Positions 1 through 64,000 of a DNA stretch of 64,000 nucleotides are shown here, in pieces (positions within the stretch are counted from its first letter, which is position 1; each line of letters starts with the position of its first letter). The notes under the pieces are model-generated. The model searched no databases, had not been told where the DNA came from, and was given only the letters and a program-made list of their open reading frames with translations. A program made the translations under genes and the position numbers. The DNA lies in assembly GCA_964524915.1 (NCBI GenBank), contig CAZGEB010000002.1, positions 5,094-69,093 on the forward strand, in the 5' to 3' direction. The stretch is from an uncultured Candidatus Saccharibacteria bacterium. GTDB lineage: Bacteria; Patescibacteriota; Doudnabacteria; UBA920.

Positions 1-650
1 AAACCTGGAGACAAAATCATGAGAAATTTAAAAAAATATTTCTCACACTTGGACTTTTATTTGGAAGCTTAGGCCTACTCTTTTCAATGTCCCGGGCCGG
101 CTACTTAGCACTGACTGTAGCAGCCAGTATTTTTCTATTTCAAAAGTTATCCAAACTGCAATTAGTTTGTACTTTTATAATCGGAGTTGTGGCAATCATC
201 GGGCTAGTGAATTTTTTGCCAATTGTGAAATACAGGCTTACTCACGCGGCTTTCAAAGACAACGCTAGTAGCGCGAGACTAGAGCTTTGGAAAGGCGGAG
301 TAAACCTGCTCAAGCAAAATCCAGTTTTCGGCGTTGGCCTAGGAGGGTTTTCACGAGAATATGCAAAGCTAAACATTGACCCAATTTACGGCACGCACAC
401 CTCTCCTCATAATATTTTTCTACATTTTTGGCTAGAAACTGGACTGCTTGGGCTTTTATCCATCTCTTCAATCTTTATTTTCTTGATCTGGCAAGGTTTT
501 TTCCAAAAATCTGTAACTCTTAACCAAAAAGCCTTGGGTTTATTTGTGATGGCAATCATCATACATGGCCTTTTTGATATCGCCTACTTCAAAAATGACC
601 TCGCTCTTACCTTTTGGCTCATATTGGCGACATTTGGGCAAAATGAATAA
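1..650 (+). CDS. O-antigen ligase (Wzy_C) family membrane protein, C-terminal portion; reading frame is open to the window start
   Basis: Frame 3 has no stop from base 3 to 650. Motifs RLELWKGG..NPVFGVGLGGF and HNIFLHFWLETGLLGL match the Wzy_C/O-antigen ligase family. Multi-pass hydrophobic. Confidence 0.6.
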   Translation, partial: TWRQNHEKFKKIFLTLGLLFGSLGLLFSMSRAGYLALTVAASIFLFQKLSKLQLVCTFIIGVVAIIGLVNFLPIVKYRLTHAAFKDNASSARLELWKGGVNLLKQNPVFGVGLGGFSREYAKLNIDPIYGTHTSPHNIFLHFWLETGLLGLLSISSIFIFLIWQGFFQKSVTLNQKALGLFVMAIIIHGLFDIAYFKNDLALTFWLILATFGQNE

Positions 651-671
651 TTCCTTTATACTATATAGGCG

Positions 672-2090
672 ATGGAATCATATAATCAAAAAAATCATAT
701 AATAGGCCCAAAAATCCAAACAGTATCCATAAATACGGATCATTTGCCGCAAAAAAATCCTGGCAAGAAAAGTCGCTGGAAAAAAATCGGTGTTGCGCTG
801 ACACTGTTTTTGGTTGTCGTCCTTTTGGGTGCTGGCGCGGCAATCGCCTATTTTTCCGAAGCCACTAAGTCTATTTTCAAAAACCAACCCTCACAAAATA
901 TCATCAGTCAAGTTGGTGGACTATTTCAAGCTAAACTTCAAGGTGAAAACGAAGGGCAGATAAATGTACTTCTTTTGGGAATAGGCGGAGAAAATCACGA
1001 TGGCGGATATTTGTCTGACTCCATAGTTTTAGCACAGATACATACAGATAGTAAACAAGTTGTCCTCACCTCCATACCCAGAGATTTAGTGATCAATATA
1101 CCTAGACTGCAAGGTAGAAAGATCAATGCAGCCCTAGCAGAAGGATATTTGAAAAACCACAATTGGCAAGAAGGAATTTCACTCGCCACCCAATCAGTAG
1201 AAAGCGTAACGGGTCTTCAAATACCATATACTGGCATCATAGACTTCCAAGGATTTACCAAAATTATCAACCAGTTAGGTGGAGTAGACGTACAAATTGT
1301 GAGCACCTTCACAGACAACCAATACCCAGACGGCAAAGATGGATATATCGCACCAGTCACATTTAAAGCTGGTCCAGAGCACATGACCGGAGAACGCGCG
1401 CTAATCTTTGCCCGTTCTAGACATGCAGGTGGAAGTGAGGGTTCGGATTTCGCCAGAAGTAAAAGACAGCAGCTAGTAATAGAGGCGGTAAAGAAAAAAG
1501 TACTTTCTGGGGCCATCATTACCAAAATATCTAATCTCAATCAAATTCTACAGACCACGGCCGAACATATACACACCAACCTCAATCAAGATGAACTGTG
1601 GCGAATGTTCACTCTAACAAAAGGTATGGATATAGTGGCCATGTCGCTTACTCCAGACACTGGGCTCATTTGCCCGAAAATCCAGGAAGCTACAGGAGCA
1701 TATATTTTGGATCTCTGCCCAGGCAAGACTGAAGATGATTTAAGTGCGTTTTTTAAAAACACTAAATACACAGCCAAAGCCAACCAAGAAACAAGTCGAA
1801 TCCTTTTGGCAGCCAAAAACGCCTTCAATACCAAAGCCTCAGAAATCAGCCGTGAAATGGAAAATTCTGGAGCAGTTGTAACTAGACTAAATTACGACGA
1901 AATTCAACCAGAAGAAAATATTTTTTATCAACTAAACTCAAAGCCAGAAACAGTCAATTATTTAAAACACGTCTTTGGAGCCACCGAGGTAGTATTACCA
2001 CCTCCGAGCATTAAGATAGATAGAGAAAAATACGATATTATAATTGTACTAGGGAATCAAAATTCTAGTGCGGAAAACATGGAATTTTAA
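672..2090 (+). CDS. LytR-CpsA-Psr (LCP) family cell-envelope phosphotransferase
   Basis: N-terminal TM anchor followed by VLLLGIGGENHDGGYLSDSIVLAQIHTDSKQVVLTSIPRDL, the typical LCP core. Confidence 0.8.
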   Translation: MESYNQKNHIIGPKIQTVSINTDHLPQKNPGKKSRWKKIGVALTLFLVVVLLGAGAAIAYFSEATKSIFKNQPSQNIISQVGGLFQAKLQGENEGQINVLLLGIGGENHDGGYLSDSIVLAQIHTDSKQVVLTSIPRDLVINIPRLQGRKINAALAEGYLKNHNWQEGISLATQSVESVTGLQIPYTGIIDFQGFTKIINQLGGVDVQIVSTFTDNQYPDGKDGYIAPVTFKAGPEHMTGERALIFARSRHAGGSEGSDFARSKRQQLVIEAVKKKVLSGAIITKISNLNQILQTTAEHIHTNLNQDELWRMFTLTKGMDIVAMSLTPDTGLICPKIQEATGAYILDLCPGKTEDDLSAFFKNTKYTAKANQETSRILLAAKNAFNTKASEISREMENSGAVVTRLNYDEIQPEENIFYQLNSKPETVNYLKHVFGATEVVLPPPSIKIDREKYDIIIVLGNQNSSAENMEF

Positions 2091-3447
2091 AATTCCGAAT
2101 ATTTTTATGACACCCATAGTTGCCATAGTAGGACCAATCAATGCTGGAAAATCAACACTTTTTAATCGTCTGGCCGGACAACGTCTAGCTGTCACCTCAG
2201 AGGTGGCTGGAACCACCCGCGACAGACAATACGCGGAAATAGAATGGAACAACAAAGCCTTTCTCTTGGTAGACACGGCCGGGCTTTCTTTTGATGCCAA
2301 TGAAAATGAGATTTTGGAAAAAAATGTTTTGAAACAAATCAAAACTGCCCAGCAAGAAGCAGATATTTTGATTTTCTTGGTAGACGGAAAAGAAACCCCA
2401 GAAAGTTTAGATAGAAAAGTCCTCTTAGAATTTCGCAAAAGCAAAAAGCCAGTAATACTCGCCGTCAACAAATTAGATTCTCCAAAAAAACAGCTGGAAG
2501 CGTCCATTACTTTTGCCAAACTGGGTATCAAAACTATCATTCCCATTTCCTCTACCACAGGTGGCGGCACGGGTGACTTACTTGACGCCATCGCCGCCAT
2601 ATTACCATCTGCATCCCAAGCTACAAGCCAACAGCTACAAGCTACAAGCTCAATCTCTATCGCCATTGTCGGCAAGCCAAATGTGGGCAAAAGTAGTCTC
2701 TTTAACAAAATTATCAAAAGCGAAAGGATGGTAGTCTCACCAGTTCCAGGCACTACCAGAACTGCCATAGACAGCCAAATAGATATAGACGGCAGAGAAT
2801 TTACCTTTATAGATACAGCTGGGCTAAAAAGAAAAGCCAATAAACAAATAGAGCCGGAAATTTTTTCCTCTTACCAAGTTTATAAATCCATCCGCAGAAG
2901 TGATGTGTGTTTTTTGGTGATAGACATAAGCGAAACCATCACCCACCAAGATTTGGCAATCGCAGAAATCATCACTGAACAACAAAAAGGCTGCGTGATC
3001 ATAGCCAACAAGATTGACATTGTAGGAATCAAAGCCACAAAGCAAGAAGCAGACAAAACTCAGGCGCTACTTTCTGCCAAGTTTCCATTCCTCTGGATGT
3101 GCCCACTCTTTTTGGTTTCAGCCAAAACTGGCACAGGAGTCAAAGACGCCATCAAAGCTGCGGAAAGAATCTACACTTCTCGCCATAAAACCATCACCCA
3201 AGAAAGACTAGACGCCTTCTTGGCCAATAGGATGAAAGAAAATCCACCAAAAAGATTGAAAGATCAAAAAGAGCCCAAAGTTTTTGGACTCAAACAAATC
3301 AGTACAGACCCTCCTGCCTTTGCTATTACGGTCAACCAGCCCTCTGCTATTTCTAAACAATTTCAAAATGCATTGCGTAATGCTATTATAAAAGAGTTAG
3401 ATTTCTGGGGCACACCCATCAAAGTGCTGATGAAGAAGAAAATTTAG
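2068..3447 (+). CDS. der: ribosome-associated GTPase EngA/Der (tandem GTPase domains + KH-like C-terminus)
   Basis: Two G-domains: GPINAGKSTLFN..DTAGL and GKPNVGKSSLFN..DTAGL. The start may instead be at 2107 (MTPIVAIVG). Confidence 0.9.
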   Translation: MRKTWNFKIPNIFMTPIVAIVGPINAGKSTLFNRLAGQRLAVTSEVAGTTRDRQYAEIEWNNKAFLLVDTAGLSFDANENEILEKNVLKQIKTAQQEADILIFLVDGKETPESLDRKVLLEFRKSKKPVILAVNKLDSPKKQLEASITFAKLGIKTIIPISSTTGGGTGDLLDAIAAILPSASQATSQQLQATSSISIAIVGKPNVGKSSLFNKIIKSERMVVSPVPGTTRTAIDSQIDIDGREFTFIDTAGLKRKANKQIEPEIFSSYQVYKSIRRSDVCFLVIDISETITHQDLAIAEIITEQQKGCVIIANKIDIVGIKATKQEADKTQALLSAKFPFLWMCPLFLVSAKTGTGVKDAIKAAERIYTSRHKTITQERLDAFLANRMKENPPKRLKDQKEPKVFGLKQISTDPPAFAITVNQPSAISKQFQNALRNAIIKELDFWGTPIKVLMKKKI

Positions 3448-3683
3448 TAGCCACCAAGGGGCGCTGATTCAGCCCGCTCATTACGGAACCGTCGAACAGC
3501 ACAATCATTTGTCGCCTCACAAACTTCCCTAGTCTTGCTGCAATATTTGCAAACCCCCTTTTCAGTATATTGAACTTCCACCTTAGTGCCAAAATTGGCT
3601 GACACTTTTGCCGCTCTTGCAAATTCCCTATCCCAAAAATTACCATAATGCTCTTCCGTTCCCAAACCTAAAACTTCCAACAT
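3444..3683 (-). CDS. hypothetical small Cys-rich protein
   Basis: 79-aa ORF in the 286-bp der-pth gap containing CKYCSKTREVCEATNDC. No recognisable family. Confidence 0.25.
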   Translation of the reverse strand: MLEVLGLGTEEHYGNFWDREFARAAKVSANFGTKVEVQYTEKGVCKYCSKTREVCEATNDCAVRRFRNERAESAPLGGY

Positions 3684-3733
3684 AGATATATTAAAATTAA
3701 ATTTATAAAATCTACTGTCTATTAACTAATATT

Positions 3734-4315
3734 ATGCACCTAATCGTTGGACTTGGCAACCCAGGCAAAAAATACGAAAATACCAGACACAATGCTGGCT
3801 TTTTGGCTGTGGATCATTTTATGGAAGGCAGAGAAAAAATCTCTTGCCAACACAAATTCCAAGGAGAGCTGTGTGAGCTGCAATTTATAGCCAAAGAAAT
3901 TCAAGGACAAAATATCAAGGTCTTATTCTTGAAGCCCCAAACCTACATGAACAATTCAGGCGTTGCAGTAGCTGAAGCTGTAAGATTTTACAAGATTGAT
4001 ATTGAAAAAGAATTGCTAATAATTCACGATGAACTAGATTTGAAGTTTGGATATATCAAACCCGCTTTTGACAGTGGCCCTGCAGGCCACAACGGCATTA
4101 AATCTATTATTGAAAATTTGGGCACACAAAAATTCCACCGCCTGAGAATTGGGGTGGAGTCCAGACTTTCTAGAAACGAAAGACCAACCGAAGATTACGT
4201 TTTGGAAAACTTTAATGCAACTGAAATAGAAAACCTCAAAAATTCTGTATTCCCAAAAACAGATGAGTATATAGCAAGATTTTTACTAAATACTGGCACT
4301 AAAAGTGTTCAGTAG
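3734..4315 (+). CDS. pth: peptidyl-tRNA hydrolase
   Basis: MHLIVGLGNPGKKYENTRHNAGF is the canonical Pth N-terminus. Confidence 0.9.
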   Translation: MHLIVGLGNPGKKYENTRHNAGFLAVDHFMEGREKISCQHKFQGELCELQFIAKEIQGQNIKVLFLKPQTYMNNSGVAVAEAVRFYKIDIEKELLIIHDELDLKFGYIKPAFDSGPAGHNGIKSIIENLGTQKFHRLRIGVESRLSRNERPTEDYVLENFNATEIENLKNSVFPKTDEYIARFLLNTGTKSVQ

Positions 4316-4535
4316 GTTGGCTATCAAGGATTAAAGATTAAGGATCAAGGATAACCACTCTGTGGTCTTAGTCCCACTTGCAAGCGGAAGTCTCACACAA
4401 CAAAAGCTATGCAAAACTTCCCTTGCCTGAAATCCACTTGTGCTAGGAGGGATGCTCAAGCTGGATCTCAACTTGCAAGCAGGACCAAAACCGCAATTCA
4501 TTTGCAATATACTTTAAAATCTTTCATCTTGTCAA

Positions 4536-5645
4536 ATGCCTACCAATTTTGACCAAGAAAGTCTATACAGACACTGCTTTAATTTAGTCCCAAATATAGG
4601 GCAACGTAGGCTCTCCAAAATCCTACAGTATTTTGAGAGCGCAAGACAAGCTTGGATGGCAAAAAATTCTGAATGGGAAAATATTGACTTAGAAAAAACT
4701 ATCATAGAAAATATTTTTGCCTATAAAACAAAAATAAATCCCGCAGAGGAGCAAAATAAATTAAAGCAGCTGCAAATAAACCTTCTAATCCCAGAAGATC
4801 CGAGGTTTTTCACAGCACTTAAAGAAATACACGATCCTCCGCAACTCCTCTATTATAGAGGACACCTTCCAGAGCCAGACAGTCTTATGGTCGCGGTGGT
4901 TGGTACGAGAATGATTACTGGATATGGAAGAGTAACCACTCCGATCATCACAAAGTCTTTGGCTAGTGGCGGCGCGGTGATTGTCTCTGGACTGGCGTAT
5001 GGAGTAGACGCAGAAGCCCACAAAGCTGCCATAGAGGCCAAAGGAATCACACTGGCAGTGCTGGGGTGCGGCATAGACGACGCCACTATATATCCAAAAG
5101 ACCATCTACTTTTAGCCACTCAAATTTTAGAAAACCGAGGCTGCATAATTAGCGAACACCCACCCAAAACCCCAGGACTCAAACAAAACTTCATCATGAG
5201 GGACAGAATTATGTCTGGGCTATGCCAGGCCATCGTAGTGGTAGAGTGCGACCTAAAAAGTGGATCGCTAATCACCGCCAAATTCGCAGTTGAACAAAAC
5301 CGCCTCCTTTTTGCTGTACCGGGAAATATAACCTCTAAAATGTCAGAAGGTCCCAACAGACTCATTCAACAAGGAGCACGGCCCATCCTAGAAGGACGCG
5401 AGGTATTTAGTGAATTAAATATCACACCCACCGCCTCCAATTCTGCCGAAATTTTTCAAATACCAAAATTGAATACCCAAGAAACTATCATTTTTGGATT
5501 TTTATCCAATACTCCCAAATACCCAGACCAGCTAGTGGCTGAAAGTGGTTTGTCCGCAAGTCAAGTTACCGCCACACTTGGGATGCTAGAATTAAAAGGT
5601 GTCATCAAAAACTTGGGCGGTAATCAATACGTAAGAAATGTCTAA
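4536..5645 (+). CDS. dprA: DNA-processing protein DprA (Smf)
   Basis: VAVVGTRMITGYGRVTTPIITKSLASGGAVIVSGLAYGVDAEAHKAA is the Rossmann-like DprA core. Confidence 0.85.
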   Translation: MPTNFDQESLYRHCFNLVPNIGQRRLSKILQYFESARQAWMAKNSEWENIDLEKTIIENIFAYKTKINPAEEQNKLKQLQINLLIPEDPRFFTALKEIHDPPQLLYYRGHLPEPDSLMVAVVGTRMITGYGRVTTPIITKSLASGGAVIVSGLAYGVDAEAHKAAIEAKGITLAVLGCGIDDATIYPKDHLLLATQILENRGCIISEHPPKTPGLKQNFIMRDRIMSGLCQAIVVVECDLKSGSLITAKFAVEQNRLLFAVPGNITSKMSEGPNRLIQQGARPILEGREVFSELNITPTASNSAEIFQIPKLNTQETIIFGFLSNTPKYPDQLVAESGLSASQVTATLGMLELKGVIKNLGGNQYVRNV

Positions 5646-6903
5646 TATCAAATTTCTAATTTCTAAAAAACACGCAGCGCTGGCGATAATTATGGCCACT
5701 TGCATCATTATCACAATGGTCGGCTTTTATTTATTTCAAAATAATAAATCTCCTCTCCCCACCTCCAATGCCTCAATAGACACCCTTGAAGATGCGTGGG
5801 CCGTAGCCGCACAAAATATTAAAGATACAAACCAAACAACTGAAGTGACCTTCTTGGCAGTTGGAGATATTTCCCTTTCTCGTAATATCGCCTACACTAT
5901 CCAAAAAAATGGCAACGACCCAGACTACCCGTTTCGTAACATCTCTGCACTCCTCAAATCCACTGATTTTAATTTTGGTAATCTAGAAACTCCTTTTTCA
6001 TCTAGCGATAGGTTTACCCCAAGCAATACTCTAGTATTTAATGCGCCAAAGCTTAATGTCAAAGGCTTGGTAGATAACAATTTTAAAATTCTCAACCTAG
6101 CCAACAACCACTCTTTTGACCAAGGCATGGACGGCATCCGTACTACACAAAAAGTTCTCAAGGAAAACGACATTCAGTTTATGGGCACAGGAGAAAGCCT
6201 GGATGAATCATGGCAGCCTGCAATCATAGAAAAAAATGGAATCAAAATTGGCTTTATCGGCGCATCCTATGCTTCTATAAATGATGGCGGAAAATCTACA
6301 AACAACTTCGTCTCACGTATAGAAGACATTTCCCATCTTCAACTCGCAATTCGTAATACTAAACTCGTAGCAGATTTTCTAGTAGTTACCATGCACGCAG
6401 GCACAGAATACACCACCAAACCAAATCAATCTCAAATAGATTTTGCGCATGCAGCAATTGATGCTGGTGCAGACATGGTCATTGGCGCTCATCCCCACTG
6501 GGTACAAGAAAAAGAAATATATTGCCCGAAATCAGTTTCCTCCCCTGTCCAAGGGGAGGCTAGGTGGGGTGAAAATTCTGCGCAACTCGCAAATTCAAAT
6601 GAATTCACAGAACCTAAACAAACAAATTGTAAACCCATTTATTATTCTCTAGGTAATTTTATTTTTGATCAATCTTGGAGTAAGGAAACCACAGAGGGTT
6701 TGGCTTTAAAGATTACATTAAACAAAACTGTTTCTTCTCTATCCCCTAGTGAGGGGAAAGATGGCTTGCCCGCCAGTGAAAGGCTCTGGCAGGCAGGAGA
6801 TGGGTTGTATGAAAATAATTCACCCACCACTATAAAATCCTTAGAAGAAATTCCTATAAAAATAGAAAACAACTGCTGCGCAGTTGTCTCAAAAAAAGAA
6901 TAA
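5638..6903 (+). CDS. CapA/PgsA-family metallophosphatase (poly-gamma-glutamate capsule synthesis-like)
   Basis: LAVGDISLSR..NFGNLETP..VVTMHAGTEYT..GADMVIGAHPHWVQ. The C-terminal part carries two GC-rich palindromic in-frame insertions. Confidence 0.75.
   Translation: MSNIKFLISKKHAALAIIMATCIIITMVGFYLFQNNKSPLPTSNASIDTLEDAWAVAAQNIKDTNQTTEVTFLAVGDISLSRNIAYTIQKNGNDPDYPFRNISALLKSTDFNFGNLETPFSSSDRFTPSNTLVFNAPKLNVKGLVDNNFKILNLANNHSFDQGMDGIRTTQKVLKENDIQFMGTGESLDESWQPAIIEKNGIKIGFIGASYASINDGGKSTNNFVSRIEDISHLQLAIRNTKLVADFLVVTMHAGTEYTTKPNQSQIDFAHAAIDAGADMVIGAHPHWVQEKEIYCPKSVSSPVQGEARWGENSAQLANSNEFTEPKQTNCKPIYYSLGNFIFDQSWSKETTEGLALKITLNKTVSSLSPSEGKDGLPASERLWQAGDGLYENNSPTTIKSLEEIPIKIENNCCAVVSKKE
6529..6580. 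repeat. GC-rich palindromic element (cctcccc-tgtccaa-ggggagg) in frame inside capA-like CDS
   Basis: Inverted repeat CCTCCCC/GGGGAGG in a 38% GC gene; encodes SSPVQGEARWGE. Confidence 0.5.
6741..6765. repeat. GC-rich palindromic element (tcccct-agtg-agggga) in frame inside capA-like CDS
   Basis: Perfect 6-bp inverted repeat with a 4-nt loop; encodes LSPSEGK. Confidence 0.45.
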
Positions 6904-6912
6904 AAGAGTTTA

Positions 6913-7188
6913 TTAAAACAAGCCTTCCCTTGAGTCAAACTTAAACCCAGCCTCTCTCCCTTTAACTTCACTCAAAGCTCTGTCAATATCTGCTTCTGCA
7001 TTAGGCAAATATGTCTGCCAATCACCGTCAAAAATCTTGTATATTCCGGGGTAGGCCTTTATTCTTGCCTCGATATCACTTACGGTAATAGGCTTATAGT
7101 TTCTATTGGGGTGCTTCCTTTCTGAAAGGATAAGTTGTACCGCAAACTCAACGGCTTGCTTAGGATTTGTGATTGAATTAATGTTCAT
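6913..7188 (-). CDS. hypothetical protein
   Basis: 91-aa ORF between capA and topA on the opposite strand. No recognisable motif. Confidence 0.35.
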   Translation of the reverse strand: MNINSITNPKQAVEFAVQLILSERKHPNRNYKPITVSDIEARIKAYPGIYKIFDGDWQTYLPNAEADIDRALSEVKGREAGFKFDSREGLF

Positions 7189-7203
7189 ATATGATTTTCA
7201 AAT

Positions 7204-7233
7204 TTGACAAATCTACTTAATTCCCCGTACAAT
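7204..7233 (+). promoter_or_regulatory. sigma-70-like promoter upstream of topA (TTGACA-18-TACAAT)
   Basis: TTGACA at 7204-7209 and TACAAT at 7228-7233, about 65 bp upstream of the topA ATG. Confidence 0.5.
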
Positions 7234-7300
7234 CTAGACTGTATTATAAAATAACTAGAAGATTACTGCAAATAGATAGATTTCACCATATTTTAACCCC

Positions 7301-9685
7301 ATGTCAAAACCTTTAATAATAGTAGAGTCCCCCACCAAAGCCCGAACCATCACCAAGTTCCTCGGGAGTGAATATATAGTGGAGGCAAGTGTGGGCCATA
7401 TCAGGGACCTCCCTAAATCCAAGATTTCTATTGATGTTAAAAATGATTTTACCCCCACCTACGTCATTCCACCTGCCAAAGCAGAAATAGTAGAAAAACT
7501 GAAACACCTAGCAGCAAAAGCCTCAGAAATCATTCTAGCAACCGACGCCGACCGAGAAGGTGAGGCTATTTCTTGGCATCTGATCCAAGCCCTAGGCTTG
7601 GAAAATAAGAAAACAGAAAAAAGAAATCAGAAAAATCAATTGGAGGCTGCCTCTGCTTCCGAGCTCACGCCTCACGCCTCTCCGCCAGCCGGCGGACTCA
7701 CGCCTATCAAGAGAATTGTTTTTCACGAAATTACCAAATCAGCCATTGAAGAAGCCTTAAAACACCCAAGAGACTTAGATCAAAATCTGGTAGATGCCCA
7801 GCAAGCTCGCCGCGTACTAGATAGACTAGTAGGCTATGAGCTCTCACCTTTCCTCTGGAGAAAAGTACGCTACGGACTTTCTGCTGGCAGAGTCCAAAGT
7901 GTAGCTGTGAGGCTCGTCGTGGAAAGAGAAAGAGAAATTCAAAAATTTAAAACAGATGAATACTGGAGTATCAAAGCCCTAGCAGAAAACCAAGCAAAAT
8001 TCACTTTCGAAACCAGACTACACAAAGTAGCCGAAAAAAACCTGGGCAAATTAGATATTACAAATCAAGCTCAAGCAGAAAAGTATGTAGGAGAAATGCA
8101 AAAAGCTTCTTGGGTGGTTTCTAGCGTGCAGAAAAAAGAAGCCAAGCGCAACCCTTCAGCACCTTTTACCACCTCCACCCTCCAGCAAGAAGCAGCAAGA
8201 AAACTTGGATTTAGCGCCAAACAAACCATGGCAGTTGCCCAAGGTTTGTACGAGCAAGGTTTTATCACCTACATGCGTACCGATAGTTTGAACTTGTCAG
8301 ATTCAGCGATTAAACAAGCCAAAGAGATTATAACTGGACAATTTGGAAACCAGTATACACTAGAGACGCCAAGAATATTTACAAACAAATCCAAAGGCGC
8401 ACAAGAAGCTCACGAAGCCATTCGTCCCACAGACCTATCTAAACTTCCACAACATTTAAGTGGGGACCTGGACAGAAATCAATCCAGACTCTACGACCTT
8501 ATTTGGAAAAGAACCATCGCCTGTCAAATGCAACAAGCTTTGGTAGAACAAACTACAGTAGATATAGAAGGTAAATGTACCACAGAAAATAATCCTTACA
8601 CCTTGAGAGCCAACGGACAGATCATTAAATTTGATGGATTTATCAGAGTTTATACAGAAGGCAAAGACGCAGAAGATGACACAGAAGAAGACGGTGAAAA
8701 AACTTTGCCGGACTTAAAAGAAGGAGAGACTATCAGCGTCACCGACATTACTCCCGAGCAACACTTCACCGAACCACCTCCTAGATATACTGATGCCACA
8801 CTTATCAAAGCCCTAGAATCAGCTGGCATAGGCAGACCTTCTACCTACGCCCCCACCCTCACTACCATTCAAGAGAGAGAGTATGTAGACAAAGAAGACA
8901 AAAAATATAAACCAACTGAAGTTGGAATAATCGTTAATGATCTTTTGGTAGAACATTTTCCAGAAATTGTGGACATCAATTTCACCGCTAGGATAGAAGA
9001 AGAATTTGATGAAATCGCCGAAGGCAAAACTAAGTGGGTACCGGTAATTCGGGAATTTTACGAACCCTTTAAAAAACATTTGATAGAAAAAGAAGCTGCA
9101 GTAGAAAAGCAAGTAGAAGAATCAAATGTCCCCTGCAGCCACTGCGGCAAGATGATGATCATCAAATTTGGTAGAGCAGGCAGATTCCTCGCCTGCCCAG
9201 ATCCTGAAAGCAAAATTACTCAGCCACTACCAGAGGAAGCCGCCAAGATCAAAGAGCTAGAAGAAAAAACCAAAGACGAGAGATGCCCTATTTGCGACAA
9301 GCCTATGGAGGTCAAGCGTGGCAGGTTTGGATTTTTCCTTGGCTGCACTGACTACCCCAAGTGTAAAGGCATATCAAAAATTTGGAATAAGACTGGTTTC
9401 AAGTGTCCGAACTGTTTAGAAAATGCAGACAGAAAAAATAAACCGGGCGACATCGTAGAGAAAAAAGGGCGTGGTCGCGCCAAACCTTTTTGGGCATGCA
9501 CTAGGTGGCCTGATTGTGAATTTATTATAAACGTCCATCCAGAGTCAGAGACCCAGCTCAAAGAGCTGTTTGAAGCTTGGAAAAAAGCTCCCAAAAAAGA
9601 CAAGGATGAAAAGAAGTCTCGCTATACAAAAAAGCCTACCACCAAGAAAACTGCAGCCAAAACAAAAAAGGATTCGGGCAAGTAA
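7301..9685 (+). CDS. topA: DNA topoisomerase I with C-terminal Zn-ribbon repeats and a Lys-rich tail
   Basis: Toprim N-terminus LIIVESPTKARTI, active-site GFITYMRTDS, and three C4 zinc ribbons (CSHCGKMM..C, CPICDKPM..C, CPNC..C). Confidence 0.95.
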   Translation: MSKPLIIVESPTKARTITKFLGSEYIVEASVGHIRDLPKSKISIDVKNDFTPTYVIPPAKAEIVEKLKHLAAKASEIILATDADREGEAISWHLIQALGLENKKTEKRNQKNQLEAASASELTPHASPPAGGLTPIKRIVFHEITKSAIEEALKHPRDLDQNLVDAQQARRVLDRLVGYELSPFLWRKVRYGLSAGRVQSVAVRLVVEREREIQKFKTDEYWSIKALAENQAKFTFETRLHKVAEKNLGKLDITNQAQAEKYVGEMQKASWVVSSVQKKEAKRNPSAPFTTSTLQQEAARKLGFSAKQTMAVAQGLYEQGFITYMRTDSLNLSDSAIKQAKEIITGQFGNQYTLETPRIFTNKSKGAQEAHEAIRPTDLSKLPQHLSGDLDRNQSRLYDLIWKRTIACQMQQALVEQTTVDIEGKCTTENNPYTLRANGQIIKFDGFIRVYTEGKDAEDDTEEDGEKTLPDLKEGETISVTDITPEQHFTEPPPRYTDATLIKALESAGIGRPSTYAPTLTTIQEREYVDKEDKKYKPTEVGIIVNDLLVEHFPEIVDINFTARIEEEFDEIAEGKTKWVPVIREFYEPFKKHLIEKEAAVEKQVEESNVPCSHCGKMMIIKFGRAGRFLACPDPESKITQPLPEEAAKIKELEEKTKDERCPICDKPMEVKRGRFGFFLGCTDYPKCKGISKIWNKTGFKCPNCLENADRKNKPGDIVEKKGRGRAKPFWACTRWPDCEFIINVHPESETQLKELFEAWKKAPKKDKDEKKSRYTKKPTTKKTAAKTKKDSGK
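7661..7705. repeat. in-frame insertion: hairpin CTCCGCCAGCCGGCGGACTC flanked by TCACGCC direct repeats
   Basis: tcacgcc tcacgcc [tctccgccagccggcggac] tcacgcc. The 20-bp core is identical to 38424-38443 in the pnp leader. Encodes ELTPHASPPAGGLTPIK. Confidence 0.6.
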
Positions 9686-9925
9686 ATAAGGCGCTATTTT
9701 ATATGTCACTCATTCGAGACTTCCGGGAAGCCATGGTAAATGCGAGGAAGATTATAGAAACCAAAAAAGAAATTACAATTTTAAGAAGAGAAAATTAAAT
9801 ATTAAGCCAGAAGATAAAGGCGTTAGAGCCCATCGAATTAGAAAAAATAGACGGCGTCTGGACAAGCACAAGAGAAACATCACCAAGACCAACAAAATCA
9901 TAACTAACTAGTAGCACAAATAAAC

Positions 9926-9954
9926 AACCCCTGAAACTTCAGGGGTTGTTTTGG
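9926..9954. terminator. bidirectional intrinsic terminator between topA(+) and the 9964 ORF(-)
   Basis: aacccctgaaacttcaggggtt is a perfect 8-bp G/C stem, followed by gttttgg. Confidence 0.6.
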
Positions 9955-9963
9955 TTATAAAAT

Positions 9964-10266
9964 TTATTCTTTTTCTGTTTTTGCTCCAGATGGCAAAAAT
10001 CTTCCAAGCCACACAGAAACCAAAGCAGCGATAACAGTTATCAATGCAGCATAACCGATTTCTCCTACCAAAGAATCACCATGGAAAAATCTTTCAAACA
10101 AATGATGCAAAGCTTTGTCCCAAGCGAGAGCAGCAATGAGTCCCACCGCAGCAATAACTAAAAAAATAATCCTTTGCATCACACTCAAATACACATGCCT
10201 GACTTCATGCTTTTCCAAAAACTTCTCTAGTTCTGCGACTATGATTTTCTGCTCACTATCCAACAT
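9964..10266 (-). CDS. hypothetical small membrane protein
   Basis: 100 aa with two predicted TM helices (IIFLVIAAVGLIAALA, YAALITVIAALVSVWL). Confidence 0.45.
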   Translation of the reverse strand: MLDSEQKIIVAELEKFLEKHEVRHVYLSVMQRIIFLVIAAVGLIAALAWDKALHHLFERFFHGDSLVGEIGYAALITVIAALVSVWLGRFLPSGAKTEKE

Positions 10267-10299
10267 AAAAAATTAATATTTTACCTCCGTGCTATTCTT

Positions 10300-10509
10300 T
10301 TAATCTTCTAGATCCCCAAGAGTGCTTGTGGGGCTGGCTGTTATCTCTTTATGGCCGCCAAAACTAGGCCACTTTGCTTTAACCGAAACTCCAGTTTGTT
10401 TAGCTAATTCAATCAATTTTTGAGCAAAGTTTTTAAAACTATCATCATAGCCAAACTCAATTTCAGCGGATAATCCACTAACCTTCATATATATTATAGA
10501 AAATAGCAA
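10300..10509 (-). CDS. hypothetical protein
   Basis: 69-aa ORF immediately upstream of tRNA-Lys. No motif. Confidence 0.3.
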   Translation of the reverse strand: MLFSIIYMKVSGLSAEIEFGYDDSFKNFAQKLIELAKQTGVSVKAKWPSFGGHKEITASPTSTLGDLED

Positions 10510-10510
10510 A

Positions 10511-10588
10511 TGGTGGGTTCGCCGGGGATCGAACCCGGGACCGTTGGCTTAAGAGGCCACTGCTCTACCAGCTGAGCTACGAACCCGC
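10511..10588 (-). tRNA. tRNA-Lys (anticodon CTT), CCA encoded
   Basis: Reverse complement GCGGGTTCGTAGCTCAGCTGGTAGAGCAGTGGC-CTCTTAA-GCCAACGGTCCCGGGTTCGATCCCCGGCGAACCCACCA. Cloverleaf with a G27:A43 mismatch; anticodon loop CTCTTAA. Confidence 0.85.
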
Positions 10589-10792
10589 AAAATACAATAC
10601 CAAAATCAATAATTCAAAATAACTATTCCCAATATTCAAAAACCCACCGTCTTTATACTACTCCAATACAACAAACAGGAAAATTTTATCGCACGAACCT
10701 GGCTAGTCGCCCGAAGATTTAACGTAAATCGTGGTTACACCACCAGAGAGCTTTACAGGGTGGCTGTGCCACCCGGAGCTTTAGCGTAGGGT

Positions 10793-10867
10793 GGTGGGTT
10801 CGCCGGGGATCGAACCCGGGACCGTCTCCTTAAAAGGGAGCTGCTCTACCGACTGAGCTACGAACCC
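10793..10867 (-). tRNA. tRNA-Lys (anticodon TTT), CCA encoded
   Basis: Reverse complement GGGTTCGTAGCTCAGTCGGTAGAGCAGCTCC-CTTTTAA-GGAGACGGTCCCGGGTTCGATCCCCGGCGAACCCACCA. Same G27:A43 mismatch as its neighbour. Confidence 0.85.
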
Positions 10868-10976
10868 AAAACGTACAGACAGATACTTCAATATTTTACC
10901 TATATTTCAAAATATTTTCAAGTGGTCTGTCAATTTGCCAAGAACGCCCCAAAAGACTACACTTATATCATAAATC

Positions 10977-11429
10977 TTGATAATTATTCATTTTATGGAA
11001 AATACCAACCCAGCCCAAACCCCACAATCCCCAATGGAAGAAAAAACTTGGAGGCAATGGATTCCCCTAGGCATCCTCATCGTGGCAGCCGCTCTCATAG
11101 GCTGGCAATTAGGCAAGCCTACCACCAAGGATATGAATGACAAAAATAAAGAGCAAACCAGCTCTGTGCAAACCACTCAAAAAGAAGAAAGCATTCAAAA
11201 ACCCAGCTCTGGCAGTCAAAGCATTCAAGGCGATCAATTAAAACTGGAAGGCGTAATGCTCCCATCCAAAGAACCCAAGCGCGGCAATGTAGTACTGCAA
11301 TCAGGCGACCAAATTATTTACCTCTGGACCAGCCGTGACATTGGTCAATTCATCGACAAAGAAGTCACCGTGACCGGCACAGGCAGCATCACTAGTTTTA
11401 AAATTTCTAGCATTGAATTAAAAAAATAA
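10977..11429 (+). CDS. hypothetical membrane-anchored protein
   Basis: N-terminal TM helix (WIPLGILIVAAALIGW) then a Ser/Gln-rich linker and a beta-rich C-terminus. Start may be at 10995. Confidence 0.45.
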   Translation: MIIIHFMENTNPAQTPQSPMEEKTWRQWIPLGILIVAAALIGWQLGKPTTKDMNDKNKEQTSSVQTTQKEESIQKPSSGSQSIQGDQLKLEGVMLPSKEPKRGNVVLQSGDQIIYLWTSRDIGQFIDKEVTVTGTGSITSFKISSIELKK

Positions 11430-11447
11430 AAAACATTTATAGATAAA

Positions 11448-12377
11448 ATGCAAAATTTCGTACCCCAATCCACCGGCGATTTCGAGCTTTTAGATTCAGG
11501 CATGTCCATGCGCCTAGAGAAATGGGGGCAGTATACTTTGTCACGCCCAGACCCACAAGCCATTTGGCAACCTTCTCTTCCCAAAGAAGAATGGGAAAAA
11601 GCTGATGCGGTTTTTGACGATGGCTGGAAAATAAAAAATAAAATCCAGCAACCTTGGGTGTATAAGTACAACCTCTCTGCCCCAATCAAAGCATCGGGGC
11701 ATCTCCCCTCACAAGGAGAGAGTATAAGGTTGTTCGCAAGGCTCACGGCTTTTAAACACACTGGTATTTTTCCAGAGCAAGCCTACAACTGGCAATGGCT
11801 TTCCCACAAGCTAAAAGCTATAAGCTATAAGCTAAAAATCCTCAACCTCTTCGCTTACACAGGTGCTACCACTTGTCTACTAGCTAGCCTTGGCTGCCAG
11901 GTAACTCATGTTGATGCATCAAAACCCTCTATTGAGTGGGCGAAAAATAATGCGAAGCTGAATAATCTCCCAGAAGATAGTATCCGCTGGATTTTAGATG
12001 ATGCGGCCAAGTTTGTAAAAAGAGAAATTAGGCGTGGGGCCGAGTACGACGGCATCATCATGGACCCGCCTGCTTTTGGGCACTCCCCTAGTGGTAAAAC
12101 TTGGAAATTTTCAGAAAATTTACCAGAACTGCTTTCCGATTGCATAAAGCTCTTGAGCCCACATGCACAATTTTTGATAATCAATGCCTACGCCACCAAC
12201 ACTTCTAGCATTGCGCTACAAAATTTATTAGAAGACAGCTTGCCCCCTCCCCTTCTGAGGGGAGGGTTGGGGAGGGGTGGTATTGAATCAGGCGAACTTT
12301 TACTTGAGCAAAAAAATAAACGCCTGCTATCCACAGGCATTCTCGCTAGATGGTCAAAACACACTAATCACAACTAA
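11448..12377 (+). CDS. class I SAM-dependent methyltransferase (RlmI/RlmK-like rRNA methyltransferase fold)
   Basis: FAYTGATTCLLASLGCQVTHVDASK...DGIIMDPPAFG. Carries an in-frame heptamer repeat (11806-11835) and a GC-rich palindromic insertion (12241-12290). Confidence 0.7.
   Translation: MQNFVPQSTGDFELLDSGMSMRLEKWGQYTLSRPDPQAIWQPSLPKEEWEKADAVFDDGWKIKNKIQQPWVYKYNLSAPIKASGHLPSQGESIRLFARLTAFKHTGIFPEQAYNWQWLSHKLKAISYKLKILNLFAYTGATTCLLASLGCQVTHVDASKPSIEWAKNNAKLNNLPEDSIRWILDDAAKFVKREIRRGAEYDGIIMDPPAFGHSPSGKTWKFSENLPELLSDCIKLLSPHAQFLIINAYATNTSSIALQNLLEDSLPPPLLRGGLGRGGIESGELLLEQKNKRLLSTGILARWSKHTNHN
12241..12290. repeat. GC-rich palindromic element (ccccctcccc-ttctg-aggggaggg-tt-ggggagggg) in frame in methyltransferase CDS
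   Basis: Reverse orientation of the CCCTCCCCTCAGAAGGGGAGGGG core. Encodes PPPLLRGGLGRGG. Confidence 0.6.
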
Positions 12378-12387
12378 TCCTTATCAC

Positions 12388-13662
12388 ATGACAGAGTTGT
12401 TGACGTTCACACAAGAATTATCCACCTCGGAGTGGAAGACCCAATTCCAAAAGGCAGCCAGAACCATTACCGACTTACGGGGTTATTTCAATTTTACCGA
12501 AGCAGAAATTCAAGAGATGAGTGAGACACTCAAAAATACTAGGATGAACATAACTCCTTATTTACTGAGTCTAATTGAAGTAGACACCAATTTAAAAATC
12601 AAACCTAACGATCCTATTTGGCTACAATATGGTCCGTCCAAAATAGAAGCAAATATCTATGATAAAGAGCAAACATGGGAAAGACGGGCAGAGATGTTTG
12701 CGAGTGGACTTGATAATGAGACATTATCTCAAGATTTAGAGCAAGAAGACTTTTTAGGACAACACAAATACCCAGACAAAGTAGTCATACGAATTGCCCA
12801 CCATTGCGGGGCGTATTGTAGATTCTGCTACGAAAGAAGGCGAACCCTAGAGCAAAATCCACCCAGTACTTCCAGAAAAGCACTGGAGCAAGCAGTGCAA
12901 TATTTACAAACTCACCCAGGAGTGAGAGAGGTTATCCTATCAGGTGGAGATCCGCTTGCACTACCCGATAATGCGATTGAAACATGGATTACAAGTTTCA
13001 GCAAAATAAGCACCATAGAATCAGTGCGTATTCATACTAGAATGTTAGCGCAAAACCCATATCGCACTACCCCAGAGCTGATTGAGATTTTAAAAAACAA
13101 TGGAGTTAAGTGGATAAACGTACAAGTTAATCATCCTAAGGAGATCACCGACGAATTTCTTTGTGCCGTAAAAAATATCAAAAAAAATGGTATCATCGTC
13201 AAAACAGAAAGCCCCATTATTCATAGACTAAACGACGACCCTGAGATTCTGGCAACACTAATTAAACTGTGTCGCAGACATGGTATACAACATCATCATT
13301 GGTTTCATTCTATGCCAAGCACCCCCGTAGAAATGCGCACCTCCATAGAAAAGGCCATATTGTTGTTCCAAAAAACAAAAAAACTATTGGGTATACGCTG
13401 GAATTCATCGGAGCTGGGAGACCTAGTAATCCCACACCCTGACGGCAAGCGAACAGTTCCTTGGGAAGAAATTAACATTGACACCACCCTGCCAAGAGAA
13501 AAATGGGGGACACAAAATTTTCAGTTTACAACTAACAATGATGGTAAACCTATTATAAAATTTACTTCTTGGAATTCACATCAAACAGAACTGCAGGAAT
13601 ACCTAGACCCTAACATAAATCTATACGATATTAGCAAAAGCGATTTTATCGGTTTACTTTAA
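12388..13662 (+). CDS. KamA-family radical SAM protein (lysine 2,3-aminomutase / EpmB-like)
   Basis: CGAYCRFCYER is the KamA-type CX3CX2C cluster. The 12277 ORF start overlaps the upstream gene, so the start is taken at ATG 12388. Confidence 0.75.
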   Translation: MTELLTFTQELSTSEWKTQFQKAARTITDLRGYFNFTEAEIQEMSETLKNTRMNITPYLLSLIEVDTNLKIKPNDPIWLQYGPSKIEANIYDKEQTWERRAEMFASGLDNETLSQDLEQEDFLGQHKYPDKVVIRIAHHCGAYCRFCYERRRTLEQNPPSTSRKALEQAVQYLQTHPGVREVILSGGDPLALPDNAIETWITSFSKISTIESVRIHTRMLAQNPYRTTPELIEILKNNGVKWINVQVNHPKEITDEFLCAVKNIKKNGIIVKTESPIIHRLNDDPEILATLIKLCRRHGIQHHHWFHSMPSTPVEMRTSIEKAILLFQKTKKLLGIRWNSSELGDLVIPHPDGKRTVPWEEINIDTTLPREKWGTQNFQFTTNNDGKPIIKFTSWNSHQTELQEYLDPNINLYDISKSDFIGLL

Positions 13663-13747
13663 TAATCAGACACATTTACTCACAAACCTCTGTTTTTAAT
13701 AAAAAAAATAATACTCCCACCTATAAGCTATAAACTATAAGCTAATT

Positions 13748-14293
13748 CTACACTTCTTGTCTGTTTGCCACAAATCGGCCAAACACGACCAGGAAAATCA
13801 CAGGAGAGACCAACCAAAAAACTTTTGCCCCTGCATACAAAAACACTTGTTGTACCAAAGGTGCAAACCCGTCCCTTACAGGCCCAGGCAAATAACCCAA
13901 AACTATACTTGTCAGCAAGCCGACCTGCAAAACCGAAAAAATAATTATAAAAATCAACCCCACCCCCCTGCCTTCAGCCGAAAGCTTGAAAGCGTGCTTG
14001 GAAAGTGCTAGAAAAATTATCACGAACAAAACCCCAAACACTACTAAATTTTGCAAATCCCCATCTGCGACTGACAGTCTTTCTGCCACCATTTTGTGCA
14101 ACCATGGCACCTCAAGAGCAAGCAACCTGGATACATAAATAGCAATCAAAAGCCCAAGCACTCTTCCCCTACCAGCAGAAAATGCATAGAGAATAGAAAC
14201 ACCCAGCCACCCCAAAAGAATAAATAGGCTCCAAGAAGGCTGGCTCCAATTAAAACCCCTCACTAAATTTTCAACATGACTAAAATCCAACAT
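13748..14293 (-). CDS. CvpA-family membrane protein
   Basis: 181 aa with four TM segments, resembling CvpA (colicin V production) topology. Confidence 0.55.
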   Translation of the reverse strand: MLDFSHVENLVRGFNWSQPSWSLFILLGWLGVSILYAFSAGRGRVLGLLIAIYVSRLLALEVPWLHKMVAERLSVADGDLQNLVVFGVLFVIIFLALSKHAFKLSAEGRGVGLIFIIIFSVLQVGLLTSIVLGYLPGPVRDGFAPLVQQVFLYAGAKVFWLVSPVIFLVVFGRFVANRQEV

Positions 14294-14354
14294 AAATATA
14301 TTATACCATTAATTTAGTGGTATAATATATTTGTATTATTAAAATAAATAAAGT

Positions 14355-14669
14355 ATGAGAAAAATCCTACTCACTGGTGGAGTTGTGATAGCGGCATTGC
14401 TCGCATTTATCACAATGAACGCCAAAAGATCCCAAAGTCCAACCGATTTGGTGGACCAGAACATGACAAACAATAGCAGAGCAGAAGCTGTTATCCCAAA
14501 CTCACCATCCACCGGCAACCCTGTGGATGACGTGGCCCAAGCTATCAGCAACGAGACCGAAGCTGAAAATAAAATCGCAAGCGAGGCTGAAGTCGCCCCA
14601 GCAGACTTCACAGCTGAAGTTACAGAAACTAATGCTATAAATAATTTCTATGATGCAAATAAATTCTAA
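14355..14669 (+). CDS. hypothetical secreted/anchored small protein
   Basis: Signal-anchor MRKILLTGGVVIAALLAFITM followed by an acidic tail. Confidence 0.4.
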   Translation: MRKILLTGGVVIAALLAFITMNAKRSQSPTDLVDQNMTNNSRAEAVIPNSPSTGNPVDDVAQAISNETEAENKIASEAEVAPADFTAEVTETNAINNFYDANKF

Positions 14670-15462
14670 AATTATATTTTCAGCAACTCTAGTTGCTAGT
14701 CTTTCTTTGGTTTTTCCAGTTTCAGCAGCCCAGGCAAAATTAGAAGGCCCTGAAACCAATAGGCCAACCACGACCAAAGAAGCCATTTCAACAAATAAAG
14801 ATACAGCCAAAGAAGCAGCTGGAAATTTTTGTACCAGATTTAGCACAGAACACACAAATCTAGAATCAAAATTAGCAGAAAAGGAACAAGAGCTAAACAC
14901 CCGACGCCAAGAAAGAGCGGAGAAAACTATTGAAAAAAGAGAAACTAGAGATGAAAAGTTGGACAGTGTGAGAGATCAGGGAGATACACAAAGAGAAGCT
15001 AATTTTACCAAGCTCCTAGAAAAAGCTGACACCGACGCCAAGAAAGCTGCGGTAGAAGCCTACAAAAAGACTATCCAAGATGCTATAACAAAAAGACGCA
15101 CCGCAGTAGATGCAGCACTCAAAACTTTTCGCGATGGCGTAAATGCTGCAGCAGTCACCCACAAAGCTGCGGTAGACAAAGCCATAGAAACTCTCAAAAC
15201 CGCAACTGATGCAGCTACCACAAAAGCCGCCGCTGACTGTGCAGCAAACGTCCCCCCCACCACAGTTAGACAGACTTTCATGAAATCTATGGAAGCTGCC
15301 AGAAAAGCTTTTCAGACAGCTAGAAATTCCACTTCAAACCCAGGCAAGAAAGTAGAAGAGCTTGCTAAAGCTAAAAATGCCAGCATCAAAGCTGCTTTTG
15401 ATGAATTTAGAACCACTGCAGAAAAAGCTCGCGCCACCCTCAAAACTGCTTTCGGAATGTAA
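14650..15462 (+). CDS. hypothetical secreted coiled-coil protein (contains a C7 homopolymer tract)
   Basis: Signal peptide ...FPVSAAQA followed by Lys/Ala/Glu-rich helical repeats. C7 run at 15252-15258 encodes VPPTT. Confidence 0.5.
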   Translation: MMQINSKIIFSATLVASLSLVFPVSAAQAKLEGPETNRPTTTKEAISTNKDTAKEAAGNFCTRFSTEHTNLESKLAEKEQELNTRRQERAEKTIEKRETRDEKLDSVRDQGDTQREANFTKLLEKADTDAKKAAVEAYKKTIQDAITKRRTAVDAALKTFRDGVNAAAVTHKAAVDKAIETLKTATDAATTKAAADCAANVPPTTVRQTFMKSMEAARKAFQTARNSTSNPGKKVEELAKAKNASIKAAFDEFRTTAEKARATLKTAFGM

Positions 15463-15532
15463 AATATATAAAAAATATGTTTAAAAAGCCCAACTTTTAA
15501 AGCTGGACTTTTTTTATTAGAGAGGTTATTTT

Positions 15533-16264
15533 TTAAGTCAATGAAATATTATATTTTTGAAGAGCCTTTTGTAGTTCGTCCCAACGAATCGGCATATTGT
15601 GATTATCTTTCAAATCCAAAGCTATCGGATAAATCAACTTTGCTATTTCTACAGCCTTGTCTTTTTCCCCAATTTGCAAAAACACCAAAGCCAACCTAGC
15701 TAGGTTTCCACTATGAACAACCTTCTGATGCCAGCCCCGAAGTTCAGTTTTACCACTCGTCATCTCTACAGCTTTTTCTAAATTAGAAACCCCCTCTTCT
15801 ATTTTCCCATCAAAAGCTTGCGCCTTGCCTAATTGACTTAAATACTCCGCATACTCTCCAGGCTTTTCTTTTTCAATATCACCCAAGTTTTGGATGGCTT
15901 TTTCCATCTCCCCCAAAGCTTCTGGATATTTTTTATAATGAAAAAAGTAATCCCCTGCTCGCAAATGCATCACCGCCACTGCCTGGCCAGACAATTTTAA
16001 ATCTACTGCCAACTGAAGCCCTGCAGCTGTGACTCCATGCATCAAGTGTAGATAAAACTCCTGCCCAGTTTTTGTAAATTGATCTTTGAAAATCAGTAAC
16101 TGATGCCAGTAAGCATTCACTGCCAAAACACCATCTTTTTTCAAAGCAGCATCAAGTAAAGCTTTTTGACTCAAAAGTAAAGCCTGGTCAATATCCCCAG
16201 ACTCCCTCGCCTTTTCTAATGGCTCAAAATATTGTACGTAATCCATATAAAACAAGGATACCAA
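15533..16264 (-). CDS. hypothetical protein with TPR-like helical repeats
   Basis: 243 aa with repeated A..Y/L..A helical patterning. No catalytic motif seen. Confidence 0.45.
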   Translation of the reverse strand: MVSLFYMDYVQYFEPLEKARESGDIDQALLLSQKALLDAALKKDGVLAVNAYWHQLLIFKDQFTKTGQEFYLHLMHGVTAAGLQLAVDLKLSGQAVAVMHLRAGDYFFHYKKYPEALGEMEKAIQNLGDIEKEKPGEYAEYLSQLGKAQAFDGKIEEGVSNLEKAVEMTSGKTELRGWHQKVVHSGNLARLALVFLQIGEKDKAVEIAKLIYPIALDLKDNHNMPIRWDELQKALQKYNISLT

Positions 16265-16299
16265 AATATGATTTTCCTAGCAAATGCTATACTAAGCTC

Positions 16300-17166
16300 A
16301 TGGGCATATTTTATGCAATTTTAGCTATGCTTTCTTGGGGTGGTGGAGATTTTTTAATAGAAAGATCTAGCAGAAAATTTGGCGCGCCCTTGGCACTTTT
16401 TTATGTGACTGCAGTCGGAAGCCTCATAACACTACCTTTTATATACAAAGATTTATGGAGCATCCTGCAAAATCCACCCGCGAGCTTGATGGTGTTACTT
16501 CTAGCCTCTATCATCACCCTCTTCGCCTCCATAATAGACTTTGAGGCATTAAGAATTGGCAAGCTTTCAGTGGTAGAACCAGTTTACGCCACAGAAGTTT
16601 TTGTGACCATAGTTTTAAGTACTGTAATCATTCAAGAAATAATTTCTAAAGGACAAATCATCTTGGTCATTCTTTTAATGCTTGGGGTGGCCATGGTCTC
16701 ACTGAAATCCTTACGCCGCCTCAAAAAAGTTTTTCTAGAAAAAGGCGTGGGCCTAGCATTTCTTTCTGCTATCCTAATGGGCTTTACCAATTTCTTTGTA
16801 GGTTACAGTTCCAGACTCACCTCACCTCTACTTACTCATTGGTTCACCTGTACAATAATTGCTGTGGCAATGCTGATATATTTGTGGAAAAACAAAGCAT
16901 ACAAAAAGATATTAGGCTCAATAAAAAATAATGCCTTACTCATTACATCCGTTGGCATACTAGATACTCTAGCCTGGGTCAGTTTTTCTTATAGTGCCAT
17001 ACTAATACCCATAGCCATAGCCACCGCAATTTCGGAAAGCTATATAGCCATTGCCGCCATATTGGGACTCGCTCTAAACAAAGAAAAACTAAAAAAACAC
17101 CAAAAACTTGGTGTTTTCATAGCTATCATCTCCGCCATTTTCCTGGCTTATTTATCGGAAAAGTAA
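16300..17166 (+). CDS. DMT-superfamily (EamA-like) transporter
   Basis: About ten TM helices starting MGIFYAILAMLSWGGGDFL. Start moved to 16300 to avoid overlap with the upstream minus-strand gene. Confidence 0.65.
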   Translation: MGIFYAILAMLSWGGGDFLIERSSRKFGAPLALFYVTAVGSLITLPFIYKDLWSILQNPPASLMVLLLASIITLFASIIDFEALRIGKLSVVEPVYATEVFVTIVLSTVIIQEIISKGQIILVILLMLGVAMVSLKSLRRLKKVFLEKGVGLAFLSAILMGFTNFFVGYSSRLTSPLLTHWFTCTIIAVAMLIYLWKNKAYKKILGSIKNNALLITSVGILDTLAWVSFSYSAILIPIAIATAISESYIAIAAILGLALNKEKLKKHQKLGVFIAIISAIFLAYLSEK

Positions 17167-17215
17167 AAATCAAATTGGGGTTTTTTAAATGAAGCATCCA
17201 AGCAAAGTAAACACA

Positions 17216-17890
17216 TTATCGCTTTACCGCCTTTATTAACATAAAAGCTGGGTATTTGTCGTTGTTTACTCTTTCAGCATTTGAAGGATCATACTTTTCA
17301 TCATAATCAATCAAATCAAAGTGCGATAAAAAATATGGGCTGAAAAACTCTGAAAATGTATGGCTTGGTTCGTGAACCACAAGCTTGCCACCAAACAGAA
17401 CAGAATGCACTAACTCTTTTTTGAAAAAATCTTTCCCATTCTTTTTCTTTTCCATAAACTGACGGATTGGATGCACAACCACAAAACAAAACACGCCCCC
17501 TTTTTTCAACACACGAAAAACTTCCTTGTAAGTTGGGTCTAAAGTTTTGGAGGTTTGAAATACATATTTACTAGCTACATAATCGAAGAAATTATTCCTG
17601 AAGGGTACTTTTTCATTTTTTGCTACCACCAACTCTGACCCTGGCAATCTTTTCTTGGCAAGCTCTATCATTTCCCTTGACACATCAACGCCATATACTT
17701 TAGCACCAGCAGTTTGAAAATTTTTCAGATCAATAGCATCACCACAACCTAGATCCAATATTTTTTTACCTTTCATCCCTGAAAGCAGTCGCGGATAATA
17801 AGCAGCATTTGTTATCTTGTCCAATTTGGAATGCAACAAAGAAAACTTACCTGCAATTTTATCGTATTGTTTAAGCTCTTCTAATTTCAT
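17216..17890 (-). CDS. class I SAM-dependent methyltransferase
   Basis: Motif I ILDLGCGDAID; post-I VYGVDVS; FDYVAS. Confidence 0.75.
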   Translation of the reverse strand: MKLEELKQYDKIAGKFSLLHSKLDKITNAAYYPRLLSGMKGKKILDLGCGDAIDLKNFQTAGAKVYGVDVSREMIELAKKRLPGSELVVAKNEKVPFRNNFFDYVASKYVFQTSKTLDPTYKEVFRVLKKGGVFCFVVVHPIRQFMEKKKNGKDFFKKELVHSVLFGGKLVVHEPSHTFSEFFSPYFLSHFDLIDYDEKYDPSNAERVNNDKYPAFMLIKAVKR

Positions 17891-18474
17891 AATTTTACTG
17901 GCTTACCTTTTACTTTTACCACCTTCGATCTTTTGCCCAGACACGTAAACTGTACTAGACTTTTTGGTCTTATGCCAGTCTCGTTCTCTATTCTGTCTAT
18001 ACCAGCATACTCCTCTTTGTCAGCTAGGCATATAATATCCAGAATGTTAATTTTATGCTTTCGTAGCAGTTTAACCATCGATATTATAGTACCACCTGTA
18101 TCAATCAGATCTTCAACCAATACCACATTATCGCCTTTCTTACACCCCAACAGATACATCTTGCCTTCCGTATAAGCGTTTCTAAAATCTACTCCTATTT
18201 TAGCTTTCAAATGCGGAGGATTCCATTTCACCATCCCTAGTGATTTCTTTTGTGCATAAGCAATAAGAGCAGCCACAAAGCCACCCCTATCCTCCTCACC
18301 AACAATCTTGTTGGCTTTATAAAAACTAGTTAGCCCTGAAAGCTCTTTAACCACATCGCTTAATAATGCATAGGTCGCATCAGGGCTATGATCGGTAATT
18401 GGATTGACTAAATAATTGTGCCCACCAACCTTTACGATCTTTTGATTATTAAAAGCTTTAATTACTTCTTTCAT
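17887..18474 (-). CDS. phosphoribosyltransferase-family protein (purine PRTase-like)
   Basis: PRPP-binding loop VVLVEDLIDTGGTI. Confidence 0.65.
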   Translation of the reverse strand: MKEVIKAFNNQKIVKVGGHNYLVNPITDHSPDATYALLSDVVKELSGLTSFYKANKIVGEEDRGGFVAALIAYAQKKSLGMVKWNPPHLKAKIGVDFRNAYTEGKMYLLGCKKGDNVVLVEDLIDTGGTIISMVKLLRKHKINILDIICLADKEEYAGIDRIENETGIRPKSLVQFTCLGKRSKVVKVKGKPVKL

Positions 18475-18555
18475 GGATTGCTTGTTCTTTCATCCCAGCA
18501 GAAGATCTGTTATGTCCCCTCCGGGATTACTAAAATTATACCGCCATTATAAAAA

Positions 18556-19725
18556 CTAAAATCCTTCTTTCACGCTTTCCCAAAAACCTTTATCTACTTC
18601 CACGCTTTCACCACGCAACTTTGCGAGCTCTGACAAGAGCTCTTTTTCTTTTTTAGATAATTTATTTGGCACCAAAACTCGCACCGTCAAAAACAAGTCG
18701 CCCTTTTTAGAAGAATTGACATGCGGCACACCCTTGCCAGAAACTTTTAGCACTGTCTCACTTTGCGTACCAGCAGGAACTTTGATTTCGATCTTTCCGT
18801 CAATGGTATCCAGCTGAATTTTGGAGCCCAAAGTTGCCTGCAAAAAGCTCACTGGTAAATTTTTATACAAATCAAATCCATCCCTACGAAAATCTTTGGA
18901 CTCTTGTACTTTTACGTTTATAAATAAATCTCCAAAATGAGAACCCTTGTAGCCCACTTCTCCCTCTCCTTGCATACGAATTCTTTGACCATTATCAATA
19001 CCTGCCGGAATATTTACTTCCAAAGTTTTAGTACGACGAAGAGCGCCTCTACCACCACAAACAGAGCAAGGCACTTCAGGTATTTTTCCATCCCCTTCGC
19101 ACTTATCACACTGAGTAGCCTGTTGCATCACCCCAAAAACCGTTCGCCTTTGTGTCAAAATCTGCCCCTGGCCATGACACTTTGAACAAGTTACGACTTT
19201 GGTGTCTGGCGCAGCCCCGCTCCCATTACATACATTGCAAGCGTCAGTTTTTTCCAGAGAAATGGTTTTCGTCACTCCATGCATGGATTCTTCAAAGCTG
19301 ATAGAAATAGGCATTTCCAAATCCACGCCACGCTGCCTGCGAGATTGACGCGACTGTCCTCCCCCAAAGAGATCAGAAAAAATATCTCCGAAATCTCCGC
19401 CAAAGGCGGATCCTCCTTGAGCGGAAAAATCACCAAACCCAAATCCTTCAAATGGATTGCCACCACCAAAACCGCCAAAGCCTGACCCGCCAGCCCCACC
19501 CCCGCGTGAAGCTTGGTCAAAAGTCTGCCCGTATGTATCATACTGCTGCTTTTTAGTGGCGTCTGACAAAACCTGGTAAGCCTCGTTTACTTCTTTAAAC
19601 TTCTCCTCGTTGCCAGTGCCTTTGTCGGGATGAAATTCATGCGCCTTTTTTCTATAGGCACGTTTAATTTCATCCGCCGAAGCAGACTTTGTAACTCCTA
19701 GAATTGAATATAAATCTTTAGCCAT
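18556..19725 (-). CDS. dnaJ: chaperone DnaJ
   Basis: J-domain with HPD, a Gly/Phe-rich region, and four CxxCxGxG repeats. Confidence 0.95.
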
Positions 19726-19736
19726 AGCTCAACCTT

Positions 19737-19762
19737 ATAGGTTATACCTGATACCTTATAGA
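19737..19762. repeat. left inverted repeat flanking the four-helix-bundle gene
   Basis: taggttatacctgataccttatagaa. Its reverse complement ttctataaggtatcaggtataaccta matches the right flank acctataaggtataaggtatccc. Confidence 0.5.
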
Positions 19763-19766
19763 ATAA

Positions 19767-20132
19767 CTAGATACGCAATTTGGCAATCATCACATTTAAC
19801 ATTTTCATAACCTCTGTTAAAACAAAACCCACTTGTTCTTTTTGTGGCTGGTTAATAAAATTCAACATCAAGGCAACTTCTAATTGTGTTTCGAGTTCTG
19901 CCCCAGAAGCAAAAGCAACTGACAAAAACTGGCAATAATCTTTTTTGGTACTTCTGTACCTGCCCTCGGCGATATTAGACGGGATCGAAACAGAACACCT
20001 TCGCATTTGAGACACCAGCCCAAACTTTTCATTTTCAGGAAACCTTGAAGTTACTTGATAAACCAGCTTCACCACCTGCATGGATTTTTGCCAAACAATT
20101 AAATCTTTATAGCTTTGTTTTTTGTCTTCCAT
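19767..20132 (-). CDS. four-helix-bundle protein (TIGR02436 / 23S rRNA intervening-sequence protein family)
   Basis: DLIVWQKS..FPENEKFGLVSQMRRCSVSIPSNIAEG..FL..A.GS..E..TQL. Confidence 0.8.
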   Translation of the reverse strand: MEDKKQSYKDLIVWQKSMQVVKLVYQVTSRFPENEKFGLVSQMRRCSVSIPSNIAEGRYRSTKKDYCQFLSVAFASGAELETQLEVALMLNFINQPQKEQVGFVLTEVMKMLNVMIAKLRI

Positions 20133-20154
20133 AAATTATTCCGCCGCATGCCTT

Positions 20155-20180
20155 TACCTATAAGGTATAAGGTATCCCGC
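20155..20180. repeat. right inverted repeat flanking the four-helix-bundle gene ((GGTATAA)n-like)
   Basis: acctataaggtataaggtatcccgc, in inverted orientation relative to 19737-19762. Confidence 0.5.
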
Positions 20181-20189
20181 TAAAAGACC

Positions 20190-20528
20190 CTAATCTATCT
20201 TAAACCCTATTTTTTGATCAGGTACCACTGCTAGCTGAATAGTCCCAAACTGCTCCTCATAACGAGCTAAGTTCTCTTGCATGGCCCGGGCTAGGCGCTT
20301 ATAATGACTTGGCGACAAAATCATACGAGCGGTGAGTTGCCCTGCTGGTGGCATAATAGTCATAAAATCCATGATAAACTCTTCGCCTGTGTGGGCCACC
20401 TGTACCATATTAGCATACTGTCCACGCAAGACCTTGTCCTCTACCTTCACCTGAATCTGTTGCCCTACCGGCGGCGTCTGGTCACCCTGTCCACCTTGTG
20501 CCTGCGGCACTGGTTGATTTTGTTCCAT
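20190..20528 (-). CDS. DUF3467-family protein
   Basis: QYANMVQVAHTGEEFIMDFMTIMPP, with a Gln/Gly-rich N-terminus. Confidence 0.6.
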   Translation of the reverse strand: MEQNQPVPQAQGGQGDQTPPVGQQIQVKVEDKVLRGQYANMVQVAHTGEEFIMDFMTIMPPAGQLTARMILSPSHYKRLARAMQENLARYEEQFGTIQLAVVPDQKIGFKID

Positions 20529-20579
20529 AAATAATCTACTATTGCATTAATAATATATTAGCCATACGCGCTCAAACTT

Positions 20580-20870
20580 ATGTCTGAAAATACAAAAGAA
20601 ACCAGAAATATACCGAGAACCACAATAGGAATAAAATACATGCAACCCGACAAAGAATATTTCATACTAAGCGTAGACCCACAAGGTAACCAAGTAACAG
20701 ATCTACGGCCGTCAGAAACAGGCAATATCGTTCTTATTTCAAAAACTGCCAGAGTTTACACAAGAACATTCACAACCGGTAATGCACTTTACCCTATAAA
20801 GTATATAGATGGCAAGTGGATTCTCAAAAGAACTCAACAAGAAATAGAGTATGAAGTTGTCTTGTACTAG
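20580..20870 (+). CDS. hypothetical protein
   Basis: 96-aa ORF on the opposite strand inside the heat-shock gene cluster. No motif. Confidence 0.3.
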   Translation: MSENTKETRNIPRTTIGIKYMQPDKEYFILSVDPQGNQVTDLRPSETGNIVLISKTARVYTRTFTTGNALYPIKYIDGKWILKRTQQEIEYEVVLY

Positions 20871-21283
20871 CTGCTAACGGTGTTTAAAAACTCTCTCATA
20901 TACGGCATCAAGTTTGGCAACTGCAATATTTCTTGAGCGGTTAAGAATTTAAGCTCGGAATGCTCTTCTCCAGTCTGAACGTCCTTAGGATCTCCAGTAA
21001 TTCTTACATCATAAATTATGAAATGTACTGGAGTAGTATCTAAATGACCATGAAATTCAAAAGCCTGCTGACTTTCTGCAACCTCCAAACCAGTTTCTTC
21101 CCACACTTCTCTTTTTAACCCATCCTCTTTAGTCTCTAACGCCTTTTTCCACTTACCTCCCGCGAAATCCCAAAGCCCATGAAAGGCCTTGGAATTCCGC
21201 AAGAGCACTAAATACGTATCACCTGAACGTATCACGGCCTTCAACGCAACAATACCTTCTTTTTTTTCTAGTTCAGGAGTCAT
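20867..21283 (-). CDS. NUDIX hydrolase
   Basis: Nudix box GGKWKKALETKEDGLKREVWEETGL. Confidence 0.8.
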   Translation of the reverse strand: MTPELEKKEGIVALKAVIRSGDTYLVLLRNSKAFHGLWDFAGGKWKKALETKEDGLKREVWEETGLEVAESQQAFEFHGHLDTTPVHFIIYDVRITGDPKDVQTGEEHSELKFLTAQEILQLPNLMPYMREFLNTVSS

Positions 21284-21289
21284 GACTAT

Positions 21290-23176
21290 TTATTTCTTCT
21301 CATCCCCACTTACATCTTTGAACTCCGCATCTACGGTTGAGTTTGAATCTGTCCCTTGAGCTGAATCTGCTGCGTTACCACTAGCCGCTTGTCCCTCGCC
21401 ACTTGTTGCTCCCTGCGCATACATAGCCGCCCCCACCTTTTGAATCGCAGCTGAAAGCTCATCAATTGCTTTTTGTATGCTAGTCGTGTCTGAGCCCTCC
21501 TTTGCAGTTTTTAAAGCTGCAACTTTGACTTCTACTTCTGCTTTGTCTTCTGCTTTGGCTTTGTCACCTGCATCCTTCAAAGTTTTTTCAGAAACCGCCA
21601 TCAAAGTATCAGCATGATTTCGCAAATCTACCAATTCTTTCCTCTTTCTATCTTCCTCTGCGTGTGCTTCTGCTTCTTTTTTCATCTTTTCTACTTCTTC
21701 TTTAGAAAGTGAAGTAGAGCCTTGGATAGTAATATTCTGCTCTTTGCCAGTTGCTTCATCCTTTGCTGTCACTTTTACAATACCACTTGCGTCTATATCA
21801 AAAGTAACTTTGATTTGTGGCACACCCCTTGGCGCTGGTGGAACACCATCCAAAACAAATCTCCCCAAAGACTTATTGTCTGCGGCAAATTCACGCTCTC
21901 CTTGCAAGACATGAATCTCTACTGAAGTTTGATTGTCCGCTGCGGTTGAAAAGACCTGTGATTTAGAAGTTGGGATAGTAGTATTGCGATCAATGATCGG
22001 AGTCCTCACCCCACCAAGTGTTTCAAGCCCGAGAGTCAAAGGAGTTACGTCCAAAAGCAAAATTTCCTTGCCTTGCACATCCCCAGATAAAATTCCCCCT
22101 TGAATAGCCGCGCCCTTGGCAACAGCTTCCATTGGATCCACACCACGCTCTACTTGTTTGCCAATAAAATCTTCCACAAATTTCTGCACAATCGGCATAC
22201 GAGTTGGACCACCAATCAAAATAATCTTATCAATATTTTGTGGAGTAAGCTTGGCATCACTTAAAGCCTGAGTAATAGGCGTACGCATTCTTTCTACTAT
22301 TGCTCTAACCAAATCTTCCAACTTTGCGCGAGTGATTTTCATCTGCAAATGCTTAGGACCTGTTGCATCTGCTGTAATAAATGGCAAATTGATTTCAGTT
22401 TCCAAAGTAGTAGAAAGCTCTATCTTGGCTTTTTCTGCGGCCTCGCGTACACGATTCATCGCCATTTTATCTTGCCCCACATCTATGCCACTTTGTCCTT
22501 TAAACTCACCAGTGATAAAATCAATCAAAGCCTTATCCATGTCTTTGCCGCCTAGAGCTGTATCTCCACTAGTAGAAAGCACTTCAAAGGTTGCCTGCCC
22601 ATCTACTTCAGAAAAATCCATTATGGTCACATCAAAAGTGCCTCCACCAAGGTCAAAAACTAATATTTTTTGATCCTTAGCAGAAGTCTTGTCCAGTCCA
22701 TAAGCAAAAGCTGCAGCAGTAGGCTCATTGATCACACGCACTACTTCTAGACCTGCAATTTCTCCAGCATTTTTAGTAGCCTGACGCTGGGCATCATCAA
22801 AATAAGCTGGCACAGTAATCACCGCTTTTTCTACTTTTTCACCCAAAAAACTTTCCGCATCTTTTTTCACCTTCTGCAAAATAAAAGCAGAAATTTGTTC
22901 GGGCGCATAGTCCTTGCCCGCAATAGTAAACTTTTCCTTGGTACCCATCTTGCGCTTCGCCTCATAGATAGTACCCTCTGGATTTGTCACTGCTTGGTTT
23001 TTTGCAGGGCCACCCACAAGCAGCTCACCATCTTTGGTAAAAGCTACGTATGATGGAAAAGCTTTTCCTCCAACTGAAGTTCCTTCAGCAGCTGGAATAA
23101 TCACAGGACTTCCCCCCTGCATAACCGCGGCTGCTGTATTTGTCGTACCCAAATCTATACCAATAATTTTACTCAT
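21290..23176 (-). CDS. dnaK: chaperone DnaK (Hsp70)
   Basis: [18 protein letters not shown], and the EKAKIELS..region; full-length Hsp70. Confidence 0.97.
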
Positions 23177-23222
23177 ATATTTTTCTCCTTGTTATTTAGA
23201 ATAATGAAGTAAGTATAAAGAA

Positions 23223-23606
23223 TTAAGAATAAAAACTTTTTGACTTTTTAATTAAACCATTAATTATTTTATGTAACTCCACTAATGTACTGCTTATATA
23301 ATTGTAATCCGTTTTAGTAATAAATCCTAAATCCCTAGAAATCATAAATTGATTTTGGACTTCGGTAACAGACCCCAAGCTGATCGCATAGAATCTCGCC
23401 TTGTCTGCATAAGTACTCCTACTAAACCCCTCCGCAATATTGGATGTTATGGAAACCGATGCCCTGCGCAACTGATTGGTCAAACCAAACATTTCGGCTT
23501 TTGGAAAAGAATTAGTTAAACGATAAACCTCCAAGACTAACTCATGACCTTTTTTCCAAGCAAGTAAATCAGTAAAATTATGAATCTTGGCTTTTTCTTC
23601 ATTCAT
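23223..23606 (-). CDS. four-helix-bundle protein (TIGR02436 family), second copy
   Basis: LLAWKKGHELVLEVYRLTNSFPKAEMFGLTNQLRRASVSITSNIAEG. Confidence 0.8.
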   Translation of the reverse strand: MNEEKAKIHNFTDLLAWKKGHELVLEVYRLTNSFPKAEMFGLTNQLRRASVSITSNIAEGFSRSTYADKARFYAISLGSVTEVQNQFMISRDLGFITKTDYNYISSTLVELHKIINGLIKKSKSFYS

Positions 23607-23643
23607 AGGGCTTTACTCTTTACTCTTACTTCTTTAATCTTGC

Positions 23644-24177
23644 TTATTTCTTCTTCCCAATCCCTACCCCACTTGGTCTGACTACTTTGCCGCCGATCAT
23701 GTAGCCAGGCACATATTCCTCCACCACCACACCATCTTCCCCGCCCTCTATTTCTTTAATAGCTTCATGGAAATTTGGATCAAACTTTTTTCCCAAAGCT
23801 TCAACTCTTTGCACTCCCAACTCTTCCAGTGCCTTATCCAACTGCTTGATTAATCCTGCAATACCATTTTTCCAGTCACTGTATTTCTCCACAAATTCTT
23901 TATTCTTTATTCTTAATTCTTCATTCTCCTCTGGCATATGCCTGAGCGCTTGCCCTAAAGAATCCAAGGAAGGCAAAAGTTTTGCCACTGCCACTTCCCT
24001 TGCAAAGTCCACCAACTCTTTACTTTTCTTTTCTTGCCCTGCTTGAAAATTTAGTAGGTCCGCCTGCGCCCGCTTCCAACCATTTAGATTTGCTTCGGCT
24101 TCCGACTTGGCCTCATCCAGTTGTTGGATTAAAGTCTTTTCTTCTTGATCGTTAGTTGTGTAATTATCATCGCTCAT
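23644..24177 (-). CDS. grpE: nucleotide exchange factor GrpE
   Basis: GWKRAQADLLNFQ..and the C-terminal beta-domain GYMIGGKVVRP. Contains an in-frame (TTATTCT)4 repeat at 23891-23918. Confidence 0.9.
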   Translation of the reverse strand: MSDDNYTTNDQEEKTLIQQLDEAKSEAEANLNGWKRAQADLLNFQAGQEKKSKELVDFAREVAVAKLLPSLDSLGQALRHMPEENEELRIKNKEFVEKYSDWKNGIAGLIKQLDKALEELGVQRVEALGKKFDPNFHEAIKEIEGGEDGVVVEEYVPGYMIGGKVVRPSGVGIGKKK

Positions 24178-24319
24178 AAATTCGAAATTCTAATATCGTA
24201 ATCCGAAACAAATTCAAAGCCATAAAATATAAAATAAGAATGCAAAGTTTTAAATTTTTAAATTCGAATTTTAATATTGTTTCGAATTTAGTGCTTCGTA
24301 ATTCGATTTTCTTTATTAC

Positions 24320-25087
24320 TTAAATATTTACGTGATTAAATATCTCCAAGAACACTACAACCACTGCTCCACCACCTCCAAGTAATTTTGTAATGTATTC
24401 CAAAATTCCCATGTTCTTTTGGTACTTCATAGATTTGGGGCCCAGAAGTCCTACCACCCCGCGCTTACCATCCGGGAGGCTTACACCCGACACCACCATA
24501 GAGTAATCACTTTTGCCAATCTGAATTTCCTGCCCTATTACAGCCTTGGGTGTCTGGTCACCATAATCTGCAATAATCTGCTCTGCATAGCTGTCTATAT
24601 TGTCAAAAAATTCTGCAATCTCTCTAGCGTCTTCTTTGGGAAGACCAGGATTATTTAAAATATTTGAAAGACCAACAGTAGAAGTTTCTCCAGGAAGAAG
24701 TGTAAAGCTTGCTTGATCGCTTGCTTCTGCCAAAAGCTTGGCTAGTCTTCTGCCCACTTCTACATTGATAGTTTGAAGTTTCAACACTTCTCTTTTTAAT
24801 TTATCCTGCTCTTTTATAGAAAGCTGCACTCGCTCCATGAGCTGGGAAACAAAATAACGAAAACCCATATCCGTCGGCACTCTCCCACTAGAGGTATGCG
24901 GCTGATGGATAAAGCCCAACTTTTCCAAAGCCTGCATCTCATTTCTCAAAGTCGCAGCAGACACATCAAAATACCCTTTTTCAATCAAATCCTGACTTGC
25001 CACCGGGCTTCCGGTGTCGCAATTTTCCTTCACTATAGCCGCCAAAACCTGTGCTTGACGGGGGGTAATTTGTGGATAATCTGACAT
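24320..25087 (-). CDS. hrcA: heat-inducible transcription repressor HrcA
   Basis: Winged-helix N-terminus ITPRQAQVLAAIVKENCDTGSPVASQDL..ATLRNEMQALEKLGFI. Confidence 0.9.
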   Translation of the reverse strand: MSDYPQITPRQAQVLAAIVKENCDTGSPVASQDLIEKGYFDVSAATLRNEMQALEKLGFIHQPHTSSGRVPTDMGFRYFVSQLMERVQLSIKEQDKLKREVLKLQTINVEVGRRLAKLLAEASDQASFTLLPGETSTVGLSNILNNPGLPKEDAREIAEFFDNIDSYAEQIIADYGDQTPKAVIGQEIQIGKSDYSMVVSGVSLPDGKRGVVGLLGPKSMKYQKNMGILEYITKLLGGGGAVVVVFLEIFNHVNI

Positions 25088-25108
25088 TGCTTACATAATA
25101 TACAACCT

Positions 25109-25135
25109 TTAGCACTCTGTCAAGTAGAGTGCTAA
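25109..25135. promoter_or_regulatory. CIRCE operator (HrcA binding site) upstream of hrcA
   Basis: TTAGCACTC-tgtcaagta-GAGTGCTAA is a perfect 9-N9-9 match to the CIRCE consensus, about 22 bp upstream of the hrcA start. Confidence 0.9.
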
Positions 25136-25155
25136 AATGCTATACTATAATTCTT

Positions 25156-25659
25156 ATGCCATACAAGAAAATTCTCTTAGTCTTGGGGCTCCTGGTGTGC
25201 CTAGCGGCCTTCTGGCAGCATGTTCAAAAACAACCAGAAAACAGCCAAAACCCTCCCTCGCCAACCACCACCCCAAATATCCAAGTTGGGCTAAATCAAA
25301 CTGAAAACTTTTCCCAAAAGCCCTCTGCGAAGGGGGAAAATTTTGTGCTGCCCAATTATTTAAAGCTCCACACTTATGCACTGGAAGGCTTTTGGCGTTT
25401 CAGTGAGGACGCAGCCTTGCTTGATAAATCAAATGGCAAAATCAAATTGCATTTTTATGGAAAAAAAGTCATCTTGCGAGCAGAAAGCAAAAAGCCGGCT
25501 ACTATAAAAATAGCAACCGACTCCCTTGCTCCTACCTTTTTAGAAATAAGCAGTTTACAAGACTATATAGTTTTTGAAAGTAATTCTGCAAATGAACACA
25601 CTTTAGAGATCACAGTAAGCAACCCAGAATTTCAACTAACAAATATGCACTTTCGATAA
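25156..25659 (+). CDS. hypothetical secreted protein
   Basis: Signal/anchor MPYKKILLVLGLLVCLAAF, then a Pro/Thr-rich linker and a beta-rich domain. Confidence 0.45.
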   Translation: MPYKKILLVLGLLVCLAAFWQHVQKQPENSQNPPSPTTTPNIQVGLNQTENFSQKPSAKGENFVLPNYLKLHTYALEGFWRFSEDAALLDKSNGKIKLHFYGKKVILRAESKKPATIKIATDSLAPTFLEISSLQDYIVFESNSANEHTLEITVSNPEFQLTNMHFR

Positions 25660-25707
25660 GTATGGCCTCAAAGATTACCGGATCTAAACAAAGCCAAGCT
25701 CAAAGTG

Positions 25708-26049
25708 TTATTCGGTAAGGTATTGGCATCCCTCAAAAGCAGCTACTGCATTGTTCATATTATTTTCTGCAAACTCTAGGGTATTTCCACCACTATTGTC
25801 TTGACCCTTTACTTGCTGGTAAGCACTCATAGCATCGGCTAAAACCGCAGCCCTTTCCTGGCATTCCCTTATTGCATTTACAATAGAAGAAAAAGCATCT
25901 GCTTTACTTTTTTGCGGGGTTAATAAAGAGTTACCCTGCAAATTTAAAACTAAAGAAAATATAGATATAAAAGCAAGCATTCCGATCAACCAATTTTTTT
26001 GGGTATTGGTAAACCAGTTGCCATTTGGACTATTTTGTTCTTCTTGCAT
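25708..26049 (-). CDS. hypothetical membrane-anchored protein
   Basis: Single TM helix LIGMLAFISIFSLVL. Confidence 0.4.
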   Translation of the reverse strand: MQEEQNSPNGNWFTNTQKNWLIGMLAFISIFSLVLNLQGNSLLTPQKSKADAFSSIVNAIRECQERAAVLADAMSAYQQVKGQDNSGGNTLEFAENNMNNAVAAFEGCQYLTE

Positions 26050-26147
26050 ATTTATTTTGTTAAAATTTTATTCTTGACATTAAAAATTTAAAATCCTAAT
26101 CCAGATATACTAATTATCTCTAACAGCTGTAATTATTATAGCACAAA

Positions 26148-27164
26148 TCAACTGTTGCTCTGATCCCCCGAAAACTCTTCTATGACAACCATGATAGCAC
26201 TGGCAAGTGGCACGGCAAGAAGTAGACCAACTATTCCACCTAGTTTAAATCCGATCAACAAAGCAAAGATCACCACCAAAGGCGACACCCCCACAGTTTT
26301 TTCCATTATCTTCGGCACCAATACATAGCTTTCAGTTTTTTGAATAAGTAGATACAAAACTATCACCCCCAAAGCCAAAGCAGGACTTTGGAGTAAAGCA
26401 AAAAGAAAAGCTGGTACCGCAGATACTATAGGACCTATATACGGCACCACCTCCAAAAGCCCAGCAATAAGCGCCAGCACCAAAGCATACTCTACTCCCA
26501 AAATAGAAAGTCCTATATAAGTAAAAACAAAGATTGCTAAACTCAAAATAATTTGTCCTAAAACCCACAAGCCCATTTTTTTCTGAATCACTTCTATGAG
26601 ATGAATCACCTGTTCTCTTCTAGAAACTGGCACCAACGGGCGAATCAATTCCTTTATGCCCTTCCTTTCTGCGACCACTAGATAAAACGACACCACCAAA
26701 ACTGTAAAGAAACTGAAAAATCCACTGAAAGCCCCGAGGGTACGACTCACTACAGTATTTCCCTCACTGCCTCCAGAGACTACATCACGCACCAAACCCG
26801 AAAGACCTTCTTGCCCACCAAAAAGTGAAGCTAGCCCAGGATATGAAGATTGCAGTCTTGCCAGTGCATCTGGTAAATTCAAAGCCAATTTTTGCATTTG
26901 TGCGCTGATAGGCGGCAAAATACTAGAAATCGCCAAAGCAGCCAAACCCATTACTAGCAAATACACAGCCACTACCGACACCCCGCGAGGAATTTTTTTC
27001 TTGTGCAAATAATCAGCCAGAGGATCCATAGCACTAGCCAAAACCAAAGCTAGCAAAAAAAGTGCCAAGACGTCTCTGACCGCCCAAAGAAAAGCTGCGC
27101 CCAAAACCACCAAAGCGATTTTGATAATCACTCTTGTGGAATATTCTAGTTCTGAAAATTTCAT
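26148..27164 (-). CDS. AI-2E family transporter (PerM-like)
   Basis: About eight TM helices with the AI-2E pattern (ALFLLALVLASAMDPLADYL...). Confidence 0.75.
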   Translation of the reverse strand: MKFSELEYSTRVIIKIALVVLGAAFLWAVRDVLALFLLALVLASAMDPLADYLHKKKIPRGVSVVAVYLLVMGLAALAISSILPPISAQMQKLALNLPDALARLQSSYPGLASLFGGQEGLSGLVRDVVSGGSEGNTVVSRTLGAFSGFFSFFTVLVVSFYLVVAERKGIKELIRPLVPVSRREQVIHLIEVIQKKMGLWVLGQIILSLAIFVFTYIGLSILGVEYALVLALIAGLLEVVPYIGPIVSAVPAFLFALLQSPALALGVIVLYLLIQKTESYVLVPKIMEKTVGVSPLVVIFALLIGFKLGGIVGLLLAVPLASAIMVVIEEFSGDQSNS

Positions 27165-27211
27165 ATAAATTTAGTATATACCTATATACCAATAAAACAA
27201 AACCCCGAGCT

Positions 27212-27493
27212 TTAAGCCTCTGGGGTTGTAGTTTGTTCTGTACCTGAATTTACAATGGCACTAATTTTTGCAATTTCTTCTTCTGTCCTTCTCATGCCCT
27301 CCACAGCGTATGCCAAGATTTGACCTGACACTGTATCCGACAAGCCTTCTGCCAGCAAGGCCTCCACCAGCATCCTCTGCACGGTCTGGTCCTCTACACA
27401 TTCAAATATTAAATGAACAATATCTTGAATAGCAGGACTCACCAAAGGCTTACTCTGCATTGCCATGTGCCCCCCGCTCATTATTAACTGCAT
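27212..27493 (-). CDS. hypothetical protein; possibly the 3' part of a longer gene split at a poly-G tract
   Basis: A 43-aa upstream ORF in another frame (MEVGKENVMNNEERLHELEIKLSAFQRLINAVNNE...) joins this ORF at the C6/G6 tract at 27470-27475. Confidence 0.35.
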   Translation of the reverse strand: MQLIMSGGHMAMQSKPLVSPAIQDIVHLIFECVEDQTVQRMLVEALLAEGLSDTVSGQILAYAVEGMRRTEEEIAKISAIVNSGTEQTTTPEA

Positions 27494-27639
27494 TTATCAA
27501 TCTCTGAAAAGCTGACAGTTTAATTTCCAATTCATGTAATCTTTCCTCATTATTCATAACATTTTCTTTTCCCACTTCCATATATATTTTTCCTTTGTTT
27601 ATATATTAATTAAATTTTTAATTTATTTACTAATTTTCA

Positions 27640-28536
27640 TTATAACGAATCTCGAATTTTCTTTAAGATTTTTACATCCTCTTTCACTCTATCATGATCA
27701 GTTTCCAAAATCAATGGAAAAGTAATGTCATTCTTACTCTTTGAGAGAAGACTGTCAAGAGCTTTCAAAAAGGCCATTATTCCAGCCTTTCCAAGCTTCC
27801 CTTGCCCTATATGTTCATGCCTATCTTTGTGACTACCTAGCTCCACTTTACTGTCATTTACGTGCGACATGCGTAGAAACTTCAGTCCAATAATTTTATC
27901 AAACTGTTTCAAAACTTCGAGCGCTGATTTTTCTGTACGCAAATCATAACCGCTACCAAAAGCATGCTGAGTATCAAAACAAATTCCCCCAAAACCTTTT
28001 TTGCCAACTAGCGGCTTCATCAAATCTCTAACTTCTTCAAAAGTATCGCCCAAGACAGCTCCCGCACCTGCAGAAATTTCTATAAGCAACTCTGTAGTGC
28101 CTTTGTAATTTTTCAAAACTTCCACCAAACCTTTTTGTGCTTGCGCAAATCCTTTTTCTTCATTGTCTTTTAAACTTCCCGGATGGAACATGACAAACTT
28201 TGCACCCAGCAATGTGCCACGCTCCAATTCATCTCGCACTATAGCAATAGAAGATTTATAAGTAGCGGGCTTTGGTGAACCAAAGTTGATGTAATAAGGC
28301 GCATGAATAACAAAGCACGCCCCCTCTCCTTTTGAGGAGAGGGATGGGGAGAGGTTGTATTTCCCAGTCTCCCCTCTAAACTGTTCCAAAACTTCTTTGG
28401 TCAATTTCGGAGCTGGACCTCCCTGAGGTGAACGAGAAAATATTTGAAAAGTCTCGCAGCCCAAAGCCGCCGCCATTTTCGGCGCATTAAATACTCCTCC
28501 CGCAATACTCACATGACAACCTATTTGAAATTTCAT
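27640..28536 (-). CDS. nfo: endonuclease IV (AP endonuclease, Nfo)
   Basis: MKFQIGCHVSIAGG..HAPYYINFGSP..LIEISAGAG..FDTQHAFGSGYDL..HVNDSK. Carries an in-frame GC-rich palindromic insertion (28321-28385) encoding GETGKYNLSPSLSSKGEGA. Confidence 0.85.
   Translation of the reverse strand: MKFQIGCHVSIAGGVFNAPKMAAALGCETFQIFSRSPQGGPAPKLTKEVLEQFRGETGKYNLSPSLSSKGEGACFVIHAPYYINFGSPKPATYKSSIAIVRDELERGTLLGAKFVMFHPGSLKDNEEKGFAQAQKGLVEVLKNYKGTTELLIEISAGAGAVLGDTFEEVRDLMKPLVGKKGFGGICFDTQHAFGSGYDLRTEKSALEVLKQFDKIIGLKFLRMSHVNDSKVELGSHKDRHEHIGQGKLGKAGIMAFLKALDSLLSKSKNDITFPLILETDHDRVKEDVKILKKIRDSL
28321..28385. repeat. GC-rich palindromic element (CCCCTCTCC-TTTTG-AGGAGAGGG-AT-GGGGAGAGG...CTCCCCTCT) inside nfo
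   Basis: Inverted G/C arms in an AT-rich gene; the reading frame is maintained. Confidence 0.6.
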
Positions 28537-28988
28537 AATTTTTCCTTTACCCCCTCCCCTTTCTGCGAGTTCGCCGAAGCTTTAGCGTAGGAGAATGAGG
28601 GGAGGGTTGGGGAGGGGTTGGTTACTACTTGTTTAATAACCTCCAGCACTCCTTCTAAATTTTTATCAATCTCATTATTCCAAAAATGTAAAACAATGTA
28701 GCCTTGCGATTCCAAAAATTCTTGTTTCTGATTATCTGTAAATTTACCACTGGCCTCATTATGTTGACTACCATCCAACTCAATAGCCAACTTTTTGGCT
28801 CGACAAGAAAAATCAACAATCACAGCACCGATTTGTACTTGGCGCTTAAATTGTAAGCCTAAAAAACGATGGGCTCGCAGACGTGACCACAGCTTCGCCT
28901 CCCAAGGAGTTTGAGACTTACGAAGTTGTCGGGAATAAGACAAATAAGGCTCATGAACAAGTCGTTTTGGCATACTTTCATTATACAA
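28533..28988 (-). CDS. DUF559 endonuclease-domain protein (Vsr/restriction-endonuclease-like fold)
   Basis: LRK..T..E..LW..LR...GLQFKRQVQIGAVIVDFSC...LAIELDGSQH...VLHFWNNEI. Its C-terminal ~25 aa are encoded by the GC-rich element at 28549-28625. Confidence 0.6.
   Translation of the reverse strand: MYNESMPKRLVHEPYLSYSRQLRKSQTPWEAKLWSRLRAHRFLGLQFKRQVQIGAVIVDFSCRAKKLAIELDGSQHNEASGKFTDNQKQEFLESQGYIVLHFWNNEIDKNLEGVLEVIKQVVTNPSPTLPSFSYAKASANSQKGEGVKEKL
28549..28625. repeat. GC-rich palindromic element with long loop (CCCCTCCCC...GAGGGGAGGG-TT-GGGGAGGGG)
   Basis: The loop contains cgccgaagctttagcgtagg, which recurs between the two tRNA-Lys genes (10770-10790). Confidence 0.6.
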
Positions 28989-29040
28989 CCCCTCCCTTGA
29001 TCCCTCCCCTCAGAAGGGGAGGGGTTTAAGACACAAACTG
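28981..29040. repeat. GC-rich palindromic element (CCCCTCCC-TTGAT-CCCTCCCC-TCAGAA-GGGGAGGGG) between the DUF559 and M16 peptidase genes
   Basis: Canonical copy of the family, at the 5' end of the DUF559 gene and over the C-terminal codons and stop of the M16 peptidase gene (29026). Confidence 0.6.
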
Positions 29041-30291
29041 TTTAAACTTCTTCTCGTCCTTAAAAGGACCTAAAACCACCATGGACATTTTGTTTTTTTG
29101 GAAAAGTTCTTTGGCAACATCTTTTACTTGCTTTGCGGTTACCGCGTCCACGCGAGCAAAGGCTTCTTCTGGAGTGCGAATTTGTTTTTTAAAAGCCGCT
29201 TGTTCCAGCACCCAGTCTAGTCTAGTTTGATTATCTTCCAAGGCCAAAGCAGTTTTTCCTTTCAAATACTCTTTGGCTTTTTTCATTTCCTCCTCACCAA
29301 CTATTTCTTCCGAAATACGCTTGAGTTCTGCCAAAATTACAGAGATAGCCTCATCGCATTTCTCCACGCGCACTCCCGACATTACTCCAAATTCCCCCAC
29401 ATCTTGATATGAATTAGGTGATGCCACCACATAATATGCCAAGCCTCTTTTTTGTCTGACCTCTTCCCAAAGCCTAGAGGACATACCGCCACTCAAGATA
29501 GCAGACAAAACTGCCGTAGCAGGCCCTCGCTTGTCGTCATTTGGAAAACCTTTAAAACCAATACAAACAACTGCTTGCTCATTTTCTTTGTAAATGACTT
29601 TGAGACGTGGCTTTGTTTGTTTGTCTTTGGCTTTTTCCCAGCCACCGCCTTTTTTCTTTTTGACACTTCCCCAATATTTTTTAATCAAAGAATCCAATTC
29701 TCTTTCGTCAAAATTTCCAGACACCCCAATCAACATATTGGTAGTCTGGTAATGCCTTTGCATGTACTCTCTAAAATCTTTTGCGGTAAATTTTTGAATG
29801 GTTTTTTTGTAACCAATAATCTCTCTTCCTAAATGATCTTTTTGCCACATGAGTTTATCCAGGGCTTCTGCTGCGACATTTGTCGGCTGATCCTTGCCCA
29901 TATTCAACTCTTCTATGATCACACCTTTTTCTTTTTCCATCTCCACCTCGTCCAAAAGTGGATTTTGCACCATATCTGTCAAAATATCAAAGATCAAAGC
30001 CAAATGCTTGCCGCGAGTTTTTATAAAAAACTGTGTGTGCTCTTTTCCAGTATTGGCATTGAAGTCGCCACCCAAGCCATCTACTACAGCATTAATAGCC
30101 AAAGGGCTTGGATATTTTTTTGTACCTTTAAATAAAAAGTGCTCTAAAAAATGAGAAATCCCAGCTTCTTTTTCAGACTCACTCCTTGAGCCAGTTTTCA
30201 CAAAAATATCCACGACCACGCTTTCAGTGTCCCTACTTGGAACCTTGATAATTGTCAGTCCATTTGCCAAAACTTGTTTTGTGTAATGCAT
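29026..30291 (-). CDS. M16-family zinc peptidase (insulinase/pitrilysin-like)
   Basis: Inverted zinc motif HFLEHFLFKGT (HxxEH). Confidence 0.85.
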   Translation of the reverse strand: MHYTKQVLANGLTIIKVPSRDTESVVVDIFVKTGSRSESEKEAGISHFLEHFLFKGTKKYPSPLAINAVVDGLGGDFNANTGKEHTQFFIKTRGKHLALIFDILTDMVQNPLLDEVEMEKEKGVIIEELNMGKDQPTNVAAEALDKLMWQKDHLGREIIGYKKTIQKFTAKDFREYMQRHYQTTNMLIGVSGNFDERELDSLIKKYWGSVKKKKGGGWEKAKDKQTKPRLKVIYKENEQAVVCIGFKGFPNDDKRGPATAVLSAILSGGMSSRLWEEVRQKRGLAYYVVASPNSYQDVGEFGVMSGVRVEKCDEAISVILAELKRISEEIVGEEEMKKAKEYLKGKTALALEDNQTRLDWVLEQAAFKKQIRTPEEAFARVDAVTAKQVKDVAKELFQKNKMSMVVLGPFKDEKKFKQFVS

Positions 30292-30292
30292 A

Positions 30293-30550
30293 TTATTTAT
30301 TTTTTAAAAAAGCAAGCAGATCAATCATAAGTTGACTAAACTCCTCCTCAAACCACAACTCCCAGAAGTGATCAGTACTGCTCTTTTCAAGCCGGGCAAT
30401 CCCACTTTCTAGCTTTTGTCTTGCCGCCATAACCGAAGCCGTATTGGGAGATACCACATGATTACACCTAAACTGTTCCAAAGCCCGCCTGGCACTGTCT
30501 AAATCGTCTAAATATCTACGCAACAAAGATTGTTCTGGTGAGTTAGACAT
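30293..30550 (-). CDS. hypothetical protein
   Basis: 85-aa ORF with no motif, part of a run of small minus-strand ORFs. Confidence 0.3.
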   Translation of the reverse strand: MSNSPEQSLLRRYLDDLDSARRALEQFRCNHVVSPNTASVMAARQKLESGIARLEKSSTDHFWELWFEEEFSQLMIDLLAFLKNK

Positions 30551-30582
30551 AAATCATCTTATTATTCAAAAAGTGCAATACT

Positions 30583-30885
30583 CTACCTCCATAAGCACAT
30601 ATATCTTTCGATATCTTTTTTAAAAATTAGTTCTAAGTGTGCCAGCCTAGCATCCGCAGTAGCCACAGATGAAAAATAATATTCATGATTCATAGTGGTG
30701 TGTATTCTAAGATCTCTATGGGCTACTTGCATATCATCAGCCATTTGCCAAAGTTCTGCACCATGCTTATCTCGTAACTCAGGAATACCCCACAAATATT
30801 TCGCTCGTTCCTTTATTGCAAGAGCCAGCTCCGTATAATAATTTATCTCCCTTTGGTATATTTCCTCTTCCGTCACTTGACTCAT
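30583..30885 (-). CDS. hypothetical protein
   Basis: 100-aa ORF with no motif. Confidence 0.3.
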   Translation of the reverse strand: MSQVTEEEIYQREINYYTELALAIKERAKYLWGIPELRDKHGAELWQMADDMQVAHRDLRIHTTMNHEYYFSSVATADARLAHLELIFKKDIERYMCLWR

Positions 30886-31212
30886 TTTACGCTCCTTATA
30901 AAAATCAAAGTCATTAATTCTGAAAATAAAACTTACCGCGGCCTTTGAGTCAATTACTCAAAATATTTATTGACCAAATTCATATAACAAAACAATGCTT
31001 CGCTTGCGGTGCTTAGACAAGCTCTCTTGCCGTATCATAGCATTTATATAGTCTATAAATCTAGCAGCTTCTGACCAAAAAATCTCATCATTTTTTCCTT
31101 GCCATTTTAAAGCCCCAGAAAACTCACCACCAAAGTTTGTCAGCTGTAAACATAACAGTATTCCTAAAAATCTTTGCTCATATATTTAACTTACCAAAAT
31201 AGCACCCTCTTT

Positions 31213-31286
31213 TTGTCATCCCGAGCGAGGTTTTACGAGCCGAGGGATCCCTCCATTCCGCAAAGCCTCCAGTCGGGATGACACAA
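31213..31286. mobile_element. MITE-like element with TTGTCATCCCGAG / TCGGGATGACACAA terminal inverted repeats
   Basis: 11-12-bp terminal inverted repeats about 48 bp apart, immediately 3' of the GIY-YIG nuclease gene. Same terminal inverted-repeat family as 38361-38462 and 40540-40644. Confidence 0.5.
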
Positions 31287-31295
31287 GAGGAATAG

Positions 31296-31595
31296 TTACC
31301 ACTCTAGACTTAAATCTTTCCAACTAGGATTCATTTGTTTTATTAAAAATTCTTTTTTCTCCCTACGCCAACCCTTCAGTTGTTTTTCTCTGATAATGGC
31401 TGATTCAATATTTTCAGTCTCTTCAAAGAAAATCAATTTATGACAATTGTATCTTTTAGTAAATCCTTCTAGTAAATTATTTTTATGCTCGTACACTCTT
31501 CTGACTAAATCATTTGTCACACCAACATACAAAGTCCCGCTCGTACTTGCCATAATATAAACATAATAAAATCTATTTTGCATAATGCAAACCAT
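31296..31595 (-). CDS. GIY-YIG nuclease-domain protein (UPF0213-like)
   Basis: FYYVYIMASTSGTLYVGVTNDLVRRVYEHK...EKQLKGWRREKK. Confidence 0.75.
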   Translation of the reverse strand: MVCIMQNRFYYVYIMASTSGTLYVGVTNDLVRRVYEHKNNLLEGFTKRYNCHKLIFFEETENIESAIIREKQLKGWRREKKEFLIKQMNPSWKDLSLEW

Positions 31596-31626
31596 GCAAC
31601 TTCTTTACCAAAACAATCTCAAAATT

Positions 31627-31977
31627 CATAGCTGTCTCTTAATTTGTATGCGGTGCTTTTTAATATAAGCACTTATATCTGTGACATTCTGAAATTCTTC
31701 AAAAAATACTTCGCAATGTGCAGCCTCTGTACTATAAGCAATTGCATCTATATTTTCCCCCTTATGATACGGCTCTAATTTTTCAATCTTACCATACACA
31801 ATAGCATTCCTTAACTAATCTTGTGGATCTGTCGACCAAGTACTCGCAAGCAACGAAGCCAACTTATTCTGCAAAGCTTCCGCCTCACGCATAAGAGGTG
31901 TGGCATTTCTGCGCTCAAACTGCCGTACCGGTTCTGTAACTCTTACAATAAAATTATCTAATTTACTAAATAAATTC
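31627..31977 (-). pseudogene. disrupted gene: ~116-codon reading frame interrupted by an in-frame TAG at 31813-31815
   Basis: MNLFSKLDNFIVRVTEPVRQ...STDPQD-TAG-LRNAIVYGKIEKLEPYHKGENIDAIAYST...IKRQL. All other genes in the window use standard stops. Confidence 0.35.
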
Positions 31978-32022
31978 ATAAGAATACAATTTTAGTTCTC
32001 AAAAGCATATTGCAAACCTACA

Positions 32023-32316
32023 CTACATACAACCACCCAACAGTTTTACGCACTCCGCTTTTGCCTTAGCATAAAGACTTTCAAAGTCAGGAGAAATACT
32101 AGGTCGGTCCAACATTTCAAGACACTGTGAAAATGCCACCACTACTTGATTATAAGCCTCAAAATCAAATACTGACCCACCCTGAGACAAAGCAAACCTC
32201 AAAACCCTCTCCCACTGTTTAACCTCTGCCACCAATGCAACCCTATCTCTCTCGCGACCAACCGCAGCAGCAGCTAGATTACCACCCTGCAAATACCTCC
32301 AATTTATTTCTGACAT
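32023..32316 (-). CDS. hypothetical protein
   Basis: 97-aa ORF directly upstream of glyQS. No motif. Confidence 0.3.
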   Translation of the reverse strand: MSEINWRYLQGGNLAAAAVGRERDRVALVAEVKQWERVLRFALSQGGSVFDFEAYNQVVVAFSQCLEMLDRPSISPDFESLYAKAKAECVKLLGGCM

Positions 32317-33741
32317 CTATATTTTCTCTCCTAAGTAAGCTGGTAAATCTTTTACAGAAATGCGAACCTGTTCTTGTGTGTCACGGTCGCGTACGGTTAC
32401 AGTATCATCCTCCAAAGTTTGGAAATCTACGGTAATGCAAAAAGGTGTACCAATTTCATCTTGTGAATAATACCTCTTGCCTACATTGCCACGGTCATCC
32501 CAAGCTATGGGTAGGAGTTGCGAGTTGCGAGTTGCGAGTTGCGAGTAAATACTGCGGGCTTTTTCTACCAGCTCGGGTTTGTTTTTTAGCAGTGGAAACA
32601 CTGCACATTTATAAGGAGCTAATTTTGGTGGTAGCGCAAGCCACACTCGTTTTACTTGCGCGTTGTCGTCTAGATCTTCTCTGTAAAACTCAAAAAGAGT
32701 AGATAAAAACAAACGGTTAAAACCCAAAGAAGACTCCACTATATATGGATTAAACCTCTCGCCTGTTGCCTCGTCAAAATAAGTCAAATCTTGACCGGAA
32801 AATTTGGAGTGTTGATCCAGGTCGTAGCTGCCACGATTGTGCAGCCCTTCTATTTCCTTAAATCCCATTTCGGAAAACTCGTACTCTATATCCCATGCAT
32901 CCCTAGCGTAAAAAGCTCTCTCATCCTCTTCGTGTTGACGCCACCTGACACGCTCTTTACTAAATCCCAGAAAATCCACATAAAAATTTTTACGATATTC
33001 TTTCCACTCTTCATAATGTTTGTCTGCGTCCACGGGCGCACAAAAATACTGCACGTCCATTTGTTCAAATTCCCGAGTTCTAAAAAGAAAATTCTTTACT
33101 GTAATTTCATTACGAAAAGCCTTGCCTATTTGGGCAATACCAAAAGGGAGTTTCCTACGAGTAGTATTTTGCACCGACCTCCAGTCCACATAAATATTTT
33201 GGCAACTTTCCCCCTTCAAATAAACAAGGTTACTTGCTTCTTCTGTAGGGCCTAAAAATGTCTTTACTAATAAATTAAACTTTTTGGCAGCGGATAATGC
33301 ATTACCATCTGGACTTTTCAGTCCTTTTGACTGGATGAGGTCACTAGCTTGTTCCGCGGTCAAGGACCCTGCATTTTCCATTAAACCTGCCTCTTCTATC
33401 AAATGATCTGCTCTGTATCTTTTGTGCGTCACCAGATCTTCTACAAGTAAATCAGCAAAACCACCTACGTGACCACTGGCCTCCCAAACTCTTGGGTGCA
33501 TAAAAATCGCACCCTCAATTTCCACCACATCTTCCCGCTTTTGCGTATTCCAATATCTCCAAGCATGTTCTAAATTTTTCTTGAGCAAAAACCCCAAAGG
33601 ACCAAAGTCGTAGGTAGCAGCAAAACCCCCATAAATTTCTGAAGAGGGAAATACAAACCCACGACGCTTACAGAGCGCCACTATTTTTTCCATCTTTCCC
33701 TCCGAAGCCTTGGCAGAGGATAGTAAATTTTCTTGTTGCAT
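32317..33741 (-). CDS. glyQS: glycine--tRNA ligase (dimeric GlyQS type)
   Basis: MEKIVALCKRRGFVFPSSEIYGGFAATYDFGPLG and class II motifs. Carries an in-frame (GAGTTGC)4 repeat at 32515-32545. Confidence 0.9.
   Translation of the reverse strand: MQQENLLSSAKASEGKMEKIVALCKRRGFVFPSSEIYGGFAATYDFGPLGFLLKKNLEHAWRYWNTQKREDVVEIEGAIFMHPRVWEASGHVGGFADLLVEDLVTHKRYRADHLIEEAGLMENAGSLTAEQASDLIQSKGLKSPDGNALSAAKKFNLLVKTFLGPTEEASNLVYLKGESCQNIYVDWRSVQNTTRRKLPFGIAQIGKAFRNEITVKNFLFRTREFEQMDVQYFCAPVDADKHYEEWKEYRKNFYVDFLGFSKERVRWRQHEEDERAFYARDAWDIEYEFSEMGFKEIEGLHNRGSYDLDQHSKFSGQDLTYFDEATGERFNPYIVESSLGFNRLFLSTLFEFYREDLDDNAQVKRVWLALPPKLAPYKCAVFPLLKNKPELVEKARSIYSQLATRNSQLLPIAWDDRGNVGKRYYSQDEIGTPFCITVDFQTLEDDTVTVRDRDTQEQVRISVKDLPAYLGEKI
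32515..32545. repeat. heptanucleotide tandem repeat (AGTTGCG/GAGTTGC)x4 in frame inside glyQS
   Basis: gagttgcgagttgcgagttgcgagttgcgag encodes SQLATRNSQL on the minus strand. Identical tract in tgt (34660-34691). Confidence 0.9.
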
Positions 33742-33750
33742 ATAAATAAC

Positions 33751-33888
33751 TTATTTGCGCAATTTTTTAAGAATAATCTGTCCGATTTCTCGATGCTTGG
33801 GACAAGTATCCTGATGAGTTTCTGAAGAAGTAGCACCACAACTGCAAATAACTTTTTCTGTCTCCTGATTCACTTCTGTGTTTGACAT
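33751..33888 (-). CDS. hypothetical 45-aa Cys-containing peptide
   Basis: MSNTEVNQETEKVICSCGATSSETHQDTCPKHREIGQIILKKLRK. Below the ORF-track cutoff; found by manual translation. Possible Zn-ribbon (C..C...C..H). Confidence 0.25.
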   Translation of the reverse strand: MSNTEVNQETEKVICSCGATSSETHQDTCPKHREIGQIILKKLRK

Positions 33889-34111
33889 ATTTCAGCTTAT
33901 TAAAAATAATAATAAAACAAAAAACTCATCACTAAATATTAGTTTAACACTAAATACTTAGGGACGAGTTTTGAAAAAATAAACCCGCGGTTCCACCCTA
34001 CTTCCCCGCCGATAGCGGGACCACTTTATTAAAATTTATAGCTCCAGCCTGCCACAGCCTTCATAGCTACCATAAGTATATGACAACGACCCCCATGTGT
34101 CAAAAACGAAT

Positions 34112-34384
34112 TTATTTTTTATAATACCTAGGAATCTCGCCACCACCATACTGTTCAGAAGAATTTTCATTATCATCTGGCCATGGTTGAAGCCCTCGAC
34201 GCTCTATTCTTCTAGCAATTTCTTCCGCACTTAAACCACATATAGATTTGTTGTGTTGTGAATGATGAGGCTCGTTAAACACAATCCCAGCTGGACGAGG
34301 AGACAGTCTTAGCTGTTTTGGATCAAAAAAAACCGTCACAGAAAAAATCATGCCGCACTTTTTACACTGTTTTATATCTCTCAT
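34112..34384 (-). CDS. hypothetical small protein
   Basis: MRDIKQCKKCGMIF... 90-aa ORF immediately downstream of tgt. Confidence 0.3.
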   Translation of the reverse strand: MRDIKQCKKCGMIFSVTVFFDPKQLRLSPRPAGIVFNEPHHSQHNKSICGLSAEEIARRIERRGLQPWPDDNENSSEQYGGGEIPRYYKK

Positions 34385-35556
34385 GACTTAATTTCCCTAA
34401 AATCTTCCACCATCTTATCAAAATAATCAAACTCTATTGCTAGCCTGATTTTGCCCATGAGGTTTAGATAAAATCTGAGGTTGTGCATGGTGGCAAGGCG
34501 TAAAGCTAAAGGCTCTCCTGTGGCAAAAAGATGCCTGAGATAAGCTCTGGTGTGATTTAAACAAGCATAGCAATTACAATTTGGATCAATGGGCGTAAAA
34601 TCCTCCGCATACTTCTGTACACGAATATCTATGGTCTCGTAGCCCTCCCCGATTTCTAGTTGCGAGTTGCGAGTTGCGAGTTGCGAGGAAATATATAGTC
34701 TGCCGTGACGCGCTTCTCTACTTGGAATCACACAGTCAAAAGTATCACACCCTCTAGCAACTGCTTGCACTATATCAAAGGGGGTACCCACACCAAGCAA
34801 ATGTTTTGGTGAATTTTCTGGTAAATGTGGGACAGCAGACTCTACCGCGATCATCATTTCATCGTGACCTTCCCCTACTGCCACTCCACCGATAGCAAAA
34901 CCCTCAAACCCCAAAGCCACCATGTCTTCAGCTGATTTCTTTCTTAAATCTGGGAAAGATGCGCCTTGTACAATCCCCCAAAGTTTTTGTCCGCGGTTTA
35001 CCGGGTCACCATCCAAAACTATTCTTTGATGCTCCTTTACAGCCCTCTCTGCCCATCTTTTTGTCAGCTCTATAGACTGTTTTGATCTTTCATACTCAAA
35101 AGGAAAGCCTGGAAAATCATCTAGAATCAAAGCCACATCTGATCCTAAATTTGCTTGAATCTGCACAGACTTTTCTGGAGACAACATTTCTTCTCTACCG
35201 TCTAGGTCAAATTGAAAAAACACTCCGGCTTCTGTCACTTTTCGCATTTTTGCCAAAGAAAAAACTTGAAAGCCGCCACTGTCAGTAAAAATCGGCCCTT
35301 GCCAATTCATAAACTGGTGGAGTCCTCCGGCTTTATAAACAAGTCCATCCCCAGGGCGTTGCCACAAATGATAGGTGTTGGCAAGGATCATTTCTGCCCC
35401 CCAAAATTTCAGCTCTTCACTCGTGACACTTTTTACTGTGCCGCGCGTGCCAATAGGCAAAAAGATCGGCGTATGAACCTGACCGTGATGCGTATTTATA
35501 ATTCCAAGCCTTGCTTTTGACTTAGAATCTTTTTTTAAAATTTCAAAATATGGCAT
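34381..35556 (-). CDS. tgt: queuine tRNA-ribosyltransferase
   Basis: LPIGTRGTVKSV..., zinc site CNCYACLNH. Carries an in-frame (AGTTGCG)4 repeat at 34660-34691. Confidence 0.9.
   Translation of the reverse strand: MPYFEILKKDSKSKARLGIINTHHGQVHTPIFLPIGTRGTVKSVTSEELKFWGAEMILANTYHLWQRPGDGLVYKAGGLHQFMNWQGPIFTDSGGFQVFSLAKMRKVTEAGVFFQFDLDGREEMLSPEKSVQIQANLGSDVALILDDFPGFPFEYERSKQSIELTKRWAERAVKEHQRIVLDGDPVNRGQKLWGIVQGASFPDLRKKSAEDMVALGFEGFAIGGVAVGEGHDEMMIAVESAVPHLPENSPKHLLGVGTPFDIVQAVARGCDTFDCVIPSREARHGRLYISSQLATRNSQLEIGEGYETIDIRVQKYAEDFTPIDPNCNCYACLNHTRAYLRHLFATGEPLALRLATMHNLRFYLNLMGKIRLAIEFDYFDKMVEDFREIKS
34660..34691. repeat. heptanucleotide tandem repeat (AGTTGCG)x4 in frame inside tgt
   Basis: agttgcgagttgcgagttgcgagttgcgag encodes SQLATRNSQL, the same peptide as in glyQS. 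Confidence 0.9.
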
Positions 35557-35565
35557 TGCGTGTCT

Positions 35566-35817
35566 TTACTTACAATTTTTCGCTATCCATTCTTTAGAAA
35601 AAGCAATTCTTGCGTTAATGTCTTCCTTTGGGATTTTGGCATTGTGCATAGCCAAGATTAGCCCCGTCATGTGATCAATACTTAACTCTTTAATACCCAA
35701 CGCAGCAAAATTAACTTCAATAGTGCCGGCACGAAAACCACCACTTGCCACTCGGGACAATGGTGATTTTCTAAATTCTCCACTTGATAGTTCAAAATTC
35801 ATCAGACAAAAAATCAC
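35566..35817 (-). CDS. hypothetical protein
   Basis: 83-aa ORF between tgt and pnp. Confidence 0.3.
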   Translation of the reverse strand: MIFCLMNFELSSGEFRKSPLSRVASGGFRAGTIEVNFAALGIKELSIDHMTGLILAMHNAKIPKEDINARIAFSKEWIAKNCK

Positions 35818-36110
35818 TTAGTTACTGGTTTGGGCGTATAAAATATATCAACCTTAGCCTTACTCAAGTCCACCTCTTCTACAAATTCAAATTCATGTAG
35901 CCTAACATATTTCAAAACTCTTTTTTTCGGCACTCTTCTAACAGGCCCCACCTCAACCTCATAATCTTCTGAAGGTAAATCTAAACTCAAACGAGCAGAC
36001 ACCTCAATCGATTCGTCTGGCAAATCGGCTGGCCTGACCTCCATTTCAGCATGTAACCACTGCATATTTTCCAATTTACCACCATCTAATATTCTTTTTA
36101 TTACGCCCAT
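35814..36110 (-). CDS. hypothetical protein
   Basis: ORF trimmed to the internal ATG at 36110 to avoid overlap with the pnp stop. No motif. Confidence 0.3.
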   Translation of the reverse strand: MGVIKRILDGGKLENMQWLHAEMEVRPADLPDESIEVSARLSLDLPSEDYEVEVGPVRRVPKKRVLKYVRLHEFEFVEEVDLSKAKVDIFYTPKPVTK

Positions 36111-36117
36111 ATAAAAA

Positions 36118-38340
36118 TTAATTATCTCTTTGTCCGTTTCCACCATGTGGTTTCCAATCAAAACCTCTTTGACCGCGGTCGTGAGGAGGGCCTTGGCGTT
36201 CTGGTGCTGGCTTTGCAAAAGGTCTGTGAGTTAAATTGATACGGCCTTGACTATCTATTTCTTGTACTTTCACTTTCAAAGTGTCGCCAATATTTACTAC
36301 ATCCTCTACACGATTTACTCTGTAATTTGCAAGCTCAGAAATATGTACCATACCATCTTGACCTGGAATCAATTCCACAAAAGCACCAAAGTTCATTATG
36401 CGTACTACTTTACCTTCAAATTCTTCACCTACTTGAATTTGGCGAGTGAGATCTTTGATCCACTTCACAGCTTTTGCATTTCCATCTTCATTGACTGAGC
36501 AAACCATTACAAGACCTGAGTCTTCTATGTCTATCTTCACACCAGTTTCAGCAATGATTTGGTTAATCACTTTGCCTCCGGGACCTATCACATCGCGAAT
36601 CTTGTCTACTGGTATATAGAAGCTGACAATGCGTGGCGCATAAGGAGACATTTCAGGGCGAGGCGCTGGCAAGGCTTCTTTCATTTTTTGAATAATGTAA
36701 AGTCTACCAGGCTTTGCTTGCTCCAGAGCTTTTGCAAGTATTTCTACTGTAAGTCCTTTGACTTTGATATCTAGCTGCAAAGCCGACACGCCTTCTTCTG
36801 AGCCTGTGACCTTGAAATCCATGTGACCATTAAAGTCTTCTATACCAGCGATATCAGTCAAAACTTTGTAATTTGAAGGATTACTTTCATCCATTACCAG
36901 ACCCATCGCCACACCACCAATAACTTTTGAAATAGGCACACCAGCGTCCATTAGCGCCAAAGAAGACCCACAAGTACTTGCCATGGAAGTGGAACCATTA
37001 CTGGCTATAGCTTCACTCACCAATCTCATGGTATAAGGGAAATCTTTTTGAGCAGGCAAAACCCCAGACGCATCCAAAGCTTTTTCAGCCAAAGCCCCGT
37101 GTCCAATTTCACGACGGCCAGGACCCCTTAGAGGTGACACTTCACCAACTGAGTAACCAGGCATGTTGTAGTGATGAATATAGCGCTTGTTTGTGCCCTC
37201 AGCTGGATCCTCTATACCATCTAGCAGCTGCTCATCGCCTTTGCTACCCAAGGTCACAACTGTCAAAACCTGAGTTTCACCGCGAGTAAATAAAGCTGAC
37301 CCATGAGTACGAGGCAAGATCCCAACTTCGCAGGAAATTTTGCGAGTCTCGTCTAGTCTTCTACCGTCTACTCTACGATCATTTTCTAATATTTGCTTTT
37401 GCTGATACTTTTTTAATATATAATCTGCGCAAAAAGTCACCTCTTTGGCAATTTTTTCTTGCTTGATAATTTCAGGTTTATCCGCAAACTCAACTGAAAT
37501 GATTTCTTCAATTTCTTTTAAGACAGCATTTATTCTCTCTTCTCTTTCAGCTTTTTCTTTCACATACACAGCAGCTTCAATTTTTTCTTCTGTCAAAAGC
37601 TCTTTTGTCCTGGCCATTATACTTTCATTTGGCAAAACAAAAGCAGCGGCAGCTTTTTCTTTGCCAATTTCGGTTCGCCACTGATTCTGCATCTCCACTA
37701 ATTCACCCAAAAACTTTTGAGCAAATTTTACACCCTCTACAATATCCACTTCACTCACCAATTCAGCACCCATCTCCACCATCAAGATGTGCTCTCCGGT
37801 ACCAGAGACCACTAAATCCATAGAAGATTTTTCTCGCTGTTCATGAGTTGGATTGACTACATATTGACCATTAATTTTTCCAACCCTCACAGCTGCCACA
37901 GGACCATCAAAAGGAATGTCAGAAATAGTCAAAGCAGTGGAAGCTGCTACCACAGCCAGCATATCTGGATCATTCTGCATGTCTACTGACAACACTGTAA
38001 CTACTACCTGCACATCATTGCGCATGCCGTAAGGAAAAAGTGGACGAAGTGTGCGATCGATCACACGCCCCGACAAAATAGCGTCATCGGTTGCCCGACC
38101 TTCACGCTTGACCCATCTACTACCCTTGATTTTGCCAGCAGCGTAAAGACGCTCTTCGTAATCCACCAAAAGTGGAAAATAATCTAAATCCCGAGGCTTG
38201 TCTGTCATTACACAAGTCGCCAAAACTACTGTATCTCCCAAACGAGCCAAAACTGCACTATTGGCCTGTAAAGCCATGCGTCCAGTTTCAAAACTCATTT
38301 TTTCTGTACCAATAATTCTTTCTATCGTTTGCACTGCCAT
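36118..38340 (-). CDS. pnp: polyribonucleotide nucleotidyltransferase (PNPase)
   Basis: Two RNase PH domains plus KH and S1 domains, with a Gly/Arg-rich tail. Start set at MAVQTIERIIG (38340). The 76 codons upstream in the ORF track lie over MITE-like repeats and are unlikely to be coding. Confidence 0.93.
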   Translation of the reverse strand: MAVQTIERIIGTEKMSFETGRMALQANSAVLARLGDTVVLATCVMTDKPRDLDYFPLLVDYEERLYAAGKIKGSRWVKREGRATDDAILSGRVIDRTLRPLFPYGMRNDVQVVVTVLSVDMQNDPDMLAVVAASTALTISDIPFDGPVAAVRVGKINGQYVVNPTHEQREKSSMDLVVSGTGEHILMVEMGAELVSEVDIVEGVKFAQKFLGELVEMQNQWRTEIGKEKAAAAFVLPNESIMARTKELLTEEKIEAAVYVKEKAEREERINAVLKEIEEIISVEFADKPEIIKQEKIAKEVTFCADYILKKYQQKQILENDRRVDGRRLDETRKISCEVGILPRTHGSALFTRGETQVLTVVTLGSKGDEQLLDGIEDPAEGTNKRYIHHYNMPGYSVGEVSPLRGPGRREIGHGALAEKALDASGVLPAQKDFPYTMRLVSEAIASNGSTSMASTCGSSLALMDAGVPISKVIGGVAMGLVMDESNPSNYKVLTDIAGIEDFNGHMDFKVTGSEEGVSALQLDIKVKGLTVEILAKALEQAKPGRLYIIQKMKEALPAPRPEMSPYAPRIVSFYIPVDKIRDVIGPGGKVINQIIAETGVKIDIEDSGLVMVCSVNEDGNAKAVKWIKDLTRQIQVGEEFEGKVVRIMNFGAFVELIPGQDGMVHISELANYRVNRVEDVVNIGDTLKVKVQEIDSQGRINLTHRPFAKPAPERQGPPHDRGQRGFDWKPHGGNGQRDN

Positions 38341-38360
38341 ATTTTTACCTTTCTTATGGT

Positions 38361-38462
38361 TTGTCATCCCAGAATTTTCTGCTTTGAGAAAATATCTGGG
38401 ACCCAGATTGGATTCCGGATCGCACTCGCCTCCGCCAGCCGGCGGACTCGTTTGTCCGGAAT
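38361..38462. mobile_element. MITE-like element (TTGTCATCCCAG...CCGGAATGACAT) in the pnp leader, containing the CTCCGCCAGCCGGCGGACTC hairpin
   Basis: Terminal inverted repeats related to the 31213 and 40540 elements. Core 38424-38443 is identical to topA 7679-7698. Confidence 0.5.
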
Positions 38463-38502
38463 GACATACCCACATGCAGTGACTTGCAAGCTCACAAAGA
38501 CA

Positions 38503-38527
38503 TTGTCTTGTCATCCCCGAGTAGTCG
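38503..38527. repeat. collapsed MITE-like hairpin TTGTCATCCCCGAG-TAG-TCGGGGAT
   Basis: Same terminal motif with arms directly abutting. Confidence 0.45.
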
Positions 38528-38587
38528 GGGATCTTTTCTTGCTTAATGAAATATGAAAATTTCCACACTCATACTTCTTAAGTAGAG

Positions 38588-38612
38588 ATTCCCGTCTTCA
38601 CGGGAATGACAT
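38588..38612. repeat. collapsed MITE-like hairpin ATTCCCG-TCTTCA-CGGGAATGACAT
   Basis: Right terminal inverted repeat CGGGAATGACAT paired with a short left arm. Confidence 0.45.
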
Positions 38613-38672
38613 GCAATAAATCTTCGTACAGTCTGCAAACCACTACAGTTAATTAATTTTTAAATAAGCTTT

Positions 38673-38957
38673 TTATCTTATAACGCCTTCATCAAACCTT
38701 TTAATAATACTTTCAAGCTTCGCAATCACATTCCTCATAACATCCTTACTTGTTGGATTAGCACCTCTTCCCAAATTTTGATTCAATTCTACAACATACT
38801 TCTTATGCAAATTAAAGGCTCTAGCGGCTCTTGAATCATTTGGCAATACCCCTTGATAAAATTCTTTTATACGAGACTCCAAAGTATCAACCAAACCATT
38901 TAAATCATTGAGAAGTTGGTCATATGTCGCCCCCCCTTCTTGTTTTTCTCCTGGCAT
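38673..38957 (-). CDS. hypothetical protein (contains a G7/C7 homopolymer near the N-terminus)
   Basis: 94-aa ORF between rpsO and pnp. C7 run at 38930-38936 encodes EGGA. Confidence 0.4.
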   Translation of the reverse strand: MPGEKQEGGATYDQLLNDLNGLVDTLESRIKEFYQGVLPNDSRAARAFNLHKKYVVELNQNLGRGANPTSKDVMRNVIAKLESIIKRFDEGVIR

Positions 38958-39022
38958 AAAATTAAGTTGGGTTACTTATTTTAATCAAATAGGGGTGTAG
39001 ACTTCCACACCCCACAAAAAAA

Positions 39023-39358
39023 TTATTCAGAAACCACTACTTCACCACTTGCCACTTGAGCCGCATCTTGCTGGGCTTGACTTGCTTTGAGCAAATTTTG
39101 AAGTCCAAGTTTCTTTGCAATCTTCATTGCTCTTTCCAAACTTTCATCTTCCAAAAATCTAAAAAGTCTCCTGCGGTTACCCACCATCTTCAAAAGACCT
39201 CTTCTGGAGTGGTTGTCTTTTTTGTGCACTTTCAAATGTTCACTTACGAGACGAATTTCTTCGGTCAAGATAGCGATCTGTACCTCAGGACTACCAGTGT
39301 CTTCTCTGTGAATTCTAAATTTGCGAATAATCGCATCTTTGTCTTTTTTATCAAGCAT
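39023..39358 (-). CDS. rpsO: 30S ribosomal protein S15 with a C-terminal extension
   Basis: [28 protein letters not shown] is the S15 signature; about 20 extra C-terminal residues. Confidence 0.9.
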
Positions 39359-39538
39359 AAATATTCCTTTCGCATCAACAATTATTAAATAAATGTGATG
39401 CGTTCTCTACGGCTTTCACCCTAGAGAACTGTACGAACTGAGCTGCTTAAAGTCCCAGCCGTAGATTAATTAATTCTATATATACTATACTATATATAGG
39501 GTGGTTTATGCAAATGCATATTTTGCCCAAAATACCCC

Positions 39539-40522
39539 ATGAATTCCAAGAATCAAATAGAGCAATATATCCAAGATTTCCTAGAATATTGCGAAATTGA
39601 GAAAAATCGCAGCCCCAAAACTTTGGTGGCTTATGCTCATTATTTAAAAAGATTTGCTGATTTCACCAAAAGCAAAAACATCTCATCTCCGGACAAAATA
39701 GACCTAGAAGCCGTCAGGCAATTTCGCCTACATTTAAACAGGCTCAGTGACGACAAAGGCAAAAACCTCAAACTGATCAGTCAATCTTATCACATCATAG
39801 CTCTTCGGGCTTTCTTGAAATATTTATCCAAACGAGATGTGACCACCCTTGCCGCAGAAAAAATCGAACTGCCAAAAAATCCCTCACGCGAAGTCACCGC
39901 TCTTTCAGACGATGAGCTCCACAGAATTTTAGCCGCAGTAAACGACAACGAAGACCAAATGCAGCAACTCCGAGACCGCGCCATCCTACTCACCCTCTTC
40001 TCTTCTGGGGTGCGTATTTCTGAATTGGTTTCCCTCACCCAAAAAATGGTAAGCCTAGACAGGGGCGAATTTACTGTCCGTGGAAAAGGCGATAAACTCC
40101 GACTAGTTTTTTTGTCTACAGAAGCTACCGCTGCTATAAAAAATTATTTAAGCAAAAGAAAAGACAACCACCCTGCCCTTTTTATAGCTCACGGTAAATC
40201 TAAAAATGAATTAGAAAGAGAAATCTCCGCCCAATCCTCTGATCTATCAGGTATAAGGTATAAGGTATCAGCTACCGGCCTCACCGCAAGGTCAATCCAG
40301 AGACTCATCCACAAATACGCCATGCTTGCTGGAGTTTACAAAAAAGTCACCCCCCACACCCTCCGACACTCTTTTGCAACCGATCTTTTACGTAATGGCG
40401 CAGATATTCGCTCTGTACAAACCATGCTTGGCCACGCCTCAATCACCACTACGCAAATCTACACTCATGTAACCAATGAATCTTTGCGTGAAGTACACAA
40501 AAAATTTCACGGAAAAAATTAG
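39539..40522 (+). CDS. tyrosine recombinase XerC/XerD family
   Basis: R..HTLRHSFATDLL..GHASITTTQIYTHV (catalytic RHRY). Contains an in-frame (GGTATAA)n repeat at 40251-40270. Confidence 0.85.
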   Translation: MNSKNQIEQYIQDFLEYCEIEKNRSPKTLVAYAHYLKRFADFTKSKNISSPDKIDLEAVRQFRLHLNRLSDDKGKNLKLISQSYHIIALRAFLKYLSKRDVTTLAAEKIELPKNPSREVTALSDDELHRILAAVNDNEDQMQQLRDRAILLTLFSSGVRISELVSLTQKMVSLDRGEFTVRGKGDKLRLVFLSTEATAAIKNYLSKRKDNHPALFIAHGKSKNELEREISAQSSDLSGIRYKVSATGLTARSIQRLIHKYAMLAGVYKKVTPHTLRHSFATDLLRNGADIRSVQTMLGHASITTTQIYTHVTNESLREVHKKFHGKN

Positions 40523-40539
40523 CAACAACGCTTGCCTAG

Positions 40540-40644
40540 TTTGTCATTGCGAGGAGCGAAACTTTGTGAGCAACGAAGCAATCCAGACTGAGGACACCCT
40601 AGATTGCTTCGTCTCCGCCTAGGCGGACTTCTCGCAATGACAAG
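40540..40644. mobile_element. MITE-like element with perfect 14-bp terminal inverted repeats (CTTGTCATTGCGAG ... CTCGCAATGACAAG)
   Basis: Internal inverted repeat CGAAGCAATC/GATTGCTTCG and a CTCCGCCTAGGCGGACTTCTCGC hairpin related to the topA/pnp-leader hairpin. Lies 18 bp after the xerC stop. Confidence 0.55.
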
Positions 40645-40673
40645 AATAAATGTTTAGTATGAAATTCTATCAA

Positions 40674-41270
40674 TCATTTCAATCTTTTAAATTTTGTTCT
40701 TACCACATGCCAAATTCCAGGACTTATAGACAGTAGTATTATCAACACAACTCCAGGAATAATATATTTCTCAATATTTGGCACTGTACTTCCAAGCCAA
40801 AACCCAAGCAGCGTCAAACCAACTGACCAAAGCAAGGCCCCCACAACAGAATACAAAATAAATTTAGCAAACGGCATTCTTGCCACCCCAGACACCACTG
40901 GACTAAAAGTCCGAACCACTGGCACAAATCTCGCAATCACCACAGCCTTACCACCATGTTTTTCAAAAAAATCATGACTGCGTTTTAAGTGCTCTGGATT
41001 GAAAAGCCTAGACTTTGGCCGAGAAAAAAGTTTTGGTCCAGCATGCTTGCCGATCTGATAGCCTACATTGTCCCCCAAAAGTGTAGCCAAAAACAAAACC
41101 AAGCATAACCAAAAAATATTCAAGAAACCCTGTCCAGACAAAATCCCAGCAGTAAAAAGTAGGCTGTCCCCGGGCAAGAAAAACCCCACCAGAAGACCTG
41201 TTTCCGCAAAAACTATTCCAAAAAGCCCCGCATATCCGGCTGTCCTAATAATCGTCTCTAAATTAAACAT
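40674..41270 (-). CDS. DedA-family membrane protein
   Basis: VFAETGLLVGFFLPGDSLLFTAGIL is the DedA signature. Start trimmed to the internal ATG at 41270; the upstream 17 codons lie in a hairpin-rich leader. Confidence 0.75.
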   Translation of the reverse strand: MFNLETIIRTAGYAGLFGIVFAETGLLVGFFLPGDSLLFTAGILSGQGFLNIFWLCLVLFLATLLGDNVGYQIGKHAGPKLFSRPKSRLFNPEHLKRSHDFFEKHGGKAVVIARFVPVVRTFSPVVSGVARMPFAKFILYSVVGALLWSVGLTLLGFWLGSTVPNIEKYIIPGVVLIILLSISPGIWHVVRTKFKRLK

Positions 41271-41429
41271 AAATAAAATAGCACTGAGTAATGAGAAGTG
41301 AGCAGTGAGATTGCAGCCCAAGACTCATTCCTCAAGTCTCACTTCTCACGGCTTTTTATAAATTTGCCACACACCCCACTTTTCTAGTATACTATAAAAA
41401 GAATTTTTAAATAAATTCATAAATACTCT

Positions 41430-41506
41430 GGTCCCGTAGCTCAGTTGGATAGAGCGCAAGCTTGCGGAGCTTGAGGTCGCAGGTTCGACCCCTGCCGGGA
41501 TCACCA
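41430..41506 (+). tRNA. tRNA-Arg (anticodon GCG), CCA encoded
   Basis: GGTCCCGTAGCTCAGTTGGATAGAGCGCAAGC-TTGCGGA-GCTTGAGGTCGCAGGTTCGACCCCTGCCGGGATCACCA with full cloverleaf. G34 instead of the usual A34/I34. Confidence 0.8.
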
Positions 41507-41568
41507 TTCTTAACGTGGTAATGGTGGTGTTTCAACCCCCACCATGCAACATCACAAATGTATACTCC

Positions 41569-41645
41569 GACTCCGTAGCTCAGTTGGATAGAGCGAGAGA
41601 CTTCTAATCTCTAGGTCGCTGGTTCGATCCCAGCCGGAGTCACCA
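41569..41645 (+). tRNA. tRNA-Arg (anticodon TCT), CCA encoded
   Basis: GACTCCGTAGCTCAGTTGGATAGAGCGAGAGA-CTTCTAA-TCTCTAGGTCGCTGGTTCGATCCCAGCCGGAGTCACCA. Confidence 0.85.
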
Positions 41646-41955
41646 CTGTATTATTTTTATTAGTATATGGAAAAGATAGAATTTCTAACAGTACTTGGAG
41701 GAACAGCAGCAGAAATAGAAGAAGCGGAATTGTGCATAAGAACCTGCTCGCATTATCTAAGGGCATTAGAATTAGCAAGATTAAGCCATGGCACCCCACA
41801 GCCTTGTCGTTACTCAGAGAATAGAACCGTTCTTAAAGGGGACCAGCAAATTAAAAGCCTAATACTCCCTTGTGCCCTAGAAGTCAAATACGATCCTTTT
41901 AGTTCTCCGGAGATAAGTGTTAGTTCTAGGTGTTTTAAAAAATAACCTCGCCAGC

Positions 41956-42651
41956 ATGCCCGAAATCCGTTTACAAAAAATATTAAACCAAGCAGGAGTA
42001 GCTTCGAGGCGTAGAGCCGAGGAGCTTATTTTGTCTGGCAAAGTAAGGGTAAATGGAAACGTGGCAAAACTTGGTGACAAAGCCGACCCAGAAGTGGACA
42101 AAATCACTGTCGGCAGGCATCCCATAGAAAAGCCCAGTAATGAAAAATTGATCTACTTAGCCCTCAACAAACCAAAAGGCTACATGTCCAGTAAACACGA
42201 CCCGCAAGGCCGTCCAACTATTTTTAAATTACTACCACCAGAACTCAGGACAAAAGTTTGGAACGTGGGAAGATTGGATTATCAAACTGAAGGACTGCTA
42301 CTCATGACAAATGATGGTGAGCTCACACAAAAACTCGCCCATCCATCATTTGAACACGAAAAAGAATACGAAGTAGTGCTCAACCAGTCCCCCACCAAAG
42401 AGCAACTCAAAGACCTCCGAGGTGGAGTAAAAATAGCTACAGGTATCACACGCCCGGCAAATATCAAAGCCACTGCTGGCACCACACTATACATGATTAT
42501 TCATGAAGGCAAAAAAAGACAAATCCGTCGCATGCTAGAAGCAGTGGACCTAAAGGTAAAAAATCTCAAGCGCATTCGCATGGGCAAACTCAAACTTCCC
42601 AATATCCCAGTTGGCACATACAAAGAAATCAAAAAAGAAGACATTATTTGA
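41956..42651 (+). CDS. rluB: pseudouridine synthase, RsuA/RluB family
   Basis: S4 domain RLQKILNQAGVASRRRAEELILSGKVRVNG and catalytic NVGRLDYQTEGLLL. Confidence 0.85.
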   Translation: MPEIRLQKILNQAGVASRRRAEELILSGKVRVNGNVAKLGDKADPEVDKITVGRHPIEKPSNEKLIYLALNKPKGYMSSKHDPQGRPTIFKLLPPELRTKVWNVGRLDYQTEGLLLMTNDGELTQKLAHPSFEHEKEYEVVLNQSPTKEQLKDLRGGVKIATGITRPANIKATAGTTLYMIIHEGKKRQIRRMLEAVDLKVKNLKRIRMGKLKLPNIPVGTYKEIKKEDII

Positions 42652-42724
42652 AAACAATCCGAAAATTTTAGGGTTGTTTTTTTAATCTTCACAAAAACGC
42701 CTAGTCTTTTGCTATAATAAACAA

Positions 42725-43147
42725 ATGAGCACAGACAAACTAGAAATCCGGCCCAAACAATCTAAATACAAACTTCGGGCAAAAAAATCTTCAGCTGGAC
42801 TTGGACTTTTTACAGATAGTGAAATACCAAAAGGAGCACAAATTATTCAGTACGGTGGCTACAAGCTTACAAATGAACAAGCAGAAAAAAAGGGCGGCAA
42901 ATATTTATTTGAAGGAGTAGACGATAAATTTACCATAGACGGTACACCCAGATGGAACATAGCTAGATATATCAACCACTCTTGCAAACCCAACGCCGAA
43001 GCTATTTGGTACGGCAATCAAGTTTTTATTTGCTCCAAAAGAAAAATCAAGCCAGGAGAAGAGATTACCTACCACTACGGCAAAGACTATTACAATATTC
43101 TTTTGGGTGGCAAAAAAGGCTGTAAATGTCTAGAGTGTAAAAAATAA
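42725..43147 (+). CDS. SET-domain protein (protein-lysine methyltransferase-like)
   Basis: NHSCKPN and the post-SET GCKCLECKK; 140 aa. Confidence 0.8.
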   Translation: MSTDKLEIRPKQSKYKLRAKKSSAGLGLFTDSEIPKGAQIIQYGGYKLTNEQAEKKGGKYLFEGVDDKFTIDGTPRWNIARYINHSCKPNAEAIWYGNQVFICSKRKIKPGEEITYHYGKDYYNILLGGKKGCKCLECKK

Positions 43148-43148
43148 A

Positions 43149-43715
43149 ATGACATTTCATCAAAAATATATTGGGAAAATAATTGTAGTTATTTTATTAT
43201 TATTGTCTCTAACTTTAGCGATATGGGTACTACTCTACCCAGAATCCTATTTCCTGAGGTCTTGGATTGGATGCAAAAGCAGACCGTATTCAGAAATAGG
43301 CCGTGACAATACTGGAAACTGGTGTCAAAACAGCTCGGGTTCAATTAAAATTTATCAGCCGCAAAATACAACAGCAGAGTCAATAGAGCCACTCAAGTTT
43401 ATAAATATTAGCCAAGACCAAAAAATCTCATCCCCACTCACGATCAAAGGACAAGCTCCGGGCAATTGGTTTTTTGAAGGCAGCTTTCCTATAAAAATTA
43501 CCGATTCAACTGGAAACACTTTGGGCAGTGGTACTGCGAAAAGTATTGGTGACTGGATGACAAGTAGCTTGGTTGATTTTACTGCTATAATTACATTTGA
43601 GGAAACTCATGACACACAAGGATTTATAATTTTCTCAAAAGATAATCCATCTGGCTTACCAGAAAACGACCAATCAATTAAATTACCAATTAAATTTGAA
43701 ACAAATAAAAGATAA
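43149..43715 (+). CDS. membrane-anchored Gmad2-like immunoglobulin-domain protein
   Basis: N-terminal TM anchor; GQAPGNWFFEGSFPIKITDSTGN resembles the Gmad2 Ig-like domain. Confidence 0.45.
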   Translation: MTFHQKYIGKIIVVILLLLSLTLAIWVLLYPESYFLRSWIGCKSRPYSEIGRDNTGNWCQNSSGSIKIYQPQNTTAESIEPLKFINISQDQKISSPLTIKGQAPGNWFFEGSFPIKITDSTGNTLGSGTAKSIGDWMTSSLVDFTAIITFEETHDTQGFIIFSKDNPSGLPENDQSIKLPIKFETNKR

Positions 43716-44234
43716 ATGTTAAAATATAATATGCACCAAAAACAATCAGGATTCACACTTATAGAACTTTTAGTAGTTTTGGCCATCATTGGCCTTATGG
43801 CAGCTATCGCCACAGTCAGCTATGGCGTAGCCAGAGACAAATCCAGAAACGGTAAAGCCCAAGGAGATATTAAGCAACTCTATACGGCGTCTGAACAAAT
43901 GGGCATAGACACTAGCAAGCGTCCCGGCGGCTGTGCCTTCAGCCAAACAGCAGCAGGAGTCATGATCTTACTTAATTCAGCCAACTCAGGCCTAGAAACT
44001 CAGCCTACAGCAGGCACCACAGTATCTCCATGCGCCTGGACAGCTACAGATATAGCTGGATGGAAAGGTCCATACCTACCCTCCTCCACCATGCTGGATC
44101 CATGGGGAACTGCCTATTACTTTGACATGGGTTACCAAACTGGCACTAGCACTATCGCAGCTTTGGTCTCTTGGGGCAAAAACAAACTCGTTGGCACCTA
44201 TGACAGTGACAACATATACTTACAGCTTAAATAA
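43716..44234 (+). CDS. type IV pilin / pseudopilin (prepilin N-terminal methylation motif)
   Basis: QSGFTLIELLVVLAIIGLMAAIA is a class III signal peptide with G|FTLIE. Confidence 0.7.
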   Translation: MLKYNMHQKQSGFTLIELLVVLAIIGLMAAIATVSYGVARDKSRNGKAQGDIKQLYTASEQMGIDTSKRPGGCAFSQTAAGVMILLNSANSGLETQPTAGTTVSPCAWTATDIAGWKGPYLPSSTMLDPWGTAYYFDMGYQTGTSTIAALVSWGKNKLVGTYDSDNIYLQLK

Positions 44235-45875
44235 ATGTTTGACACCAAAGATTTACAAAATACATTCTCGGGAGATCTTCTCTCTGACCAAGAATCTTTA
44301 AACAATTTTCGCAAAGACGCGAGCATTTTTGAAGCCACCCCAAAACTCATAGCTAGGCCAAAAAATGTCCAGGACATTTCTGCTTTAATAAATTTCGCCA
44401 CCACCCAAGTAAAAAATGGCAACAAAACTAGCCTTACCGCTAGCTGCGGACGCACAGACATGACCGGCGGCTCTATCTCAGAAGATATCATTGTAGATTT
44501 TGCCAAATACTTAAATCACATTGGAGAAATAAACTCAGACACAATCACGGTAGAGCCAGGAGCTTTCTACCGAGACTTTGAAAAGAAAACTCTAGAACAT
44601 AATTTAATCATGCCGAGCTTCCCTGCTTCAAAAAGTATTTGTGCTGTGGGAGGCATGGTGGGTAATAATTCCGGAGGAGAACTTTCTCTCAAATACGGAC
44701 AAACAGTGAATTTCGTAAAAGAGCTAGAAGTAGTTTTGGCGGACGGGAATATCTACACTCTAAAGCCATGGAACCAAACAGAGCTTCTAGAAATAATCAA
44801 ACAAGACAACTTTCTCGGAAAAACAGTTGCCAAGCTTTGGCAGCTGATTTCTGAAAATAAAGATTTAATTCAAAAATCAGAGCCCACTACTTCCAAAAAT
44901 TCTTCTGGATATTATCTTTGGAAAATTTGGGATGGAAAATTTTTTGATCTCACCAAACTTTTCACTGGCTCACAGGGCACTTTGGGAATCATCACAAAAA
45001 TCAAATTTCAGTTAGTCCCCATAAAACAGCACAAAAAACTTCTGGTAATTTTCTTGCACGAAATCGACAAGCTAGGCGATATCGTCAACCTAGTCAAAAA
45101 AAGCCACCCAGAATCCATGGAGCTTTTCGATGATCACACTCTCAAATTAGCCTTGAGATTTTTTCCTGATATTGCCAAAAAAATGAAAGCGGGTATTTTG
45201 AAGCTCTTGTGGCAATTCCTTCCCGAAGCTTTTATGGCGATTACAGGCGGACTTCCACGCATGGTTATTCTAGTAGAATTTGCCGAAGACTCAAAAGAAG
45301 AAGCTGCAAAACTTGCCCGAAATCTCCAAAGTCAACTACAACAAAATTTTAAAATCAAAACTCACATAACCAAAAACGAGGGGGAATCGCAAAAGTATTG
45401 GACTATTCGCAGAGAAAGTTTCAATCTTTTAAGACAGCACGCCCACGGCAAGATCTCCTCCCCTTTTGTAGAAGATATCATTGTGCACACAGAACAGCTG
45501 CCAGAATTTCTTCCAAGGCTTACAGCAATATTTTCAAGATACCCCAGCTTTGAGTACACTATAGCAGGACATGCAGGAGATGCCAATTTTCATATCATCC
45601 CCTTTGTGGATTTGAAAAATCCAGAAGAAAGAAAAATGGTAGAAAGGCTCTCAGAGGAAATTTATACTTTGATCAAAGAGTTCAAAGGCTCTATCACAGC
45701 CGAACACAACGACGGTATCTCTCATGGCGTGTATCTAAACATGATGTTTGGTCCAGAAATTTTGGAACTTTTCCGTCAAACCAAAACTCTCTTTGACCCA
45801 CTAAATATCTTCAACCCTCACAAAAAAATCCAAGCAACTTTTGAATACTTCGAAAAGCATTTAAGAAAAGAATAA
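44235..45875 (+). CDS. FAD-linked oxidase (PCMH-type FAD-binding domain, GlcD/D-lactate dehydrogenase-like)
   Basis: PSFPASKSICAVGGMVGNNSGG..YGQTVNFVKELEVVLADGNIY, with a C-terminal FAD-oxidase domain. Confidence 0.8.
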   Translation: MFDTKDLQNTFSGDLLSDQESLNNFRKDASIFEATPKLIARPKNVQDISALINFATTQVKNGNKTSLTASCGRTDMTGGSISEDIIVDFAKYLNHIGEINSDTITVEPGAFYRDFEKKTLEHNLIMPSFPASKSICAVGGMVGNNSGGELSLKYGQTVNFVKELEVVLADGNIYTLKPWNQTELLEIIKQDNFLGKTVAKLWQLISENKDLIQKSEPTTSKNSSGYYLWKIWDGKFFDLTKLFTGSQGTLGIITKIKFQLVPIKQHKKLLVIFLHEIDKLGDIVNLVKKSHPESMELFDDHTLKLALRFFPDIAKKMKAGILKLLWQFLPEAFMAITGGLPRMVILVEFAEDSKEEAAKLARNLQSQLQQNFKIKTHITKNEGESQKYWTIRRESFNLLRQHAHGKISSPFVEDIIVHTEQLPEFLPRLTAIFSRYPSFEYTIAGHAGDANFHIIPFVDLKNPEERKMVERLSEEIYTLIKEFKGSITAEHNDGISHGVYLNMMFGPEILELFRQTKTLFDPLNIFNPHKKIQATFEYFEKHLRKE

Positions 45876-45876
45876 T

Positions 45877-46260
45877 ATGCAAACCCAAACAGACGACCTC
45901 AAGGACACACTGGATCCACTAACTTTCCACGTCACCCAAGAAAAAGGCACAGAAGCACCTTTTACTGGTAAATACGTAAACGAACACGCAAGTGGCATTT
46001 ACAAATGTGTCGTTTGTGGACAAGAACTTTTCTCGTCTGAAGCAAAATTTGACTCCGGCACTGGCTGGCCATCTTTTGACGAGCCAATGAATCTAGAACA
46101 CGTGAATTTAATAACAGATGATTCCCACGGTATGCACCGCACAGAAGTTGAATGCAAAAAATGCGGAGCTCATTTAGGACACGTTTTTGACGACGGCCCC
46201 ACAAAAACAGGGCAAAGATTCTGCATCAATTCCTGTGCACTCAACCTAGAAAAGAAATAA
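45877..46260 (+). CDS. msrB: peptide-methionine (R)-S-oxide reductase
   Basis: CVVCGQELF..GWPSF..RTEVECKKCGAHLGHVFDDGP. Confidence 0.9.
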   Translation: MQTQTDDLKDTLDPLTFHVTQEKGTEAPFTGKYVNEHASGIYKCVVCGQELFSSEAKFDSGTGWPSFDEPMNLEHVNLITDDSHGMHRTEVECKKCGAHLGHVFDDGPTKTGQRFCINSCALNLEKK

Positions 46261-46270
46261 CAAAAAACAA

Positions 46271-46306
46271 AAGGATCCCCTATATTTTATAAGGGATCCT
46301 TTTAAA
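46271..46306 (+). terminator. intrinsic terminator after msrB
   Basis: aaggatccc-ctatattttataa-gggatcctt followed by ttaaaat. Confidence 0.65.
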
Positions 46307-46331
46307 ATCCAAAATTTGCTATACTAGGCTC

Positions 46332-47684
46332 ATGAGAAAATACTTTATTTATTTATTTGGGCTAATAAATTTAAGTCTTATCTTTTATTTCTGGGCGGCA
46401 AACTCCTGGCATCTTTTAAGCCAAGACCGTGCCAGTATAAATCTGGCCATAGGCAGGCTTTCCGGTTTACTGCTGGTTTCTTGTATCTTACTGCAATTTC
46501 TCATCATGAGTCGTGCCCCTGCCTTAGAGCAAACTTTCGGGCTAGACAAGCTCTCCCGTCTACACCATTTCATTGGCAAATACCTGGTCATAATATTTTT
46601 ATTTTGCCATGTACTACTTATAACGATCGCCTATGCAAGCTTTAGCGAGCGCGGGTTTTTCTCTCAATACCTAGGTTTTCTGAAATTTGAGGACCTACCA
46701 AATGCCATGATTGCTCAATGGCTGTTTATTTTTGTGATTATTTATTCCATTTTTATGGTGCTCAAAAAATGGAATTTTGAAAAATGGTACTACGCACACC
46801 TCTCAGTTTATATAGCCATCATCCTCGCCTTCGGTCATCAACTAGAACTCGGTGGTGACTTTGCGGAAAGTAAAATCTTCACCTGGTACTGGTACCTACT
46901 CTATGCCTTTGTTGCCCTAATGCTGGCAATATACCGCTTTGGAAAACCCTTATGGCTGTTTTATAAACATCGCTTTTATATAGAAAAGATAATAGCCGAG
47001 ACTCCAGATGTAACTTCTGTATATATTTCTGGCAAACAAATGGATAAATTCAAATTCCATCCCGGACAATTTGTCATAGTGAGATTTTTGGATAAACAAA
47101 GGCGCTGGCAAGCCCACCCTTTTTCTCTGTCGCAACCTTTTAACGGACAGAATATCCGTCTCTCTATAAAAGCCTCTGGCGACTTCACCTCTCAAGCCTC
47201 ACTCCTCACTCCTCACTCCTCACTCCTAATTGAGGGCCCCTATGGTGTCTTTACTCCTAATAAATTGAAAAATAATAAAGCACTGCTCATCGCGGGCGGT
47301 ATTGGCATTACCCCTATCCGCGGAATAATGGAGGCTTTAGGCGAGAATAAAAAAGAAGCCATACTACTCTACGCCAACAAAACAGAAAAAGATATTGCCC
47401 TGCGTGAAGAAATAGAAAAACTTGGAGAAAAATACCACTTCCCAATTCACCACATACTAAACAACCAGCCCAAGTCTCCCAATCTCAAGTCTCAAGTCTC
47501 AAGCCTCATCACTATACACGATGGTATGATAAATCAAAATCTCATACAGTCTGAGGTAGATGATATCACGCACTGGGAGGTATTCCTTTGTGGTCCCCCA
47601 CCCATGATGACCGCTATCACAAAAGTTTTAATCGCCTTGGGTGTCCCCAAACAAAGTATTTACTTTGAAAGATTTAGTTTGTAA
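46332..47684 (+). CDS. NOX-like ferric-reductase-domain flavocytochrome (TM heme domain + FAD + NAD(P)H-binding domains)
   Basis: Six TM helices with paired His, HPFSLS (FAD), GGIGITP (NAD). Carries two in-frame heptamer tandem repeats. Confidence 0.7.
   Translation: MRKYFIYLFGLINLSLIFYFWAANSWHLLSQDRASINLAIGRLSGLLLVSCILLQFLIMSRAPALEQTFGLDKLSRLHHFIGKYLVIIFLFCHVLLITIAYASFSERGFFSQYLGFLKFEDLPNAMIAQWLFIFVIIYSIFMVLKKWNFEKWYYAHLSVYIAIILAFGHQLELGGDFAESKIFTWYWYLLYAFVALMLAIYRFGKPLWLFYKHRFYIEKIIAETPDVTSVYISGKQMDKFKFHPGQFVIVRFLDKQRRWQAHPFSLSQPFNGQNIRLSIKASGDFTSQASLLTPHSSLLIEGPYGVFTPNKLKNNKALLIAGGIGITPIRGIMEALGENKKEAILLYANKTEKDIALREEIEKLGEKYHFPIHHILNNQPKSPNLKSQVSSLITIHDGMINQNLIQSEVDDITHWEVFLCGPPPMMTAITKVLIALGVPKQSIYFERFSL
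47191..47225. repeat. heptanucleotide tandem repeat (CACTCCT)x4-5 in frame inside the NOX-like gene
   Basis: Encodes SLLTPHSSLL between the FAD and NAD subdomains. Confidence 0.85.
47471..47500. repeat. heptanucleotide tandem repeat (CAAGTCT)x3 in frame inside the NOX-like gene
   Basis: ctcaagtctcaagtctcaagcctc encodes NLKSQVSSL. Confidence 0.8.
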
Positions 47685-47687
47685 GAA

Positions 47688-48383
47688 ATGAACAAGCACT
47701 CCAGAATAGTGAAAGAGCACTTTGATATTAAGTACAAAGACTACGACTCGCTCATCAAAAAACTCATACCCAAATACACCACCATGCACAAAAAGGCTGT
47801 AGGGGCCTTGCTTTCCAAAATGCCAAAACAAAGCAATATTTTAGACTTAGGTATTGGCACCGGACAAACTGCCCTAGAAATTTTAAAATCACAGCCTCAA
47901 TGTAAAATATTTGGCATAGACATTTCTTCGGGCATGATAAAACAAGCTCAAGACAGACTTTTAGAGTATAAAAAACAAATCCGATTCTTAAATCAAGACA
48001 TCAATAATCTAAAGATCAAACATAGATTTGAAGGCTGCATTTCCGTGCTATGCATCCACCATTTAAACGAAAAACAAAAATTGAAATTATTTCGTAAAAT
48101 ATTTTCCTCCCTAAAATCCCAATCCACTTTCGTCATAGCAGACCTGGTAAACTTCCCCACCACCAAAGAAACCAGACAAATAGAAAATAAATGGAAGAGG
48201 TATCTGTATAACGGACTAGGTAAAAAGCAAGGCGAATACTGGTTTCAAAATTATTTAGAAGAAGACCTACCCAGCTCCACACCAGAGCAAATTCACTGGC
48301 TTAAAAAAGCAGGGTTTGTAAATGCTGATTGCATTTGGAAACATCTAAATTATGCGGTGATAGTAGCCAAAAAACCTCAATAA
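47688..48383 (+). CDS. class I SAM-dependent methyltransferase
   Basis: Motif I ILDLGIGTGQTAL; post-I IFGIDISSGM. Confidence 0.7.
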   Translation: MNKHSRIVKEHFDIKYKDYDSLIKKLIPKYTTMHKKAVGALLSKMPKQSNILDLGIGTGQTALEILKSQPQCKIFGIDISSGMIKQAQDRLLEYKKQIRFLNQDINNLKIKHRFEGCISVLCIHHLNEKQKLKLFRKIFSSLKSQSTFVIADLVNFPTTKETRQIENKWKRYLYNGLGKKQGEYWFQNYLEEDLPSSTPEQIHWLKKAGFVNADCIWKHLNYAVIVAKKPQ

Positions 48384-48406
48384 TTCGCCTTAAATAAGCG
48401 GAGCAT

Positions 48407-48435
48407 TTGACTATTTCTATAAAAAGTGATATAAT
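48407..48435 (+). promoter_or_regulatory. consensus sigma-70 promoter TTGACT-17-TATAAT
   Basis: ttgact atttctataaaaagtga tataat; near-perfect hexamers with a 17-bp spacer. Confidence 0.55.
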
Positions 48436-48467
48436 ACGTTATTGTTGAATAATTAATATTCACCTGA

Positions 48468-48503
48468 ACCAGCCATGGTATTTTAACTGGCTGGTTTTTA
48501 TTT
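48468..48503 (+). terminator. terminator-like hairpin about 30 nt downstream of the 48407 promoter (possible attenuator or tiny sRNA)
   Basis: aaccagcca-tggtattttaac-tggctggtt followed by tttatttac. Confidence 0.45.
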
Positions 48504-48540
48504 ACAATTTTGAGTCTCTATGTTGTGTTATTATTAGATT

Positions 48541-49953
48541 ATGAAAATCACTTTCAATGGAGCAGCACTAAATGTGACAGGCTCTAAACATTTGATAGAA
48601 ACCAACGGACTCAAGATCCTTTTTGATTGCGGATTACACCAAGGCAAAAGAGCAGAAACCACTGCAAAGAACCGCTCTTTCCCCTTCAATCCAAAAGAAA
48701 TTGATGCGGTAATCTTGTCTCACGCCCACGCAGACCATTGTGGTATGTTGCCGCTACTGGTCAAACAAGGATTTTCTGGAAAAATATATGCCACTCCCGC
48801 CACGCGTGACATTGCCGAGTACATCATGCTGGACTCCAGCCATATCCAAAAACAAGACGCGGAGTATTTCAACACTCACCTACCAGAAGGAGATCAGCCC
48901 ATAGAGCCCATATATGACGATGAGGATGTAAAAGCAGCCCTAGCCCAATTTGAACCAGTTGAGTATTTTTTGCATTCAGGGAAATGGACTAGTATCTCTA
49001 AAACTGTAAAATTTAAATTTTTGGACGCAGGTCACATCCTTGGATCCAGCATAGTTGTGCTGACCTCCCAAGAGGGCAAAACAGATAGCCATAAAAAAAC
49101 CATAGCTTTTTCCGGTGACCTCGGTGGTAGGGCCAAACCCCTACTCAGAGACCCAGAAATTATCGAGGAACCACTAGATGCTTTTCTCCTTGAATGCACC
49201 TACGGCAACCATACCCATAGGCCTTTGAGATTTGCCAAACAAGCACTAGCAGATTTAATTAATCGCGCGGTCAAACACAAACAAAAGATTTTGGTGCCGG
49301 CTTTTGCCTTGGGTAGAACTCAAGAAATCATCTATATACTCCACCAACTCACAGACAGCAGACAAATCCCTCGCATCCCTATTTACATAGACAGTCCGCT
49401 CGCCTCACACATTACCAAAGTTTTTGAAGGGTACAATGAAGAATACGATGCAGAAAGCTGGAGAGATTTTTCACGCAAAGGTGAGCCACCTTTTTCTTTT
49501 ACCAATTTGAACTACACACAAAGCCCGGAAGAGTCCAAAGAGCTCAATACTCTCGAGGGGCCGTGGATGGTAGTATCATCTTCTGGCATGTGCGAAGCCG
49601 GTAGAATCCTCCACCACCTCAAAAATCACATCACTGACCCGGATACCATAATAGCTTTCACTGGCTACCAAGCGGAACACACGCTTGGAAGAAAAATTTT
49701 GACCGGACAATCCCCAGTAAAAATTTACGGGCAATACATGGACGTCAAAGCTCAAGTAGAAGTCTTTAACGAATTCTCCGCTCATGCAGACCAATCAGGG
49801 CTACTAGACTACCTCAAAATGATCCAAACTCAAAAAGTTTGTCTAGTGCACACAGAAGAGCCCCAGGCACAAGAATTTAAAGCTGTTTTGGCAGAAAAAA
49901 TGCCGGAAATCAATGTAATAATCCCAGAAGACAGGGAGTCCCTGGATTTATAG
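48541..49953 (+). CDS. MBL-fold beta-CASP ribonuclease (CPSF/RNase-J-like family)
   Basis: HAHADHCG, the beta-CASP region, and C-terminal RNA-specificity domain pattern. Confidence 0.75.
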   Translation: MKITFNGAALNVTGSKHLIETNGLKILFDCGLHQGKRAETTAKNRSFPFNPKEIDAVILSHAHADHCGMLPLLVKQGFSGKIYATPATRDIAEYIMLDSSHIQKQDAEYFNTHLPEGDQPIEPIYDDEDVKAALAQFEPVEYFLHSGKWTSISKTVKFKFLDAGHILGSSIVVLTSQEGKTDSHKKTIAFSGDLGGRAKPLLRDPEIIEEPLDAFLLECTYGNHTHRPLRFAKQALADLINRAVKHKQKILVPAFALGRTQEIIYILHQLTDSRQIPRIPIYIDSPLASHITKVFEGYNEEYDAESWRDFSRKGEPPFSFTNLNYTQSPEESKELNTLEGPWMVVSSSGMCEAGRILHHLKNHITDPDTIIAFTGYQAEHTLGRKILTGQSPVKIYGQYMDVKAQVEVFNEFSAHADQSGLLDYLKMIQTQKVCLVHTEEPQAQEFKAVLAEKMPEINVIIPEDRESLDL

Positions 49954-50057
49954 AGTATTGACGAAACCTGAGCTTCGGCGGTAAAATACATACCGTGTTT
50001 TTTAAACACCTCAAGCGGGGTGTTTATTGTTTGGCGAATAATTTAATACTAAAAAAT

Positions 50058-50900
50058 ATGGCTGATAGATGGGATTATTTTCGTAGACAAATACCTGACA
50101 TTAAAATACCAAATATGGAAAAAGAAAGAAGAATTTTGGATGCATGGGATATTGGATACATAGCAAGAACAAAAGCAGAACCCCTGCGAGACGACTTTAC
50201 TCTCACATGCATAGATGGAAGAAGTTATGGCAAAAATACTGCGGGGATCGGCGGGGCGGACGCGGGAGGACTGGGAAAGATGAAGGCCGCGTGTAATGAC
50301 TTGGACATATCAATAACCCCAAAACAAGCTTGTGAAATAATCATAGAAGCCAAGGGCGGAGCAGATTTTGTATATGGTCATACAAGCCAAAGTGACACAG
50401 GCTCCCTTTTGTGCGTATCTGGCTGCGGGCACTGTATGGGAATGACCAAGCCAAATAAATTAAAAGCTTATGGACTGAAACCTGGGGATGATGAGTGGAT
50501 GGTTGAGGCTTACGAAATAATGAAAGAGTGCCGTATACAAATTATAAAATACCCAGGCACCCACCAAGAAGGCGCGCTAACCATAGTCAGGGGCAATGTA
50601 TTCCTCCCCCATAATGGTATACTAGAAACAGGTGAGGACTGGCAAAGCTTTATATATAACGTAGATGTGGACAGGGATGAAACAACCAAGCTCGCAGATA
50701 CATTTAGTCAGATGGTGAGAACGTCTAGAATAACGCCCAGTGCCCTAAGAAATCTTTTCTGGGAAAAGGCACAAGCTCAAATCCAAAAAACCGCACATGA
50801 CCTCGCTGTATTTGAAGGTCGTCCCCTACCAGTTTTTGAAGTTTCTTTTGCTAACCCACGAAATCCAAGAAATACTTTTAAAGTCACACAACTATCTTAA
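50058..50900 (+). CDS. hypothetical protein with conserved Cys/His cluster
   Basis: TCIDGRS...GGADAGG...VYGHTSQSDTGSLLCVSGCGHCMG. No confident family; start taken at MADRWDYF. Confidence 0.4.
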   Translation: MADRWDYFRRQIPDIKIPNMEKERRILDAWDIGYIARTKAEPLRDDFTLTCIDGRSYGKNTAGIGGADAGGLGKMKAACNDLDISITPKQACEIIIEAKGGADFVYGHTSQSDTGSLLCVSGCGHCMGMTKPNKLKAYGLKPGDDEWMVEAYEIMKECRIQIIKYPGTHQEGALTIVRGNVFLPHNGILETGEDWQSFIYNVDVDRDETTKLADTFSQMVRTSRITPSALRNLFWEKAQAQIQKTAHDLAVFEGRPLPVFEVSFANPRNPRNTFKVTQLS

Positions 50901-51188
50901 ATGATCAAACATCTAAACATAACTATCACTGGCAAAGTACAAAGATCTGGTTTTCGTTTTGAAGCAATTATAGCGGCTCAAGAACTAGGACTGTTTGGGT
51001 TTGTAGAATACAAAGAAAAAAGTGTCTATATAGAAGTAGAGGGTGAAGTAGAACATTTAAAAAAATTCTTGGGCTGGTGCCACAAAGGTCCAGAAGGTAG
51101 CCTCATAGAAAAAGTGGGCTACGAGTCAACCGAAGACTTAAAAAACTTTAAAGACTTTAAAGCAAAAACAGAAGAAGATGAATATTAA
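50901..51188 (+). CDS. acylphosphatase-like protein
   Basis: 95 aa; ITGKVQRSGFRFEA resembles acylphosphatase motif 1. Confidence 0.5.
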   Translation: MIKHLNITITGKVQRSGFRFEAIIAAQELGLFGFVEYKEKSVYIEVEGEVEHLKKFLGWCHKGPEGSLIEKVGYESTEDLKNFKDFKAKTEEDEY

Positions 51189-51648
51189 AATCAACCAAAA
51201 AGCTCCAGCCTTTTCCTTGCCAGACCAAGCTGGAAAAATTCACAGCCTCAAAGATTACCTGGGGCAATGGGTCATCCTATATTTTTACCCAAAAGATGAC
51301 ACTCCAGGCTGCACTAAAGAGGCTTGTGGTTTTCGAGATAATCTGCCAAAGTTTAAAAAGATGGACGCCATAATTTTCGGAGTGAGCGCCGACTCAAGCG
51401 CTAAACACGAAAAATTTGCCACCAAATACAAACTTCCCTTTACCCTACTTTCTGATGAGAAAAAAGAAGTTTTGGAAAAATACAGTGTCTGGGCAAAAAA
51501 GAAATTTATGGGACGTGAATATATGGGCATCCTTCGCACCACTTTCTTGATCAACCCCGAAGGCAAAATTGCCAAAATTTACGAATCTGTCAAACCAGAA
51601 ACTCACGCAGAAGAAATCTTGAAAGATTTAAAAAGTTTACAAAAATAA
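51178..51648 (+). CDS. bcp: peroxiredoxin Bcp (thiol peroxidase)
   Basis: FYPKDDTPGCTKEACGFRD. Confidence 0.85.
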   Translation: MNIKINQKAPAFSLPDQAGKIHSLKDYLGQWVILYFYPKDDTPGCTKEACGFRDNLPKFKKMDAIIFGVSADSSAKHEKFATKYKLPFTLLSDEKKEVLEKYSVWAKKKFMGREYMGILRTTFLINPEGKIAKIYESVKPETHAEEILKDLKSLQK

Positions 51649-51709
51649 TAGTTTGGATACAACAAAAGCTCGTCGTAAAAATGACGGGCTTTTGTGTTAT
51701 AATCACGGT

Positions 51710-53521
51710 ATGGAAAGTAAGCAGCATAATAAATTTTCACTCAAAGAATTATTAAAAAACTCGTTCCGCATTACACAGATACTTTGGCAGGAACAAAAAC
51801 TTTTAATAATAGGCACGGGAATAACAATACTATTCTCTGCCCTACTGCCTTTTATACGCTCTTGGTTAAGCGGGCAGCTGATAAACAATCTCATCAAACT
51901 CATCGGTACACATTCTGCAAATGAATCATTGTGGTTGCTGATTGGGGGGATTATCACGATCAGCATCGCAAGCACATCAATAAACACTTTTCAATCCTAC
52001 CAAGCAATTCTTTTAAGACATTATATTGAGGAAAAGTTTGACCTGTTGATTCTAAAAAAACGTACTGAAATAGATGTTGCCAGCTATGAAAACCCAAAAC
52101 TACACGATCTTTTTCAAAGCGTTAGAGATGATGGCTGGTGGAGAATTCATGGTCAAGCAGAAAGACAATTCTATCTTCTAGAGAATATTATTGAAGTATT
52201 CATAGCCAGTTTAATAATATCAAGCAAAGCTTGGTGGCTCTTACCACTGGTTGTCTTTGGCGCATTGCCAGAACTAGTCGCTGAAACAAAAAATGGGGAC
52301 AGGACATGGAGCATCAACAGCTCAAACGCTGAAGACAGACGTAGATACTGGCAACTAAAAGAGCATTTTACTTTTCTTCCAAATTTAATAGAAGTGAAGC
52401 TTTTAGGCTTAGCTAAAAACTTTTTAGAGAGAATATCTCTCTTATACCAAAACTTTAGGAGTAAGGAAAAACGTAATGAAAGAAAAAGACTTCTGTGGAA
52501 CCTCTGCACCTCTTCTATAAACCAATTGGCCATGGCTATGGCTATTATTTATTTTGCCGTGCAAGTCATAAATGGGCATCTGGATATAGGAAATTTCTCT
52601 TTCCTGTTAGCCTCAATCGCCTCACTGCAATCTTCTTTTTCTTCAACATTTAGAAACTTGGCTAGACAATACGAAGACAATCTATTTATAACTGATGTAT
52701 TTCGCCTTTTGGACCTTAAACCAGAACTAACGCATACAAAAAAACCCTTGCTTGTAAAAACAAAGTCTTCGCCATCAATCCATTTTAAAAATGTTTCTTT
52801 TAAATACCCAGGAAAAGATGCTTGGGTTTTGAAAAATATCAACCTAGAGATTAGACCTGGCGAAAAAGTAGCAATGGTTGGAATCAACGGAGCCGGCAAA
52901 ACCACTCTGGTAAAACTTTTGTGTAGATTTTATGACCCTGTAGACGGACAGATACTCATAGACGGCAAAGACTTAAAAGAAATTGAAAAAGAAAGTTGGT
53001 ATAGATCTTTAGGTATCCTTTTTCAAGACTATGCCACTTATAATTTTAAGATCAAAGATGCCATCGCAATAGGAAAAATCACTGAAAAAGAAAACTTAAA
53101 CAAAATCCGTCTTGCTGCAGAACAAAGCGAGGCTATGAAGTTTATAGAAGAATTTCCAGATAAACTAAACCAGCAACTTGGACGCGAGTTCCCTGGTGGC
53201 ACAGAGCCTAGCCAAGGACAATGGCAAAAGTTGGCCCTAGCCCGGATCTTTTACCGCAATGCCAATGTCTGGATTTTGGATGAACCTACAGCCTCAATTG
53301 ACGCAGAAAGTGAAGCCAAGATATTTGAGAAATTAGAAAAACTTCCAAAAGACAAAACTGTGATTTTGATATCTCACCGCTTCTCCACTGTCAGAAATGC
53401 CGATAAAATCATCGTACTAAAAGATGGAACCATAAGTGAGCAAGGCACTCATACAGAGCTACTAAAAAATAAACAAGACTACGCTAGACTCTTCCACATG
53501 CAAGCCAAAGGTTACGAATAA
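51710..53521 (+). CDS. ABC transporter, fused permease/ATP-binding (MsbA-like exporter)
   Basis: Six-TM domain, then Walker A GINGAGKTTL, signature SQGQWQKLALAR and Walker B ILDEPTASID. An extended -10 (TGTTATAAT, 51693-51701) sits just upstream of ATG 51710. Confidence 0.85.
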   Translation: MESKQHNKFSLKELLKNSFRITQILWQEQKLLIIGTGITILFSALLPFIRSWLSGQLINNLIKLIGTHSANESLWLLIGGIITISIASTSINTFQSYQAILLRHYIEEKFDLLILKKRTEIDVASYENPKLHDLFQSVRDDGWWRIHGQAERQFYLLENIIEVFIASLIISSKAWWLLPLVVFGALPELVAETKNGDRTWSINSSNAEDRRRYWQLKEHFTFLPNLIEVKLLGLAKNFLERISLLYQNFRSKEKRNERKRLLWNLCTSSINQLAMAMAIIYFAVQVINGHLDIGNFSFLLASIASLQSSFSSTFRNLARQYEDNLFITDVFRLLDLKPELTHTKKPLLVKTKSSPSIHFKNVSFKYPGKDAWVLKNINLEIRPGEKVAMVGINGAGKTTLVKLLCRFYDPVDGQILIDGKDLKEIEKESWYRSLGILFQDYATYNFKIKDAIAIGKITEKENLNKIRLAAEQSEAMKFIEEFPDKLNQQLGREFPGGTEPSQGQWQKLALARIFYRNANVWILDEPTASIDAESEAKIFEKLEKLPKDKTVILISHRFSTVRNADKIIVLKDGTISEQGTHTELLKNKQDYARLFHMQAKGYE

Positions 53522-53633
53522 TAATAATATAGAGACAGAATAGCGAGACCTGAAAAAGATAACAAGAAAAAAATAAAGCCGTGATGTCTTAGTACTCAAG
53601 ACTCACGGCTCATTTCTCATTACTAATTACTTA

Positions 53634-54986
53634 TCAATAGTAATCTCTCAACTTTTTGGTTTCTGGATGAGCTTTGATTTTTTCTAGAGCCTTAAATTCA
53701 ATCTGACGAATACGCTCACGAGTCACTCCAAATTCAGCGCCCACTTCTTCCAAAGTATGTTCTATATTATCATCCAAACCAAAACGCATACGCAAAACTC
53801 TTTGCTCTCTTGGGTCTAGCTCCTGCATGACCACCTGTGTGTAGGCTTTTAGCAGTTGCCTACCCGCAACCTCATTTGGACGACTCTGTACGTCATCTGC
53901 GGCGATCATATCACTCAAAGCAGATTCGTCTTCGTTGTCTGCGCTAATTGGAGAGTCTATGGAAACAGTGTCCTGAGAAATCTTTCTCAAATGATAAACC
54001 TTTTCCACATCAATACCCATTTCAGCAGCAATCTCTTCTGCCAGAGGTTCTCTTCCTAAATCTTGCACCAACTGTCTTTCTGCTTGAAAATATTTATTCA
54101 AAGTCTCTACCATGTGCACTGGAATGCGGATGGTACGAGACTGATCAGCCAATGCGCGAGTAATAGCCTGACGAATCCACCAAGTAGCATAAGTAGAAAA
54201 TTTATAGCCCTTTGTATAATCAAACTTCTCTACTGCGCGAAATAATCCCAAGTTTCCTTCTTGAATCAAATCAAGCAGGCTTAAATTTCTGCCGTTATAT
54301 TTTTTTGCGTTGGACACCACCAAACGCAAATTCGCCTCTGTCAATCTTTTCTTCGCCGCCACATCACCCTTGGCAATCCTCTTTGCCAGCTCTATTTCTT
54401 CTGTAGCAGAAAGCAACGGCACCTTACCAATTTCACGCAAATACATCTGAACAGAGTCATCATAAATATCCCCAAGGTCATAGGCCTCTGGCATCTCAAC
54501 TGACTTCTTGTTTGTAGATCCTTTTGCTGGTACCGATTGTTCCCACACACCAGCCACCTCCTGATCTACCACTTCTATGCCATTTCTCTCAAGTTCAGAC
54601 AAAATTCTTTCCAGAGCCACCACATCCTCTTCCAGCTTTGGCAGCACGTGCAAAACTTCTGCTTCAGTAATAAAAGAACGCGTTTGACCCTTCTTGAGCA
54701 AACTCTGTAAAGCTTTCATGTGCTCAGCATCCAAAGGCACAGACGGTGGCAAAACCACCTTTCGGGCAGTCTTAGTTTTATTTACAGAAGCTTTCACGGA
54801 CTTCTTTTTATTATTTTTTCTCACGGCAGAAGCTTTTGTCTTTGCGGTAGCCTTATGTGAACCAGAAACAGATTTATGAATCGGCTTCTTCTTTGCAGGC
54901 TTCGCCTTTTTGTGCACCTTCAAAACAGCCTTTTTATTTTTCAAAGGTTTTTTTGAAATTGCTTTCTTGGCCATCTTTTTTACCAT
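53634..54986 (-). CDS. rpoD: RNA polymerase sigma factor RpoD (sigma-70) with Lys-rich N-terminus
   Basis: Regions 2.x ([13 protein letters not shown]) and 4.2 ([19 protein letters not shown]). Confidence 0.95.
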
Positions 54987-55022
54987 AAAATTTAACTAAC
55001 AAAAAATTAATGAAACAAATAA

Positions 55023-56756
55023 TTACTGTTCCAACAAAAGACGCTTCTGGGCAAGATCTGCCGCAGAAGTTTTTAAAAATTTTATAGACTCTAAGTCGCC
55101 TTGATTTTGGGCCTCTTGAAGTTTCAAAGAAATTTCCTTCAGGCTTCTAGAAAGACCCCTTTGGCGTAGAAGACGGCAGCTCTTTTCCAACTGTTCTAAG
55201 ACATCGCTGGCACTACCATTCTCCGAATTTTGATATAGTGATTCTACCACAAACTCAGCCTCTTTGGCTATAGGTAAACTTTTGACCAAAGCCACCTCTC
55301 CACGCATCAAAAGATCCACTATTTTTTTATTTTCAGTACCCACAAAATCATCAGACGAAATGCCCAAGTCTCTTGCGAAAGCCATCAATTTTTCAAAGAG
55401 CAAAAAGCCTCCCAAAACCTGTTTTTCCAAACCAAACTGCTGACCACTCTCTACTTCCACACTTTTATCACTACTACCCTCCAGTGCCAAAGACAGGCCA
55501 TGCTCAGAAATCCCAAGTTCAGAGACCACCCTGTCTTGCCAGTGCTCCCTCTCAAGCGGGTCTTTGATTAATTTTAATAATGGAGTTAAAAACTCAGTTG
55601 CAAACTTTACCCGACTTAAACTACCCGAGGTATGTAAAGTTTTCGCCATTTGAATATAATGATCCAAAACATGCTTTTTACTAGCCAAAGCCATTTTCCA
55701 AGCTTCTAAATTTGTGCGGATCAACTCATCTGGATCCTTACTCTCTCCCAAGGACACCACAAAAACCTCCAGGCCAATGCCCAAACAAGACAATGCCGCC
55801 TTGCGCAGAGCCTCCTGCCCAGCTTTGTCACTATCAAAACATAAAATAATAGAGCCGGCCACTCGCCTAACCACCTTGGCCTGAATTTCTGTAAAAGCTG
55901 TTCCGGAAGTTGCTACAGTATTTTCAAAACCCGCTTGATGACAACTAATACAATCCATCTGCCCCTCCACCACAAGCAACTCCTTGCTCTTTGCCGCAAA
56001 TTCTTTTGCCTGAAAAAGACCAAATAAAATTTCACTCTTGTGATATATAGGACTTTCGGCGCTGTTTACATATTTAGCAAAATTGGCATTTGCCTCCAAA
56101 ATTCTCGCACTAAATCCCACTACTTGTCCGCGAATATTAAAAATGGGAAAAGTTACTCGACCCCGAAACCTGTCGTAAAAAATATTTTTATCGCTGCGAG
56201 AATAAATCCCGCTACGAACAATTTTGTCTCCAGAAATCTTATACTTGGCCAATTCCTTAAGCACAGCCTGACCATCCATAGGACAAAAACCAATTTTCCA
56301 TTTTTTGATAGTTTGCAAAGTAAGGCCGCGACCAGACAAATATTTAAGCGCGGCAACCCCTGAAGGAGACAAAAGCGTGCGATGGTAAAACTCAGCTGCA
56401 AAGGCTGCTATTTTCAAAAGCTCTTCTTTTTCTTGCTTGTTTTTTTTCTCTCCTGGATCAAAGCTTGGCAATTCTATTCCCGCTTGTTCTGCCAGCATTT
56501 CCAAAGCTTCACGAAATTCCAATTTTTCAATCTTCTGAACAAAACTAATTACATCCCCGCCTTCCCCACAGCCAAAACAATGCCAGATCTGCCTTGCAGG
56601 GGTCACGTGAAAACTAGGAGTTTTTTCACCGTGGAAAGGACAAAGGCCCCGAAAATTTACACCGGCTCTTTTAAGCGGCATGTAGCGACTTATAACCTCG
56701 GCAACGTCTAAACGACTCTTTACCTCCTCTACTGAATTGTTTTGCGAAGCTTGCAT
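55023..56756 (-). CDS. dnaG: DNA primase
   Basis: Zinc finger CPFHGEKTPSFHV..WHCFGCGEGGDVISF and Toprim EGQMD. Confidence 0.9.
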   Translation of the reverse strand: MQASQNNSVEEVKSRLDVAEVISRYMPLKRAGVNFRGLCPFHGEKTPSFHVTPARQIWHCFGCGEGGDVISFVQKIEKLEFREALEMLAEQAGIELPSFDPGEKKNKQEKEELLKIAAFAAEFYHRTLLSPSGVAALKYLSGRGLTLQTIKKWKIGFCPMDGQAVLKELAKYKISGDKIVRSGIYSRSDKNIFYDRFRGRVTFPIFNIRGQVVGFSARILEANANFAKYVNSAESPIYHKSEILFGLFQAKEFAAKSKELLVVEGQMDCISCHQAGFENTVATSGTAFTEIQAKVVRRVAGSIILCFDSDKAGQEALRKAALSCLGIGLEVFVVSLGESKDPDELIRTNLEAWKMALASKKHVLDHYIQMAKTLHTSGSLSRVKFATEFLTPLLKLIKDPLEREHWQDRVVSELGISEHGLSLALEGSSDKSVEVESGQQFGLEKQVLGGFLLFEKLMAFARDLGISSDDFVGTENKKIVDLLMRGEVALVKSLPIAKEAEFVVESLYQNSENGSASDVLEQLEKSCRLLRQRGLSRSLKEISLKLQEAQNQGDLESIKFLKTSAADLAQKRLLLEQ

Positions 56757-56898
56757 ACTCTTACTTTACTCGTTTCTACCCACTTTGACAAACACGATAT
56801 TATGGTAAAATATAGTAGGTGTTACCCTTGCAAATACTGGTTAAAATTGGCGTAAATCAACAGTCGCTGGCATTAGAGATATCCTCAAAAACTCATTA

Positions 56899-57891
56899 AT
56901 GGAAAATGAAATTACAATCTATAAAGCAGAAAATGGACCAGAAGTAAGGGTTCAATTTGAAGATGAAACTGTATGGCTGACGCAAGCACAAATGGCTGAA
57001 TTATTCCAGAAAGACGTCCGCACCATTTCTTTTCATATTAAAGCCATTTATAAAGAAAAAGAATTAGAAATAGCCAAAACCTCCCGCAAACAAGCCAATT
57101 CTCATATTATTGGAATTGGCTTAAATAAGCCAACTACTTATTATAACTTGGATGTGATTATTTCAGTTGGCTACAGAGTCAAATCAAAACGCGGCACACA
57201 GTTTCGTATCTGGGCAACTGCGAAACTTCGGGACTATATGCTGAAAGGTTTTGCGGTCAACGCAGACAAGCTAAAAGAAAAAAATAGCAATAGTCTAAAA
57301 GAACTAGAGGGTGCGGTAAAACTTTTGCAAGGAGCCATAGAATCCGGCCGCCTGGATGGTTATGAAAAAGAATTGCTAAAAATCATCACCGACTATACTG
57401 ACACATGGGTACTGCTAAACAAATACGATCATGACCAGCTCAAGATAGAGAACACCACCAAGAAAGTCATATTTAAATTAGACTACGAAAATATCACTGC
57501 GTCTATCCAGCAATTTAAAAAGAGATTAATAGTAAAGGGCGAAGCTACCTCTCTTTTTGGTAAAGAATCAGGAGACAAACTCCAAGGACTTTTAGGCAAC
57601 ATAGAACAAACTTTTGACGGCAAGCCAGTTTATGAAAGCCTAGAAGAAAAAGCCGCCCACCTCCTTTACTTTGCTATAAAGGATCATCCTTTTGTAGACG
57701 GAAACAAGCGCATCGGCTCCCTACTTTTCTTGCTCTATTTAATAAAGAATCACAGTCTATATAACAAACGTGGTGAACGCAAACTAAACGACAATGCCCT
57801 AGCCGCCCTCGCCCTTTTGATTGCCGAAAGCAAACCAGAACAAAAAGATATAATGGTCAGGCTAGTAGTGAATTTGATAAATAAAAAATGA
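56899..57891 (+). CDS. RhuM-family protein with C-terminal Fic/Doc domain
   Basis: RhuM-like N-terminus (EVRVQFEDETVWLTQAQMAELF) and Fic motif HPFVDGNKRIGS. Confidence 0.7.
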   Translation: MENEITIYKAENGPEVRVQFEDETVWLTQAQMAELFQKDVRTISFHIKAIYKEKELEIAKTSRKQANSHIIGIGLNKPTTYYNLDVIISVGYRVKSKRGTQFRIWATAKLRDYMLKGFAVNADKLKEKNSNSLKELEGAVKLLQGAIESGRLDGYEKELLKIITDYTDTWVLLNKYDHDQLKIENTTKKVIFKLDYENITASIQQFKKRLIVKGEATSLFGKESGDKLQGLLGNIEQTFDGKPVYESLEEKAAHLLYFAIKDHPFVDGNKRIGSLLFLLYLIKNHSLYNKRGERKLNDNALAALALLIAESKPEQKDIMVRLVVNLINKK

Positions 57892-57898
57892 TGAATCT

Positions 57899-58306
57899 AT
57901 GGCGAATCTATACGTAGTGTCTACTTTTATGTCCGAAGAAATGGCTAGCTATAGCCATGAGCTATTTTCCGCACTCACCAAAAGAGGCATAGTATGCCTC
58001 AAACCATCTTTTTCTGGAAAAGCAGAAGAAAGTAAAAAGCAAGCAGAAGAACTATTCCTCCACCTATGTTTAGACATAACAAAAGCTGAAACAATACTCT
58101 TTATTGCAGAAAACGAAACTACAGACTGGGGAGCGGTTTTAGGTTTTGCATATGGACTAAAAAAGGAGATTATTATTTTAGCAGAAGAGGATACCTACAT
58201 TTCTTTTATGGCGTCTCGTATGAAAACCAAATCACTTAGGGTTAAATCCATAAAAGAAATCGAAGCATATGCTGACAACTTAGCAGAATTAATCAAAAAG
58301 GACTAA
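57899..58306 (+). CDS. hypothetical protein, possibly nucleoside 2-deoxyribosyltransferase-like fold
   Basis: LYVVSTF...DWGAVLGFAYGLKKEIIILAEE is a weak resemblance only. Confidence 0.3.
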   Translation: MANLYVVSTFMSEEMASYSHELFSALTKRGIVCLKPSFSGKAEESKKQAEELFLHLCLDITKAETILFIAENETTDWGAVLGFAYGLKKEIIILAEEDTYISFMASRMKTKSLRVKSIKEIEAYADNLAELIKKD

Positions 58307-58316
58307 CATATCAGAC

Positions 58317-58895
58317 ATGAAAGTTATCCTAGGAACAGTCGCCGCGGTACTATCCATTGCCGCCACCATTCCTTATATAATAGATACCTATAAAGGAACA
58401 ACCAAGCCGCATTCTATCTCTTGGTTTATTTGGGGTACTCTTGCTGGAATTATTTTTCTAGCTCAAATTTTAAATGGGGGTGGTAGCGGAGCTTGGGCAA
58501 CAGGCATGGTAGCCGCACTAAACCTTTTTGTTTTTTTCCTATCGCTCAAACACGGAGAAAAACACATCACACCATTTGACTGGACATGTTTGGGTGTGGC
58601 TATAGTCGCCATTTTAATATGGCTAATAATAAAAGATCCAACAATCGCCATTATCATCATAAGTGCTGTAGATTTAACAGGCGCCCTTCCAACCATAAGA
58701 AAACTCTATAGTAAGCCCTACGAAGAAACCCTAAAAACATACATTTTATATTTCATCACCTGGACACTTTCACTTGCTGCACTAAAGAATTATAATCTAA
58801 TTACAGTACTAGACACAGCCACCCTACTAGTAATGAATTTTGCAATCATTATGATTACGGTCGTAAGAAGGGAGCAACAAAAAAATGACAAGTAG
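58317..58895 (+). CDS. hypothetical 6-TM membrane protein
   Basis: Six predicted TM helices. No motif. Confidence 0.4.
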   Translation: MKVILGTVAAVLSIAATIPYIIDTYKGTTKPHSISWFIWGTLAGIIFLAQILNGGGSGAWATGMVAALNLFVFFLSLKHGEKHITPFDWTCLGVAIVAILIWLIIKDPTIAIIIISAVDLTGALPTIRKLYSKPYEETLKTYILYFITWTLSLAALKNYNLITVLDTATLLVMNFAIIMITVVRREQQKNDK

Positions 58896-59271
58896 GAAAG
58901 ATCTCCCATTATTGAGTAATATTTTCTTCCTGGCGCCAGTTTATATGGCCGTTCAATGGTCTATTTTCTGGTACTCTGTGGTCCTGGTCGGACTGCTACT
59001 CGCATCAACCGCGCACCATTATTACCCAGAACACAATTCCATAGACAAAACAGACACAATGATTTCTCGAGCACTAATGCTCGCCAATACTCTCCTGCTG
59101 GTGATGGGTCATTTCACACCACTAATATACTCAATGGCCACAATCGCATCGGCGATTATTGCAGTTTATTTATTTCGTATACAAAAAAGAAATTATGATA
59201 TTATACACACTGGTTTTCACATTTTTTCCAGCCTGGTCTGCATTTTCTCATTACTAACTTACCGCAACTAA
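58885..59271 (+). CDS. hypothetical 4-TM membrane protein
   Basis: Hydrophobic segments. No motif. Confidence 0.35.
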   Translation: MTSRKDLPLLSNIFFLAPVYMAVQWSIFWYSVVLVGLLLASTAHHYYPEHNSIDKTDTMISRALMLANTLLLVMGHFTPLIYSMATIASAIIAVYLFRIQKRNYDIIHTGFHIFSSLVCIFSLLTYRN

Positions 59272-59278
59272 ATTATCC

Positions 59279-60604
59279 ATGACCAAACTTAAACCCTCCA
59301 AAAAAACCATTTATTTAGACCACGCGGCTACTACCCCAATCCGCGAAGAAGTCTTGCGCGTGATGAAGCCATATTTTGCAGAAAAATTTGGTAACCCTTC
59401 TAGTCTTTACAAGCTGGGAGTAGAAGCAAAGAATGCAATAGAGGATGCTAGAAAATCTATTGCGGAGAATCTAAACGCCAGAGCAGAAGAAATCATTTTT
59501 ACCGCTGGAGGTAGTGAGAGTGTAAATTTGGGAATACTTGGAGTTGCCAAGAATCACAAAGCAAAACAACCTCTCTCTATCTCTCCCCTCACAAGGCGAG
59601 AAAACCGGAAAAGAACGCACGGACACATCATCACTTCCAAAATAGAGCATCATGCTGTATTAAATACATTAGAACAACTGGAAAAAGAGGGCTTTGCCGT
59701 GACACAAATCAGTGTGGACAATGAAGGTTTTTTTGATATTGAAGAATTTAAAAAAGCTATCCGCCCAGATACTTTTCTGGTAAGTCTCATGTACGCCAAT
59801 AATGAAATAGGCACCATAGAGCCTATCCGTGAAATTTCAAAAATAATCAAACAGGAAAATCTACACCGCTTCCAACTAAAAACTAAAAACTCTCAACTAA
59901 AAACCCCCATCCTCCTCCACACCGACGCCTGCCAAGCAGCTGGCTTTTTGGATCTAAATGTGCAAAGACTTGGCGTGGACCTAATGAGCATCAATGCCAG
60001 TAAAATCTACGGCCCCAAACAAATTGGTTGCTTGTATGCAAAAAAAGGGATCGCCCTCTCCCCTATTATTTTTGGGGGCGGGCAAGAAAGAAATCTCAGG
60101 AGCGGTACAGAGAATGTTGCAGGCATAGTTGGTTTTGCTAAAGCTTTGGAATTGGCGGCTTTGGAAAGAGATAAAGAGGTACAGAGACTAGAGAAATTAA
60201 GGGATTATTTATTTAAAGAAATAATTAAAATAAATAAAAACTCTGTTTTAAATGGTCCGAGTATCGCAAATACAACCTCTCCCCTAACCCCTCTCCTCAG
60301 AAGGCGAGGGGAAACAGGTCGCCGCCTACCAAATAATTTAAATATTACATTTCCAAATGCTGAAGGTGAAGCGCTCATGCTTTACTTGGATGCTTACAAT
60401 ATCGCAGTTTCCACAGGGAGCGCCTGCACGGCCTACGAAACTGACCCTTCTCATGTACTGAAAGCTGTTGGGTTAAGCGATGAGGATGCCAAATCTAGCC
60501 TGCGCATCACATTGGGAAAATCTACCAACAAAAAAGATTTAGAGTACTTTATAAAAGCCCTCAAAGAAACTCTCGAAATAGTTTCAAAAAATACAGTTGC
60601 GTAA
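59279..60604 (+). CDS. iscS: cysteine desulfurase (IscS/NifS family) carrying two in-frame repeat insertions
   Basis: LDHAATTP, PLP-Lys SINASKIYGPKQIG, active Cys STGSACTA. Insertions at 59571-59610 (SISPLTRRENRKRT) and 60271-60320 (TSPLTPLLRRRGETGRRL). Confidence 0.9.
   Translation: MTKLKPSKKTIYLDHAATTPIREEVLRVMKPYFAEKFGNPSSLYKLGVEAKNAIEDARKSIAENLNARAEEIIFTAGGSESVNLGILGVAKNHKAKQPLSISPLTRRENRKRTHGHIITSKIEHHAVLNTLEQLEKEGFAVTQISVDNEGFFDIEEFKKAIRPDTFLVSLMYANNEIGTIEPIREISKIIKQENLHRFQLKTKNSQLKTPILLHTDACQAAGFLDLNVQRLGVDLMSINASKIYGPKQIGCLYAKKGIALSPIIFGGGQERNLRSGTENVAGIVGFAKALELAALERDKEVQRLEKLRDYLFKEIIKINKNSVLNGPSIANTTSPLTPLLRRRGETGRRLPNNLNITFPNAEGEALMLYLDAYNIAVSTGSACTAYETDPSHVLKAVGLSDEDAKSSLRITLGKSTNKKDLEYFIKALKETLEIVSKNTVA
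59571..59610. repeat. degenerate GC-rich palindromic element (CTCTCCCC-TCACAA-GGCGAG) in frame in iscS
   Basis: Related to CCCTCCCCTCAGAAGGGGAGGG. Confidence 0.5.
60271..60320. repeat. GC-rich palindromic element (CTCTCCCCT-AA-CCCCTCTCC-TCAGAA-GGCGAGGGG) in frame in iscS
   Basis: Same TCAGAAGG loop as the 28981 copy. Confidence 0.6.
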
Positions 60605-60675
60605 ATACTGACTGCAATTATAAGACTTCTGGATAAGATAATGGTTGCTGTAAATTTAGTATTTATAAAACACTG

Positions 60676-60712
60676 GATCCCGGATATTTTTGGCTTTCTA
60701 AAAATATCCGGG
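60676..60712. promoter_or_regulatory. perfect 15-bp inverted repeat ATCCCGGATATTTTT-N7-AAAAATATCCGGGAT downstream of iscS
   Basis: No clean U-tract on either strand, so it may be an operator-like palindrome rather than a terminator. Confidence 0.4.
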
Positions 60713-60803
60713 ATGAAAAAAGTGCAGCAGAAAATTAAAAAGTATAGTTTTTAAAAGACCAAAAACAGTCGCTAAACAAGTCTTTTTCTGGAAAAATACA
60801 CAG

Positions 60804-60833
60804 TTGCACAAAATAGCAATATTTTGTTATAAT
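60804..60833 (+). promoter_or_regulatory. sigma-70-like promoter for tRNA-Tyr (TTGCAC-18-TATAAT)
   Basis: ttgcac at 60804-60809 and tataat at 60828-60833, about 10 bp before the tRNA 5' end. Confidence 0.5.
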
Positions 60834-60843
60834 GCAAATATGT

Positions 60844-60930
60844 GGGTCGGTGGCGGAGCGGTCAATCGCAGCTGACTGTAAATCAGCCGTCCTCGTGGCT
60901 ACGCAGGTTCGAATCCTGCCCGGCCCACCA
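60844..60930 (+). tRNA. tRNA-Tyr (anticodon GTA), class II with long variable arm, CCA encoded
   Basis: GGGTCGGTGGCGGAGCGGTCAATCGCAGCTGA-CTGTAAA-TCAGCCGTCCTCGTGGCTACGCAGGTTCGAATCCTGCCCGGCCCACCA. Confidence 0.85.
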
Positions 60931-61108
60931 CGAATCAAGCAAAAATTCTGGTTCATAGCATAGCTATTAAACCGAAACAAAGATCGAGGCGTGTCCTGCA
61001 CTGGAGGCTTTGCGACTAGCGCAGGACTATACAGATAGCGCTCAATGCTTACAAAACCTCATTAAATATTACGCGACTTCCTCAGCTAATATACAAAACC
61101 TCAATATT

Positions 61109-61141
61109 AAAACTGTCCCGCCTATGGCGGGACAGTTTTAA
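61109..61141. terminator. bidirectional intrinsic terminator between tRNA-Tyr(+) and rnj(-)
   Basis: aaaactgtcccgcc-tatg-gcgggacagtttt is a perfect 10-bp stem flanked by A/T runs on both sides. Confidence 0.7.
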
Positions 61142-61189
61142 TTATGCTGTTTTATCTGTGTAAATCTGCGTCCTAAATATCTGCGAACT

Positions 61190-63070
61190 TTACACTTCTA
61201 TAATCACCGGTAAGACCATGGGTCTACGATTGGTTTTGTGGAAGAGATACTCGCCCACTTGATCGCGAATCAAATTTCTGAGATAAGCAGAACCAGGCTC
61301 ATTAGCATCTTTAGGCTTCGCACCTTTCACTTCACAAGTCTTTCGTACTTCATGCTTGATCTCGCGGATGATATCTTCATTGCCCTTCATATAAATGAAG
61401 CCTCTAGAGACAATATCCGGCAAGTTGATTAGTTTTCCTGTGTGATGATCTATGGTAGTAATGATCACTACCATACCATCTTTTGCCATGACTTGGCGGT
61501 CCCTCAAAACCACTTCTTCTACATCCCCCACGCCAAGACCATCTACAAAGACATAACCAGCCTCCACTTTGTCATCCAAAAGTTTGGCTGAGCCGTCGCT
61601 GCGAATTTCTAGGACAGAGCCGTTATCCATCACAAAACAATTTTCTTGTGGTATGCCCACACTTTGCGCCAGCTTAGTATGCGCCACCAGCATGTGGTGT
61701 TCACCGTGAATTGGCACGAAGTATTTAGGTTTTACCAACCCAAACATCATTTTCAATTCTTCTTGCTGACCATGACCAGAAGAGTGAATATCTAGAACTT
61801 TATTATAAATCACATTGGCGCCCTGTCGAGTCAAATTGTCCAAGACCTCCACAATAGAGCCTTCATTGCCAGGAATTGGAGAAGAAGACAAAACTACAGT
61901 ATCACCTTGCTTGATCTTCACAATCTTGTGCTCGCCGCGGGACATTCTGGCCAAAGCAGACATTTCTTCACCTTGGGAACCAGTTGTCAAAACTACCAAT
62001 TGATTGTCTGGATACCTAGAAGCTGCTTCTGATTTAATAAAAATCTTCGGCTGGATCCTGAGGTAGCCCATAGACAAAGCAATTTCTATGGCGTTGACCA
62101 TACTTCTTCCAGTCACAATAATCTTACGATTATGCTTGGCAGCAGCATCACAAACTGATTGGATACGAGAAAGCAGTGATGAGAAAGTTGCTACTATCAT
62201 ACGAGATTTGGCATCTTGCATGATTCTATCAATCACATTTGCTAATTCTTTTTCACTCACACAGTATCCAGGCTTTTCAGCGTTGGTGGAGTCACCCATG
62301 AAAAGTATTACACCTTCGCCGCCGTACTTGGCAATCTTGTCAAATTCAGTTGGTCTTTGGTCAGTTGGTGTGTGGTCAAATTTCCAGTCAGTTGCGTAAA
62401 CTATTTTGCCTATTGGGGTAGAAATTCGGAAACCTACACAGTCTGGAATATTGTGATTCAAGCGGAAAAATTCTACATGAAAAACTCCGAGACTCAAAGT
62501 GTCATCCTTGGTAATAGGATTAACCTTTGCCCTACCCACCATATTAAATTCCTCAAGGCGCTTCTTGATCATAGCAATACTGAGTGGCATGCTATAAATA
62601 GGCGGATCCCCCAATTTTGCCAGCACATAAGGCAAGGCACCAATATGGTCCAAGTGAGCATGAGTCACTAAGATGCCACGAATTTTGTGCTTATTATCTT
62701 CTAAATATTTGGTATTTGGAATGATATAGTCAATTCCAGGAGTAGTTTCGTCTGGAAAATGAAAACCCATATCCACGATAATAATATCGTTACCAAATTC
62801 AAAAGCAGTACAGTTCATTCCCACTTCTTCCACACCACCCAAAGGAATTACCCTCAAAGTATTGCGATTGGTGAGGCCTGCGTGCAAAGTCGCACTAGAG
62901 ACTGGTCTGTCTAGGCCGCCAGCAGTTTTCTGTGTAGGCCTAGTATTTACCCGTCTGGCACTGCGAGTTAAAGGCAGTGGTGGCATTCTACGCTGAGGAG
63001 ACCTCCCCCTCCCATGAGGCTGCGATGGAGATTTTCCTCCTGCAGCAAAAGTATTCTTGTTGAATATCAT
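61190..63070 (-). CDS. rnj: ribonuclease J with ~70-aa Arg/Pro-rich N-terminal extension
   Basis: MBL motif THAHLDHIGALP, beta-CASP and C-terminal domain. N-terminal GRGRSPQRRMPPLPLTRSARR low-complexity extension. Confidence 0.9.
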   Translation of the reverse strand: MIFNKNTFAAGGKSPSQPHGRGRSPQRRMPPLPLTRSARRVNTRPTQKTAGGLDRPVSSATLHAGLTNRNTLRVIPLGGVEEVGMNCTAFEFGNDIIIVDMGFHFPDETTPGIDYIIPNTKYLEDNKHKIRGILVTHAHLDHIGALPYVLAKLGDPPIYSMPLSIAMIKKRLEEFNMVGRAKVNPITKDDTLSLGVFHVEFFRLNHNIPDCVGFRISTPIGKIVYATDWKFDHTPTDQRPTEFDKIAKYGGEGVILFMGDSTNAEKPGYCVSEKELANVIDRIMQDAKSRMIVATFSSLLSRIQSVCDAAAKHNRKIIVTGRSMVNAIEIALSMGYLRIQPKIFIKSEAASRYPDNQLVVLTTGSQGEEMSALARMSRGEHKIVKIKQGDTVVLSSSPIPGNEGSIVEVLDNLTRQGANVIYNKVLDIHSSGHGQQEELKMMFGLVKPKYFVPIHGEHHMLVAHTKLAQSVGIPQENCFVMDNGSVLEIRSDGSAKLLDDKVEAGYVFVDGLGVGDVEEVVLRDRQVMAKDGMVVIITTIDHHTGKLINLPDIVSRGFIYMKGNEDIIREIKHEVRKTCEVKGAKPKDANEPGSAYLRNLIRDQVGEYLFHKTNRRPMVLPVIIEV

Positions 63071-63280
63071 TTCTTTTTCTTAATTATCTATCCTAAAGGC
63101 GAAAACAAACACGCGAAATTACTGTGAATAAAAAAGTAATTATGCGAAGACAAAATTAATCGCAAGCAAAATGCTTTTCAAATTTTTATGTCTTGAAATA
63201 AAGTCTGAAAAAATCAGAGCCTATTCGCCAATATACCCAAGTGTACTTAAAATAAATACACTTGAAATACTCACGAAAAA

Positions 63281-63561
63281 TTATTTTTCTTTTTCAATAT
63301 CTATGACTGGACCATCGATTTGTTTCGGTTCTTGGACTTTTGAAATCCTTGCAAAAGTCTCTTTAAAAAGGGCTCCTTCTCCATCCAATACTGGACCCAC
63401 AACAACAGCGTCACCATGAACCAATACCACCCCCCATCAGGAGATAATATTCTGCCAGATTTTATAACCACAATCTCAGAATTAGTACCGCCTGGGGAAA
63501 TTATTCCTGGTTCACTTGTTAATTTTTTAAGCATAAAACTATTTTTTAAACTCAGCAACAC
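63281..63561 (-). pseudogene. beta-helix (bactofilin-like) small gene split by a frameshift at a C6/G6 tract
   Basis: Frame A MLKKLTSEPGIISPGGTNSEIVVIKSGRILSPDGG and frame B VLVHGDAVVVGPVLDGEGALFKETFARISKVQEPKQIDGPVIDIEKEK* join at 63430-63435. Either a true frameshift, phase variation or a homopolymer sequencing error. Confidence 0.3.
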
Positions 63562-63666
63562 TGGCGAAAATAAACCGCCCTAGATTCCCAAAACAACACC
63601 GCCCCTCCCCCACAACCTTGCGACTATATGTACCTTCGCCCAGCACTTTCCACAGCTTTAAGCTCT

Positions 63667-63740
63667 TGGTGCTCACGGGGAGAGTCGAACTCCCACGACC
63701 TTGCGGTCACCCAGACTCAGAGTCGGGGCGTATCTGCCAA
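63667..63740 (-). other. tRNA-like 3' fragment (T-arm + acceptor 3' strand + CCA) with non-canonical 5' half
   Basis: Reverse complement ends ...GGGAGTTCGACTCTCCC-CGTGAGC-A-CCA. The 5' region (TTGGCAGATACGCCCCGAC...) cannot pair with the acceptor 3' strand and lacks a D-arm. Contains a GACC-GCAA-GGTC hairpin. Confidence 0.3.
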
Positions 63741-63827
63741 TGGTGGGCGTGGAGAGACTCGAACTCTCACGAGATTGCTCCCATACGCACCTGAAGCGTA
63801 CGTGTATACCAATTTCACCACACGCCC
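63741..63827 (-). tRNA. tRNA-Leu (anticodon CAG), class II, CCA encoded
   Basis: Reverse complement GGGCGTGTGGTGAAATTGGTATACACGTACGC-TTCAGGT-GCGTATGGGAGCAATCTCGTGAGAGTTCGAGTCTCTCCACGCCCACCA. Confidence 0.85.
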
Positions 63828-64000
63828 AAGCTTAGTTTATTTAACTTTTAGGATAATGGAGGTTATAGACAAGCCGACAAACAAAACCGCCAAGACAATA
63901 GTGAAAAAGAAAATCCATTTCTCAGAGCCCCTGCGAGCTTGGATCACCCCACCACTACCGCCAAAAACAGTGGAGAGCCCACCTGCAGAACGATTTTGGA

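What the first reader, a model, noticed from the sequence alone, without database searches (positions are those of the whole stretch)
32515..34691. Identical heptamer microsatellite (AGTTGCG)4 inserted in frame in two unrelated essential genes, glyQS and tgt
Both genes contain about 30 bp of perfect (AGTTGCG)n on the coding (minus) strand. Both read in the same phase and give the identical peptide SQLATRNSQL: GlyRS ...YSQLATRNSQLLPIAWDD and Tgt ...ISSQLATRNSQLEIGEGY. The two tracts are about 2.1 kb apart. The same heptamer, phase and peptide in two different enzymes argues for templated insertion or gene conversion rather than independent slippage. Heptamers only preserve frame in multiples of three units, so copy-number change would toggle these essential genes.
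Basis: seen in the sequence. Interest (0 to 1): 0.8.

Follow-up and report, generated by a model that had tools for sequence, protein, structure and literature searches.

The report
Recurrent in-frame heptamer repeat cassettes
Two identical 30-base runs of a 7-base repeat sit in frame in the GlyRS and Tgt genes of a tiny CPR bacterium; they are two of many such roughly 4.3-copy heptamer arrays that settle in tolerant protein loops in this group, and they are not a gene on/off switch.

Summary
Perfect (AGTTGCG)4.6 at 32515-32546 and (AGTTGCG)4.3 at 34658-34687 lie in frame in glyQS and tgt of a Patescibacteria (Doudnabacteria-like) genome, and both encode SQLATRNSQL. The identical peptide is not an extra coincidence: because 7 = 1 mod 3, every frame of a heptamer array encodes the same cyclic heptapeptide. 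The pair is not special either. Period-7 arrays are about 100-fold enriched in the window and sit in loops of at least 10 housekeeping genes. In related CPR genomes, arrays in coding DNA come in one size (29-33 nt, about 4.3 units). They recur at the same loops (GlyRS, Tgt, RsmH) with lineage-specific units. A sister strain (93-96% nt identity) has the GlyRS tract but a different insert in Tgt, so the Tgt copy is younger or has turned over. The two copies also share a 5-nt ancestral 5' flank. Identical units are about 45 times more frequent within than between genomes. Best reading: known-type heptanucleotide SSRs, size-limited by reading frame, with the Tgt copy templated from an existing copy. 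A phase-variation switch is not supported. The generating mechanism remains inferred.

The parts
32515..32546 (-). Perfect heptamer array: (CGCAACT)4.6 on the coding strand, (AGTTGCG)n on the + strand. Encodes GlyRS residues 400-409, SQLATRNSQL.
   Evidence: The same tract is present in the sister-strain contig L122.
34658..34687 (-). Perfect heptamer array (CGCAACT)4.3 encoding Tgt residues 291-300, SQLATRNSQL. Its sequence is exactly CTCGCAACTCGCAACTCGCAACTCGCAACT (30 nt).
   Evidence: Identical in JGI contig L123. Absent from sister strains L121 and L122, which carry an 84-nt GC-rich insert at the same place.
32317..33741 (-). glyQS (class II glycyl-tRNA synthetase, 474 aa). The array lies at the end of helix 389-405 and in the following loop of the anticodon-binding domain.
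34381..35556 (-). tgt (queuine tRNA-ribosyltransferase, 391 aa). The array forms the tip of beta-hairpin 286-310.
32547..32551 (-). 5' flank TATTT (coding strand) shared with the Tgt site. It is part of the conserved Ile-Tyr codons and is a candidate microhomology.
34689..34693 (-). 5' flank TATTT (coding strand) shared with the GlyRS site. It is part of the conserved Tyr-Ile codons and is present in sister strains that lack the tract.
6340..6357 (+). Decayed copy of the same unit (CAACTCG CAATTCG TAAT; peptide QLAIRNT) in a CapA-like (PGA_cap) gene.
6581..6594 (+). Second decayed copy (CGCAACTCGCAAAT; peptide AQLAN) in the same CapA-like gene.
47197..47227 (+). (CCTCACT)4.4 array in a ferric-reductase-like oxidoreductase. 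It shares the junction TCTCAAG|CCTCA with the array at 47471-47508.
47471..47508 (+). (TCTCAAG)-type array in the same gene.
59874..59904 (+). (AACTAAA)4.4 array (QLKTKNSQLKT) in an IscS-like cysteine desulfurase. It falls in a 14-residue gap against solved IscS.
40245..40271 (+). (TATAAGG)-type array in a XerC/D-type recombinase, in a 14-residue gap against XerD. The same unit occurs at 20159-20175, and the orthologous array is present in L122.
2617..2650 (+). (CAAGCTA)4.9 array in the inter-domain linker of Der/EngA.
11804..11837 (+). (AAGCTAT)-type array in a SAM-dependent methyltransferase. A similar unit occurs at 13719-13744.
23895..23927 (-). (AAAGAAT)4.7 array in grpE.

Best explanation
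The two tracts are ordinary-type heptanucleotide simple-sequence repeats of a unit this genome favours (CGCAACT). This lineage, like many Patescibacteria, accumulates such arrays in surface loops of housekeeping proteins.

Shown:
- Period-7 arrays are hugely enriched.
- In coding DNA they come almost only as about 4.3 copies (29-33 nt).
- They recur at the same loops (GlyRS helix end, Tgt hairpin, RsmH loop) in different lineages, with different but related units in the same register.
- The same unit recurs within a genome far more often than between genomes.
- The GlyRS tract is shared with a sister strain, whereas the Tgt tract is not.

Inferred:
- A 7-nt unit keeps the reading frame only in steps of three units (21 nt). 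Arrays in essential coding sequence are therefore trapped at one size, roughly one unit plus three, and +/-1-unit slippage products are purged.
- Perfect arrays are kept homogeneous by intra-array conversion or three-unit slippage, while the unit drifts between lineages.
- The Tgt copy was written from an existing copy, most simply the GlyRS one 2.1 kb away in the same orientation. The route would be microhomology-primed template switching or short-patch ectopic conversion, using the shared TATTT-N-C flank.
- Selection then keeps only in-frame, stop-free, hydrophilic products in tolerant loops.

The identical decapeptide follows automatically, because all three frames of a heptamer array encode the same cyclic heptapeptide.
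For: Enrichment: 12 perfect period-7 runs of at least 17 nt, against 0-2 for periods 6 and 8-15 and 0.125 expected in Markov-1 simulations.

Hosts and loop positions.

Frame arithmetic.

Strain comparison: Tgt proteins P0001 and P0243 are nearly identical outside the loop but carry a different insert. The L122 contig ends inside the identical GlyRS tract.

Shared flank: 35 of 36 nt identical, and the flank is ancestral at both sites.

No seed: 32 canonical GlyRS relatives match the unit by at most 5 nt, which equals chance.

Size quantisation in a sample not chosen for repeats (74 loci, 613 kb): run lengths are 16-20 nt or 29-33 nt, with one run of 25 nt between them. All the 29-33-nt arrays are in long ORFs.

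Recurrent sites and related units in register.

Unit identity: 7 of 39 within-genome pairs against 1 of 258 between genomes. In the window, 2 of 66 pairs, P about 0.004.

Structure: the tracts map to a hairpin tip (Tgt) and to a helix end plus loop (GlyRS).

Literature: heptanucleotide SSRs are the most abundant long SSR class in many bacteria, and genome-specific favoured heptamers are known (PMC4679880, PMC4692102).
Against: - The unit-sharing statistics for this window rest on only 1-2 pairs. Most of the within-genome excess comes from one other genome (L174).
- The flank microhomology is a post hoc observation (roughly P = 0.001-0.005).
- The sister strain could have lost a Tgt tract when the GC-rich element arrived, so the direction of copying is not proven.
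- At the GlyRS site the array overwrites sequence, with a net gain of only 3-4 residues. Neither simple insertion nor a simple +21-nt expansion explains this.
- How a first 4-unit array arises in one step is unknown.
- Array-bearing GlyRS alleles in separate lineages share a following Pro-(Ile/Val)-Ala-Trp that I cannot explain.
- No read data were available.
Confidence: 0.55

Rival explanations
1. Two independent in-situ expansions. Each site happened to hold a CGCAACT-like seed that replication slippage amplified, so the identical unit is a coincidence helped by a small pool of viable (stop-free, hydrophilic) units.
For: Both sites are recurrent array sites in other lineages with other units. 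Units at the GlyRS site in three lineages share the register and a (T/A)CTC core starting at the conserved Tyr/Phe codon, as if they were generated locally. One between-genome identical unit pair exists (L205 and L247). Removing 21 nt from the Tgt tract leaves a plausible short loop, ISSQLEIGEGY.
Against: The between-genome identity rate is only 0.4% per pair, so about 0.1 identical pairs are expected in the window against 2 seen. No seed is visible in canonical relatives. A single-copy heptamer cannot slip, and +/-1-unit intermediates would frameshift GlyRS. The shared 5' flank would be a further coincidence.
Confidence: 0.17
2. A dedicated copy-and-paste process. An approximately 30-nt four-unit heptamer cassette behaves as a very small mobile element, or is synthesised by an enzyme that reiterates a 7-nt template, and is inserted at preferred sites.
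For: In 120 loci from many phyla the tract has a modal discrete form, CTCGCAACTCGCAACTCGCAACTCGCAACT, usually preceded by T. Lengths peak at 30-33 nt and the start phase is non-uniform (40 of 92). Up to 7 copies occur in one Thermoguttaceae MAG. The array size is uniform across units in CPR.
Against: The discrete form is dominated by a few related Thermoguttaceae MAGs, so the counts are not independent. The unit is not globally favoured: scrambled controls give 5, 16 and 16 hits against 10. The 30-nt mode is also what the reading-frame constraint predicts. The tract has no hairpin or terminal inverted repeats. No candidate enzyme was found near the tracts. Most arrays within a genome have different units.
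Confidence: 0.12
3. Phase-variable contingency loci. Changes in copy number switch GlyRS and Tgt on and off.
For: One- or two-unit changes would shift the frame (arithmetic). Heptanucleotide repeats do drive phase variation of some surface genes in Haemophilus (PMC8262952).
Against: GlyRS is indispensable, and the hosts are housekeeping enzymes rather than surface or restriction-modification genes. The tracts are short (4.3-4.6 copies). The available assemblies agree on length. Arrays in coding DNA are uniformly about 4.3 copies across genomes, which is the signature of purifying selection against frame-shifting variants.
Confidence: 0.03
4. The encoded peptide or the RNA/DNA motif is itself selected, for example as a binding site or an interaction heptad.
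For: In long open frames the tract is read as SQLATRN 55 times and as SCELRVA 20 times. Array-bearing GlyRS alleles converge on ...LLP(I/V)AW.
Against: A sister strain does without the tract in Tgt. Units differ freely between lineages at the same site. Model confidence is low at the Tgt tract. The orientation bias is equally explained by poor tolerance of the Cys-containing reverse peptide.
Confidence: 0.05
5. Assembly or sequencing artefact.
For: Contig L122 breaks inside the tract, which shows that the repeat troubles assemblers.
Against: Three assemblies made with different pipelines contain the tracts. Both ORFs stay in frame and are intact on both sides. The same class of arrays occurs in isolate genomes.
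Confidence: 0.01

Closest known systems
Heptanucleotide long simple-sequence repeats of bacteria (Mrazek et al. 2007, as described in PMC4679880 and PMC4692102)
   Same: Perfect head-to-tail 7-nt units. Period 7 is strongly over-represented relative to other long periods. Present in many phyla.
   Different: Those were described mainly as intergenic, with repeats in coding regions expected to have unit lengths that are multiples of three. Here the arrays sit in frame inside core housekeeping genes, have one size (about 4.3 copies), and recur at the same protein loops.
Genome-favoured heptamers: TAACTGA in Beggiatoaceae, cyanobacteria and Bacteroidetes (PMC4679880); GGGAATC in Xanthomonas and GGGGA(T/C)T in Nostoc (PMC4692102); cyanobacterial STRR
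   Same: One heptamer is repeated at many places in a genome while related heptamers are not. The distribution across phyla is patchy and no transfer mechanism is known.
   Different: Those are mostly intergenic (upstream of start codons, between genes), and TAACTGA contains stop codons. Here several units coexist per genome, the arrays are coding and stop-free, and AGTTGCG is not globally favoured.
Perfect amino-acid tandem repeats in Borg elements (PMC9879509)
   Same: Perfect, apparently young nucleotide repeats inside ORFs that add flexible segments. Homologous proteins carry similar repeats at similar places.
   Different: Borg ORF repeats always have unit lengths divisible by three, are unique within each genome, and are thought to arise from local seeds. 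Here the unit is 7 nt, the copy number is frame-limited, and units are shared between loci.
SSR-mediated phase variation (e.g. heptanucleotide repeats controlling HMW1A in Haemophilus, PMC8262952)
   Same: A change of repeat number would alter expression or reading frame.
   Different: Host genes are essential or housekeeping, tracts are short, no length polymorphism was seen, and the size distribution indicates that variants are purged.
Small dispersed repeats of Nostoc (Elhai et al. 2008; recalled from memory, not read here)
   Same: Very short (21-27 nt) dispersed sequences, often associated with tandem heptamers, proposed to be mobile.
   Different: Those elements are hairpin-forming and not themselves tandem repeats. 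The tract here has no secondary structure.

Membership tests
Heptanucleotide long SSR | Perfect or near-perfect tandem copies of a 7-nt unit, at least 3 copies | tested here: met
   4.6 and 4.3 perfect copies.
Heptanucleotide long SSR | Longer or more frequent than expected by chance in that genome | tested here: met
   0.01 matches expected against 7 found. 12 period-7 runs against 0.125 expected.
Heptanucleotide long SSR | Copy number varies between strains through slippage | tested here: inconclusive
   L123 has an identical Tgt tract. L122 has at least 30 nt of the same GlyRS tract before the contig ends. No reads were available.
Genome-favoured heptamer (STRR / TAACTGA type) | The same unit at multiple separate loci of one genome, above chance | tested here: met
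   Two perfect and two decayed CGCAACT loci in 64 kb. Within-genome against between-genome identity: 7/39 against 1/258.
Genome-favoured heptamer (STRR / TAACTGA type) | Predominantly intergenic location | tested here: not met
   Most arrays lie inside long ORFs of identified housekeeping genes.
Phase-variable contingency locus | Repeat-number change shifts the frame or alters promoter spacing | tested here: met
   A 7-nt unit: only multiples of three units keep the frame.
Phase-variable contingency locus | Host gene is dispensable or switchable (surface, restriction-modification, host interaction) | tested here: not met
   GlyRS, Tgt, TopA, GrpE, Der, IscS and others.
Phase-variable contingency locus | Length heterogeneity within populations | not testable with these tools
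   Needs reads. The assemblies agree on length.
MITE / REP / small hairpin mobile element | Terminal inverted repeats or a stable hairpin | tested here: not met
   Folding energies -0.6 and -3.7 kcal/mol; z = +0.7 and -1.5.
MITE / REP / small hairpin mobile element | Copies with conserved ends in unrelated flanks | tested here: inconclusive
   A modal 30-nt form with fixed phase exists, but it is dominated by related Thermoguttaceae MAGs and is also predicted by the frame constraint.
Borg-type amino-acid tandem repeats | Unit length divisible by three | tested here: not met
   The unit is 7 nt. Criterion taken from PMC9879509.
Borg-type amino-acid tandem repeats | Repeat sequence unique within the genome | tested here: not met
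   The same unit occurs in glyQS, tgt and the capA-like gene.

The most novel reading that the evidence does not exclude
Patescibacteria (and some Planctomycetota) may have a process that writes a four-unit, roughly 30-nt heptamer cassette in one step into coding DNA. The cassettes would then spread between loci, and perhaps between lineages by short-patch recombination, which would fit the shared ...LLP(I/V)AW junction in separate GlyRS lineages. They would be the smallest known self-propagating insertions and a steady source of new loops in core enzymes.
Probability: 0.15. Interest if true: 0.8.

Novelty: new variant of a known kind. Interest (0 to 1): 0.55.

Why it matters
Heptamer repeats have been known for nearly twenty years to be the commonest long microsatellite in bacteria, but their origin and the reason for the 7-nt period remain open. 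This locus, set in its context, gives a clean system for that question:
- Arrays inside essential genes, where reading frame allows only three-unit steps.
- A single observed array size.
- Recurrent landing sites (GlyRS, Tgt, RsmH) in many lineages.
- A strain pair that differs by presence or absence of one array.

It also shows that core enzymes of genome-reduced CPR bacteria keep gaining short repeat-encoded loops. This matters for annotation, for alignments and phylogenies of marker proteins, and for assembly, since contigs break at these tracts.

Tried and rejected
1. Treating the cross-phylum occurrence of (AGTTGCG)3 (at least 120 loci) as a sign of a special or horizontally spreading unit. 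Rejected: composition-matched, stop-free scrambled heptamers are equally common in viral contigs (10 against 5, 16 and 16).
2. Reading the fixed 30-nt form and phase as proof of a mobile cassette. Weakened: most canonical copies come from a few related Thermoguttaceae MAGs, and the frame constraint predicts the same size.
3. Looking for an in-situ seed at the GlyRS site in 32 canonical relatives. Nothing beyond chance was found.
4. Testing whether other genomes carry the same unit at both GlyRS and Tgt. Not possible, because only the closest relatives keep the two genes adjacent.
5. Looking for strain-level copy-number variants through the metagenome scan. No same-species contigs were returned; the maximum was 82% identity.
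6. My first unit-sharing test on 9 strict arrays was only marginal (P about 0.06). The objective set of 12 gave P about 0.004.
7. Hairpin, REP or MITE nature of the tract: rejected.
8. Rfam families overlapping the tracts: none.
9. DNA for the GlyRS orthologue P0149 could not be fetched.
10. The literature searches found no description of in-frame heptamer arrays in CPR genes.
Full report
**What is there.**
- The + strand carries perfect (AGTTGCG) runs at 32515-32546 (32 nt, 4.6 copies) and 34658-34687 (30 nt, 4.3 copies). A 14-mer search finds only these two tracts plus one decayed copy at 6581, against 0.01 matches expected.
- Both tracts lie in minus-strand ORFs. ORF 32317-33741 is a 474-aa class II glycyl-tRNA synthetase (E=8e-117 to PDB 8t5n). 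ORF 34381-35556 is a 391-aa queuine tRNA-ribosyltransferase (E=3e-102 to PDB 10fa).
- On the coding strand the unit is CGCAACT. Both tracts encode SQLATRNSQL, at GlyRS residues 400-409 and Tgt residues 291-300.
- The best-named relatives are Candidatus Doudnabacteria and other Patescibacteria. The identical GlyRS protein is on record from a 75.9-kb NCBI contig.
- JGI contig L123 is 100% identical over 2525 nt, including the Tgt tract. Logan contig L122, from another strain, ends inside the same GlyRS tract.
- Both genes are intact on both sides of their tracts, so this is not an artefact.

**What the identical peptide means.** Because 7 = 1 mod 3, shifting the frame by one base is the same as shifting by one unit. 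All three frames of (CGCAACT)n therefore give the same cyclic peptide, (SQLATRN)n. 'Same phase, same peptide' follows from having the same DNA on the same strand and is not independent evidence.

**Insertion or not.**
- In Tgt the tract falls in a 13-15-residue gap against solved Tgt structures. Among 120 relatives this loop ranges from about 2 to more than 80 residues. In an AlphaFold model (mean pLDDT 83.9) the tract is the low-confidence tip of hairpin 286-310.
- In GlyRS, nearly all relatives have 10-11 residues between the conserved Tyr and Trp (…IYxxLRKDFMVAW…), and the window has 14. The net gain is only 3-4 residues, so the array overwrites the end of helix 389-405 and the following loop.

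**The pair is part of a genome-wide habit.**
- The window has 12 perfect period-7 runs of at least 17 nt, against 2 for period 6, none for periods 8-15, and 0.125 expected in Markov-1 simulations.
- Arrays lie in Der/EngA, a CapA-like gene (two decayed CGCAACT copies), TopA, a SAM methyltransferase, GrpE, a XerC/D recombinase, a ferric-reductase-like protein (two arrays sharing a junction), an IscS-like desulfurase, GlyRS and Tgt.
- Where I checked, they fall in alignment gaps against solved homologues: IscS 14 residues, XerD 14, Der 4.

**Context in the literature.** Heptanucleotide repeats are the most abundant long SSR class in many bacteria. A polymerase-footprint slippage idea has been proposed. 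Genome-specific favoured heptamers (TAACTGA, GGGAATC, STRR) are known, mostly intergenic (PMC4679880, PMC4692102). I found no description of in-frame heptamer arrays in CPR genes. Borg tandem repeats are the nearest coding-region analogue, but their units are always divisible by three and are unique within each genome (PMC9879509).

**Is AGTTGCG special?**
- (AGTTGCG)3 occurs in at least 120 stretches across many phyla. It is often inside long open frames, where it reads SQLATRN more often than the reverse peptide (55 against 20).
- A 30-nt form, CTCGCAACTCGCAACTCGCAACTCGCAACT, is modal, and the start phase is non-uniform.
- However, that class is dominated by a few related Thermoguttaceae MAGs. 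Composition-matched, stop-free scrambled heptamers are just as common in viral contigs (10 against 5, 16 and 16).
- The unit is therefore not globally favoured, and the cross-phylum hits reflect the general abundance of heptamer SSRs.

**Strain comparison.**
- The 90%-identity cluster of the window's Tgt has four members. P0001 and P0243 (contigs L121 and L122; 91-97% nt identity to the window) are almost identical outside the loop.
- At exactly the same place they carry an 84-nt GC-rich, strongly structured insert (-22.8 kcal/mol, z=-4.0) instead of the tract. L122 nevertheless has the same GlyRS tract.
- So the GlyRS copy predates the split of these strains, and the Tgt loop has turned over since.
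- The two window copies match over 36 nt with one mismatch. The extra 5 nt (TATTT) belong to conserved Ile-Tyr and Tyr-Ile codons, and they are present in strains that lack the Tgt tract. This is a possible microhomology.

**A sample not chosen for repeats.** A GlyRS-based metagenome scan gave 80 loci, of which 74 are distinct (613 kb).
- Perfect period-7 runs there are either 16-20 nt (near chance) or 29-33 nt (nine arrays), with one of 25 nt and none longer. All the 29-33-nt arrays are in long ORFs.
- Seven of the ten arrays of 25 nt or more lie at three protein positions:
  - the same GlyRS site (L243/L244 AATCAGC x4.6; L254 TACTCAC x4.6);
  - the Tgt loop (L202 GAATCTC x4.1);
  - one loop of RsmH/MraW, in four lineages with four related units.
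- Further relatives agree. The Tgt loop carries AAGTAGA, AAATCCG-like or AAACAGT arrays. GlyRS in L174 carries a perfect (ATTCTCG)4 in the same register as the window's array.
- A rough tree with the site masked places the array-bearing GlyRS alleles next to canonical sisters, which suggests repeated gains.
- Canonical relatives show no seed beyond chance.

**Unit sharing.** For arrays of at least 20 nt in CPR loci, identical units occur in 7 of 39 within-genome pairs against 1 of 258 between-genome pairs. In the window it is 2 of 66 pairs, against about 0.1 expected (P about 0.004). Most of the excess comes from one other genome (L174), so the support from this window alone is modest.

**How it most likely works.**
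- Shown: the enrichment, the single array size in coding DNA, the recurrent loops, units shared within genomes, and the presence/absence difference between strains.
- Inferred:
  1. A 7-nt unit preserves frame only in steps of three units. Arrays in coding sequence are therefore held at about one unit plus three (28-33 nt), and +/-1-unit products are purged.
  2. Arrays stay perfect through intra-array conversion or three-unit slippage, while the unit drifts between lineages.
  3. Occasionally an array is copied to another locus by microhomology-primed template switching or short-patch ectopic conversion. The Tgt tract is most simply such a copy of the GlyRS tract, which lies 2.1 kb away in the same orientation.
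  4. Selection keeps stop-free, hydrophilic, in-frame products in tolerant loops.
- A phase-variation role is not supported. The hosts are housekeeping genes, the tracts are short, the assemblies agree on length, and the uniform size points to purging of variants.

**Unresolved.**
- How a first four-unit array arises in one step.
- Why the GlyRS arrays overwrite rather than add sequence.
- Why array-bearing GlyRS alleles in separate lineages share a following Pro-(Ile/Val)-Ala-Trp that about 60 canonical alleles lack.
- Whether a dedicated cassette-writing mechanism exists.

**Verdict.** The finding is a new variant of a known kind of repeat, of moderate interest.

Noticed in passing
L121:2825-2909 and L122:6519-6603 (orthologous to window 34647-34686): Sister strains carry an 84-nt GC-rich, strongly folding insert (-22.8 kcal/mol, z=-4.0) in frame in the Tgt loop (CHRGGGNPEPGSPGSLTPRQSPEDDILR) in place of the heptamer tract. 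Other Tgt orthologues have similar Pro/Arg/Gly-rich inserts (e.g. ...SPRLRRTAPD...). This is a second class of intragenic insertion in these AT-rich genomes.
   Followed up: partly
window 7680-7699 and 38430-38449: The identical 20-nt GC-rich palindromic sequence CTCCGCCAGCCGGCGGACTC lies inside topA and inside the N-terminal extension of the long pnp ORF (both encode ...SPPAGG...). It suggests a small dispersed GC-rich element that inserts into coding sequence.
   Followed up: partly
window 33957-34073 (-): Weak T-box leader match (36.3 bits, below the gathering score of 93; E=2e-6 for this 661-nt search) upstream of glyQS. A 45-aa Cys-rich small ORF (about 33757-33894, minus strand) lies between it and the glyQS start.
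   Followed up: no
L213:4720-4744, L231:8763-8795, L235:3678-3710, L247:10191-10219: Four CPR lineages carry perfect heptamer arrays (GAATCAC, AAATTTC, AAAATCA, TCAAAAT) at the same loop of RsmH/MraW, in the same register. This is a third recurrent array site besides GlyRS and Tgt.
   Followed up: partly
L174:180-207, 700-731, 2790-2809, 15222-15349 (GCA_025449695.1): Another Patescibacteria genome has its own favoured unit (GGAATCT/ATTCCAG) at four or more loci, in both orientations within one gene. It also has an 81-nt (ACCAGAT)11.6 array at the start of an ORF.
   Followed up: no
GlyRS site in window 32500-32546, L124, L174, L176, L222, L254, and protein P0149: Array-bearing GlyRS alleles from separate lineages end in ...(L)LP(I/V)AW or ...PIAW, whereas about 60 canonical alleles have ...(M/N/S)VAW. 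This could be convergence, short-patch recombination, or a conserved cassette end. Unresolved.
   Followed up: partly
window 12236-12282 and 28599-28621: GGGGAGGGG(T) motifs. At 12236-12282 they form an inverted repeat (CCCCTCCCC...GGGGAGGG), perhaps a terminator or a REP-like hairpin.
   Followed up: no
window 34112-34384 (-) versus L122:6912-7304: Gene content between tgt and glyQS differs between strains. The window has a 90-aa ORF with no Pfam hit, and L122 has a DUF559 endonuclease-like gene at that position.
   Followed up: no
window 36118-38568 (-): The longest pnp ORF is 816 aa against about 750 aa in relatives. Its N-terminal extension contains the GC-rich element and is probably not all translated.
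   Followed up: no
L001-L120, e.g. L029, L031, L047, L052, L059, L114, L115 (one Thermoguttaceae MAG): Gut and rumen Thermoguttaceae carry many copies of a fixed 30-31-nt form, T-(CTCGCAA)4-CT, inside long ORFs in all three frames. This looks like a within-lineage dispersed cassette.
   Followed up: partly

What the first reader, a model, noticed from the sequence alone, without database searches (positions are those of the whole stretch)
38341..38672. pnp leader packed with MITE-like hairpins; the ORF-track N-terminal extension of PNPase is probably not coding
The 330 bp upstream of the conserved PNPase start (MAVQTIERIIG, 38340) contain three related elements. These are a ~100-bp MITE (38361-38462, termini TTGTCATCCC.../...GGAATGACAT) and two collapsed hairpins (38503-38527 and 38588-38612). 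In E. coli the pnp leader is an RNase III-processed autoregulatory hairpin. Here the leader has acquired or been replaced by mobile hairpins, which could serve the same role or act as terminators for the upstream small gene.
Basis: partly seen in the sequence, partly recalled or inferred. Interest (0 to 1): 0.6.

Follow-up and report, generated by a model that had tools for sequence, protein, structure and literature searches.

The report
Hairpin repeats nested in pnp leader
The untranslated leader of the PNPase gene in this Doudnabacteria-like genome keeps a conserved regulatory-looking RNA hairpin, and two ~105-bp copies of a known, widespread class of hairpin repeat (NTS/dRS3-like, linked to Ssn nucleases) have been inserted into it, one exactly in the hairpin's tip; this is a tidy but fairly ordinary case, and the long N-terminal "extension" of PNPase is not coding.

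Summary
The 332-nt pnp leader holds two full ~105-bp inverted-repeat elements with the same ends (TTGTCATCCC…GGAATGACAT): A at 38361-38467 and B at 38508-38612.

The elements' terminal hairpins carry the signature GTCAT-stem-loop-stem-ATC. One is 23/28 identical to the published Neisseria NTS and is an exact dRS3. They are therefore Ssn-related-motif (SRM) hairpins arranged as inverted doublets, like NIME units. The window also encodes a single-domain GIY-YIG (Ssn-like) gene with such a doublet next to it.

The leader was not replaced. Removing A and B leaves a 120-nt leader with a 70-nt G·U-rich hairpin. A covariance model finds this hairpin just upstream of pnp in about 30 Doudnabacteria genomes, with covariation. 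B sits in its 3-nt apical loop, and A sits between its base and the ribosome-binding site.

A sister genome (16% neutral divergence) has identical lower stems, a diverged B and a different doublet in place of A. The hairpin is probably an RNase III/PNPase autoregulatory site (inferred). The 76-codon extension is non-coding.

The parts
36118..38340 (-). pnp coding sequence (740 aa PNPase) starting at the conserved ATG (MAVQTIERIIG)
   Evidence: ORF list. 66-74% aa identity to Doudnabacteria PNPases from residue 1. 98.8% aa identity to sister genome L088.
38341..38568 (-). Spurious 76-codon N-terminal extension of the mechanical ORF (GTG at 38568); non-coding leader
   Evidence: The start lies inside element B. 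The extension is not conserved: L088 has an in-frame stop 14 codons upstream, and relatives have stops 0-43 codons upstream.
38348..38353 (-). Ribosome-binding site GAAAGG, 7 nt before the ATG
   Evidence: Read from the sequence. Identical in L088. Relatives carry AAAGGA at the same distance.
38361..38467 (.). Element A: 107-bp inverted doublet of SRM-like hairpins (TTGTCATCCCAGA…TCCGGAATGACAT), inserted between the base of the native hairpin and the RBS
   Evidence: No strand asymmetry in folding (-46.7 sense, -46.5 antisense). Absent from L088, which has a TTGCGAG-type doublet there. Four SNPs in strain L087, including a compensatory pair.
38472..38507 (-). 3' arm of the native pnp-leader hairpin
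   Evidence: Pairs with 38613-38648. Covariance-model hit 38472-38648, 39.7 bits, E = 2.5e-7. 27 nt are identical in L088.
38508..38612 (.). Element B: 105-bp inverted doublet of SRM hairpins, inserted in the 3-nt apical loop of the native hairpin
   Evidence: Its 5' hairpin on the minus strand (38611-38584) is TGTCATTCCCGTGAAGACGGGAATCTCT: 23/28 to the NTS consensus, an exact dRS3, and a match to the published SRM pattern. The orthologous copy in L088 is 82% identical with stem-preserving changes.
38613..38648 (-). 5' arm of the native pnp-leader hairpin
   Evidence: As for the 3' arm. After removing B the hairpin folds at -32.1 (sense) against -18.7 kcal/mol (antisense).
38649..38672 (-). 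AT-rich spacer after the ORF94 stop codon; the last 13 nt (AAAATTAATTAAC, 38660-38648, running 1 nt into the 5' arm) are identical in L088; possible promoter region (not shown)
   Evidence: No sigma-70 consensus match was found there.
38673..38957 (-). ORF94, a small orphan ORF between rpsO and pnp
   Evidence: Only itself found in the 5.8 billion-protein search. 38% aa identity to the 100-aa ORF at the same place in L088.
39023..39358 (-). rpsO (ribosomal protein S15); a terminator-like hairpin follows at 39013-38992
   Evidence: Pfam Ribosomal_S15 on the identical protein. Terminator scan.
31296..31595 (-). Single-domain GIY-YIG nuclease gene (Ssn-like; 95 aa from MQNRFYYVYIM)
   Evidence: Pfam PF01541, E = 1.2e-15. 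At least 7928 relatives of ~95 aa with E <= 1e-10.
31213..31284 (.). 72-bp SRM-like doublet 11 nt downstream of the GIY-YIG gene
   Evidence: Conserved next to the orthologous gene in sister contig L210.
40541..40643 (.). 103-bp doublet of the TTGTCATTGCGAG…CTCGCAATGACAA subtype, between convergent xerC-like and dedA genes
   Evidence: Absent from the same spacer in L088. 71% similar to the doublet that occupies the A position in L088's pnp leader.

Best explanation
**Gene order and native leader**
The minus strand reads rpsO, a small orphan ORF, a 332-nt leader, then pnp. The leader has a native core of about 120 nt. That core contains a 70-nt imperfect, G·U-rich stem-loop directly upstream of the pnp ribosome-binding site. 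The stem-loop is a conserved RNA motif of Doudnabacteria pnp leaders.

**Likely role of the hairpin (inferred)**
By analogy with E. coli and Streptomyces, it is most likely the double-stranded entry site for RNase III in PNPase autoregulation. This step is inferred, not shown.

**The two insertions**
Two ~105-bp DNA repeats have been inserted into the leader. Each is an inverted doublet of hairpins of the NTS/dRS3/'Ssn-related motif' class (GTCAT-stem-loop-stem-ATC). This class is associated with small GIY-YIG single-stranded-DNA nucleases, and the window encodes one such gene with a doublet beside it.
- Element B lies exactly in the apical loop of the native hairpin. It prolongs the hairpin into a ~177-nt rod.
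- Element A lies in the ~20-nt linker between the hairpin base and the RBS.

**Why they persist there**
Both positions are places where extra hairpins are tolerated, and relatives carry other expansions at the same two places. The elements behave as DNA-level selfish or neutral passengers that are transcribed as part of the pnp mRNA. They are neither replacements of the regulator nor terminators.

**The ORF extension**
The 816-aa ORF is an artefact of an open frame running through these repeats. PNPase starts at 38340.
For: **Anatomy of the elements**
- There are two elements with identical ends, each with two terminal hairpins.
- The B 5' hairpin is 23/28 identical to the NTS consensus, and two of the mismatches form a compensatory stem pair. 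It fits dRS3 (ATTCCC N8 GGGAAT) exactly.
- It is the only match in the window to the published SRM pattern, against 0.15 expected in shuffles (PMC11893778).
- The dRS3-RS-dRS3 unit architecture is that of NIMEs (PMC1797815).
- The GIY-YIG gene at 31296-31595 has an adjacent doublet, and this pairing is conserved in the sister contig L210.

**The native hairpin**
- Deleting A and B leaves a hairpin of -32.1 kcal/mol on the sense strand against -18.7 on the antisense strand. B's junction falls in its 3-nt loop.
- A and B themselves show no strand asymmetry.
- In a 7-sequence alignment, 11 of 18 pairs show compensatory changes. 94.3% of cells are paired against 76.3% in shuffles, and 36-45% when partners are slid.
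- The covariance model hits window 38472-38648 (E = 2.5e-7, with B as a loop insertion) and L088. It also hits 23 relatives that were not in the seed, always on the sense strand and 13-110 nt before the pnp ATG.
- In 29 of 32 relatives the leader folds better on the sense strand than on the antisense strand.

**Selection**
- Against L088, 43 + 27 nt of the lower stem and its upstream flank show 0 differences, while four-fold sites differ at 16.4% (81/494). The chance of that is P ~ 3.6e-6.
- B is 82% identical plus indels, which is about the neutral rate. A is replaced by another doublet.

**Leader length and tolerated sites**
- Relatives' leaders are 105-275 nt, and the window minus A and B is 120 nt.
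- Apex length varies from 66 to 157 nt among relatives.

**Published analogy**
RNase III cleavage of a long stem-loop in the pnp leader triggers PNPase-dependent decay in E. coli (PMC5029454). The same holds in S. coelicolor (PMC10126417).

**The extension**.
Against: - No transcript data exist. The promoter, the 5' ends and RNase III cleavage are all unobserved.
- No RNase III gene lies in the 64-kb window (signature search), so its presence in the genome is assumed.
- Only one of the eight terminal hairpins matches the published SRM pattern strictly. The others share the GTCAT…ATC flanks but have longer or variant stem-loops.
- Homology of the GIY-YIG protein to N. meningitidis SsnA itself was not tested.
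- B has been kept at the same site in two lineages with hairpin-preserving substitutions, and the A position is occupied in both. This could also mean the elements contribute to function.
Confidence: 0.7

Rival explanations
1. The inserted doublets have been co-opted. By lengthening the double-stranded rod (B) and adding hairpins before the RBS (A), they provide extra RNase III substrate or stabilising structure. On this view they are now functional parts of pnp regulation.
For: - B is retained at the same apical site in the window and in L088, with stem-preserving (compensatory) substitutions in both terminal hairpins.
- The A position is occupied by a doublet in both genomes.
- The whole leader folds into a very stable structure, z = -9.2.
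Against: - B diverges at about the neutral rate (18% plus indels against 16.4%), whereas the native stem shows 0/70 differences.
- A and B show no sense/antisense asymmetry, unlike the native stem.
- A is exchanged for an unrelated family member in L088.
- About 30 relatives do without such doublets.
- Hairpin preservation is equally expected from DNA-level constraints on SRM hairpins.
Confidence: 0.15
2. The hairpins act as transcription terminators for rpsO or the small upstream ORF.
For: They are stable GC-containing hairpins directly downstream of ORF94. One weak terminator-like site lies on the sense strand inside A, at 38408-38394.
Against: - None of the four terminal hairpins is followed by a U-run on the sense strand. 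The best terminator-like matches are on the antisense strand.
- Only 20 nt separate A from the pnp start codon, so pnp must be transcribed through A.
- The conserved native hairpin upstream of A would be pointless if transcription stopped or restarted there.
- rpsO has its own terminator-like hairpin at 39013-38992.
Confidence: 0.05
3. The whole ~177-bp palindrome (38472-38648) is one larger mobile element. On this view the outer stem belongs to the repeat and is not a native leader hairpin.
For: The inverted repeat extends about 36 nt beyond B on each side and forms one continuous rod.
Against: - The outer arms align and co-vary with the pnp-leader hairpins of relatives that lack B.
- They are strongly strand-asymmetric, with G·U pairs on the sense strand only.
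- They are perfectly conserved with L088 while B has diverged.
- No other copy of the arms exists in the window or in the loci searched.
Confidence: 0.03
4. PNPase really starts at GTG 38568, and the repeats encode a lineage-specific N-terminal extension.
For: There is an open frame of 76 codons upstream of the ATG. Gene callers on identical contigs produced 798-aa products.
Against: - The extension is closed by a stop 14 codons upstream in L088, whose PNPase is 98.8% identical.
- No relative has a comparable extension.
- The conserved RBS lies in front of ATG 38340.
- The extension consists of palindromic repeat sequence.
Confidence: 0.02

Closest known systems
NTS / Ssn-related motifs (SRM) associated with Ssn GIY-YIG single-stranded-DNA nucleases (Nat Commun 2025, PMC11893778)
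   Same: - The hairpin repeat has the oriented signature GTCAT + palindrome + ATC. The B 5' hairpin is 23/28 identical to CGTCATTCCCGCGMAVGCGGGAATCYRG and matches the degenerate SRM pattern.
- The copies are intergenic and multi-copy.
- The genome encodes a ~95-aa single-domain GIY-YIG protein with such a repeat directly beside it.
   Different: - The host is a Patescibacteria/CPR (Doudnabacteria-like) genome, a group the paper does not mention.
- The hairpins occur as ~70-107-bp inverted doublets that look like MITEs, an arrangement the paper does not describe.
- Most ends have longer loops or stems than the published pattern allows.
- Nuclease activity, and homology to N. meningitidis SsnA itself, were not tested.
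Neisseria intergenic mosaic elements (NIME: dRS3-RS-dRS3 units; PMC1797815)
   Same: - Two inverted dRS3-type 20-bp hairpins (ATTCCC N8 GGGAAT is exact in B) flank a 45-60-bp lower-GC spacer.
- Units stand in tandem in intergenic DNA.
- An adjacent gene (ORF94) is unusually divergent between close genomes, as reported for NIME-flanked genes.
   Different: - This is not Neisseria.
- There are only two units here, not long arrays.
- Only one of the four hairpins in A and B fits the strict dRS3 consensus.
- No dRS3-targeting phage recombinase is in evidence.
REPINs (REP doublets forming hairpins) mobilised by RAYT transposases, and classical MITEs
   Same: The size is ~100 bp, with terminal inverted repeats. 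The whole element can fold into one long hairpin. The location is intergenic, and presence/absence differs between close genomes.
   Different: - There is no target-site duplication.
- There is no GTAG head as in REPs.
- No Y1 (RAYT) or other transposase was identified. The associated gene is a GIY-YIG nuclease instead.
E. coli / Streptomyces rpsO-pnp intergenic hairpin (RNase III-dependent PNPase autoregulation; PMC5029454, PMC10126417)
   Same: A long imperfect stem-loop lies in the pnp leader, downstream of rpsO and just upstream of the pnp ribosome-binding site. Here it is conserved and co-varying within the lineage.
   Different: - No sequence similarity is shown, and no Rfam family matches.
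- An extra small ORF lies between rpsO and pnp.
- Cleavage and autoregulation are untested in any CPR organism.
- The hairpin carries a 105-nt repeat in its loop.

Membership tests
Ssn-related motif (SRM/NTS) hairpin repeats | Oriented sequence signature: GTCAT, then a palindromic stem-loop, then ATC (NTS consensus CGTCATTCCCGCGMAVGCGGGAATCYRG; degenerate SRM pattern of PMC11893778) | tested here: met
   The B 5' hairpin (38611-38584, minus strand) is 23/28 identical to NTS, and 2 of the mismatches form a compensatory pair. It matches the SRM regular expression: 1 hit in the window against 0.15 in shuffles.
Ssn-related motif (SRM/NTS) hairpin repeats | The same signature at the other seven terminal hairpins (A, B 3' end, 31213-31284, 40541-40643) | tested here: inconclusive
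   All seven have TGTCAT + stem…stem + A(T/C)C flanks. Their loops and stems are longer than the published pattern allows, so the regular expression does not match them. Among metagenome doublets, only 22 of 117 strand-entries match at one or both ends.
Ssn-related motif (SRM/NTS) hairpin repeats | Multi-copy and intergenic | tested here: met
   There are four doublets (eight hairpins) in 64 kb, all between genes. GGGATGACA occurs 4 times against 0.40 expected.
Ssn-related motif (SRM/NTS) hairpin repeats | The genome encodes a small single-domain GIY-YIG protein (Ssn, cd10448) flanked by the motif | tested here: met
   The 31296-31595 gene matches PF01541 at E = 1.2e-15 and has no other domain. 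A doublet lies 11 nt downstream, and this is conserved in sister contig L210.
Ssn-related motif (SRM/NTS) hairpin repeats | The cognate nuclease binds and cuts the motif as single-stranded DNA | not testable with these tools
   This needs a biochemical assay.
NIME (Neisseria intergenic mosaic element) | 20-bp dRS3 repeats ATTCCC N8 GGGAAT flanking a 50-150-bp RS element | tested here: inconclusive
   dRS3 is exact at 38588-38607. The other three hairpins of A and B are variants (ATCCCC…GGGGAT, TTCCGGA…TCCGGAA, CCCAGA…TCTGGG). The spacers are ~45-60 bp.
NIME (Neisseria intergenic mosaic element) | Restricted to the genus Neisseria (as defined in 2007) | tested here: not met
   The host is Doudnabacteria-like: PNPase is 66-74% identical to Doudnabacteria MAGs.
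Classical MITE | Terminal inverted repeats | tested here: met
   The termini TTGTCATCCC and GGAATGACAT (reverse complement ATGTCATTCC) are mutually inverted; 10-13 of the terminal 14 nt are complementary in each of the four elements.
Classical MITE | Target-site duplication flanking the element | tested here: not met
   The flanks of A, B, 31213-31284, 40541-40643 and the L088 copies show no direct repeat.
Classical MITE | A related autonomous insertion sequence with matching ends and a transposase | not tested
   Only 64 kb was available. No systematic transposase scan of the window was done.
REPIN / RAYT system | A doublet of inverted REP hairpins, plus a RAYT (Y1 transposase) gene flanked by REPs, and a conserved GTAG head | tested here: inconclusive
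   The doublet architecture is met. The conserved head here is GTCAT, not GTAG. RAYT was not searched for. The flanked gene is a GIY-YIG gene.
PNPase autoregulatory leader hairpin (E. coli / Streptomyces type) | A long imperfect stem-loop in the pnp leader, between rpsO and the pnp ribosome-binding site | tested here: met
   The arms are 38613-38648 and 38472-38507. The reconstructed hairpin is 70 nt and folds at -32.1 kcal/mol. The same position is found in relatives.
PNPase autoregulatory leader hairpin (E. coli / Streptomyces type) | Evolutionary conservation as an RNA structure (covariation, strand specificity) | tested here: met
   11 of 18 pairs show compensatory changes, and 0 of 500 shuffles reach the observed score. 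Sense-strand hits occur in about 30 genomes. There are 0/70 differences from L088 against 16.4% neutral divergence.
PNPase autoregulatory leader hairpin (E. coli / Streptomyces type) | Cleavage by RNase III and PNPase-dependent decay of the processed mRNA | not testable with these tools
   This needs RNA 5'-end mapping or in vitro cleavage. No rnc signature was found within the window itself.

The most novel reading that the evidence does not exclude
The apical loop and the base-to-RBS linker of the Doudnabacteria pnp-leader hairpin may be evolutionary 'docking sites'. Ssn-associated hairpin doublets and other palindromes are captured there repeatedly and then tune PNPase autoregulation, for example by lengthening the RNase III substrate.

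Alternatively, as proposed for Neisseria NIME arrays, the doublets may act as recombination or ssDNA-cleavage hot spots. That could drive the extreme divergence of the adjacent small ORF: ORF94 is 38% identical to its counterpart, while its neighbours are 97-100% identical. This would extend an Ssn/NTS-type genome-dynamics system to a CPR bacterium.
Probability: 0.12. Interest if true: 0.65.

Novelty: new member of a known kind. Interest (0 to 1): 0.4.

Why it matters
**Annotation.** PNPase in this genome, and in identical metagenome contigs, is over-called by 58-76 codons because palindromic repeats happen to be open in frame.

**Repeat biology.** The hairpin repeats recently tied to Ssn single-stranded-DNA nucleases occur in Patescibacteria. 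They are often organised as ~100-bp inverted doublets that look like MITEs. That architecture is found in metagenome contigs of 31-72% GC.

**RNA regulation.** A conserved, co-varying hairpin upstream of pnp in about 30 Doudnabacteria genomes is a candidate cis-regulatory motif that is not in Rfam. This suggests that RNase III/PNPase-type autoregulation extends to the candidate phyla radiation.

**Tolerance of insertions.** The nested insertion is a natural experiment. It shows which parts of that hairpin tolerate change (the apex and the linker) and which do not (the lower stem).

Tried and rejected
- **Rfam, whole window at gathering thresholds.** Only six tRNAs were found.
- **Rfam, permissive scans of the leader and of an insertion-free relative (L004).** Only sub-threshold miRNA-precursor-like hits to generic long hairpins appeared. 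No known family matched.
- **Literature search for the repeat sequence GTCATTGCGAG and for MITEs in the candidate phyla radiation.** Nothing relevant turned up. A second search with six end sequences led to the Ssn paper.
- **Homology of ORF94 to the ~130-aa ORF that relatives carry between rpsO and pnp.** tblastn found none and the alignment was not convincing. Neither ORF has a Pfam or NCBIfam match.
- **Do doublets generally insert into palindromic contexts?** Such a preference would explain B's apical position. Flank complementarity in the 117 extracted metagenome doublet entries (some doublets counted once per strand) is 0.368 against 0.342 +/- 0.015 in shuffled pairings, which is not convincing. 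Selective tolerance of the apex is therefore preferred.
- **Association of metagenome doublets with GIY-YIG genes on the same short contigs.** Only 1 of 80 loci (L133) shows it. This is uninformative, because dispersed copies are expected to lie far from the gene.
- **Excess of strain-level SNPs in A.** Four of the leader differences in L087 fall in A, but the contig end is noisy, so no weight is placed on the statistic.
- **RNase III signature in the window.** None was found.
- **Supplementary data of the Ssn paper**, wanted for the SsnA sequence, are not held.
Full report
**1. What is in the sequence**

On the minus strand the gene order is as follows:
- rpsO (39358-39023);
- a 94-codon ORF (38957-38673);
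- a 332-nt leader (38672-38341);
- pnp, whose conserved start MAVQTIERIIG is the ATG at 38340.

The mechanical ORF runs 76 codons further upstream, to a GTG at 38568.

Repeat analysis shows that TTGTCATCCC(A/C)GA occurs at 38361 and 38508, and GGAATGACAT ends at 38467 and 38612. Inverted repeats join each such pair. The leader therefore holds two complete elements with the same termini:
- A, 38361-38467, 107 bp;
- B, 38508-38612, 105 bp.

Two more elements with TTGTCAT…ATGACA ends lie elsewhere in the window, at 31213-31284 and 40541-40643. The end motif GGGATGACA occurs 4 times against 0.40 expected. The leader RNA folds at -129 kcal/mol, z = -9.2.

**2. What organism, and what relatives look like**

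PNPase is 66-74% identical to PNPases of Candidatus Doudnabacteria and other Patescibacteria MAGs.

In 33 relatives where rpsO lies upstream:
- most have a conserved ~130-aa ORF between rpsO and pnp;
- the pnp leader is 105-275 nt;
- none has TGTCAT-ended pairs in the leader.

Every relative's leader ends in a long imperfect hairpin just before an AAAGGA ribosome-binding site. In 29 of 32 the sense strand folds better than the antisense strand, which is the mark of G·U pairs and hence of an RNA-level structure.

**3. A native hairpin survives, and B sits in its tip**

Folding shows that B's flanks (38613-38648 and 38472-38507) pair with each other. Deleting A and B in silico leaves a 120-nt leader. 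Its core is a 70-nt hairpin that folds at -32.1 kcal/mol on the sense strand against -18.7 on the antisense strand. B's junction lies inside its 3-nt apical loop. A and B themselves are symmetric (-46.7/-46.5 and -43.3/-41.8), as expected for DNA palindromes.

The arms align with the hairpins of relatives, with the consensus GCAGAUnnnCGAAGACU…AGUCUCGUnCAUUUGC. On seven sequences:
- 11 of 18 pairs show compensatory changes;
- 94.3% of cells are paired, against 76.3% in shuffles and 36-45% when partners are slid.

A covariance model built from that alignment used the window only in its reconstructed form. It finds:
- the real window at 38472-38648 on the minus strand (39.7 bits, E = 2.5e-7, full model, with B as a loop insertion);
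- the sister genome L088;
- 23 further relatives that were not in the seed.

All these hits are on the sense strand and end 13-110 nt before the pnp ATG.

Apex length varies from 66 to 157 nt among relatives. Some relatives also carry extra hairpins between the base and the RBS. So the two places where A and B sit are the variable places of this motif. No Rfam family matches it.

**4. Close relatives show which parts are constrained and that the elements move**

Exact-protein look-ups recovered the same population from several metagenomes, at 99-100% identity and with the same A and B.

They also recovered a sister genome, L088, with these values:

| Comparison with L088 | Value |
|---|---|
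| S15 identity | 100% |
| PNPase identity | 98.8% |
| Divergence at four-fold sites | 16.4% (81/494) |

In L088's leader:
- the AT-rich flank plus lower 5' arm (43 nt) and the lower 3' arm (27 nt) are identical to the window; the chance of no change at the neutral rate is about 3.6e-6;
- the RBS region is also identical;
- B is present at the same apical site but is only 82% identical, with indels and stem-preserving double changes such as TTCCCG…CGGGAA to TTCCGG…CCGGAA;
- A is absent, and a TTGTCATTGCGAG…CTCGCAATGACA doublet sits in its place.

That replacement doublet is 71% similar to the window's 40541-40643 element. The 40541-40643 element is in turn missing from L088's dedA-xerC spacer.

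A second sister contig, L210, keeps the doublet next to the GIY-YIG gene. It has a further doublet between grpE and dnaK that the window lacks.

The elements therefore turn over on the time-scale of about 16% neutral divergence, while the lower stem is under strong purifying selection.

**5. What the elements are**

A literature search with the end sequences led to the description of the Ssn nuclease family (PMC11893778). That paper defines:
- the Neisseria Transformation Sequence, CGTCATTCCCGCGMAVGCGGGAATCYRG;
- the dRS3 repeat it encloses, ATTCCC N8 GGGAAT;
- a broader 'Ssn-related motif' (SRM), found across phyla next to small single-domain GIY-YIG genes whose products cut the motif as single-stranded DNA.

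B's 5' hairpin on the minus strand is TGTCATTCCCGTGAAGACGGGAATCTCT. It is 23/28 identical to NTS, and two of the mismatches form a compensatory stem pair. It is an exact dRS3. It is also the only match in the window to the paper's degenerate SRM pattern, against 0.15 expected.

The other seven terminal hairpins share the GTCAT…stem…A(T/C)C frame but have longer loops or stems. They fall outside that pattern.

The window encodes a 95-99-aa single-domain GIY-YIG protein at 31296-31595 (PF01541, E = 1.2e-15). The 31213-31284 doublet lies 11 nt downstream of it. The protein belongs to a family of at least 7928 proteins of ~95 aa, which includes other Patescibacteria.

Each of A and B is thus a dRS3-spacer-dRS3 unit, the architecture of Neisseria NIMEs (PMC1797815), and resembles a REPIN-type doublet.

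A capped scan of public metagenomes for TTGTCATYCC-N70-100-GGRATGACA returned at least 120 stretches. The contigs range from 31 to 72% GC, and many ends are exact NTS sequences. The Ssn paper mentions neither Patescibacteria nor doublets.

No target-site duplication and no transposase were seen, so 'MITE' describes the look rather than a demonstrated mechanism.

**6. How it most likely works**

Shown:
- the conserved sense-strand hairpin;
- its position relative to the RBS;
- the nested and adjacent insertions;
- their turnover.

Inferred: the hairpin is the RNase III entry site of PNPase autoregulation. In E. coli, RNase III cuts a long stem-loop in the pnp leader and PNPase then triggers decay of the processed message (PMC5029454). 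The same logic holds in S. coelicolor (PMC10126417).

B prolongs the helix at its tip, and A lengthens the linker. Both are transcribed with pnp, because there is no room for a promoter between A and the start codon.

They are probably tolerated passengers, for three reasons:
- B evolves at about the neutral rate;
- neither element shows strand asymmetry;
- about 30 relatives do without them.

They are unlikely to be terminators. No U-runs follow the hairpins on the sense strand, and only one weak site inside A was scored.

No general preference of doublets for palindromic targets was detected. Selective tolerance of the apex is therefore the better explanation for B's position.

**7. The N-terminal extension**

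- The extension begins inside B and consists of repeat and stem sequence.
- L088 closes the frame 14 codons upstream.
- In 38 of 53 relatives the aligned position is an ATG preceded by an AAGG-type RBS.
- In-frame stops lie 0-43 codons upstream in relatives.

PNPase starts at 38340.

**8. Verdict**

It is wrong about replacement of the leader and about terminators.

The elements belong to a known class (NTS/dRS3/SRM) and appear here in a new host group and in doublet form. The conserved Doudnabacteria pnp-leader hairpin is an undescribed member of a known regulatory theme.

Interest is moderate.

Noticed in passing
window 38673-38957 (-); L088 2453-2755: The small ORF between rpsO and pnp is an orphan. 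It finds only itself among 5.8 billion proteins. It is only 38% identical to the 100-aa ORF at the same place in the sister genome, although the neighbouring proteins are 97-100% identical. It lies next to the hairpin-repeat doublets, which recalls the raised divergence of NIME-flanked genes in Neisseria.
   Followed up: partly
L002-L052, between rpsO and pnp (e.g. L005 3410-3823): Most Doudnabacteria relatives carry a conserved ~130-aa ORF (motif HLLFGSTPDP…FL) between rpsO and pnp. It has no Pfam match, and the window lineage has the unrelated ORF94 instead.
   Followed up: partly
L015 402-558; L036, L037, L040, L042, L052 leaders: Other relatives have ~90-110-nt expansions in the apex of their pnp-leader hairpins. 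These are rod-like or branched and lack TGTCAT ends. The hairpin tip therefore seems to be a recurrent site of growth, whatever the element type.
   Followed up: partly
window 31000-30309, 29042-28543, 26157-25659, 23651-23170 versus L210: Between this genome and its sister (~93-96% nucleotide identity in conserved genes), several short stretches holding small ORFs are not alignable at all. This suggests frequent replacement of small genes between conserved neighbours.
   Followed up: no
L210 8682-8766: The sister genome has an additional TTGTCATCCCGTG…GGAATGACAG doublet between grpE and dnaK. The window (23170-23651) has none there.
   Followed up: partly
L053 3292-3567: A Margulisiibacteriota genome has a homolog of the small GIY-YIG protein (46% identity) immediately upstream of its rpsO-pnp pair.
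   Followed up: no
window 39023-39358 (-): S15 is 111 aa here, and most relatives align only to residues 1-87. The C-terminal ~24 residues (…[18 protein letters not shown]) are a lineage-variable tail.
   Followed up: no
window 38399 and 38402 versus L087: A 99%-identical strain differs from the window at four positions inside element A. These include a double change (GGGTCCC to GGATCTC) that preserves a small internal palindrome.
   Followed up: partly
L004 3805-3889; L022, L033, L034 leaders: Relatives have a near-perfect long palindrome upstream of the native hairpin. It is terminator-like and follows the upstream ORF. In L004 it gives sub-threshold hits to miRNA-precursor models. The window has no such separate hairpin after ORF94.
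   Followed up: no

What the first reader, a model, noticed from the sequence alone, without database searches (positions are those of the whole stretch)
47191..47500. Two different in-frame heptamer repeats inside the NOX-like flavocytochrome gene
(CACTCCT)4-5 at 47191-47225 encodes SLLTPHSSLL, and (CAAGTCT)3 at 47471-47500 encodes NLKSQVSSL. The second lies beside HPIHHIL in the dehydrogenase domain. The gene is a ferric-reductase/NOX-type electron transfer protein placed directly after msrB. This adds to a genome-wide pattern of 7-nt tandem repeats in coding DNA.
Basis: seen in the sequence. Interest (0 to 1): 0.55.

Follow-up and report, generated by a model that had tools for sequence, protein, structure and literature searches.

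The report
Seven-base repeats written into protein loops
Two short runs of a repeated 7-base unit really do sit in frame inside a bacterial NADPH-oxidase-like gene, and they belong to a wider pattern in this group of tiny uncultured bacteria, where such 7-base repeats build and keep rewriting surface loops of otherwise conserved, even essential, proteins.

Summary
Both repeats are real. (CCTCACT)x4.4 is perfect at 47197-47227. (CAAGTCT)x~5 lies at 47471-47508, with 3 perfect copies. They sit in frame in a 450-aa SpNOX-like flavocytochrome gene, 71 nt after msrB, in a Patescibacteria (Doudnabacteria-like) genome.

Period 7 is the only enriched long period in the window: 10 tracts against 0 in shuffles, and none at periods 8-12. 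Seven of the ten are in genes, including GlyRS, TGT and GrpE.

Tract 2 lies in a low-confidence loop of the NAD(P)H domain. That loop has grown from 9 to about 20 residues in this subfamily. Orthologues carry different heptamers at the same spot.

Tract 1 is not an insertion. It overwrites about 13 codons before EGPYG with no length change. A sister strain (94-100% identical flanks) has a different heptamer there, in the same register.

Loops of 55 TGT and 19 NOX orthologues show a 7-residue periodicity (0/1000 shuffles), the protein footprint of 7-nt arrays.

Copy number is identical in three independent records, and the tracts are short and far from the 5' end. Phase variation is therefore unlikely.

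Best reading: 7-nt-step slippage or template switching, filtered by frame and structure. This is a new variant of a known repeat class.

The parts
46332..47684 (+). SpNOX-like flavocytochrome gene (6-TM ferric-reductase domain + FAD domain + NAD(P)H domain), 450 aa; host of both repeats
   Evidence: ORF. Pfam PF01794, PF08022 and PF00175. Best full-length PDB sequence hits are SpNOX 8qt6/8qq7. Foldseek top hits are SpNOX, TM 0.74-0.78. All family-invariant residues are kept.
47190..47231 (+). Heptamer array 1: six 7-nt units in register (TCTCAAG, CCTCACT x4, CCTAATT); perfect part 47197-47227. Encodes SQASLLTPHSSLLI, a helix-turn-strand just before EGPYG at the end of the FAD domain. Length-neutral.
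   Evidence: No gap against homologues. AF2 model: helix 286-291, strand 297-304, pLDDT 79-91. Sister strain L001 has CTTACAA units here: 16/42 nt identical, no indel, flanks 94-97%.
47471..47513 (+). Heptamer array 2: CAAGTCT-type units (perfect 47483-47503). Encodes PKSPNLKSQVSSLI, part of a lineage-specific expanded loop in the NAD(P)H-binding domain after strand FPIHHIL.
   Evidence: pLDDT 51 for residues 381-390, below 50 at 382-385. Loop is 9 aa in 46/80 distant homologues and 15-46 aa in the close subfamily. Different heptamers at the same place in L085, L086 and L087.
   Evidence: Pfam SelR, E 1.4e-50. The MsrB-NOX neighbourhood is conserved in relatives.
32509..32551 (-). Same phenomenon: (GCAACTC)x4.6 in glycyl-tRNA synthetase, encodes SQLATRNSQL in the anticodon-binding domain
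   Evidence: Replaces 9 codons by 13 relative to L090 GlyRS. Private to this organism among 120 homologues.
34651..34691 (-). Same phenomenon: identical (GCAACTC)x4.3 array, same frame and same peptide SQLATRNSQL, in tRNA-guanine transglycosylase; a 13+2 aa insertion in a hairpin loop
   Evidence: The loop is hypervariable (0-82 aa) in relatives. L090 carries a CAAGTAG array at the same place.
2617..2650 (+). Same phenomenon: CAAGCTA array in the linker between the two GTPase domains of EngA/Der
7608..7680 (+). Same phenomenon: AGAAAAC and CTCACGC arrays between the Toprim and core domains of topoisomerase I
11803..11839 (+). Same phenomenon: AAGCTA[AT] array in a SAM-dependent methyltransferase gene (11448..12377)
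23892..23930 (-). Same phenomenon: ATTCTTT array (coding strand AAAGAAT) in grpE
40240..40279 (+). Same phenomenon: TATAAGG array in a XerC/D-type tyrosine recombinase gene. The array stops one codon before its own TAA triplet would come into frame.
59874..59904 (+). Same phenomenon: AACTAAA array in a class-V aminotransferase gene
41286..41358 (.). Intergenic / 5'-end inverted pair of heptamer arrays (TGAGnnn facing CTCAnnn) followed by a T-run. Its units are close to both NOX-gene units.

Best explanation
The two tracts are genuine heptanucleotide microsatellites embedded in frame in an SpNOX-like flavocytochrome gene of a Patescibacteria (Doudnabacteria-like) bacterium. They are local instances of a clade-wide process.

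Inferred mechanism. Tandem arrays with a 7-nt step arise and turn over in DNA by slipped-strand or template-switch copying. In coding DNA only three kinds of outcome survive: those that keep the reading frame, those with no in-frame stop triplets, and those in positions the fold tolerates.

A useful property follows from 7 and 3 being coprime. Three units equal seven codons, so an array encodes the same cyclic 7-residue peptide in every frame.

Shown:
- Array 2 is part of a low-confidence surface loop of the NAD(P)H domain. That loop has grown from 9 to about 20 residues in this subfamily, and in other species it is made of different heptamers.
- Array 1 replaced about 13 codons (helix-turn-strand before EGPYG) with no length change.
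- A sister strain with 94-100% identical flanks carries another heptamer in the same register.

Inferred:
- The arrays are homogenised in situ by repeated out-of-register copying.
- They are neutral or nearly so for the enzyme.
- They are not an on/off switch.
For: 1. Period 7 is uniquely enriched: 9 against 0.04; 10 against 0, with periods 8-12 at 0.
2. Seven of the 10 strong tracts are in genes, including GlyRS, TGT and GrpE; weaker tracts lie in topoisomerase I and EngA. They sit mid-gene, in linkers or loops.
3. An unbiased scan of seven NOX orthologue genes finds period-7 windows only at the two sites. The units differ: CTCAAGT, GACTACT, CCTACAA, CACTnnG.
4. Protein footprint. Same-residue matches at offset 7 are 117 against 53 expected in 55 non-redundant TGT loops, and 48 against 24.5 in 19 NOX loops, 0/1000 shuffles each. 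Offsets 5, 6, 8 and 9 are not significant. The GlyRS site serves as a negative control.
5. Array 1 against L001: 16/42 nt identical with no indel, against 94-100% in the flanks. The units stay in register and share YYT at positions 1-3.
6. AF2 model: array 2 at pLDDT 51; array 1 in a structured but non-invariant segment.
7. Density of perfect period-7 tracts per 10 kb: window 1.9, close relatives 0.93, other CPR loci 0.54, non-CPR loci 0.21.
8. Literature. An excess of heptameric SSRs in bacteria, and the polymerase-footprint slippage idea, are already described (PMC4692102, PMC4679880).
Against: - No read-level data, so the slippage rate is unknown.
- Only 64 kb of this genome, plus fragments of relatives, were examined.
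- Simple +/-1-unit slippage would pass through frameshifted intermediates. That is implausible for GlyRS, so a length-neutral or compound copying step must be assumed, and it is not demonstrated.
- The identical 31-nt array in GlyRS and TGT points to copying between loci rather than purely local slippage.
- Array 1 lies in a structured element and may not be neutral.
- Two other records of this gene are disrupted in the membrane domain: a nonsense codon in L002 and a 1-nt deletion in L001. The gene itself might therefore be under relaxed selection, although those contigs are low coverage.
Confidence: 0.6

Rival explanations
1. Ectopic copy-and-paste. Ready-made heptamer arrays are copied from one locus into another by microhomology-mediated template switching, or by an unknown micro-mobile mechanism. 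Under this view such copying, not local slippage, is the main way arrays enter genes.
For: - GlyRS and TGT are unrelated proteins 2.1 kb apart on the same strand. They carry the same (GCAACTC)x4.3-4.6 array in the same frame, giving SQLATRNSQL.
- DNA identity extends one further unit to the left (TATTT[AC]C). That unit consists of ancestral codons in both genes, so it is a microhomology.
- Both arrays are private to this organism.
- Units recur elsewhere: TATAAGG at 20159 and 40245; CTCAnnn units at 7664, 41327-41350, 47197 and 47471.
Against: - Most arrays have unique units.
- Array 1 evolved in register from a weakly periodic ancestor-like sequence (L003), which looks like in-situ homogenisation.
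- There are no terminal repeats, target duplications or carried sequence.
- The GlyRS/TGT pair is one case only.
Confidence: 0.15
2. Phase-variable contingency switch. Gain or loss of one 7-nt unit frameshifts the NOX-like gene, turning it off and on, as in E. coli K1 neuO.
For: - A 7-nt unit shifts the frame unless the change is a multiple of 3 units.
- neuO is a proven in-frame heptanucleotide switch (PMC13001214).
- Length-neutral unit turnover at array 1 could result from alternating +1/-1 events.
- Two other records of the gene are disrupted, though not at the arrays.
Against: - The arrays are short (3-4.4 perfect copies, against 3-53 in neuO).
- They lie at residues 289 and 380 of 450, not near the 5' end.
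- Copy number is identical in three independent records, and array 2 is identical in the 88% relative.
- The same kind of array sits in essential genes such as GlyRS, GrpE and topoisomerase I, where switching off would be lethal.
- No frameshifted allele at an array was seen.
Confidence: 0.07
3. Selected function of the repeat itself. Either the 7-residue periodic peptide has a role in the protein (for example a regulatory or interaction loop), or the DNA/RNA heptamer array is a binding site, like the TAACTGA arrays proposed as post-transcriptional regulator sites.
For: - The expanded loop in the NAD(P)H domain is retained across the whole subfamily.
- A C-terminal T-F-x-T motif in the loop is shared.
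- Intergenic arrays also exist, one as an inverted pair with a T-run.
- Heptamer arrays with proposed regulatory roles are known (PMC4679880).
Against: - Unit sequences differ between orthologues, and even between sister strains.
- The encoded peptides differ and are predicted disordered.
- There is no common motif across arrays beyond composition.
- No Rfam family matches.
- The inverted arrays fold no better than shuffles (z = -1.5).
Confidence: 0.1
4. Chance, or an assembly or sequencing artefact.
For: Metagenome assemblies can collapse or invent repeats. The tracts are short.
Against: - 0 of 50 and 0 of 20 shuffles reach the observed counts.
- The arrays are shorter than reads.
- Identical arrays appear in three independent records from NCBI, ENA and JGI.
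- The ORF stays intact through both arrays.
Confidence: 0.02

Closest known systems
Over-representation of heptanucleotide simple sequence repeats in prokaryotic genomes (Mrazek, Guo and Shah 2007, as summarised in PMC4692102 and PMC4679880)
   Same: Tandem arrays with a 7-nt unit, many different unit sequences, an excess specific to period 7, and a proposed origin by polymerase slippage tied to a ~7-nt polymerase footprint. My non-CPR control loci also show a small period-7 excess: 9 tracts against 0 at period 8.
   Different: That work reported that units which are multiples of three are the ones found in coding regions. Here 7 of 10 strong arrays are inside genes, including essential ones. 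Density is about 9-fold that of the control loci. Orthologous loops hold different heptamers.
Single-unit heptamer array families: cyanobacterial STRR, Beggiatoaceae/cyanobacterial TAACTGA, Xanthomonas GGGAATC, Nostoc GGGGA(T/C)T
   Same: Short tandem heptamer arrays dispersed through a genome. Length and sequence vary between close relatives (PMC4692102).
   Different: Those have one dominant unit per genome. They are overwhelmingly intergenic and often sit just upstream of start codons, with proposed regulatory or G-quadruplex roles. Here there are many units, mostly coding, with no common motif.
neuO of E. coli K1 (CUS-3 prophage): in-frame heptanucleotide repeat (AAGACTC)n
   Same: A 7-nt unit read in frame inside a coding sequence. 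It is translated as a 7-residue periodic peptide, and the frame is kept only for certain copy numbers (PMC13001214).
   Different: In neuO the array is in the 5' region, has 3-53 copies, varies between and within strains, and works as a phase switch. Here there are 3-4.4 copies, mid or late in the gene, invariant in three records, and also present in essential genes.
Tandem repeats of Borg elements that create intrinsically disordered regions in proteins (PMC9879509)
   Same: Rapidly evolving tandem nucleotide repeats that arise independently within ORFs and add low-complexity, disordered segments to proteins.
   Different: This comparison rests on the title and abstract listed, and the paper was not read. 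The point that Borg in-gene repeat units are multiples of 3 nt is my recollection, not checked here. Borgs are archaeal extrachromosomal elements. Here the unit is 7 nt, the arrays are chromosomal, and they sit in core housekeeping genes of a CPR bacterium.
Rickettsia palindromic elements inserted in frame in protein-coding genes (from my own knowledge; not checked with a tool here)
   Same: Repetitive DNA tolerated in frame inside conserved, even essential, genes at structurally permissive surface positions.
   Different: RPEs are ~100-150-bp palindromic mobile elements, not tandem heptamers. A closer analogue to RPEs is the 87-nt GC-rich palindromic insert seen in the TGT loop of relative L089.

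Membership tests
Heptanucleotide simple sequence repeat (long-unit SSR) | Head-to-tail copies of a 7-nt unit, at least about 3 copies | tested here: met
   4.4 perfect copies at 47197-47227; 3.0 perfect (5.3 at 80%) at 47471-47508
Heptanucleotide simple sequence repeat (long-unit SSR) | More frequent than composition predicts, specifically at period 7 | tested here: met
   9 against 0.04 and 10 against 0 in shuffles; periods 8-12 none
Heptanucleotide simple sequence repeat (long-unit SSR) | Copy number polymorphic between close strains (slippage in action) | tested here: not met
   Three records are identical. L001 has the same length at both sites but a different unit at array 1. The sample is very small and there are no reads.
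Phase-variable contingency locus (neuO-type coding SSR switch) | Repeat located in the promoter or 5' part of the coding sequence, so that a frameshift abolishes the protein | tested here: not met
   Arrays at residues 289-299 and 380-393 of 450
Phase-variable contingency locus (neuO-type coding SSR switch) | Long tract with ON and OFF length alleles among isolates | tested here: not met
   3-4.4 perfect copies; no length variant in 4 records; neuO has 3-53 copies
Phase-variable contingency locus (neuO-type coding SSR switch) | Within-population length heterogeneity at read level | not testable with these tools
   No access to raw reads
NOX / ferric-reductase-domain flavocytochrome (SpNOX-like) | Ferric_reduct transmembrane domain fused to FAD- and NAD(P)H-binding domains | tested here: met
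   PF01794 (45-166), PF08022 (230-306), PF00175 (319-430). AF2 model with 6 long helices plus an FNR-like module.
NOX / ferric-reductase-domain flavocytochrome (SpNOX-like) | Two histidine pairs for bis-haem ligation; HPFS FAD motif; GGIGITP and CGP nucleotide motifs; C-terminal aromatic residue | tested here: met
   H78 and H93 are nearly invariant; H156 and H169 are invariant. H262-P-F-S265, G322-G-I-G-I-T-P328, C420-G-P422 and F448 are all conserved in alignment A1. The H78-H93 spacing is one residue longer than in relatives; H79 restores the usual spacing.
NOX / ferric-reductase-domain flavocytochrome (SpNOX-like) | Overall fold similar to solved NOX structures | tested here: met
   Foldseek top hits are SpNOX 8qt6/8qta/8qq7, TM 0.74-0.78, E about 1e-17. 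phmmer hit to 8qt6, E 3.7e-14, over residues 44-448.
NOX / ferric-reductase-domain flavocytochrome (SpNOX-like) | NAD(P)H-dependent electron transfer to O2 or Fe(III) | not testable with these tools
   Needs biochemistry
Borg-type coding tandem repeats that create disordered regions | Repeat unit length divisible by 3 when inside a gene (as I recall from PMC9879509; the paper was not read here) | tested here: not met
   Unit is 7 nt
Borg-type coding tandem repeats that create disordered regions | Repeat encodes a disordered, low-complexity segment added to a conserved protein | tested here: inconclusive
   Met for array 2 (pLDDT 51, loop expansion). Not met for array 1 (structured, length-neutral).

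The most novel reading that the evidence does not exclude
In this Patescibacteria lineage a specific, ongoing templated mutational process with a 7-nt step rewrites coding DNA. It differs from ordinary microsatellite slippage.

- It homogenises existing codons into heptamer arrays without changing length (array 1).
- It builds and keeps replacing surface loops of conserved and essential proteins (NOX loop, TGT hairpin).
- It can copy a finished array between genes through microhomology (GlyRS to or from TGT).

If so, it would be a lineage-specific engine of protein loop innovation. Its cause would probably lie in the clade's reduced replication and repair machinery.
Probability: 0.3. Interest if true: 0.75.

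Novelty: new variant of a known kind. Interest (0 to 1): 0.6.

Why it matters
Repeats whose unit is not a multiple of three are expected to be purged from genes, because each slip breaks the reading frame. Here they sit in core genes at roughly the density expected from the coding fraction: 7 of 10 strong tracts in 89% coding sequence.

The same protein loops carry different 7-base repeats in different species. A 7-residue periodicity in dozens of orthologous loops shows that the process has shaped proteins across a whole clade.

If confirmed genome-wide, three things would follow:
- a concrete, testable source for the many unexplained insertions in proteins of candidate-phyla-radiation bacteria;
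- a natural system for asking why bacterial replication favours a 7-base step;
- a simple sequence signature (offset-7 residue identity) for finding repeat-born loops in any protein family.

For the NOX-like enzyme itself, it marks which two segments are evolutionarily plastic and can probably be engineered or trimmed.

Tried and rejected
It returned only distant homologues (best 41%, Peregrinibacteria), useful only as control DNA.
- The metagenome-contig scan with the NOX protein found one irrelevant 23% hit.
- The Mrazek 2007 paper is not held by DOI or by the guessed PMC id. One malformed literature query failed. Its content is cited second-hand from PMC4692102 and PMC4679880.
- No paper was found on in-frame heptamer arrays in CPR/Patescibacteria.
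- Antisense gene idea. The reverse strand of array 1 reads (AGGAGTG)n, which is Shine-Dalgarno-like, 6 nt before a TTG that opens an 81-aa antisense ORF (46950..47195). I rejected it because the array, and therefore the SD, is replaced in sister strain L001, and the ORF lies antisense to a conserved domain.
- RNA or hairpin role. There is no Rfam hit other than tRNAs. The inverted heptamer arrays at 41286-41356 fold no better than shuffles (z = -1.47).
- Common register of array 2 across species, as a test of a single ancestral insertion against independent insertions. Units match 2-4 of 7 positions in the 3'-anchored register, which is inconclusive (my reading of the sequences).
- DNA of the one GlyRS relative with a similar loop (P0269) could not be fetched. 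The exact look-up of P0241 failed.
- Pseudogene idea for the window copy. The ORF is intact and keeps every family-invariant residue, so I did not adopt it. Disruptions in L001 and L002 are noted but come from low-coverage contigs.
Full report
OBSERVATION. The two repeats exist as described. It also reports a period-7 array of 5.3 copies at 80% match at 47471-47508 (CAAGTCT). An exact scan gives 31 perfect bases for the first and 21 (3.0 copies, 47483-47503) for the second. Both lie inside ORF 46332..47684 (+), 450 aa, and are read through in frame as ASLLTPHSSLL (residues 289-299) and PKSPNLKSQVSSLI (380-393). The adjacent motif is FPIHHIL, not HPIHHIL.

THE GENE. Pfam finds Ferric_reduct (45-166), FAD_binding_8 (230-306) and NAD_binding_1 (319-430). 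The gene upstream (45877..46260) is msrB/SelR. The best full-length solved relatives are the Streptococcus pneumoniae NADPH oxidase SpNOX (8qt6/8qq7). An AlphaFold model (mean pLDDT 86.5) matches SpNOX best (TM 0.74-0.78). All residues invariant in a 25-sequence alignment are present: the haem histidines H156 and H169, HPFS, GGIGITP, CGP and F448. H78 and H93 are nearly invariant and are also present. The window copy therefore looks functional. The closest homologues, and the named TGT and GlyRS hits, are Patescibacteria, notably Candidatus Doudnabacteria.

CHANCE AND ARTEFACT. Perfect period-7 tracts of at least 2.5 copies number 9 in the window against 0.04 in dinucleotide shuffles. Periods 8-15 give none. 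With a looser definition (at least 4 units at 80% match), period 7 gives 10 tracts against 0 in shuffles. Period 6 gives 1 and periods 8-12 give 0. The same two arrays are present, base for base, in an independent ENA contig (L002) and in a JGI protein fragment (P0361). They are therefore not an assembly artefact.

POSITION IN THE PROTEIN: ARRAY 1. In the protein alignment, array 1 is not an insertion. The stretch between GDFT and EGPYG has the same length in all homologues and in SpNOX. In the model it forms a short helix (286-291), a turn, and the last strand of the FAD-domain barrel (297-304), with pLDDT 79-91. None of its columns is invariant.

POSITION IN THE PROTEIN: ARRAY 2. Array 2 lies in the loop between strand 372-376 (PIHHI) and strand 393-397. 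This is the least confident part of the model (pLDDT 51 for 381-390, below 50 at 382-385). The loop is 9 residues long in 46 of 80 more distant Patescibacteria homologues and 15-46 residues long in the close subfamily.

WHAT RELATIVES SHOW AT THE DNA LEVEL. I fetched DNA for six relatives. The neighbourhood FAD-linked oxidase, MsrB, NOX-like and beta-CASP nuclease is conserved. A scan of every NOX gene for periodicity finds period-7 windows only at the two sites.
- Site 2. The window and L001 have CTCAAGT units, L085 has GACTACT (and CAGyAGT), L086 has CCTACAA, and L087 has CACTnnG. L003 and L088 show none.
- Site 1. The sister strain L001 has (CTTACAA)x~4 where the window has (CCTCACT)x4.4.
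- Segment identities between the window and L001 are 100%, 94% and 95% before site 1; 38% (16/42, no indel) in array 1; 97% after it; and 98% in array 2.
- Written in 7-nt register, the window, L001 and the 60% relative L003 all show YYT at unit positions 1-3. L001 and L003 share the last two units. The middle units are homogenised to different sequences in the window and in L001.

This is what in-situ homogenisation of a pre-existing, weakly periodic stretch would look like. It is not what an insertion would look like.

THE WIDER PATTERN IN THE WINDOW. Seven of the ten strong period-7 tracts are inside genes, in a window that is 89% coding. With the weaker tracts added, the hosts include:
- EngA (inter-domain linker);
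- topoisomerase I (between Toprim and the core domain);
- a SAM methyltransferase;
- GrpE;
- glycyl-tRNA synthetase;
- tRNA-guanine transglycosylase;
- a XerC/D recombinase;
- a class-V aminotransferase.

In TGT the array is a 13+2-residue insertion in a hairpin, relative to the best-matching solved TGT (PDB 10fa). In GlyRS it replaces 9 codons by 13.

GlyRS and TGT are unrelated proteins, 2.1 kb apart. They carry the same (GCAACTC)x4.3-4.6 array in the same frame, encoding SQLATRNSQL. The identity extends one unit to the left (TATTT[AC]C). That unit is made of ancestral codons in both genes. This suggests copying between loci through microhomology.

CLADE-WIDE FOOTPRINT. Three 7-nt units equal seven codons, so a heptamer array leaves a 7-residue periodicity in the protein.
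- The TGT hairpin loop is hypervariable in 120 relatives of 73-93% identity (0-82 residues).
- DNA of a Doudnabacteria relative (L090) shows a CAAGTAG array there. A 93%-identical relative (L089) instead has an 87-nt GC-rich palindromic insert.
- In 55 non-redundant TGT loops, same-residue matches at offset 7 are 117 against 53 expected. In 19 non-redundant NOX loops they are 48 against 24.5. Both are exceeded in 0 of 1000 within-loop shuffles. Offsets 5, 6, 8 and 9 are not significant.
- The GlyRS site is a conserved helix in most relatives and shows no such signal. It serves as a negative control.
- Perfect period-7 tracts per 10 kb are 1.9 in the window, 0.93 in close relatives, 0.54 in other CPR loci and 0.21 in 68 non-CPR loci. 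Period 8 is zero in all three sets of loci and in the window.

MECHANISM. Several things are shown. The arrays are real, in frame, stop-free on the coding strand, and located in linkers, loops or non-invariant segments. Units differ between orthologues and between sister strains while length and register are kept. A 7-residue footprint is present across the clade.

The rest is inferred. The arrays arise and turn over by slipped-strand or template-switch copying with a 7-nt step, which is the long-noted bacterial bias towards heptameric repeats attributed to the polymerase footprint (PMC4692102, PMC4679880). Selection then removes every outcome that shifts the frame, brings a stop triplet into frame, or disturbs the fold.

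The XerC/D array ends one codon before its TAA would be read, which fits this filter. Single-unit slips would inactivate essential genes. Length-neutral or compound copying events must therefore be assumed, and they are not demonstrated. I put this explanation at 0.6.

RIVALS.
- Phase variation (0.07). This is disfavoured by the short tracts, the late position in the gene, identical copy numbers in three records and in L001 at array 2, and the presence of the same kind of array in essential genes. Compare neuO, with 3-53 copies at the 5' end.
- A selected peptide or nucleic-acid motif (0.1). This is disfavoured by the different units in orthologues, the predicted disorder, the absence of any Rfam match, and unremarkable folding.
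- Ectopic copy-and-paste as the main origin (0.15). This is supported only by the GlyRS/TGT pair and some recurring units.
- Chance or artefact is excluded for practical purposes.

NOVELTY AND SCORE. The excess of heptameric repeats in bacteria is known, and one in-frame heptanucleotide array (neuO) is a textbook switch. I could not find three things described: heptamer arrays at near-average density inside core genes of a CPR lineage; different heptamers occupying the same loop in orthologues; and length-neutral replacement between sister strains. I rate it a new variant of a known kind, with interest 0.6.

The specific NOX finding is modest by itself. Its value is as an entry point to a clade-wide process that can be tested at once by read mapping and a genome survey.

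CAVEATS.
- Only 64 kb of this genome and short contigs of relatives were available.
- ORFs are mechanical calls under translation table 11, supported by full-length Pfam matches.
- Homologous loops are phylogenetically related. I reduced redundancy but did not model the tree.
- No reads were accessible.
- The L001 and L002 disruptions of the membrane domain (a 1-nt deletion in an A-run and a CAA-to-TAA change) come from low-coverage contigs and may be errors.

Noticed in passing
window 41286-41358: An inverted pair of heptamer arrays (TGAGTAA/TGAGAAG/TGAGCAG/TGAGATT facing CTCATTC/CTCAAGT/CTCACTT/CTCAC) followed by TTTTT. It sits at the 5' end of the VTT-domain ORF and 70 nt upstream of tRNA-Arg. 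Its units are within 2 mismatches of both NOX-gene units. Folding is not better than shuffles (z = -1.47).
   Followed up: partly
window 12243-12278, 28550-28618, 28988-29025 (and scattered): A second repeat family: GC-rich CCCCCTCCCC ... GGGGAGGG(TT)GGGGAGGGGT palindromic elements at gene boundaries of a 40% GC genome. GGGGAGGGGT with up to 1 mismatch occurs 17 times against 2.6 expected (0/100 shuffles).
   Followed up: partly
L089, about 2825-2915 (TGT gene 1955-3172): A relative whose TGT gene is 93% identical in DNA has an 87-nt GC-rich insert in frame in the same hairpin loop, where the window has the heptamer array. The insert contains two palindromes (GGAATCCAG..CTGGATCC and GGCTCTCTGACGC..GCGTCAGAGCC). 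Similar peptides (SPRLRRTAPDS..., ISPQEERGLQ...) recur in other TGT relatives. This suggests a small palindromic element that also inserts in frame.
   Followed up: partly
L002 about 81-83 and L001 about 262 (equivalents of window ~46715 and ~46763): In two other records the NOX-like gene is disrupted in its membrane domain: CAA to TAA in the ENA contig, and loss of one A from an A6 run in the Logan contig. This could be sequencing error at low coverage (L002 coverage 2.1) or relaxed selection on the gene.
   Followed up: no
window 47514-47684 against L001: Mosaic divergence. The 3' end of the gene is only 72-80% identical to the sister strain, while the 5' 880 nt are 94-100% identical. In this stretch the sister strain looks more like the family consensus (LVPExxxYEV) than the window does (EVDDITHWEV). 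This suggests recombination between diverged alleles.
   Followed up: no
window 46268-46304: A 17-bp near-perfect palindrome (CAAAAGGATCCCCTATATTTTATAAGGGATCCTTTTA) with flanking T/A runs fills the 71-nt gap between msrB and the NOX-like gene. It is terminator-like on the minus strand.
   Followed up: no
window 44235-49953; L085, L086, L087, L088: The order FAD-linked oxidase, MsrB, (VTT-domain protein or pilin-like protein), NOX-like flavocytochrome, (methyltransferase or Germane-domain protein), beta-CASP nuclease is conserved across relatives at 50-54% NOX identity. A functional link between the NOX-like protein and methionine sulfoxide repair is conceivable (compare MsrQ, my own knowledge), but I did not test it.
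   Followed up: no
window 46563-46610 (residues 78-93): The window protein and L001 have one residue more than all other aligned homologues between the two conserved histidines of the third transmembrane helix (H78...H93, 15 apart instead of 14). The adjacent H79 would restore the usual spacing.
   Followed up: no
window 6339-6352 and 6582-6595: Two 2-mismatch matches to GCAACTCGCAACTC (TCAACTCGCAATTC and GCAACTCGCAAATT) lie in gene 5638..6903, against 0.28 matches expected in the whole window. They may be decayed copies of the array seen in GlyRS and TGT.
   Followed up: no
L090 16585-16613: The Doudnabacteria relative has an (AAGTCGG)x4.1 perfect array inside a class-I aminoacyl-tRNA synthetase gene (15845..17368). 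Heptamer arrays in essential genes are therefore not peculiar to the window's organism.
   Followed up: no
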